From a virus (Duplodnaviria; Caudoviricetes): a stretch of 25,375 bases of DNA. Location: positions 1-25,375 of IMG/VR virus record IMGVR_UViG_3300005805_000444; one strand, written 5' to 3'. The notes beneath the pieces were generated by a model, which made no database searches, had not been told where the DNA came from, and saw nothing but the letters and a program-made list of their open reading frames with translations. Of this stretch, positions 1 through 25,375 are shown in pieces. The position numbers were made by a program, and so were the translations under genes. Position 1 is the stretch's first letter. Every line of letters starts with the position of its first letter.

Positions 1-362
1 TTACGCAGTTTTATTATACAATGTCCAGGACCGTCGAATATAAGACGGATATCTTTACCACCGTACACGTCATCAACAAATCCCTGAAATTTATATTCAC
101 CAGCATTGACGAGATAATAATGTCCGTGAACCTCGTTGTTTGCCACTGTGATTACACGAGTAATATCAAGCTGCTTTCCTACCTTCAGTCCCCAATACAC
201 TTCTGAAATCGTTACTTCAACGCTTGTATTTGTGAATGTCTGACCGCTTGCAGTTAAATCATTTTCCAAGCTAATATCAACGTTACCACCCGCTGAGTCA
301 ACAACGTAACATTTTAGAACAGCTTCCGTATCTGTTAGTTTAAGGATATGTTTAAGTGCCAT
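1..362 (-). CDS. Hypothetical late/virion-associated protein, truncated at the window edge
   Basis: Hand-translated and absent from the track: MALKHILKLTDTEAVLKCYVVDSAGG...GHCIIKLR. It is open for 120 codons to the edge, and its ATG overlaps the upstream TAA (TAATG, 360-364). Confidence 0.8.
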   Translation of the reverse strand, partial: MALKHILKLTDTEAVLKCYVVDSAGGNVDISLENDLTASGQTFTNTSVEVTISEVYWGLKVGKQLDITRVITVANNEVHGHYYLVNAGEYKFQGFVDDVYGGKDIRLIFDGPGHCIIKLR

Positions 363-661
363 TAGCAGTTCCACTTTCTTAAGGCAAGCGCTTTACGTGT
401 TGGCTCACCATTTGGTTTTTTCATTGGTCCGTCGACACCGCTCATACGAGCACAAAAAGACTTACGTCTGTTGTACGCTTTGCTATCTTTTTTCAATTTT
501 GATGGCTCTGTTGTAACAGCCATCGATAACTTTGATCCTGGGTTAGCTGCACGGTACGAAGCAATACCTTTACGGTTCAGTCCGCCCTCAGGATTCTTAC
601 CCTCTTTGCGAGACCACGCAGGGGTCTTCATCTCAACTGTAAATTGTTTGAACGATTTCAT
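362..661 (-). CDS. Small basic phage protein (DUF6321-like, from memory); probable internal head protein
   Basis: Motifs AWSRKEGKNPEGGLN, RRKSFCARMSG and LRKWNC. The N-terminus MKSFKQFTVE resembles the T4 capsid-targeting sequence. Confidence 0.75.
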   Translation of the reverse strand: MKSFKQFTVEMKTPAWSRKEGKNPEGGLNRKGIASYRAANPGSKLSMAVTTEPSKLKKDSKAYNRRKSFCARMSGVDGPMKKPNGEPTRKALALRKWNC

Positions 662-1731
662 TTTTTATCGTCCTTTTCCGGCTGTTTATCAAAAACAGAC
701 TTTACGGGCACATACGGAGCAGCTAAACGCTCTCTACGTTCACGATCTGTTTTAATCTTATCAAGAGCTTTCTGCATTCTCACTGCTGCTGATGCTGCTT
801 CTTTCACAGGAACGCAGTTTGGAACCTCACGGCCAGCTTTGAGCTTCTTACCGACCATGTGATAACCCTTCCAGCAAGGATCCTCACCTTTCATTTTCTC
901 TTCCGCCACACCTTGCTTTGGATTGACGTGCTTCTCAGCATGCTGTTGTGCAGCAGTATGTGCTTGTTTTATTTTATCGTATCGCTTACTTTGCCACTCA
1001 CAGCCCGGCTCCATACACTTTGCATGGTATGCTTTACTACCAAATACATCAGTTTCAACGATACCGGATTTAGCAGATCGAGCCTCTGTTACAGCTTTCT
1101 TCTCACCAGGGGTATCACCTTTGTAAGTTTTTACTAGACTCTTTGTTCCCTCAAAACGCTTCATTGGGCTGACGGTCATCTCCATGTACGTGTTGTACTT
1201 GGTAGCTAGATGTTTTTTTGCTTCGCCTTCATCGTCCGTCGAATGCTTGACACGGCCTTTTGAATCGACTACGTGGTAAATGATTCTGTTATTGTATGGG
1301 CTTCTCTCACGTTTGATGTGAGGACGCATAGCACCACCGGTGCCCTTCATACCCATCGTTGTACGGACATACTCTACAATAGGAAGTAAATCGCAGTCTT
1401 CTTTCATTGCAGCGCCGCCGGCAATGAAAGAGTTAACACGGTTCATAGCATACTGCTCACGTGTCAGATCTGTATTTAAGGGAAGGGATTTGTATCCACG
1501 CTTGTAAACTTGCTCAATAACATCCGTCGGAAGTTCAGCTTTTTGAGCCTTTGCGTGTAGGACCACCTCAGTCTTTTTCTCCAATACAACTGTGTGTTTT
1601 TCTAGAGCTCGTTTGAAAGCTTCTTGATAACCACGTTGTGGATCAACTTTTTCCGGTGGGTTAATAATAATTTGTGATTTTTTGCTGTTTTTACCAACAG
1701 CGATCTTCTTTTGATCGTTTTCTTTATCCAT
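658..1731 (-). CDS. Modular late protein with a DUF5824-like segment, a C2H2-like segment and a CWxGY..PNCVP module; probable head protein
   Basis: 357-aa ORF with segments VIEQVYKRG...AMNRVNSF, CMEPGC...HAEKH and DPCWKGYHMVGKK...VPNCVP. It has SD GAGG and a late promoter upstream. Confidence 0.7.
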   Translation of the reverse strand: MDKENDQKKIAVGKNSKKSQIIINPPEKVDPQRGYQEAFKRALEKHTVVLEKKTEVVLHAKAQKAELPTDVIEQVYKRGYKSLPLNTDLTREQYAMNRVNSFIAGGAAMKEDCDLLPIVEYVRTTMGMKGTGGAMRPHIKRERSPYNNRIIYHVVDSKGRVKHSTDDEGEAKKHLATKYNTYMEMTVSPMKRFEGTKSLVKTYKGDTPGEKKAVTEARSAKSGIVETDVFGSKAYHAKCMEPGCEWQSKRYDKIKQAHTAAQQHAEKHVNPKQGVAEEKMKGEDPCWKGYHMVGKKLKAGREVPNCVPVKEAASAAVRMQKALDKIKTDRERRERLAAPYVPVKSVFDKQPEKDDKK

Positions 1732-1736
1732 TTGTA

Positions 1737-1782
1737 CCTCAGAGGTTTACCTTAGCCGTTTAACTCCGTACTGGTATTTATG
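1737..1782 (-). promoter_or_regulatory. T4-type late promoter (CATAAATA, 1775-1782) followed by a stem-loop leader overlapping the SD
   Basis: The minus strand reads CATAAATA ccagta CGGAG TTAAACGGCTAAGGTAAAC CTCTG AGG tacaa ATG. Confidence 0.65.
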
Positions 1783-2360
1783 ATTTTTAAATGCCACCCC
1801 CTCTGCCACCCTTGAGGCGCTGTATTTTCTGTGTATTTACGCCGTTGAACGCCGTTGTTAAACCACACTTTACCTTGAACGGATTTTCGCAGTGTGTTGG
1901 CAATTTTATGTTTATATCCGTCAGGAAACCCCCTCTTCCATCCTTCAGGGATATCCATAATATTGGTAAAACGTTTCATTCGTGTTCCATCGGTATACCA
2001 TATACCACCGGACATTTTCTTCATCAATTCTCGAGCTGTGTTTTTTTGTTTTTCGGTGCGTGGTGTTGAGTTACCTCCAATAATTGCACCTGCTACATTA
2101 CGATTTATAAAACTCGGGTTTCGTACCAAACGTTGCAGCATACGCTTCTCAAATAGTACACATTCCTCAACATTATCGAAAATCTTATGCACACGTCTAA
2201 CATCTGGTTCACCTAGCTGTGCGCGCATTTTTTTCACTTGTATAGAGGAAGTAAAGTAGGATACCCATAAATCAGAAGGATCTGATTTCTTTGCATACCG
2301 ACACCCATAATAATATTTGTTTTTATTTGACCATCCTATAACATACGTGTAAGGTTTCAT
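1752..2360 (-). CDS. Free-standing GIY-YIG homing endonuclease (Seg-like)
   Basis: N-terminal YTYVIGW...YYYGCR, then YFTSS, a conserved E (LFEKR) and N (FINRN). Two C-terminal W(Y/F)xxG...P(E/Q)GW(K/Q)RG DNA-binding repeats follow. Confidence 0.85.
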   Translation of the reverse strand: MKPYTYVIGWSNKNKYYYGCRYAKKSDPSDLWVSYFTSSIQVKKMRAQLGEPDVRRVHKIFDNVEECVLFEKRMLQRLVRNPSFINRNVAGAIIGGNSTPRTEKQKNTARELMKKMSGGIWYTDGTRMKRFTNIMDIPEGWKRGFPDGYKHKIANTLRKSVQGKVWFNNGVQRRKYTENTAPQGWQRGWHLKIINTSTELNG

Positions 2361-2365
2361 ATGTG

Positions 2366-2408
2366 CTCCCAGAGACGTTACCTTGGCCTAACTCTGAGTG
2401 TATTTAGT
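2366..2408 (-). promoter_or_regulatory. T4-type late promoter (ACTAAATA, 2401-2408) followed by a stem-loop leader overlapping the SD
   Basis: The minus strand reads ACTAAATA ca CTCAGAG TTAGGCCAAGGTAACGT CTCTGGG AG cacat ATG. It is a paralog of the element at 1737-1782. Confidence 0.65.
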
Positions 2409-2414
2409 ATTACA

Positions 2415-4403
2415 TTATTCGCTACTACCGCCTCCACCACCTCCACCAGAGCTACTACTCTTGCCGGGATAAGTTTTTTGTAGCTTACCAGCAACATTGC
2501 GGGACGTCACTTTTGGTATTGGAACAAGTTTACCTGTTATACCACGAACAGCCATCTCTAGCATCTCTTGCAGCTTCATTCCACGTCTAACATCTTTATA
2601 CAACTCTTTTTTATGCTCAGGCTTCATATCAGCAGGAAGTGCTTTGTGGAATTCTTTTTCTTTTCCTGAAGATGCAAGCTCACGCATCTTGCTTGCAGAC
2701 ATCCCTTCAATACCTTCAGCATCGGGATCTCTTTCACCAGAAGAATGAACAGTTATTGATTTAAAGTTATAATGACCGTGCTTTTCCTGTTTACCATTAT
2801 ACTTGTCAAGTAGATCTTGCATTTCTTTTTGACGGTCAGAACCAGCAACGACATGAAGATGTGTGATACCCTTTTCATGCATTTTGACAGCTTGATGGAG
2901 GATTGTTGGAGCATCTTTGGTTGCAGCTTCTACATGTGTTCCTGATGGGAACATACGAAGAGCATGTTTTACCTTCTGATCACCGGAGAGTGGGTTCTTC
3001 TTCACATCTTGTGATGCTGACACAACAATCTTATGCTCTGTTGCGTTTTTATCTTTTGCAACATCAAGCACCTTCTTTGCAACAGCAGCATGGCCAGGAG
3101 TTGGTGGATTCATTCTACCAAATGCCATGACACCGTGCCTCTCTTTCGACTTTTCCTTTTTTACTCCATCAGCAGCAACCTTATCCTTCATCTCCGTTGG
3201 CTTATCACCGGGACGAGGACGAGCAGCAAAATTGGCTGCACTAAAGTCTGCACGGTCAACTAATTTTGTAGGACGGCCGTTAATAGTAACAACAGAACCT
3301 TCGCTCTTTGTTGGCTCGAGTTTACCTTCTGCATTCGTCTTGTATGTGTTAAAGTCACCTTTTACAGCAGGCTCGAGGGCATTAATAAGTGTGTTCTTTG
3401 CTTTTTGCAAGTGACCATGCAACTCTAATGCATTTTTCAAATGCTTCTTATGTTGGTCTACTTGGCTCAAAGCTAGATCAAGAGCTTTCTGACGAGTCGC
3501 TTTACCAGCTGGAGTCTTTAGTTTATCAACATCTTTCTGACCACGTTCTTGTACATGAGCTCTATAACCAGCAACGGATGGTGTACTACCATCACGAACA
3601 GTCTTGTTGATATATGTTTTTAGATTCTCTTGGTGCTTTTGAATAGCATCGTATCCCTTGTCTTTGAGAATACGCTGATGAGCCTCTTCTGCATCATCCA
3701 TATGAGTCTGAAACTCATTTGATGTCTTTTGATTGAAAGCAGACTTTGTCGCGTCAATTGTAGGCTTAATCATATGAACATCGGGATGTTCTTGAAACTT
3801 GTTGAAGTCTGGCTTGAAGTCAGCCTTCATCGATTCAAAGTCTTTGCCTTTGTATTGGGTATGAACAACCAGACCAAACTTTGCTTTTTCAATCTTACGG
3901 CCTTCTGGTGAAGTCTTTTTTACACCATACGTAATAGTGTTCGGCTTAAACTGATACTCATCGCCATTTGATTTGACGTCACTCTTACCAGAGTGCATTA
4001 CATCACCCTGATAAACTCCAGCAGCCGGCGCAACCTTAGGTAGATGTTTCAGTGCGTGTTTGAGTTTTTCAACGAGTCCTGGAGCATGTCCGTGGTTTGC
4101 TTCAATGTCTTCTGGAGTGTAATTAAGCTTTGGGTTTTTGTTAAATGCGGATTTACTTGCGACAAAAAATTTACCTGTCGTTGGATGATGTCCAAATACG
4201 ATAGAAGGAGAACCGTCATACTTCGTTGTAATATGGGCACCTTTACCTCCTCCGGTCATTGCTTGATGCACAGAATGCAACGTCTTGGCTGCATGTTCGT
4301 AACCCTCTTTACCAGCATTAATCGGATGATCTTCTGCGTGCTCGAGGTGTTTTAGTTTTTCTTCCGAAGCTGCAGCTTCTGATAAAAAAGATAAGAAGTT
4401 CAT
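2415..4403 (-). CDS. Fusion of a ligase-like KxDG domain (DUF6267-like) and a HIGH-family cytidylyltransferase-like domain
   Basis: The N-domain has HLEHAED, TTKYDGSPSIVFG and YQGDVM. The C-domain has FGRMNPPTPGH (HxGH-type), VVAGSDR and MSASKMR (KMSKS-like). Confidence 0.8.
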   Translation of the reverse strand: MNFLSFLSEAAASEEKLKHLEHAEDHPINAGKEGYEHAAKTLHSVHQAMTGGGKGAHITTKYDGSPSIVFGHHPTTGKFFVASKSAFNKNPKLNYTPEDIEANHGHAPGLVEKLKHALKHLPKVAPAAGVYQGDVMHSGKSDVKSNGDEYQFKPNTITYGVKKTSPEGRKIEKAKFGLVVHTQYKGKDFESMKADFKPDFNKFQEHPDVHMIKPTIDATKSAFNQKTSNEFQTHMDDAEEAHQRILKDKGYDAIQKHQENLKTYINKTVRDGSTPSVAGYRAHVQERGQKDVDKLKTPAGKATRQKALDLALSQVDQHKKHLKNALELHGHLQKAKNTLINALEPAVKGDFNTYKTNAEGKLEPTKSEGSVVTINGRPTKLVDRADFSAANFAARPRPGDKPTEMKDKVAADGVKKEKSKERHGVMAFGRMNPPTPGHAAVAKKVLDVAKDKNATEHKIVVSASQDVKKNPLSGDQKVKHALRMFPSGTHVEAATKDAPTILHQAVKMHEKGITHLHVVAGSDRQKEMQDLLDKYNGKQEKHGHYNFKSITVHSSGERDPDAEGIEGMSASKMRELASSGKEKEFHKALPADMKPEHKKELYKDVRRGMKLQEMLEMAVRGITGKLVPIPKVTSRNVAGKLQKTYPGKSSSSGGGGGGGSSE

Positions 4404-5194
4404 TTTATTGAGTTTACTCGTGCTTTTGTTACTGTACCAAATAACGATGTGAAGTCTTGAGCATTATCCAAAGAATACGTCGATTTATTTGCACCACCTA
4501 ACCGACCTTGCGCACGTATGTTACCAGAAGCGACATTTGTTTTATATTTTGCAACAAATGAAGAACCCGATCTACCTAACCTAAGTTCAATAACAAATTT
4601 CGAGTCTAGTTGAGGAATAGGTAGATTAAGAGGATTTTTTTTCAGATAAAAAAACCCCGCTTTACCAATTTGAATATAGAAGCAGTTTTTATGCTCGTAA
4701 TGATCGTACAAGAAATCAATGTCTGCATCCACCTTCCCATTCAAAGGAACAAGTAGCCTATTCCTGACCATTTCTTCCCATACTGTTTTTGATGCTCGAA
4801 GGGGTAATCCTTCTATCTCGCTAGCAAGAAGAGGCATTTCGTTTTTTTTAGCAAACTCTAATGCTTTTTGCAAATCGTTTCGTTTTGAATTTAATACCTT
4901 ACGAATTTGTGCTTCGACAACTGAATCTATTTGAGATGAGCTTGATAACGAAAACTTTTTTGTTTTCATATCATAATTGAACGATCCACCTCCCATTTGT
5001 GCCCCTGCATCCTGTTTAATTTCAATGTTGAAAGGCCGACCAAATAAGAGTAACTGTAGGTCAGGTTCAGTTGAAGCATAAGCAGCCGTTGATGTACCCT
5101 CTTTAATAGCTATGTTTTCAAGTTTAGCTATTTGCGGCTTTATTGTTTTTAGTACTTTATTCTCATACTCAACACCACCTGCACCTACAGACAT
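4400..5194 (-). CDS. Putative PD-(D/E)XK restriction-endonuclease-fold nuclease
   Basis: GVEYENKV helix, PDLQL and NIEIK occur in the canonical E...PD...ExK order. It has an ATGA overlap with the next gene. Confidence 0.6.
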   Translation of the reverse strand: MSVGAGGVEYENKVLKTIKPQIAKLENIAIKEGTSTAAYASTEPDLQLLLFGRPFNIEIKQDAGAQMGGGSFNYDMKTKKFSLSSSSQIDSVVEAQIRKVLNSKRNDLQKALEFAKKNEMPLLASEIEGLPLRASKTVWEEMVRNRLLVPLNGKVDADIDFLYDHYEHKNCFYIQIGKAGFFYLKKNPLNLPIPQLDSKFVIELRLGRSGSSFVAKYKTNVASGNIRAQGRLGGANKSTYSLDNAQDFTSLFGTVTKARVNSIK

Positions 5195-5236
5195 ATAAAT
5201 CTCCCATACGCAATTAGATTGCTTGTCACATCCTAA

Positions 5237-5617
5237 TTACGTAAGTTCGTGACCCGCTGCTTTAACGTCTAAAGGATGCGCGTAGAAGTGTGTTGCATTC
5301 TTTTTCAGCGTATCTTGTGTTGAAGGACCACGGTAGTTACCCTTCATGCCGCCAGACCGAGCTTGCAATTGATCAACTGTCTCTCTTTTACCTCTATAAC
5401 GAGTACGAACACCAGGATATTTTTTCTTAAATTCCGCGTGATGTTCAATAGGTATTTTACTCATAGGATGTGACTTACCACCTAGTGTGATCTGCGTTCC
5501 CTTTGCTGTAACCATTTCTGCTATAAAATCCTCAATCAAGTCCCTATCATCTTGAGGTTCTTTGGTTGATTTTAGTTGCTCGGCGATAAATTGAGCATAT
5601 CTTTCTTGAATAGACAT
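5237..5617 (-). CDS. Hypothetical protein, probable internal head protein
   Basis: 126 aa, with a late promoter upstream. The N-terminal YAQFIAE matches the end of the T4 CTS (MKTYQEFIAE), and FIAE recurs at DFIAE. Confidence 0.65.
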   Translation of the reverse strand: MSIQERYAQFIAEQLKSTKEPQDDRDLIEDFIAEMVTAKGTQITLGGKSHPMSKIPIEHHAEFKKKYPGVRTRYRGKRETVDQLQARSGGMKGNYRGPSTQDTLKKNATHFYAHPLDVKAAGHELT

Positions 5618-5663
5618 TTTATTTCCTTCCTACATTGAAAACAAAAAAAACTAACACGTTGAC

Positions 5664-5671
5664 TATTTATC
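5664..5671 (-). promoter_or_regulatory. T4-type late promoter GATAAATA
   Basis: Intergenic TAAATA motif about 47 nt upstream of the ATG at 5617. Confidence 0.6.
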
Positions 5672-5717
5672 ATAACCCATTTGCACATTGGTTCGTAAAA
5701 AGCTCTTTAAAGAACAT

Positions 5718-5746
5718 ATTATACCGTATAGAGAACTTTTTAACAA
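5718..5746 (-). promoter_or_regulatory. Sigma70-type promoter TTGTTA-N17-TATAAT
   Basis: -35 at 5741-5746, a 17-nt spacer and a perfect -10 at 5718-5723, all in intergenic DNA. Confidence 0.55.
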
Positions 5747-5749
5747 CAC

Positions 5750-6505
5750 TTAAAAAACACGTTCCCACTCAAAGTTGATTACTTTTTTTGACTTGCGTCC
5801 TTCTTCTGTTTTGTTTCTTTGTAGGACAAGCTCCTTCAGAGCAAAACGTTTTTCTTGATTACCCCATACACTATTAGGATGTATAAGAGACTTGTCGTCG
5901 GGGTATATTGTTTTTGTTACATTATCAGACCATGTGACGTCACGAGCTCCGCGAATGTATTTCACTTCCCACTGCTTGACTTTTTTCCGCCTTGCAAACA
6001 TCCTCAAAGTATCTAAAAAATAACGATCGCCAAAATGTATATTGACAAACTCCTCATCATATCCACCTGTTTTCCAGAAATCGTCTTTATGTACGAGGTA
6101 ATCATTGACAGAGAATCTATCGGGAGATGATTGAATTGTTTCCCAAAAAGAATAATAGAATCCCTGCTTCAACCCTTCCTCGTTTTCATATATCGAAAAC
6201 AACGTTCGATCGGTGTATCTTCTATCAATATCGGACAATAGATTCCAATCCGTTGTTGTCTGCTGCATTAATAAGTTTCTCGTACCATGAGAGTTGAACC
6301 CGATGTCTTCCTTGACTCTAAACAACCGTATATTGTCTTGTGGTTTGTTTTTTTCAAAAAAAGCAGAAGCAGGTCTTTCCTGTGACCCATCATCGCCAAT
6401 ATTCAGTATAACATCACATCCCTGGTCAAGCAGTCTTTGATTGAAACTATACCACCATTTGAGAAAATGTGGTTCGTTATAATATGTAATGTTTATTGAT
6501 ATCAT
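5750..6505 (-). CDS. Glycosyltransferase, GT-A fold (GT2 with a GT7-like C-terminal motif)
   Basis: ISINITYYN, GDDGS, TRNL, a DxD motif (SDID) and GGYDEEF...GD. Confidence 0.85.
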   Translation of the reverse strand: MISINITYYNEPHFLKWWYSFNQRLLDQGCDVILNIGDDGSQERPASAFFEKNKPQDNIRLFRVKEDIGFNSHGTRNLLMQQTTTDWNLLSDIDRRYTDRTLFSIYENEEGLKQGFYYSFWETIQSSPDRFSVNDYLVHKDDFWKTGGYDEEFVNIHFGDRYFLDTLRMFARRKKVKQWEVKYIRGARDVTWSDNVTKTIYPDDKSLIHPNSVWGNQEKRFALKELVLQRNKTEEGRKSKKVINFEWERVF

Positions 6506-7011
6506 TGCGAATAGTGAGTAATGACGTACTTGTCTAACTTATCTATTTTTGCTTGCCACCACTCTCGCGGTTTAACTGTAGCGTGAGCATTTGAACCGTC
6601 GGTAAGGATTTTTGTTGAGGTACGCGTCGATATATTTAAAAAAATTACTTTTCTTGATAAACTGCATATCTCCTCTAACACCTCATGAACACATTCTTCA
6701 GGTACATGCTCCAAGACATCGATGCATAAAACAAGATCTGCAGGGACTTGAGGTTTTTTTGAAAACTTCACTATACCTGGATCATATCGAGTAACACCGT
6801 CTAAATCAAACAACTTCTGGAGCCTGTGCTCCGTCCACGCTTGTGCCTGGCCACAACCATAATCAATACACGTTTTTATATTTGAATTCTTAATTACGTT
6901 TTTTATTTCAAAAACATAAGTTAAAATTGATCCACCTTTAAAAAACTTAGGATTAGCTTCATGGGTTTGGCGATAAACTTCGTAGCTGTTTTGTAGTATT
7001 TGTGAAGTCAT
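6502..7011 (-). CDS. Class I SAM-dependent methyltransferase
   Basis: IDYGCG, YDPG, DLVLCIDVLEHVP and WW motifs. The start was moved to ATG 7011 (MTSQILQ) to limit the overlap with the upstream gene. Confidence 0.85.
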   Translation of the reverse strand: MTSQILQNSYEVYRQTHEANPKFFKGGSILTYVFEIKNVIKNSNIKTCIDYGCGQAQAWTEHRLQKLFDLDGVTRYDPGIVKFSKKPQVPADLVLCIDVLEHVPEECVHEVLEEICSLSRKVIFLNISTRTSTKILTDGSNAHATVKPREWWQAKIDKLDKYVITHYSQ

Positions 7012-7675
7012 AATATTCTTTCCACCATAGATGGGAGTACATTGTTTTTTGATAATTTTTAAACCAAGGCCCACCATCGGTATAATGAATAGCTCGAGGC
7101 TGCATGAGTAGATAGTACTGATCTAAAACATTCCAATCAAGAGGGATACTTCCTATCTCATCATCCTCTAGCCAATCGAACATATGCAATCGCCTACCTG
7201 GCGTCACGTGGTTAATATAGTCCGGTGTCAATCTTCTGTTTGAAGGGTGGCTATTGTTAAAAACAATTAGACTAGCCCAGTTTTTTCTTTGCATGGTGTG
7301 TTGGGCAACACCATCCATCTTCGTTTGTGTGTGAGGCACGTACGGTGGGTGTTTAACAACGCTAATTGCTTTTGTCTTATCGACAGAAAGAATAAGATCT
7401 ATTACATCAGATTGGAATAAGAAATCACAGTCACAGAACACGGAAAAAGTTTTACCATACCCCTCGAGAAAAGGTATCATAAAACGTGTGTATGTAAAAT
7501 CAGTCGACTGATTTTCTTCACGCGGCCGAACATACTCAGGAATGTTTTCACTCCGAAGTAATTCAATCTTTGGTGGACAAAGCTGATCAGTGCGCGAGGC
7601 GATCGAATATTGACAAACCTTTGCAGCTATATCTTCCCGCTGATCATACCCAATATAAACATTAAAGTTAACCAT
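6959..7675 (-). CDS. Glycosyltransferase, GT-A fold (GT8-like)
   Basis: VYIGYD, STDFTYTRF, a DxD motif (DCD), RKNWAS, WN and IHYTDGGPW. Confidence 0.85.
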   Translation of the reverse strand: MVNFNVYIGYDQREDIAAKVCQYSIASRTDQLCPPKIELLRSENIPEYVRPREENQSTDFTYTRFMIPFLEGYGKTFSVFCDCDFLFQSDVIDLILSVDKTKAISVVKHPPYVPHTQTKMDGVAQHTMQRKNWASLIVFNNSHPSNRRLTPDYINHVTPGRRLHMFDWLEDDEIGSIPLDWNVLDQYYLLMQPRAIHYTDGGPWFKNYQKTMYSHLWWKEYYDFTNTTKQLRSLSPNP

Positions 7676-8459
7676 GTTTCAAGTGTTGTAAGAATTCTTT
7701 ACCTGGTATGTAGCTTTTGTATTCATGACGGATATCCGCTGTTTTTACAGCTACATAGTTGAATAAAGCTTCGATATTAGTTAATGTATTGATCCAACCC
7801 TCCACAGGTGATATCATTGCATAAGGAAATGAAGTATGGGTTAATTTACCACCATTGGAAAAGAGAATGGAAGGGACATGCATGAATTTTGCCGGCCACG
7901 CGGCTGTCCCATGATACCCAACGAATCCCTTTGCGACACGAAGCATTCCAATCAAATCGTTGATTGGTGTTCTGTAGTCTACAACCTCTACGGGATATTT
8001 CTTCTTCAAATCTTCTACTATCTGTGGCCAGAACTGCGCGGCCGGGTCTTTCCAGCTCTTACCATATTCTTTCAACGATACAACATTTTGCTCTGTCGAA
8101 TTAACAACAATCAGTTTACTTGTTCGTTTATTTGGCTCTCTGGGAAACCAGTAGTTGTGAAACGAATCCTTACCGACAATATTCCAATCATAGTTTGTGT
8201 GGTTAATATCGAGAGGGTTTTCAAACTTATGCATCACCATAACACGTGTCGAGCCTTTGTGACATAACCTTTCTATGAGCGCTGCACGCTCCCAAAGAGT
8301 TTCAGGATCACGGGGATGTATTTTATGCGTGACGTCATGTTCCCATCTAAATGTCAAGTTGACGGGAATTTGTAACTTGTGTGATAAGTTGTGAGCATAA
8401 CAAATTGGAGAAACTATATCACCGTAACCAATTTTCCCCTTCCACTGTATATCGATCAT
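7668..8459 (-). CDS. Putative GT-B fold glycosyltransferase (GT9-like)
   Basis: N-terminal GKIGYGDIV and C-terminal FVGYHGTAAW...VPSI resemble heptosyltransferase-family motifs. It sits within the glycosylation cluster. Confidence 0.5.
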   Translation of the reverse strand: MIDIQWKGKIGYGDIVSPICYAHNLSHKLQIPVNLTFRWEHDVTHKIHPRDPETLWERAALIERLCHKGSTRVMVMHKFENPLDINHTNYDWNIVGKDSFHNYWFPREPNKRTSKLIVVNSTEQNVVSLKEYGKSWKDPAAQFWPQIVEDLKKKYPVEVVDYRTPINDLIGMLRVAKGFVGYHGTAAWPAKFMHVPSILFSNGGKLTHTSFPYAMISPVEGWINTLTNIEALFNYVAVKTADIRHEYKSYIPGKEFLQHLKHG

Positions 8460-9022
8460 TACCTTTGGATTACCATTGCAAAAAATGATGAGTTAACAAT
8501 TTTACCTCGTATTTGAATATTACCACGGAACCCCGATCTATAAGTGGAAATATTTCTCATTCCAACCGACTTCAATCTACGGCGAAGAGTTAGCTCACTA
8601 TCTTCATTGATAACATCCTCAATCACATAGTATTTTGACCATGAGTTTTTAAAATTAAGAAACGTTTCCCATTGACTATCAACACGGTGATCACCATCAT
8701 CTATAATAATATCATAATCGGTTGGCATCGTACTTTCAACAAACGCCTTGTCACGCGAATTACCTTTTATGATCGTCATATCCTTTGCAGAGTCGACGAT
8801 AGACATATCCCGTGAAAAATCATCGATTCCGTGAATAAGAGTTTCAGGAAAAAGTTCCTTCCAAGCGGCTAGAGAACGACCCTCATAAACACCAATTTCA
8901 AGCATTTTTGTTGGTGTAAAATTTTTAAACACATCAGCATAACACTGATTATAGCCGTGTCGCCATGGGCCTTTGTCAGTCCTATGCTTATTGAAAATAC
9001 GACCCAGTGTTTCCTTATCCAT
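8459..9022 (-). CDS. Class I SAM-dependent methyltransferase, MycE/TylE-like sugar O-methyltransferase type
   Basis: TDK...HGY...Y, LEIGV..G.S...W...FP, IHGID, DIIIDDGDH and YVIED. Confidence 0.8.
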   Translation of the reverse strand: MDKETLGRIFNKHRTDKGPWRHGYNQCYADVFKNFTPTKMLEIGVYEGRSLAAWKELFPETLIHGIDDFSRDMSIVDSAKDMTIIKGNSRDKAFVESTMPTDYDIIIDDGDHRVDSQWETFLNFKNSWSKYYVIEDVINEDSELTLRRRLKSVGMRNISTYRSGFRGNIQIRGKIVNSSFFAMVIQR

Positions 9023-9470
9023 CTTGATTTCCTATCAGTTTATTTTTATGATCTTGGTACAGTCCATACAGTATATATTCAAGAGAGGACGCCTCGATTT
9101 CCCAAGGGAGATCATGGTAGGGAACCTCATCACTGTTTATCGGCTGACCGTGCCACTTATCGTTTGCATTGTTAAGTTCACCTTTTGCAAACTGTTTCAA
9201 ATGTACTAACTCATGTGCAAGGGTGTGAAGCATTTTCTTCAGACTTCGCGATACTTTCAACTCTATTTCAAACTCTCTTGCTTTGTACCAATCATTGTAA
9301 AAAGTTATGCAACAATTACCTAAATCTTCAATCTTTTTTGTTAGAATGATTTCAACAAAAATGTGCTTGTACATTTGTTTTGATACCAGCTGCTTAGTAT
9401 AAAACTTTGTTGCTGCTATCAATTCTTGTTCAAGTTTTGGATTTCTGCAATTTGTGACAATTACTCTCAT
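9015..9470 (-). CDS. Putative Zn metallopeptidase (HExxH)
   Basis: TLAHELVHLKQ followed by PWEIEA. Confidence 0.8.
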   Translation of the reverse strand: MRVIVTNCRNPKLEQELIAATKFYTKQLVSKQMYKHIFVEIILTKKIEDLGNCCITFYNDWYKAREFEIELKVSRSLKKMLHTLAHELVHLKQFAKGELNNANDKWHGQPINSDEVPYHDLPWEIEASSLEYILYGLYQDHKNKLIGNQDG

Positions 9471-9628
9471 TAATTCTCCGTTTGTTGCTTTTTTACCTCT
9501 TGATCAATCATATACCATATATCGACGGGAGAATGAAATAAAAAACAAACACATTGAAAAATTGTACGACCAAAAAAACCAATAAACGCGATCGGGTACA
9601 TTACCATCCATAAAAGGAACGTTTGCAT
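9470..9628 (-). CDS. Small hydrophobic protein (52 aa)
   Basis: Hand-translated MQTFLLWMVMYPIAFIGFFGRTIFQCVCFLFHSPVDIWYMIDQEVKKQQTEN. It fills the gap exactly, with TGATG and TAATG coupling at the two ends. Confidence 0.75.
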   Translation of the reverse strand: MQTFLLWMVMYPIAFIGFFGRTIFQCVCFLFHSPVDIWYMIDQEVKKQQTEN

Positions 9629-10998
9629 CAACTAAACCCCTTAAAAGCGTCTTTAGTAAATTTTCTGTCTGTATTCTTATCAAACTGTGGAGTATCATCA
9701 ACAATGTTATCTTGTGCTGATTGCTCAACATCGTATAACTTCATTTTAGCCTTATCCACACCAACAACGAATCTTCGTAGTCTTGTAGGATCAGCGTAGC
9801 GGTTTTTCAACTGCTTAAACATAATTTGGTTGAGATCTTCCAACTCCTCCGACGATATCATTGCAAACATCAAGTCTACTGTTGCCGGCAAACCAAACGA
9901 TTCAGATGTGTTTTCAAGCCCAACATCGGAACTTGTGAAACCCGCTCTATTTGTTTGTGTTGCTGAAACAATCGGTACATTAAACTCGACTGCTAGCCCA
10001 CGTAATTCCTCCGCAATTGTCTTAATGTATGTATAAGAATTGACGTTGGCGCCTTGCTTTAAACGACTGGAAGCGCAAATATTCAAGTAATCAATATAGA
10101 TAATATCTGGTTTGAACTTCTTCTTTTGGTTTAATTCCATTAAAAGGTGACGGAAATTAGCTGATCCTGCTGAGGAGGTAGGATATTCTTTGATTACCAA
10201 CTTTCCTACAGCTTTTTCCTTCACTCGATCAAGCTTTTTCTCAAACGCATCACGAGGCAAGAGGTGTAGCTCATCCAAAGTAATGTTCATTAAGTTTGCA
10301 TCGATACGCTCTGCAATCCGCTCCTCAGCCATCTCCATGGTAATGTACAACACATTCTTACCACCGACAATGTTACCAGCAGCGCAATGACACATGAACA
10401 ACGACTTACCAACCCCTGTACCAGCAAGGATCACATTAAGAGTCTTGCGAGGAAGGCCCCCCTTCGTCACTCTATTGAGGTAGTCAATATCAAAAGGAAT
10501 CCTTTCTTCTTTACGGTGGTAGAAGTCATACCGCTGTGAAAGATCCTCGAAGAAGTCGTGTCCAATTTGCGTATCGAAAGAAACCGCAAGAGCTTCTTCT
10601 AGTAACTTAGGAATCTGGTTAGGGCTCTGTGTCGTTGACTTATCATCAAGTATTTTAATCGATTGTGATATAGCATTGTAGATAGCTCTATCTTTACAGA
10701 ACTTTTCCGTTTGTGAAACAAGCCACTCAAGATCTGCTTGTTTATTCTCTAACTTCTCTACCTTTTCTTTTACCAACCCATACTCATCCTGTGTCAGAGT
10801 ATGTGTATTCTCTATCTCAATTAACAAAGCTGTTTCGCTAGGAAATGAATTGAACCTCTCGACATAGCCGTAAATTGTCTTAAATAAAGTCTGGTCTATT
10901 TTGTTTGTAAAATACTCTGTCCGCAAAAAAGGAATGACCTTACGGCCATATCCTTCATTGTGTAGCAGACTAGAGAAGATCAACTCTTCTACAGACAT
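9628..10998 (-). CDS. 41: T4-like replicative DNA helicase gp41 (DnaB family)
   Basis: Walker A AGTGVGKS, YITMEMAEERI, IYIDYLNI, SATQTNR, SESFGLPAT and KQLKNRY. Confidence 0.97.
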   Translation of the reverse strand: MSVEELIFSSLLHNEGYGRKVIPFLRTEYFTNKIDQTLFKTIYGYVERFNSFPSETALLIEIENTHTLTQDEYGLVKEKVEKLENKQADLEWLVSQTEKFCKDRAIYNAISQSIKILDDKSTTQSPNQIPKLLEEALAVSFDTQIGHDFFEDLSQRYDFYHRKEERIPFDIDYLNRVTKGGLPRKTLNVILAGTGVGKSLFMCHCAAGNIVGGKNVLYITMEMAEERIAERIDANLMNITLDELHLLPRDAFEKKLDRVKEKAVGKLVIKEYPTSSAGSANFRHLLMELNQKKKFKPDIIYIDYLNICASSRLKQGANVNSYTYIKTIAEELRGLAVEFNVPIVSATQTNRAGFTSSDVGLENTSESFGLPATVDLMFAMISSEELEDLNQIMFKQLKNRYADPTRLRRFVVGVDKAKMKLYDVEQSAQDNIVDDTPQFDKNTDRKFTKDAFKGFS

Positions 10999-11661
10999 TT
11001 ACGCTCCCGGTGGAAGGAAATCAACATTAAATGAAAGAGATATCCGTGGTCCATCAACACTCATCTCCGGCACATAATGGTGCAGCCACGATGGCCACAT
11101 GTTCATTGTACCTACCTCCGGTTTGATAATCATGGTCTCTGATGTGAACGGTCCGGCATCTTGTGGACGGACAATCGGATCATGGTTACGCAGATCCCGA
11201 GTTGGATTAATAAACGCGAACGGACTCATCGTATCATCACACTCTACATAGAAAGTACCTGAAAACACAGACCGTGCGTGGTGATGTGGAGGATGATAAC
11301 ATCCTTTACGCATAACATTGACCCACAATTGAATAGATGCCTTGTCGTAATTGCATTCGTACTTCAACTCACGACCAAAAGCACAAGCAACACCATAAAT
11401 TGCTTCCTTTAGTTGCCGGATTCCGCTAATATGTTCTAGATCTTGATTATTGAAGAACGTTGTAAACCCACCCTCATAATTCCTCTGCTCTCCTGCCAAT
11501 CCAAGTAGACCAGCTTTCATCTCAGCAATTGGAAGATCCAACTTCACGTTTGTTGTCAGTACGGGAAAGACAGGTGTGTAGTTCAGTTTGTTAAACTCTG
11601 ATGTGCTTGGGCCCGTATACGACGCTTCTGTTGTTGTCAATGCATTGTCACTCATCTTCAC
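10999..11661 (-). CDS. 2OG-Fe(II) oxygenase (TIGR02466-like)
   Basis: WVN...HPPHHH..SVFSGTFYV, WPSWLHHYV and RISLSFN. Confidence 0.85.
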   Translation of the reverse strand: MKMSDNALTTTEASYTGPSTSEFNKLNYTPVFPVLTTNVKLDLPIAEMKAGLLGLAGEQRNYEGGFTTFFNNQDLEHISGIRQLKEAIYGVACAFGRELKYECNYDKASIQLWVNVMRKGCYHPPHHHARSVFSGTFYVECDDTMSPFAFINPTRDLRNHDPIVRPQDAGPFTSETMIIKPEVGTMNMWPSWLHHYVPEMSVDGPRISLSFNVDFLPPGA

Positions 11662-12676
11662 TTACTCCATATTTAAATTCTTGCTGTACTGCTTTTTCAA
11701 GCAACTCCATTACCTCAGGTGTGTAATACTTCTCTGGCTCTTCGTTAATATTTTTTCCAAAACATGAAGTACCGTCGGGTAGTTGATATCTAGTCGACAC
11801 TTTTCGGAAGATCTTATACTTTTCTGCTAGATCTAAGAGGCCGTAGTACCGATCGAGCCCTTTGGCATAAGTAAGTAGCACTTCGACTTGACTGTTCTCT
11901 TTTGAGAGTCTGGACTTGTACATTTTGATCTTGACAATGTTGCCAACAACATCTGTTCCGTCCTTTTCTTTTCGTTTGGAGAGCATAGCAATCGTGCTAG
12001 CTGCGTACTTGAGGCCTGTTCCACCACCGAGCTCCTTCGTAGGCACGTACGAACCGACAAGTTCATAAACGTGATTAGTAACTAACAACGGTATTTTAAC
12101 CTTTGCTAGTTTTAAAGTCAACACGCGAAATGCCGCTTTAATAATTTGAGCCTTGGTCATATCTCTTGTGTCTTTTCCTTCAAGGCTGTCTTCCATCTCT
12201 TTGGATGTGGACAGCATTCCAAGACTATCGAGGACAAACATCATTGGAGGACGCTCTTTCTCCGGTTTCATATCATATGCATCAATCAGTTTCAATGCAT
12301 GCGTCTTAAATTTCTGAATCGTATCAGGTTCTGCAATAATAACACGTGACGTATCAATACCACGTTCTTCCATCATTGCCTTTGTGATTGCGGCTTCGGT
12401 GTCGTAGTAGACGACTCCTCCGGAGGGGTGTTTTTCAAGGAAAGATTTGACGACCCCAAGAACGAAGTAAGTTTTACCAGTAGCGGACTCTCCTGCAAAA
12501 GCAGTAACTTTATTATCAGGTACGCCGCCATAGAGGCTACCAGAGAGAACAGCGTTGAGAGCATAGCTGCCAGTATCAATAAAACCCCCAAACTCAGCAC
12601 TACCAGTGCCGTCAGCGGCCATAGAAGTATCTTCATCTTTTATTTCCCTAATCAGTTCACGGAAAAAATCACTCAT
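11648..12676 (-). CDS. uvsX: RecA-like recombinase UvsX
   Basis: DTGSYALN, Walker A GESATGKT, YYDTE, LDSLGML, TNHVY and GGGTGLKYAAS. The start at 12676 is coupled by TAATG. Confidence 0.96.
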   Translation of the reverse strand: MSDFFRELIREIKDEDTSMAADGTGSAEFGGFIDTGSYALNAVLSGSLYGGVPDNKVTAFAGESATGKTYFVLGVVKSFLEKHPSGGVVYYDTEAAITKAMMEERGIDTSRVIIAEPDTIQKFKTHALKLIDAYDMKPEKERPPMMFVLDSLGMLSTSKEMEDSLEGKDTRDMTKAQIIKAAFRVLTLKLAKVKIPLLVTNHVYELVGSYVPTKELGGGTGLKYAASTIAMLSKRKEKDGTDVVGNIVKIKMYKSRLSKENSQVEVLLTYAKGLDRYYGLLDLAEKYKIFRKVSTRYQLPDGTSCFGKNINEEPEKYYTPEVMELLEKAVQQEFKYGVSEDE

Positions 12677-12861
12677 TAGCATTCCTCACTTTGTAAGTTT
12701 CTAATATATTGACCACGCAAACGTTTGTATGCTTGTAAGACATCGCGTGGAATAATGCCTTCACCCCATTGGTCAATTACCTGTTCAATTGCTGCAGCAA
12801 GCTCACGTGAAGCTTTCAGCTCCGCTGCCGTTCCACGTTCATGCACCTCAAAATCACTCAT
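12676..12861 (-). CDS. Hypothetical protein
   Basis: 61-aa ORF with start/stop overlaps on both sides. Confidence 0.75.
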   Translation of the reverse strand: MSDFEVHERGTAAELKASRELAAAIEQVIDQWGEGIIPRDVLQAYKRLRGQYIRNLQSEEC

Positions 12862-13133
12862 AGTTCTTTTACCTTAATATGTTCTCCGCCAATCTTGTCT
12901 AGTTTGTTTTTAAACGCAACAATCTTTTTTGTCCTATCTGGCCACTTAATATACTCCTGGGTTGGGTTAGCATTTAAGTTTTTCAAAAGAGGAATGATAG
13001 CATCATACATCATTTGTAGTTTTATAGTCAACTCTTCATTACTTTCTAAATGAGGTGTTGTTAACTCTTCCTCACTAGCAAAAGAGAATCCAAAGTCGTT
13101 ATCAAAAGAAACTGTCGAGGGTTTGTTGGTCAT
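12858..13133 (-). CDS. Hypothetical protein of T4-like phages
   Basis: 91 aa, DFGFSF...IIPLLKNL...YIKWPDR. It is in the operon directly after gp43. Confidence 0.75.
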   Translation of the reverse strand: MTNKPSTVSFDNDFGFSFASEEELTTPHLESNEELTIKLQMMYDAIIPLLKNLNANPTQEYIKWPDRTKKIVAFKNKLDKIGGEHIKVKEL

Positions 13134-15786
13134 TGCCTTCCTTCCATCCGATTGCAGTCATGATTGTACGTAATGGCTCAAGAAACGATTTCTCAAACTG
13201 AGTATCGTAGTCAATGTATTTGTCCATCCCAAGCTCTTTGGGCAGTTTGCCAGGAGCAGCTATTACGTCTGTTGGTAGTGGTGACGATCCAAGAAGATAA
13301 CAGAATTTGATCTTCTCACCCTCACCGATTGAAACATACTTCGCTTCTAACTTCTTGATACGAAGTAAGTGATTATATATCAAAGCACCCTTCACATGAA
13401 TCGGTGTACCCTTCAAAAAGTTTAATGTCCCTGTGTTATATGACTTCTGTACAAGTACACCCTTTGCATCGTATACATCTGTCTTTAGAAGACCACGAAC
13501 ACTACGTGGAAATGCAACTTCCTCAAATGGTAACTTTTTAAAGTCGCTCTTGTACTTACGGATAAACTGTTGCAGCGCTGCCTCGTCTTTTTCCATGATA
13601 ACAGAGAACGCTTTCTTCAAATTCTCACGGCACGTTGCTGGTGTTGAGGAGCGAACAGACTCAATACCTTGGATCTTCAACTTTGGCTCGTTGTACCTCA
13701 CACCCTCGAGGTCATACACGTTGAGGATATAGTGCTTCTTACCAGTCCATATTCCTTTATTCGCAATCGCCTCACGCTTCATCTTCATCTTCTGCTCGTA
13801 TGCTTCCACATAATTAGCAAGCAATTCGTAGTTCTTGTCGATGAATGGTTCAAAGTATTCAGCACACACCTTATCCAAATATGTAACAGTGTCGGCTGTG
13901 GACTTGTTCGGATATGTCTTAGCAACAAACTTATCAAGCTTGAGATACATTGAGTCTGTGTCAATAGCAATCACAAAGTCTTCGTTGTCTGTTTTCAACA
14001 ACTTGTTTAACTGTTGGTTAATATTTTTCTCCATCCAGCGAATGGACAATTGACCAGACTTAGTAATAGACTCAGCCAGTCTGTTATCGAACCAACGGAA
14101 GAATTGATTAGACAAAGCACCATAAGCTGAGTTTAACTGAATCTTCTTTGCAAGCTGCATGTTGTGGCATCTTGAAATTTCGTTGATCAGTTCTTGTGAT
14201 GGTTTCGCTTCATAGGCTTTCTTTGCCTCGAGCATTCGTTTCTTCCACAACGAACGATCGTTATACATCTTCTCCATTAGCGTGGGAAGGAAGCCACGTA
14301 CTGTCTTGTCAAACACACAACCGGTCGGTGTAATAGTGAGTGAGTGTTTACCCAATAGCTCTCGAATAGTTTCAAAGCTAAGGAAGTATTCATTCGCAGG
14401 CACATTCACATCACCGTTCATGCCACCAAACGTCATCTTTATTGTGTTGAGTGTTTCCTGGCGTTCTTGCTCATCACGAACACGATCCAATTCACCGTCA
14501 ATAAACTTATCCACGCTGTTTGTTGTGATAGCCAGATCATACTCGAGCATCTGACCACGAAGTGTTTCTGGTGAGATGTTGTACTGCATGATTAGGTGGG
14601 GATATAGACTGTTCAAGTCAAAAGAAACAACCCAATCATGCATCCCTACTTGTGGATCTTTAACGAACGCACCCTCAATCTGACGAGGTTTGTCTCCTCG
14701 TTCTTTCAGAGGGATAACAATCTTCTTTTCCAGTAGATAGTTATGAATAATGACATCCCACATACTTACAGTTGTCAAACTATCAATAAAGTTAACCTTA
14801 CCGTCAAATGCAATTGCATATACCTGCTCGAGCAGCTTCATCTTCTGATCGATTTTGTATACGAGGTCAACGTCACGGATGTTGTAGTTGATGTAGTTGC
14901 GGAAATCACCTTTGTAGAAGTCACTCAGTGTCTCGAATCCTAGTTCCGTGAAATCAAGTTTACGTTCACCAAGTTCGACGAACGCAATGTGATCGAGCTT
15001 AAAGCTTTCCTGGTTTGAGAACGAAAACTTTTTGTACAGTTGTAGATAGTCAAGCACATTAATACCAGCAGGCATGTTCATGTATTCGCCGCTGTCCGAC
15101 GTCGGATCACGTCTTTGCTCCCAAAGATTCCAAGGCGACATACGCTTAGCCATCTTGTCATCGAACAACCTCGTAATCCTGTTAATTAGATAAGGAATAT
15201 CGAAGAACTCGATGTTCCATCCAGTAACAACGTCGGGTAGCCACTCACTTGAACGCCATACATCGAGGAAGCGCTCGATCATATCACGCTCACTCTTACA
15301 TTCGACGTAGGTTACATAGTCAAGCTCAGGTGTGTATGGCTGAAGACCGAACGTGATCGCCTTCCTATCCTTACGCAACGTAATAGCAGTAAGAGCTTTA
15401 TCTGCTGTCTTAATATTAGGGAATCCACCTTCTGAGTCAGTCTCAATGTCAAGTGTAACAACAGATATCAACGTCGGATCGTAGTTAACCTCACCAGGAA
15501 ATGCATCGTTGATGTACTGGTAGTGATAAGATTCAGGACCATAGCCATATAGCTGATGTCCAGCAACATCCTTATACTGCTTTATGTAATTAGATGCCTC
15601 ACGCATCGATCCCAGGTGAAGCTTGGATACACTCTTACCCTCAAGGGTTTTGTACTCCGATGTCTTTGACGAACTAACGAACACATATGGGTCGTATTCG
15701 ACAATATCCTGGAATCTTTGTCCGTCTTCATAGCCACGGACGTATATCTTATCGAACGCTTTGAAAACGTGTGTGTAAAATTTCAT
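13102..15786 (-). CDS. 43: Family B DNA polymerase gp43
   Basis: Exonuclease motifs DIETD, GWNIEFFD and YNIRD. Polymerase motifs DLNSLYP, KIQLNSAYG, DTDS and KKHY. Confidence 0.98.
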   Translation of the reverse strand: MKFYTHVFKAFDKIYVRGYEDGQRFQDIVEYDPYVFVSSSKTSEYKTLEGKSVSKLHLGSMREASNYIKQYKDVAGHQLYGYGPESYHYQYINDAFPGEVNYDPTLISVVTLDIETDSEGGFPNIKTADKALTAITLRKDRKAITFGLQPYTPELDYVTYVECKSERDMIERFLDVWRSSEWLPDVVTGWNIEFFDIPYLINRITRLFDDKMAKRMSPWNLWEQRRDPTSDSGEYMNMPAGINVLDYLQLYKKFSFSNQESFKLDHIAFVELGERKLDFTELGFETLSDFYKGDFRNYINYNIRDVDLVYKIDQKMKLLEQVYAIAFDGKVNFIDSLTTVSMWDVIIHNYLLEKKIVIPLKERGDKPRQIEGAFVKDPQVGMHDWVVSFDLNSLYPHLIMQYNISPETLRGQMLEYDLAITTNSVDKFIDGELDRVRDEQERQETLNTIKMTFGGMNGDVNVPANEYFLSFETIRELLGKHSLTITPTGCVFDKTVRGFLPTLMEKMYNDRSLWKKRMLEAKKAYEAKPSQELINEISRCHNMQLAKKIQLNSAYGALSNQFFRWFDNRLAESITKSGQLSIRWMEKNINQQLNKLLKTDNEDFVIAIDTDSMYLKLDKFVAKTYPNKSTADTVTYLDKVCAEYFEPFIDKNYELLANYVEAYEQKMKMKREAIANKGIWTGKKHYILNVYDLEGVRYNEPKLKIQGIESVRSSTPATCRENLKKAFSVIMEKDEAALQQFIRKYKSDFKKLPFEEVAFPRSVRGLLKTDVYDAKGVLVQKSYNTGTLNFLKGTPIHVKGALIYNHLLRIKKLEAKYVSIGEGEKIKFCYLLGSSPLPTDVIAAPGKLPKELGMDKYIDYDTQFEKSFLEPLRTIMTAIGWKEGNDQQTLDSFF

Positions 15787-15792
15787 AAGTTA

Positions 15793-15836
15793 GATACCTC
15801 GACGGGTATCATACGTCACTTCTTAAATAACGACAA
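15793..15836 (-). promoter_or_regulatory. Candidate sigma70 promoter (TTGTCG-N17-TATGAT) overlapping a hairpin that covers the gp43 SD
   Basis: -35 at 15831-15836 and -10 at 15808-15813. The hairpin GATACC-CGTCGA-GGTATC (15793-15810) contains GAGGT. Confidence 0.5.
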
Positions 15837-16550
15837 CTCTCGCTCTTTGTTTGCTTTCAGATAATTGGAGAGCTTGTCCATGTAACCGCGGTTACGCAAC
15901 TCTTTGAACACAAGGTTCTCAAAAGAAAACTCACCACCAGCTTGAATAGCTGCACCACGCATTGCGCGTAGTTTATCTTTAAGAGTATCAGCAGCACCGA
16001 CACTCTGCTTACCCTTCACCATATTATCTATCTCTTTTGTGTAGAACTCAACTTTTTGTGCTAGGAGAGTGTCCTTAGCAAAATTCATTTTAACAAACTT
16101 TGGCTCCTGCACCCATCTATTCTTCAGCAACGAGAACACGCCTTGTCCAGGACGTGGTTTTGCTCTTTTGTCTTCAGCAAACAATTCAACCGGATATCCA
16201 AGCACCTTAATGTTTGTGTGGTTTGCAGCCCATAACGACTTCTTTGCCATAAAGTAATCCATTACAATTGCTTCATCACAGCTTACTTTATCGTAATCAA
16301 TTATAATGTGGACGTCGAGATCGGATTGTTTCGTGTAGTTGTAATTTGCATTTCCACCAGTGAGAACAATATCAAGGATATTGTTGTTTTCTATGTTTGC
16401 AAACTTTGCCCATACACGAGCAATCTCAAGTAACTTGGTCCGAACCTTCTGGTCGATTTTTTTGTCGTTCCAGAATTTCGGATTCAAGTCACGGTGGTAT
16501 TGGAGTGTTGTCTTTACAACAGCTTCGTTAAATTGGTGGAATGATTGCAT
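15816..16550 (-). CDS. DNA polymerase-beta-superfamily nucleotidyltransferase
   Basis: LTGGNANYNY...SDLDVH (hG[G/S]...DxD) plus a third acidic residue in VELFAE. The N-terminus MQSFHQFNE is CTS-like. Confidence 0.8.
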   Translation of the reverse strand: MQSFHQFNEAVVKTTLQYHRDLNPKFWNDKKIDQKVRTKLLEIARVWAKFANIENNNILDIVLTGGNANYNYTKQSDLDVHIIIDYDKVSCDEAIVMDYFMAKKSLWAANHTNIKVLGYPVELFAEDKRAKPRPGQGVFSLLKNRWVQEPKFVKMNFAKDTLLAQKVEFYTKEIDNMVKGKQSVGAADTLKDKLRAMRGAAIQAGGEFSFENLVFKELRNRGYMDKLSNYLKANKERELSLFKK

Positions 16551-16573
16551 GGTACCAAATAGAAGTTATCCTC

Positions 16574-16581
16574 TATTTAGT
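16574..16581 (-). promoter_or_regulatory. T4-type late promoter ACTAAATA
   Basis: About 24 nt upstream of the ATG at 16550. It is identical to the motif at 2401-2408. Confidence 0.65.
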
Positions 16582-16688
16582 CAATACATCCTATTGAATC
16601 CATTCCGTTCCAAATAACGTCGACGGCCTTCTGCCATCTGCATTATAAAATTCCAAATACTCGTAAAAAAGTTTGTAACGTACTTCAT
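16581..16688 (-). CDS. Small protein (35 aa)
   Basis: Hand-translated MKYVTNFFTSIWNFIMQMAEGRRRYLERNGFNRMY, ATGA-coupled to the upstream gene. Confidence 0.6.
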   Translation of the reverse strand: MKYVTNFFTSIWNFIMQMAEGRRRYLERNGFNRMY

Positions 16689-16852
16689 AGCATCCCCCTA
16701 CGTGCAAGTGTACACATTCTTTGTTCTAGGTCGGCAAGATCTGTTGATTGTGCTAGGTAAGCTTCAATTTCTTGCTGATAAGAAGGAACAAACGACTCCT
16801 TTATCCATTGCATTATTTCTCTTAACGTTGGTGTTTCTACTTGTATATGCAT
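16685..16852 (-). CDS. DUF3563-like small protein
   Basis: EAYLAQSTDLADLEQRM motif, recalled from Burkholderiales proteins. The start is uncertain (ATG 16852 chosen). Confidence 0.7.
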   Translation of the reverse strand: MHIQVETPTLREIMQWIKESFVPSYQQEIEAYLAQSTDLADLEQRMCTLARRGML

Positions 16853-16874
16853 GTTTTTACCCATATGTCTTTTG

Positions 16875-16904
16875 AACAAAATAATAGCCGGCGCACGGCC
16901 GGCT
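16875..16904 (-). terminator. Probable intrinsic terminator after hsp20
   Basis: GC-rich stem AGCCGGC-cgtgc-GCCGGCT followed by ATTATTTTGTT on the minus strand. Confidence 0.6.
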
Positions 16905-16912
16905 CGGCTTAA

Positions 16913-17419
16913 TTACAGTGTACGATCTTGTGGATCTTCTGTAAGTAATTGTTTACTGGACTTCTTAGTGCCAGCGTCTTTTACTTCAACTTTCTTTGGC
17001 TTTCTATGCTCTGGAATGATGCGCTCCAGGAACACTTTAAGCATACCATTCATCATCTCTGCATCTTTGACTTCGACTTGATCTTCTAAGGCAAACGTGC
17101 GTACAAAGTTACGAGCAGCAATACCTTTGAACAAGAAGTTCTCGTTTGCGCTATCGTCTTCCACACGACCTTTAATGATCATCTTGCCATCAGCAAGTTC
17201 AATCTCAATATCTTGCTTGGCAAAACCAGCAACAGCAAGCTCAACAACGTATGTGTTGTCACCTGTTTTCTTGATATTGAATGGAGGATAGTTGGGGATA
17301 TTTTTTGTGATGTCGTCATGCATCTTTGCAAGACGATTAAACTGTTCATCAAACCCGACATAAAATTTGTCAAAGTCTTTGAACATATCACGGCCGAACA
17401 CATCTTTAATATATGTCAT
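16913..17419 (-). CDS. hsp20: Small heat-shock protein Hsp20 (IbpA-like)
   Basis: NYPPFNI, ELAVAGF, KGIAARNF.RTF and A.MMNGML. ATG 17419 has SD GAGGAG. Confidence 0.95.
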   Translation of the reverse strand: MTYIKDVFGRDMFKDFDKFYVGFDEQFNRLAKMHDDITKNIPNYPPFNIKKTGDNTYVVELAVAGFAKQDIEIELADGKMIIKGRVEDDSANENFLFKGIAARNFVRTFALEDQVEVKDAEMMNGMLKVFLERIIPEHRKPKKVEVKDAGTKKSSKQLLTEDPQDRTL

Positions 17420-17432
17420 AATATATTTCTCC

Positions 17433-17657
17433 TCACTTAGTTGCAAAAGCTTTTTTCACATCAAACGTGTATGCTGATGTTCCCATTGTTGTGAAAAATT
17501 TCTCAACTTCTTGGGCTACATTTTTTGCAAACGTAGTTTGAGCAGTAATATAAGCATGAAGAGGTTTTTTAAGTTCTTCGTTGTGTACAAAAGTGTTAAC
17601 GAAGTTTGTTTTTGCACCTTGAACGGTGTCAATAGTTGTATTAACAATCTGAATCAT
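17433..17657 (-). CDS. Hypothetical amphipathic helical protein (possibly phasin-like)
   Basis: 74 aa with a strong SD (AAGGAG) and an amphipathic pattern. The function is only inferred. Confidence 0.6.
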   Translation of the reverse strand: MIQIVNTTIDTVQGAKTNFVNTFVHNEELKKPLHAYITAQTTFAKNVAQEVEKFFTTMGTSAYTFDVKKAFATK

Positions 17658-17663
17658 GTGATT

Positions 17664-17710
17664 CTCCTTATAAAGCGAGTTAATGATTTTGCCAACCCCG
17701 AAGGCATTGG
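17664..17710 (-). promoter_or_regulatory. ROSE-like RNA thermometer
   Basis: SD hairpin CUC(G)CUU-UAU-AAGGAG contains UCGCU with a bulged G (17664-17679). A CCAAU(G)CC-UUCG-GGGUUGG hairpin (17692-17710) precedes it, and the operon contains hsp20. Confidence 0.65.
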
Positions 17711-17769
17711 CCCGGCTTCTGGATTATACAGCCTGCACCGGATTGCTGCTTCCCATCCCTGAGAAAGGT

Positions 17770-17997
17770 TTACTTCTCAGAAATGAATTCGTTTAACAAT
17801 TTAGCCTTGTTAATAATTGCACTCTCCGAAGGATACGCAGGAATTTCTGTTAAGAACTCTTGACCGTCTTTATTTGTACTCGCTGCAAGCTCCCATTTAC
17901 GCATAGCGGTATCACGGCGAGTGTGAAAGTCTTGTTCGAGCAATTCTTTCGACATTTTCAAAAGTTCTAGTCTAATTTCAAATGGTGTTAAAGCCAT
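17770..17997 (-). CDS. Hypothetical protein of T4-like phages
   Basis: TPFEIRLELLKM...YPS...II.KA..LNEFIS, with SD AAGGAG. Confidence 0.75.
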   Translation of the reverse strand: MALTPFEIRLELLKMSKELLEQDFHTRRDTAMRKWELAASTNKDGQEFLTEIPAYPSESAIINKAKLLNEFISEK

Positions 17998-18067
17998 AAT
18001 TTTCTCCTTTGTGTGTGTTAATGTGTGTTTTGGTAGTTTTGGATACCAGCCATTATTATATAGTCGA

Positions 18068-18199
18068 TCACTCCATCAGGACGTAATCTTCTTTGCTGAC
18101 ACCGCACTCTGGACAGTTCACAGAGTCAGGCAGACTCAACCAGTCAGCTTCAGATAGGGTATGACCACAAACAATACAAACGTAAACTTTCTCAGACAT
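18068..18199 (-). CDS. Rubredoxin (short, 43 aa)
   Basis: Hand-translated MSEKVYVCIVCGHTLSEADWLSLPDSVNCPECGVSKEDYVLME, with CxxCG and CPxCG. It is TAATG-coupled to the rubrerythrin. Confidence 0.9.
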   Translation of the reverse strand: MSEKVYVCIVCGHTLSEADWLSLPDSVNCPECGVSKEDYVLME

Positions 18200-18648
18200 T
18201 ATAGTGCCTCCAATACTTTTTTATATGCATCTGCGTGACGTTGCTCAACCTTTTGCAAAGCAGCAAAACGTTTTTCTGCAAGCTCGAGTACCTTCTTGAA
18301 CTCGTCAGCGTGTTGTTTCGATTCAGCAATTTGCTCTTTCGCTTCTTTTGCTGCTTGTAGCTCGCCCTCACGCTCAGCAATAGCATGGAATTGAGGATAC
18401 ATTTCTGTATACTCGTATGTTTCACCGTCAATTGCCTTCTGTAGACATTCTTTTGTTGAAGGCTTGCCAATCAACAACTCAAGGTGACCCCATGCATGCT
18501 TAATCTCTTGATCAGCAGTATGTTCAAAGTGTTTTGCAACATCTTCAAACCCCTCTTCACGAGCAATTTTTGCAAAGTAGCGATATTTAATATGTGCCAT
18601 TGACTCACCAGCCAACGCACTCTCTAGATTTTTTAATGTAGCTGACAT
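18199..18648 (-). CDS. Rubrerythrin (ferritin-like di-iron domain only)
   Basis: NLESALAGESMA..KY..FA..AREEG, EIKH, GETYEYTEMYP and ESKQH, with SD AAGGAG. Confidence 0.92.
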   Translation of the reverse strand: MSATLKNLESALAGESMAHIKYRYFAKIAREEGFEDVAKHFEHTADQEIKHAWGHLELLIGKPSTKECLQKAIDGETYEYTEMYPQFHAIAEREGELQAAKEAKEQIAESKQHADEFKKVLELAEKRFAALQKVEQRHADAYKKVLEAL

Positions 18649-18717
18649 ACTAACTCCTTAATAACATTGCATAATTATATATTGTATCAAAACACAAAAT
18701 CTAATTGATATTTTGAA

Positions 18718-19143
18718 TCACAACAATACGACTTCTACATCAGCCTCTTCAAACATCTGTTGAGTCACATCAAAGCGAAAACGATCGGCATGTGTATCAT
18801 GCCATTCTTTTGATGTTACTACTTGTCTTATCCCCCGCTGAATAATGCCCTTTGCACATTCAGAACAAGGATACAAAGTAGAATATAAAGTGGCGCCGTC
18901 CACGTCAATATAAGCATTGTCCAGAGCATTGCGCTCTGCGTGAGCAACAAATTGAAGCTTTGTAGATCTATCGTTGTATCGTTCTGCACAGTCATGTACA
19001 CCTCTTGGAAAACCATTATAACCCAAACTCAAAACTTGCTTTTTGTTATTAACAATAACAGCACCCACCCTTGTCGACGGGTCTTTTGACCAACCCGCGA
19101 CATGGTGGGCGAGATCCATAAACCGCTGATTCCAATCGGTCAT
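18718..19143 (-). CDS. cd: dCMP deaminase
   Basis: SKDPSTRVGAVIV, GYNGFP, HAERNA and PCSEC zinc motifs. Confidence 0.92.
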   Translation of the reverse strand: MTDWNQRFMDLAHHVAGWSKDPSTRVGAVIVNNKKQVLSLGYNGFPRGVHDCAERYNDRSTKLQFVAHAERNALDNAYIDVDGATLYSTLYPCSECAKGIIQRGIRQVVTSKEWHDTHADRFRFDVTQQMFEEADVEVVLL

Positions 19144-20030
19144 ATCTCAACCACTTTCGATGGATCAAACACTTCTGCTTGATCCTCATACCCAATATAA
19201 CCACGTGGGTTACAAAAGATACGAGTCGAACCAATCATGTAATCAAACTCATGATGAGTGTGACCGTGAGTCCACAATTTAATTTGTGGATGATCGAGAA
19301 TAAACTCGCTTAGCTCAGAGCTGTATGCACCATTCACAATCACGTCCCTCTCATAGCGAGGTTTAATTGATTGCTTGGATGGAGAGTGGTGTCCTACAAT
19401 AACCACTTTCTTATTAACAGGAACAGAAGCTAAAGTCGTACGAATCACCTCAAGCATTTGCTTGTGATCTTCAACCGACGTCTCTGGTGTAAACTGACCT
19501 GTTCTCTGTTTAAATACAGTGATTTCTTTACCAGGATTATCTGGATCTGGCAAGAATGCTTTGTAGTTAATAGGTGTGTTTGTGTCTTCGATCAAACGAT
19601 AGTCATTCATCATCCTGCGAATTTGAGACAGCGTAATTGGATCTTCTTTGTTCATATCTGTCCAAAGAGTACCACCAATGAACAACACATCATCAATCTC
19701 TTCTGTATTCTTATCAAGAATATGAAGATTGCTCAAATACTTCAGTCGCTCGCGTAGCAACGGAATGGTCGTTGGATAGTTACCATGATAGTGCTCGTGA
19801 TTACCTGCAATGTAAATTACATGTGGGAACTGAGCACAGCACTCTTCAAAGAAGCTGTGATACCTATGTGATTTTGTGTGTTCACCTAGCATGTTATGTA
19901 CATCTCGCTCACCAAGATCATTAGCGACGCAGATATCACCAGAAAGAATGAGAACATCTGTATTACCAGCGTTCTCAATCCTTACTGGACCAAACTCGAG
20001 GTGAAGATCACTCACTACCTGTAGTTTCAT
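19140..20030 (-). CDS. Calcineurin-like metallophosphoesterase
   Basis: SDLH, GD, GNHE, GHH and HGHTH, ending in NPRGY. Confidence 0.92.
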   Translation of the reverse strand: MKLQVVSDLHLEFGPVRIENAGNTDVLILSGDICVANDLGERDVHNMLGEHTKSHRYHSFFEECCAQFPHVIYIAGNHEHYHGNYPTTIPLLRERLKYLSNLHILDKNTEEIDDVLFIGGTLWTDMNKEDPITLSQIRRMMNDYRLIEDTNTPINYKAFLPDPDNPGKEITVFKQRTGQFTPETSVEDHKQMLEVIRTTLASVPVNKKVVIVGHHSPSKQSIKPRYERDVIVNGAYSSELSEFILDHPQIKLWTHGHTHHEFDYMIGSTRIFCNPRGYIGYEDQAEVFDPSKVVEI

Positions 20031-20301
20031 ATTGAACCTTATGAATTAGTTTATCTCCCATCCAGTGAGAGCTCATTTCTTGTTTGTCTTTTTCCAGCTT
20101 ATTCATTAGAACAAGCAGCTCCTCGTACGACACTTCACGGCCTTCAATGATTTGCTCACCAAGCCATTTTTGTGTAACTTCATCAAAGTTACGATCGTGC
20201 TCTGTCATAACGAGCTCATCCATCGCATGCTCAAGCGTTTCTGCTTCAATAGCATACTTCATACGGAATGTGCTAAGGGTATCAACTAGGAAGATGGGCA
20301 T
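20008..20301 (-). CDS. Hypothetical protein
   Basis: The start was moved to ATG 20301 (MPIFLVDTLSTFRMKY), which is preceded by AGAGG. Confidence 0.75.
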   Translation of the reverse strand: MPIFLVDTLSTFRMKYAIEAETLEHAMDELVMTEHDRNFDEVTQKWLGEQIIEGREVSYEELLVLMNKLEKDKQEMSSHWMGDKLIHKVQYETTGSE

Positions 20302-20587
20302 AAAAAACCTCTTTAGGAATGTCTTTGAGAACTTGATTGTCTTTGAATCTTGACATATTGTCAATGGAGCGAGCTGGCTTTGTAAAAACCTCAAGCGTTT
20401 TCGCACTTACTTCTTTAGGCTCATACACAGAGCGTAGATGTGTAAATGCTTGCATTGCATTACTGAATGCAATTACTTTGTCCTCGTGTAGTAGGTGGAA
20501 CATTTGTTGCTCAAAAACACCCACAGCCAGGAGTTTATCATGTTGGCTAAACACGTAACCATCTTTGGTCTCAGTAAATTTAATCAT
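20282..20587 (-). CDS. Hypothetical early protein, probably leaderless
   Basis: MIKFTETK... ATG 20587 lies 6 nt after a perfect -10 box and has no SD. Confidence 0.65.
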   Translation of the reverse strand: MIKFTETKDGYVFSQHDKLLAVGVFEQQMFHLLHEDKVIAFSNAMQAFTHLRSVYEPKEVSAKTLEVFTKPARSIDNMSRFKDNQVLKDIPKEVFYAHLPS

Positions 20588-20593
20588 GACAAC

Positions 20594-20622
20594 ATTATAC
20601 AAACTTTTTCAACATTGGTCAA
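20594..20622 (-). promoter_or_regulatory. Sigma70-type early promoter TTGACC-N17-TATAAT
   Basis: -35 at 20617-20622, a 17-nt spacer and -10 at 20594-20599. Confidence 0.8.
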
Positions 20623-20624
20623 CA

Positions 20625-20632
20625 TCTAAATA
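20625..20632 (+). promoter_or_regulatory. T4-type late promoter TCTAAATA for the plus-strand operon
   Basis: Same TAAATA core as the other four sites, about 41 nt before ATG 20674, whose SD is AGAGGA. Confidence 0.6.
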
Positions 20633-20673
20633 CAGCGTACACTGGGAAGTGTATATTTTAAAAGAGGAAAATA

Positions 20674-21699
20674 ATGACCAAAAAGCTAACTTTTTTGGTG
20701 CTCTTTATTATGTCCTTTGTCAATGCTGTGGCACAGACCACTTATGATTCGACAACTCTTGTTGATACAAACAACAATTCAACAAGCACAAGCACCGTTA
20801 ATACAAATAACACCAGCACTAGTACAAGCACATCAACAAGTACAAGTACTGTTAACAGCAACGCAACGAGCACAAACACCAACAACAACGTTATGAGTGG
20901 TAGTGTAACTTACACTAATAACAATAACAATGTTAATAGTGGTACACAGACGTTAAACAATAACAACGTAAACGTCAATAGTGGCACTATGACATATAAC
21001 AACAATAATGTCAACAGTGGTACACAAACTTTTAATAACAATAACGTTAGTACATCCACAAACACAAACAATTCTGTTAACACAAACACAAATGTTAATC
21101 AGAATATAAACAGCGGTACACAAACGTTTAATAACAACAACACTTCAGCAAGTACTAGTGTTAACCAGAACATAAACAGTGGCACGATGACGAACAACAA
21201 TAACAACGTCAATCAAAACGTGAATACTGGTGATATGACAAATAGAAACGTTAACACATCTGATATTACACAACGAGTAATCCAACCACCTCCTACAGCT
21301 GTTGCTCCTTCAATGATGTCCGGTGGTAACAGCGATCTGTGCTCAACAGGAACAAGTGGTTCTGTTCAAACACAAATCTTTGGTGTTAGCTCTGGCGGTA
21401 CTATTCGTGATTTGAATTGTGAACGCTTAAAGTTATCAAAGACACTCTACGATATGGGTATGAAGGTTGCAGCAGTTGCTACCCTTTGTCAGGATAGACG
21501 TGTTTTTGATGCAATGATGTCTGCAGGTACTCCTTGCCCCTACGAAGGTAAGATCGGTGAGCAAGCAAAAGCATCATGGGAAGCAAATCCCAATCAGATT
21601 CCTAAAGAAGTAAAAGTAGAAAAAGATGATACTTACAAGAAAATTGGTGTTGGTAGCTTGCTTGGTCTTACCGTTTTCAAGCTACTTGGGTTCCGTTAA
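20674..21699 (+). CDS. Exported protein: signal peptide, Asn/Thr-rich repeats and a 4-Cys C-terminal domain
   Basis: Sec-type signal MTKKLTFLVLFIMSFVNAVA. About 7 N-[VI]-N-S-G-T-[QM]-T-like repeats. C-domain PPTAVAP...DLC...NCERLK...LCQD...TPCP and a hydrophobic tail. Confidence 0.85.
   Translation: MTKKLTFLVLFIMSFVNAVAQTTYDSTTLVDTNNNSTSTSTVNTNNTSTSTSTSTSTSTVNSNATSTNTNNNVMSGSVTYTNNNNNVNSGTQTLNNNNVNVNSGTMTYNNNNVNSGTQTFNNNNVSTSTNTNNSVNTNTNVNQNINSGTQTFNNNNTSASTSVNQNINSGTMTNNNNNVNQNVNTGDMTNRNVNTSDITQRVIQPPPTAVAPSMMSGGNSDLCSTGTSGSVQTQIFGVSSGGTIRDLNCERLKLSKTLYDMGMKVAAVATLCQDRRVFDAMMSAGTPCPYEGKIGEQAKASWEANPNQIPKEVKVEKDDTYKKIGVGSLLGLTVFKLLGFR
20760..21260 (+). repeat. Low-complexity AAC/ACA-rich coding repeats
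   Basis: Recurrent aa(c/t)ag(t/c)gg(t/c)ac and aacaa(c/t)aac units encode the N/T/S repeats. Boundaries are approximate. Confidence 0.8.
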
Positions 21700-23206
21700 A
21701 GCTCAAAATTTAGACCCTAATCAGGTTTATAGCACCGGAAATATTGTATTACCCTCGACAAATTCATCGTCGTGGGTAAATGGTGTGTATCAACCATCTC
21801 TTACTTGCTGGAGTTGGGGTGATCCTGGATATTGCGGTCCAAATGCTATTGTAAGACCAGGTGGTAACATCAACTTTTCTTACGGTACAACAGACCTTCA
21901 CCAAATACAAGCTATAGCAAACGTCCTGCCAAACTCCGGTACAGGACTAATTGTGAATGGGTACAACTTTGGATTTACAGCCAAAAACGGTAACGGATGG
22001 GATGATGGTAGGGTCGATAGGTTGAACGCGTACGTTACATTCTATGACTCCTCTAATAACATCGCTTTTAATAAAAACTACAACTTAAACTACCAGTTCA
22101 ATTGGACAACTTTCAATTACAGTGAAACATTTCAAACACCACTTGCAACTGGTAATCTAAGCAATGTGCGATATGGATTCGTTGGAGGTGATAATAACTT
22201 CTGGTCCGGACCATATGGTCCAGAGTTATACGGTGTGAATTTTAGTCTAAAGTATACGGTAGATCCTTGCTCTGTTGATCCTTTGAGTAAACCGACTTGT
22301 CCTGGTTACATGGAAGCATTGGCAAAGCTTACACCACAAACAGTAGAGATTGCACAACAACCTGTAACAGAAATCAAAGAGGTTCAGCAGCCAGCTACTG
22401 TGACATCTACTGTTGCAGCAAGTGCACCCGTAAATAATCAAAGTACAAGCTCTGCACCTCAGACAACAGCAGGAACACAGCAAAAAGCCAATGAAAGTAC
22501 ATCATCCAGCAGTTCACCTTCACTTAGAAGCATACTGAATATCATTGGTAATGAACAGAGTCGTTTGAGCAGATTGGAAACGTCTGTGGCAGGTGCTGCA
22601 GTTGAGCAAGCAAAACAAGAAGCATCAAAGGTAACAGCAGAAGCACAATCCGTTGCTACTTCACAACAAGCACAAACAGTATCATCTGCTCAAACGTTAG
22701 TTGCTAGTATGGTATCACAACAAATACAGACAACATCTCGTACAAACATCTACAGTCTACAATTGAGTAGTCAGCAGACAGATAGAGCCTCTCTTTCACT
22801 GCAACAATCCAATCAATCAGCAAGATCGGATGTTAGTGAAGCAGCAAGACAAGCGGTAACAGAAGAAACGTCGGAAAGTAAACAATTATTAAGCGTCACA
22901 AGCCCAGTTGCTTTGCTATCAAACAGTCAACTTCCAACGTTAATCTCACCTACCGCTCAACAAGAAAGTACAGTAAAAAAGGATGTTGAACTCAACGATG
23001 CAGCAGGTGGCCGAGACATATCAAGCATTGCAAAACAGCCTCCTGGCTTCGATGCTTATTCCACTTTCACTTTGAAAGATATTGCTTTTTACAAACCAGA
23101 GGAAGTGTATAAGAATCAAGTCAATGTTGACAACGCAAGAGCGCTGAGACAACTTTCGTCGGATAGATTACACAACGAAATGGTAGAACAACAATACAAA
23201 AGGTAA
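21626..23206 (+). CDS. Exported protein: aromatic/Gly/Asn-rich beta domain (possibly carbohydrate-binding), Cys motif and S/T/Q-rich stalk
   Basis: Signal-like N-terminus ending VKA-Q, then CWSWGDPGYC and DPCSVDPLSKPTCPGY, followed by a long S/T/Q/A region. Confidence 0.8.
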   Translation: MILTRKLVLVACLVLPFSSYLGSVKAQNLDPNQVYSTGNIVLPSTNSSSWVNGVYQPSLTCWSWGDPGYCGPNAIVRPGGNINFSYGTTDLHQIQAIANVLPNSGTGLIVNGYNFGFTAKNGNGWDDGRVDRLNAYVTFYDSSNNIAFNKNYNLNYQFNWTTFNYSETFQTPLATGNLSNVRYGFVGGDNNFWSGPYGPELYGVNFSLKYTVDPCSVDPLSKPTCPGYMEALAKLTPQTVEIAQQPVTEIKEVQQPATVTSTVAASAPVNNQSTSSAPQTTAGTQQKANESTSSSSSPSLRSILNIIGNEQSRLSRLETSVAGAAVEQAKQEASKVTAEAQSVATSQQAQTVSSAQTLVASMVSQQIQTTSRTNIYSLQLSSQQTDRASLSLQQSNQSARSDVSEAARQAVTEETSESKQLLSVTSPVALLSNSQLPTLISPTAQQESTVKKDVELNDAAGGRDISSIAKQPPGFDAYSTFTLKDIAFYKPEEVYKNQVNVDNARALRQLSSDRLHNEMVEQQYKR

Positions 23207-23210
23207 AAAA

Positions 23211-23864
23211 ATGGCAGAAGAAATCAAAGACCTGAACAAAGAAGTAGATAAACTTGAAGCAGCAGCAAAGAAGTATGCTAGCAAGGACACAGTAATTAGT
23301 GTTGGTGGTTATGAATTCACACCAGCTAAACTAATGATTGCGTTTACAATCATATCGACGACGCTTGGTGGATTGTATGGTGCGTTTGAAGCATATAAAG
23401 ACTATATGGGAATGAAGAAAAAGATTGCTGAGTATGTTTCGCCCGACTTATCAGAGTTTGATAAAAGACTGGCTGTGATTGAAGAGAACAGTCAAAAGAC
23501 ATCAGATTACACACGTGATATCAAGAACGACTTAAAGAGTGATATACGTAGAAACGAGTCTGTAACGGAACAGATTGAACGTGGTGTAAAGCAAGCACAG
23601 CGCGAGACAGAACAAGAGATGCGTCAGGCTCGTAAAGATATCCGCGAAGACTTGGAAAAGGCAAGAGGAGAAGTCAATGCTATTCGTAAAGAGGTTGCTG
23701 ATGCTCGCCGTGAGATCACAAGAGAGGTTGATTCAGCAAAGAAAGACATTGCTCGTGATGTTGATACGTTAAAACGTGAAGTCAAACGTGATGTTGACGT
23801 GTTGAAGAAAGAAGTAGATACAAAGATTCAAAAAGCTATCGATAACCCACTAGCAAACAAATGA
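23211..23864 (+). CDS. Membrane-anchored coiled-coil protein
   Basis: One TM segment (LMIAFTIISTTLGGLYGAF), then a long coiled coil with about 11-residue periodicity, ending IDNPLANK. Confidence 0.8.
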   Translation: MAEEIKDLNKEVDKLEAAAKKYASKDTVISVGGYEFTPAKLMIAFTIISTTLGGLYGAFEAYKDYMGMKKKIAEYVSPDLSEFDKRLAVIEENSQKTSDYTRDIKNDLKSDIRRNESVTEQIERGVKQAQRETEQEMRQARKDIREDLEKARGEVNAIRKEVADARREITREVDSAKKDIARDVDTLKREVKRDVDVLKKEVDTKIQKAIDNPLANK

Positions 23865-24007
23865 TTTACATTGCATTGTTGATGGCTTCAACGGTGCAGT
23901 ATGAATGTGTTAGATGGACATGGACAGGAGATGTCTACAACCGCAAGGTTGTATGTTTACAATGGCGTGAAAAAAATGCTTCAACGAACAAAGAAAAGAG
24001 AAAATGA
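23861..24007 (+). CDS. Small protein with a hydrophobic N-terminus and a Cys-Trp beta-hairpin (48 aa)
   Basis: Hand-translated MIYIALLMASTVQYECVRWTWTGDVYNRKVVCLQWREKNASTNKEKRK, with ATGA overlaps at both ends. Confidence 0.8.
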   Translation: MIYIALLMASTVQYECVRWTWTGDVYNRKVVCLQWREKNASTNKEKRK

Positions 24008-24498
24008 TCGATCCTATCTCTATAGGAGCCGCTTTTGCTGCTGCGCAAGGAGCTGTAGACGGAATCAAGGCAGCTATAAACATGGGAAAGGATATCAACG
24101 GTATCGTTGGTGATCTTGGTAAGTTCTTTAGATATAGTAACGAAGTATACACTGCTGCTGCAAAAAGCAGTGTAGAAAATTACAAAAAATCAGATGGTGA
24201 GTTAGGCGAAGTTGCGCTTCAACTTGCGATGTCCGCAAAGAAGTTACGTGATGATGAGAGAATGCTCAAAGAGTTATTAATATACTCTGGTAACGGCGAT
24301 GTGTGGGAACACATGCAGAAAGAGCATCTACGACTGATAAAAGAAAAGCGTGAGTTTGAAAGGAAGCAGCGCGAGATAATAGCAAAAAGAAACGAACAGA
24401 TTGCCGAGGCAGTAATGGGAGGCGCTATTGCACTTCTTTGCACAGGTGTCCTAGCAATGTTTTGTGTTGCCGGGTTCAACTACCTAACACGAGGTTAA
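24004..24498 (+). CDS. Helical membrane protein (MIDPISI N-terminal helix, coiled coil, C-terminal TM)
   Basis: 164 aa. The C-terminal hydrophobic stretch is AVMGGAIALLCTGVLAMFCVAGF. Confidence 0.8.
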   Translation: MIDPISIGAAFAAAQGAVDGIKAAINMGKDINGIVGDLGKFFRYSNEVYTAAAKSSVENYKKSDGELGEVALQLAMSAKKLRDDERMLKELLIYSGNGDVWEHMQKEHLRLIKEKREFERKQREIIAKRNEQIAEAVMGGAIALLCTGVLAMFCVAGFNYLTRG

Positions 24499-24890
24499 AC
24501 CTTGCGGCCAATATTGTATTTGGTCACTAACTCCCACTCATTCTTCTCTTTGTATGGAATGATCTTAATCTGAGACATAGCAGCAACAGGGTCTTTAGAC
24601 TTTGCTGGATCAACGAGATCAACAAGGTCCCACTCTGCCATTAGGTTAGCAATTGTATTACGACGACCTATATCTTCTTCTGAGAAGTTTGATGGTTTGT
24701 TATCCAATGCAAACAGCTCTTTAAAGTGAACGATGTAGTATAGACCTTGCTTGTGGAGAATGTGACAGGACTGGTACAGCTTCTTCTCTTTTTTGGATGC
24801 AACACCAATCCGTGTCAGAGTTTCCCGGACTTTCAAAAAGTCTTCATCTGTTTTGAGCTTCACTTCGACGAGAGTTTCCAGTTTGATCAT
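24495..24890 (-). CDS. regA: Translational repressor RegA
   Basis: DFLKVRETLTRIGVAS, LYQSCHILHKQG.YYIVHFKELF, RRNTIA and W.LV.KYNIG. Confidence 0.97.
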   Translation of the reverse strand: MIKLETLVEVKLKTDEDFLKVRETLTRIGVASKKEKKLYQSCHILHKQGLYYIVHFKELFALDNKPSNFSEEDIGRRNTIANLMAEWDLVDLVDPAKSKDPVAAMSQIKIIPYKEKNEWELVTKYNIGRKV

Positions 24891-25266
24891 TATTCCCACC
24901 ACGTTGTAATTTTTGTTTTATGTAGTGCAAATTGTCGATCGTGAGAATTGAAAGCGCCTGGTGAGCCTTCTCTGTGCTGTATCCATAGTATTGTTTCACA
25001 GCATCTAAATCTTCCACATCTTCACGTTTCACCCATTTTGCAAACCTCTTTCCGGGTCGAATGGTATTTAGAAGATAGTGGTATTGGAGTTTATTTTCTG
25101 CATGGGGGACCATGCTCATCTGATTGGCGTGGAGAATCGTTTCTGGAAAATAAGAAAGTGCCTTGTTAACAAGAAAAGGAGCATACTCAGTTTCTGAAAC
25201 TTCAGTATCTTTCAACAGGTCTTTTTTTGTTTGGTTAATACTATTAACAAAGTCAAATGGGTTCAT
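24844..25266 (-). CDS. 62: Clamp loader small subunit gp62
   Basis: FDFVNSIN, YAPFLVNKALS, QYHYLLNTIR..KRF.KW and VKQYYGYS..KA. It is adjacent to regA as in T4. Confidence 0.93.
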   Translation of the reverse strand: MNPFDFVNSINQTKKDLLKDTEVSETEYAPFLVNKALSYFPETILHANQMSMVPHAENKLQYHYLLNTIRPGKRFAKWVKREDVEDLDAVKQYYGYSTEKAHQALSILTIDNLHYIKQKLQRGGNNDQTGNSRRSEAQNR

Positions 25267-25375
25267 GCTACTATTGTAAATTCGTTTAGACGCATTATAT
25301 CATTAAGTGCAAGCTCAGCAGCATCGATAATTTTATCTGCAACATAAGAAACATCAACATGACGGCCAGGCTTAT
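25263..25375 (-). CDS. 3' end of an upstream gene (not recognisably gp44; possibly an SDR-like C-terminus)
   Basis: Open frame ...KPGRHVDVSYVADKIIDAAELALNDIMRLNEFTIVA*, ATGA-coupled to gp62. Confidence 0.5.
   Translation of the reverse strand, partial: KPGRHVDVSYVADKIIDAAELALNDIMRLNEFTIVA

Follow-up and report, generated by a model that had tools for sequence, protein, structure and literature searches.

Phages and bacteria encode several envelope systems to which the locus analysed here can be compared. The Rz/Rz1 pair of phage lambda consists of a type II inner-membrane coiled-coil protein and a lipoprotein partner, produced late and often encoded next to the endolysin, whereas the u-spanin gp11 of phage T1 combines a lipoprotein signal and a C-terminal transmembrane segment (TM) in one protein. 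Pelagiphage curli genes (type VIII secretion: CsgG, CsgF, CsgA/B, along with FecR) form a multi-gene exported module that moves between podo- and myophages of streamlined aquatic hosts, and the accessible text of the relevant papers proposes sibling capture, superinfection defence and lysis control as its roles (PMC7029224, PMC9599517, PMC9004378).

The DNA analysed, a stretch of 25,375 nucleotides referred to as the window, derives from a T4-like aquatic phage and holds five plus-strand genes, A to E, of which A, B and C form a conserved core. Like the curli genes, A-B-C is an exported module moving between podo- and myophages. However, the five genes have no match to CsgG, CsgF or curlin. 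Kinase, FecR and cyclase genes are absent, and the module has a lectin-like protein and a coiled coil at the inner membrane instead. Like lambda Rz, C is predicted to sit in the inner membrane with type II topology and a coiled coil in the periplasm, and it often lies by an endolysin gene. In contrast to Rz/Rz1 the module has three core genes, no lipoprotein partner and no profile match, although genuine Rz- and Rz1-like neighbours do match profiles (LysC, phrog_739 and phrog_812). Unlike T1 gp11, A lacks a lipobox, and many of its members have no hydrophobic tail. We found no published account of the A-B-C module, though phage annotation tables in supplements could mention the genes.

Organization of the locus

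Inspection of the window's ORF list confirmed the five genes (Table 1). As the first-pass annotation had stated, they overlap or sit within 4 nt of each other: A and B share 74 nt, a gap of 4 nt separates B from C, and the C/D and D/E overlaps are 4 nt each. E and regA converge head-on with a 4-nt overlap. Since the flanking genes of the T4-like replication region (regA, clamp loader, DNA polymerase, UvsX and helicase) are all on the minus strand, the A-E operon is inverted. The view that these are the only credible plus-strand genes also held, as the other three plus-strand ORFs of at least 100 aa run antisense within long minus-strand genes, and the Cys counts and hydrophobic stretches of the five proteins agree with the earlier description. 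The claim that all five carry export or membrane signals needs qualifying for two genes: E has its TM without a signal peptide, and D contains no 19-residue hydrophobic stretch above 1.6, only a short hydrophobic start.

The octamer TCTAAATA precedes A, and we take the T4 late promoter consensus to be TATAAATA. Taken alone, the occurrence of TCTAAATA is at chance level (2 found versus 2.34 expected). Of 145 homologs of A, 24 have T[AC]TAAATA in the 130 nt upstream of the gene, compared with 48 of 4350 random windows.

Table 1. Features of the A-E operon, in window coordinates
Feature	Position	Strand	Description
T4-type late-promoter-like octamer TCTAAATA	20625..20632	+	42 nt 5' of the A start codon
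Gene A (core)	20674..21699	+	341 aa; with a predicted signal peptide, a variable region rich in N/T/S and a conserved four-Cys domain
A low-complexity region	20737..21273	+	residues 22-200; 77% G/A/S/T/N
A Cys223-Cys249 predicted beta-hairpin	21340..21420	+	small residues, hydrophobic tip, then four helices; AlphaFold2 and column profile
Gene B (core)	21626..23206	+	526 aa; with a predicted signal peptide, a lectin-like domain, a Cys motif, a stalk of S/T/Q and a conserved segment at the C terminus
B FBA-type (Fbs1/FBXO2/FBXO6) sugar-binding-like domain	21704..22261	+	residues 27-212; profile versus PDB sequences
B conserved C-terminal segment	22988..23203	+	common to long and short B; candidate anchor
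Gene C (core)	23211..23864	+	217 aa; one TM, long predicted coiled coil, NPL end
Gene D (accessory)	23861..24007	+	48 aa; Cys-Trp peptide
Gene E (accessory)	24004..24498	+	164 aa; helical, C-terminal TM

Distribution of the module

The 69 non-redundant loci with sufficient room include 62 with B, 68 with C, 12 with D and 20 with E; six of the seven loci without B hold a different exported gene in its slot. The genes thus co-occur across phages, with D and E as optional members. Because D and E are optional, the conserved unit comprises three genes, and the proposed five-part system is not supported; a homolog of E also occurs in MW202701, between a holin and an M15 peptidase, in a record without a hit to A. 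D is nearly always accompanied by E (30 of 31 D-bearing loci). E belongs to phrog_32327, of unknown function. D and E would be optional passengers, with a role more likely in lysis timing.

The trio recurs in many aquatic phages that are not related to one another, and the A-B-C order is kept across myo-, podo- and other tailed phages, including cultured phages of Pelagibacter and Roseobacter-group hosts. Homologs of A fall into 1212 clusters at 50% identity, and one A motif is matched by some 6600 of the stored IMG/VR stretches. All 21 GTDB hits to A lie on metagenome-bin contigs, and the eight inspected resemble phage contigs.

Signal peptides of A, B and neighbouring gene clusters were scored by a crude rule rather than by SignalP. 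The rule passed 145 of the 150 A proteins and 118 of the 134 B proteins, compared with 37 of 264 neighbour clusters. These export-type N-termini, together with the conserved TM of C, argue against the A-B-C proteins being virion decorations, that is, head or tail fibres acquired at assembly or lysis. Virions do often bear lectin-like and low-complexity fibre-like domains, and certain podophages have structural genes close to the module. However, the module is common to phages of different morphology and has cellular homologs, and none of the five proteins is recognizable as a virion protein, as the first-pass annotation had judged. We therefore consider virion decoration very improbable.

Gene A encodes a variable region and a conserved four-Cys domain

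No functional family was found for A-E in Pfam, NCBIfam or PHROGs; A corresponds to phrog_20531, of unknown function, and has no Pfam match, the curlin repeat included. Its low-complexity region is highly variable in length and almost missing from many homologs, so that A ranges from 125 to 526 aa. This speaks against the suggestion that the N/T repeat of A is the core fibre subunit. The C-terminal hydrophobic tail occurs mainly where A overlaps the B signal peptide.

In the AlphaFold2 model of A the predicted hairpin strands (80-88 and 93-101, fragment numbering) have a pLDDT of 77-79 and the helices exceed 90. By column profile the hairpin is only moderately hydrophobic. Against the PDB, the model gave no Foldseek match at E<=0.001, a best structural-alignment Z of 3.4 and no sequence-profile match, which does not show that the predicted fold is new. 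Against a viral library it gave ten matches at E<=0.001, all to uncharacterized or unnamed proteins.

Gene B encodes a lectin-like protein

When a profile of 40 B domains (A7) was compared with PDB sequences, it matched FBA domains with E values of 2.8e-6, 3.6e-5 and 1.1e-3; the single window B protein had no Pfam hit. The match spans ~75 residues and includes the FW-x-G-x-Y-G-P loop. In the window protein the loop Phe192-Pro199 (22199-22222) aligns to that of FBXO6, a loop with a presumed role in sugar binding by FBA domains. The loop Trp is retained in 23 of 26 long-B rows, and the loop is missing from short B (14 of 14). This sequence likeness backs the earlier guess that B is an adhesin. 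The FBA domains of Fbs1/FBXO2 and FBXO6 are part of a eukaryotic, cytosolic ligase subunit, whereas B appears to be an exported, stalked phage protein. The ligand of Fbs1 is the Man3GlcNAc2 core (accessible text of PMC5457524). Instead of a glycan at the surface, the FBA-like domain of B could recognize peptidoglycan within the periplasm.

Long B proteins (54 sequences) carry two unrelated types of N-terminal domain, which are thus exchangeable, as is known for adhesins, and we count this in favour of surface display. For the second type the only lead was a weak one, to NIDO (2 of 18, E 0.03). The C-terminal segment (alignment A3, 96 sequences) has one invariant Tyr and four further positions conserved at 90% or more.

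Gene C and the neighbouring lysis genes

By hydropathy and sequence, C has a single TM near residues 41-59 followed by its long predicted coiled coil, and its length varies from 77 to 217 aa across loci. The C-terminal NPL (23844-23852) is invariant in an alignment whose rows were chosen for ending in NPL. The sole PHROG hit, to a tape measure protein (E 3e-4), is a coiled-coil-level match.

An N-terminal TM with a predicted periplasmic coiled coil is, on topology alone, the arrangement of an i-spanin. A-B-C might accordingly be a lysis accessory, in which C would be linked to outer-membrane A/B and B would sit on peptidoglycan, the complex helping to break or fuse the outer membrane after the wall has been cut, or timing lysis. 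At least 21 of 54 loci have an endolysin within 3 kb (a raw count without a background rate), of GH19, lysozyme, M15 or amidase type; the trio lies within the lysis cassette of several phages, with a gene run Rz-Rz1-GH19-A-B-C; the late-promoter motif is enriched upstream of A; and the hydrophobic-tipped A hairpin could serve as a fusion loop. On the other side, no recognized endolysin lies within 3 kb in 33 of the 54 loci, regulation brings late envelope genes together with lysis genes, and lysis would need neither exchangeable lectin-like domains nor a pilin-like insert (see below). A lipobox was found in none of 145 A and one of 118 B proteins with signal-like starts, so A and B are not spanins of the known types. 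The first-pass annotation had named known spanins as an outcome that would refute its reading, and A-E also gave no Rz/Rz1 profile match in PHROGs, Pfam and NCBIfam. Rz- and Rz1-like genes both lie beside 9 of 54 loci, and a plain spanin replacement by the trio was dropped because Rz/Rz1 sit alongside it. A role as lysis accessory, the main alternative to the display model proposed below, seems possible, if on balance doubtful.

A variant with a pilin-like gene

In 11 of 69 loci, though not in the window itself, three exported genes (X1, X2 and X3) are inserted between B and C. X1 is predicted to fold as a beta-sandwich (pLDDT 95) with a free 12-residue N-terminal extension. Its top Foldseek match is the CFA/I pilin CfaB (E 6e-4), and the top 14 rows also contain FimF, PapG, FimG and CsuA/B. 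Of the named Atlas clusters, SCPU is the closest (0.95). VIA-align did not single out pilins: the best match was an amylase (Z 8.1), followed by SdrD-type adhesins and integrins, and cannula CanA scored Z 6.3. X2 is a small exported beta protein that we take to resemble a chaperone domain; it had no relevant Pfam or PDB sequence match. X3 is a small exported hairpin protein. It was not found in 400 genomes of one class in a search run without a positive control, and hhalign detected no similarity to A, despite a Cys-hairpin-Cys-helix layout that looks alike by eye.

The B proteins of these loci are homologous to the window B (hhalign probability 96.7) and measure 278-322 aa, compared with 460-909 aa where the cassette is missing; no similarity was found between B domains and X1 or X2. 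Because a single branch (support 78/74) separates the pilin-bearing loci from the others, the contrast between stalk and pilin represents one event. Any likeness to chaperone-usher pili (CFA/I CfaB, type 1 Fim, archaic Csu) would be limited to this six-gene variant, with its pilin-like X1, its X2 as a candidate chaperone domain and its adhesin-like B. These pili have no counterpart of A, C or X3, and ORF inspection of the variant operons and their flanks revealed no usher-sized gene.

The lack of a recognizable outer-membrane exporter, the export or membrane attachment of every core part and the shortness of some C proteins (77 aa at the lower end), too short to span the periplasm alone, would suit a module confined to the periplasm. 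There B would bind wall or LPS precursors and C would act as a tether, bracing or guarding the envelope so that superinfecting DNA is blocked or lysis delayed. Exclusion genes are, however, usually early and single, in contrast to an operon preceded by a late-type motif, and a pilin-like polymer and long stalks fit the cell exterior better. We regard such confinement as unlikely.

Bacterial homologs of A

Within one bacterial family, 82 of the 398 genomes carry A. We inspected 17 of these loci; in 16 of them the gene immediately upstream is of the exported type, and the main genes of this kind encode Gly/Ser/Ala-rich, nearly uncharged, fibre-like proteins of 67-84% G/A/S/T/N. Neither bacterial A nor these genes matched a functional family in Pfam, NCBIfam or PHROGs. 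The remaining neighbours at the 17 loci are housekeeping or regulatory, and the absence of phage lysis genes there weighs against the lysis accessory. Together, the fibre-like genes beside bacterial A and the pilin-containing phage variant favour the surface structure envisaged by the first-pass annotation.

A model for envelope display

We propose, with about even confidence, that A-B-C is an undescribed late, envelope-anchored adhesin or fibre display system of the infected cell. The model starts from what the sequences show: the conserved A-B-C order, the export-type N-termini of A and B, the lectin-like sequence of B, and the TM and NPL end of C. A and B would pass the inner membrane via Sec and then form disulfides. 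The Cys-closed hairpins of several A proteins may come together as an anchor or a small channel in the outer membrane, where B could be held through its conserved tail, with stalk length setting the reach of the lectin. The predicted sugar-binding B would thus be anchored in the infected-cell envelope, probably facing outward, and C, through its coiled coil, would link the assembly with the inner membrane. In the pilin lineage, a pilin-like polymer may provide reach in place of the stalk. The likely benefit is that the infected cell adheres, ahead of lysis, to fresh hosts or particles, or that surface sugars used by rival phages are masked.

Against display, the operon contains neither an usher nor a CsgG-type pore, and the A model is a monomer, which is uninformative on pores. 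The modest hydrophobicity of the A hairpin, the missing FBA loop of short B, the i-spanin-like topology of C and the endolysins near many loci weigh on the same side. For a different module, the accessible text of PMC9004378 reports that cells infected by a phage with curli genes did not clump.

A further reading, which we consider rather doubtful, makes A the founder of an undescribed export-and-anchor class of small Sec-exported proteins whose disulfide-closed hairpins form an outer-membrane ring displaying fused or adjacent proteins, the infected cell becoming a sticky trap for the next hosts. In bacteria such a ring would carry Gly/Ser fibre subunits; in phages its cargo would be repeats rich in Asn, a lectin on a stalk or a pilus without an usher. 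Its users among phages would be lytic ones that infect the most abundant bacteria of aquatic habitats.

A-B-C is common and occurs in cultured phage-host pairs, yet all its parts are unannotated. Should the module display a lectin or fibre, phages in dilute water would have a second route to the proposed sibling capture, and an unknown export system, present in bacterial chromosomes too, would be indicated. If it is instead a lysis accessory, it would represent a new means of opening the outer membrane.

A-B-C forms the recurring unit

A-B-C is a real, widespread and undescribed three-gene envelope module. The window makes up the entire record (25,375 bases); T4-like replication genes (regA, clamp loader, DNA polymerase, UvsX and helicase) lie on its minus strand, and A-E sit on the plus strand between regA and the polymerase region. 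ORF, feature and spacing checks of the window confirmed the five closely spaced genes with export or membrane signals reported in the first-pass annotation, but the five-gene system it proposed was not borne out. Among 69 non-redundant loci with 4.5 kb after A, B was found in 62, C (any ORF >60 aa with an NPL end) in 68, D in 12 and E in 20. D was accompanied by E in 30/31 loci, and one record without an A match has an E homolog with a holin on one side and an M15 peptidase on the other, which identifies A-B-C as the unit. These loci were picked by likeness to A and are not a random sample. A was present in 175 analysed loci (from L001-L088 and L115-L202; L089-L114, nearly all repeats of contigs already in the set, were excluded), of which 106 were non-redundant.

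Six of the seven loci missing B were annotated records with another exported gene at its position, and phage RSP15 carried A without the rest of the trio. For Roseobacter phages CRP-810 and CRP-207 and for ct7L0027 (table), C is labelled lysozyme in two records, probably wrongly.

The conserved domain of A had 4326 protein matches at 90% clustering (1212 representatives at 50%), an estimated 2700 to 6600 IMG/VR stretches and 13 phage records, including six pelagiphages, two Roseobacter phages and RSP15. Protein-family searches found no functional family for any of A-E, the literature searched held no description of the module, and membership tests placed the trio outside spanins, curli and chaperone-usher pili.

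A late-promoter-like octamer occurred in the window at chance frequency and was enriched 5' of A homologs (24/145 vs 48/4350 random windows). A homologs without the A/B overlap mostly miss the hydrophobic C-terminal tail. The methyltransferase-like run and the cytidyltransferase fusion may form a cluster that modifies DNA or a surface.

Features of the window and of loci carrying A homologs
Location	Strand	Feature
Window 2415-4403		Cytidyltransferase fusion
Window 5750-9470	-	Series of methyltransferase-like and unknown genes beyond helicase
Window 15816-20030	-	Operon to DNA polymerase: Hsp20, rubrerythrin, dCMP deaminase, metallophosphoesterase, weak nucleotidyltransferase match
Window 20674-21699	+	A
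Window 21626-21699	+	74 bases encoding, in two frames, hydrophobic C-terminal tail of A and B signal peptide
Window 21626-23206	+	B
Window 23211-23864	+	C
Window 23861-24007	+	D
Window 24004-24498	+	E
L087:5422-6635; L207:2468-3873; L206:1639-2831		CRP-810, CRP-207, ct7L0027: unrelated, apparently helical exported protein at B position
L016:8855-9403		DUF4337 membrane protein
L075:6449-6685; L011:9661-10116		Small Cys-rich lipoprotein and two-TM protein, 3' of C
L015:9414-12105		Solute-binding protein and sodium:dicarboxylate symporter adjoining trio
L117:8322-9615; L160:8260-9569		X1-X2-X3
L203:4956-6615		Chromosomal operon with A homolog

The commonest additional neighbour was the DUF4337 protein (23/88 loci), and the lipoprotein/two-TM pair recurred in ~10 loci. 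The symporter arrangement occurs in several large phages; in loci related to L015 an Asp/Glu racemase-family gene also adjoins the trio. C is tandemly duplicated, with copies of unequal length, in L049, L050, L052 and L156.

Architecture of the three proteins

A begins with a signal-like segment; next come a low-complexity region, whose length varies, and a domain in whose model a beta-hairpin spanning Cys223 to Cys249 precedes four helices. The hairpin is rich in Gly/Ser, with a hydrophobic tip and one moderately hydrophobic face. Comparison of the model and a sequence profile found no matching solved fold. C has a single TM, a coiled coil and the C-terminal NPL. The lipobox pattern occurred in 0/145 A and 1/118 B.

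Long B proteins have two unrelated N-domain types (36 vs 18 sequences), which share a Cys motif, a stalk and a conserved tail. The N-domain profile of B matched FBXO6, FBXO2 and FBXO44 (E 2.8e-6, 3.6e-5 and 1.1e-3). Phe192-Pro199 of B aligns with a loop of this FBA-type domain that we take to be sugar-contacting, and its Trp is conserved in 23/26 long-B rows. Fbs1 binds the N-glycan core (PMC5457524).

A six-gene variant

In 11/69 loci a short B is separated from C by three further exported genes, X1, X2 and X3. The cassette (pilin-like, small beta and small Cys-hairpin-coil proteins) occurs in differing phage types (L117, L160, L167, L173 and L177), and no usher gene was seen with it in these five loci. 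At 90% clustering, 918 relatives of X1 were counted, and structure prediction (pLDDT 95) gives it a beta-sandwich fold that leaves 12 N-terminal residues free; Foldseek placed CfaB at the top with further chaperone-usher pilins close behind, and the nearest named Atlas cluster was SCPU (0.95; SCPU family on 15% of cluster members). Scores from a second structural aligner were no better than middling; an amylase domain and adhesins of the SdrD type came highest (cannula CanA, Z 6.3), so our assignment of X1 as pilin-like is of moderate confidence. Family and structure-database searches found no family for X2 or X3.

Short B is homologous to the B domain of the window (probability 96.7) and misses the FBA loop. 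Where the cassette is present B measures 278-322 aa, as against 460-909 aa elsewhere; this contrast counts as one event, because the 13 cassette-bearing rows of the A tree (67 rows) form one side of a single branch (support 78/74).

Lysis genes adjoin the module in some lineages

We surveyed the 54 non-redundant loci in which 2.5 kb was available on either side. Within 3 kb, at least 21 had an endolysin, at least nine both Rz- and Rz1-like genes and at least five a holin; these are raw counts from non-independent lineages and are floors, being drawn from named seed clusters and record annotations. Several phages show the order Rz-Rz1-GH19-A-B-C. In many T4-like phages, including the window, the operon is inverted and adjoins DNA polymerase rather than lysis genes. 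The link to lysis is real for some lineages, and this neighbourhood favours a lysis accessory, a reading we consider rather unlikely. It is insufficient to make the trio a spanin substitute.

Bacterial homologs of A

The A profile matched 82/398 genomes from the family to which a Polynucleobacter bin belongs, 4/301 genomes sampled around the Alphaproteobacteria (the phage-bearing bin is one of the four) and a Variovorax replicon. A was seen in 17/18 bacterial regions, with an exported-type gene immediately 5' in 16; strictly counted, 15 are clear, L256 having none and that of L249 being masked by ORF selection or absent. The principal upstream proteins have lengths of 112-263 aa, consist of 67-84% G/A/S/T/N and are almost without charge, and surrounding genes are housekeeping, transport or regulatory. 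Identical proteins are filed as hypothetical under Caballeronia, Pandoraea, Paraburkholderia and Trinickia. Two alphaproteobacterial homologs are solitary and carry Asn-rich repeats resembling those of window A. As judged from these sequences, A would also function outside phages, where fibre-like low-complexity sequence repeatedly adjoins it or is fused to it.

In L239-L255 (one family) and in L203, chromosomal operons encode one or two uncharged secreted proteins rich in Gly/Ser/Ala/Thr/Asn ahead of an A homolog. They are candidates for an undescribed system of fibre or amyloid type; searches of Pfam and NCBIfam assigned their proteins to no family.

A possible adhesive surface structure

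Among published ideas, the sibling-capture hypothesis for the pelagiphage curli cluster comes closest (PMC7029224, PMC9599517, PMC9004378); the genes of that cluster are not those of A-B-C. No clumping was reported with the phage of PMC9004378. The earlier proposal of a phage-built trans-envelope or surface structure holds in part: the exchangeable lectin-like domain, pilin-like insert and bacterial context point to an adhesive surface structure, whereas gene neighbourhood points to lysis. A periplasmic guard appears improbable and a virion part very much so. We favour over all three, at about even confidence, envelope-anchored display: the trio would anchor and present a lectin or fibre on the envelope, with A possibly a pore or ring, B at the surface, and A, B and C in mutual contact.
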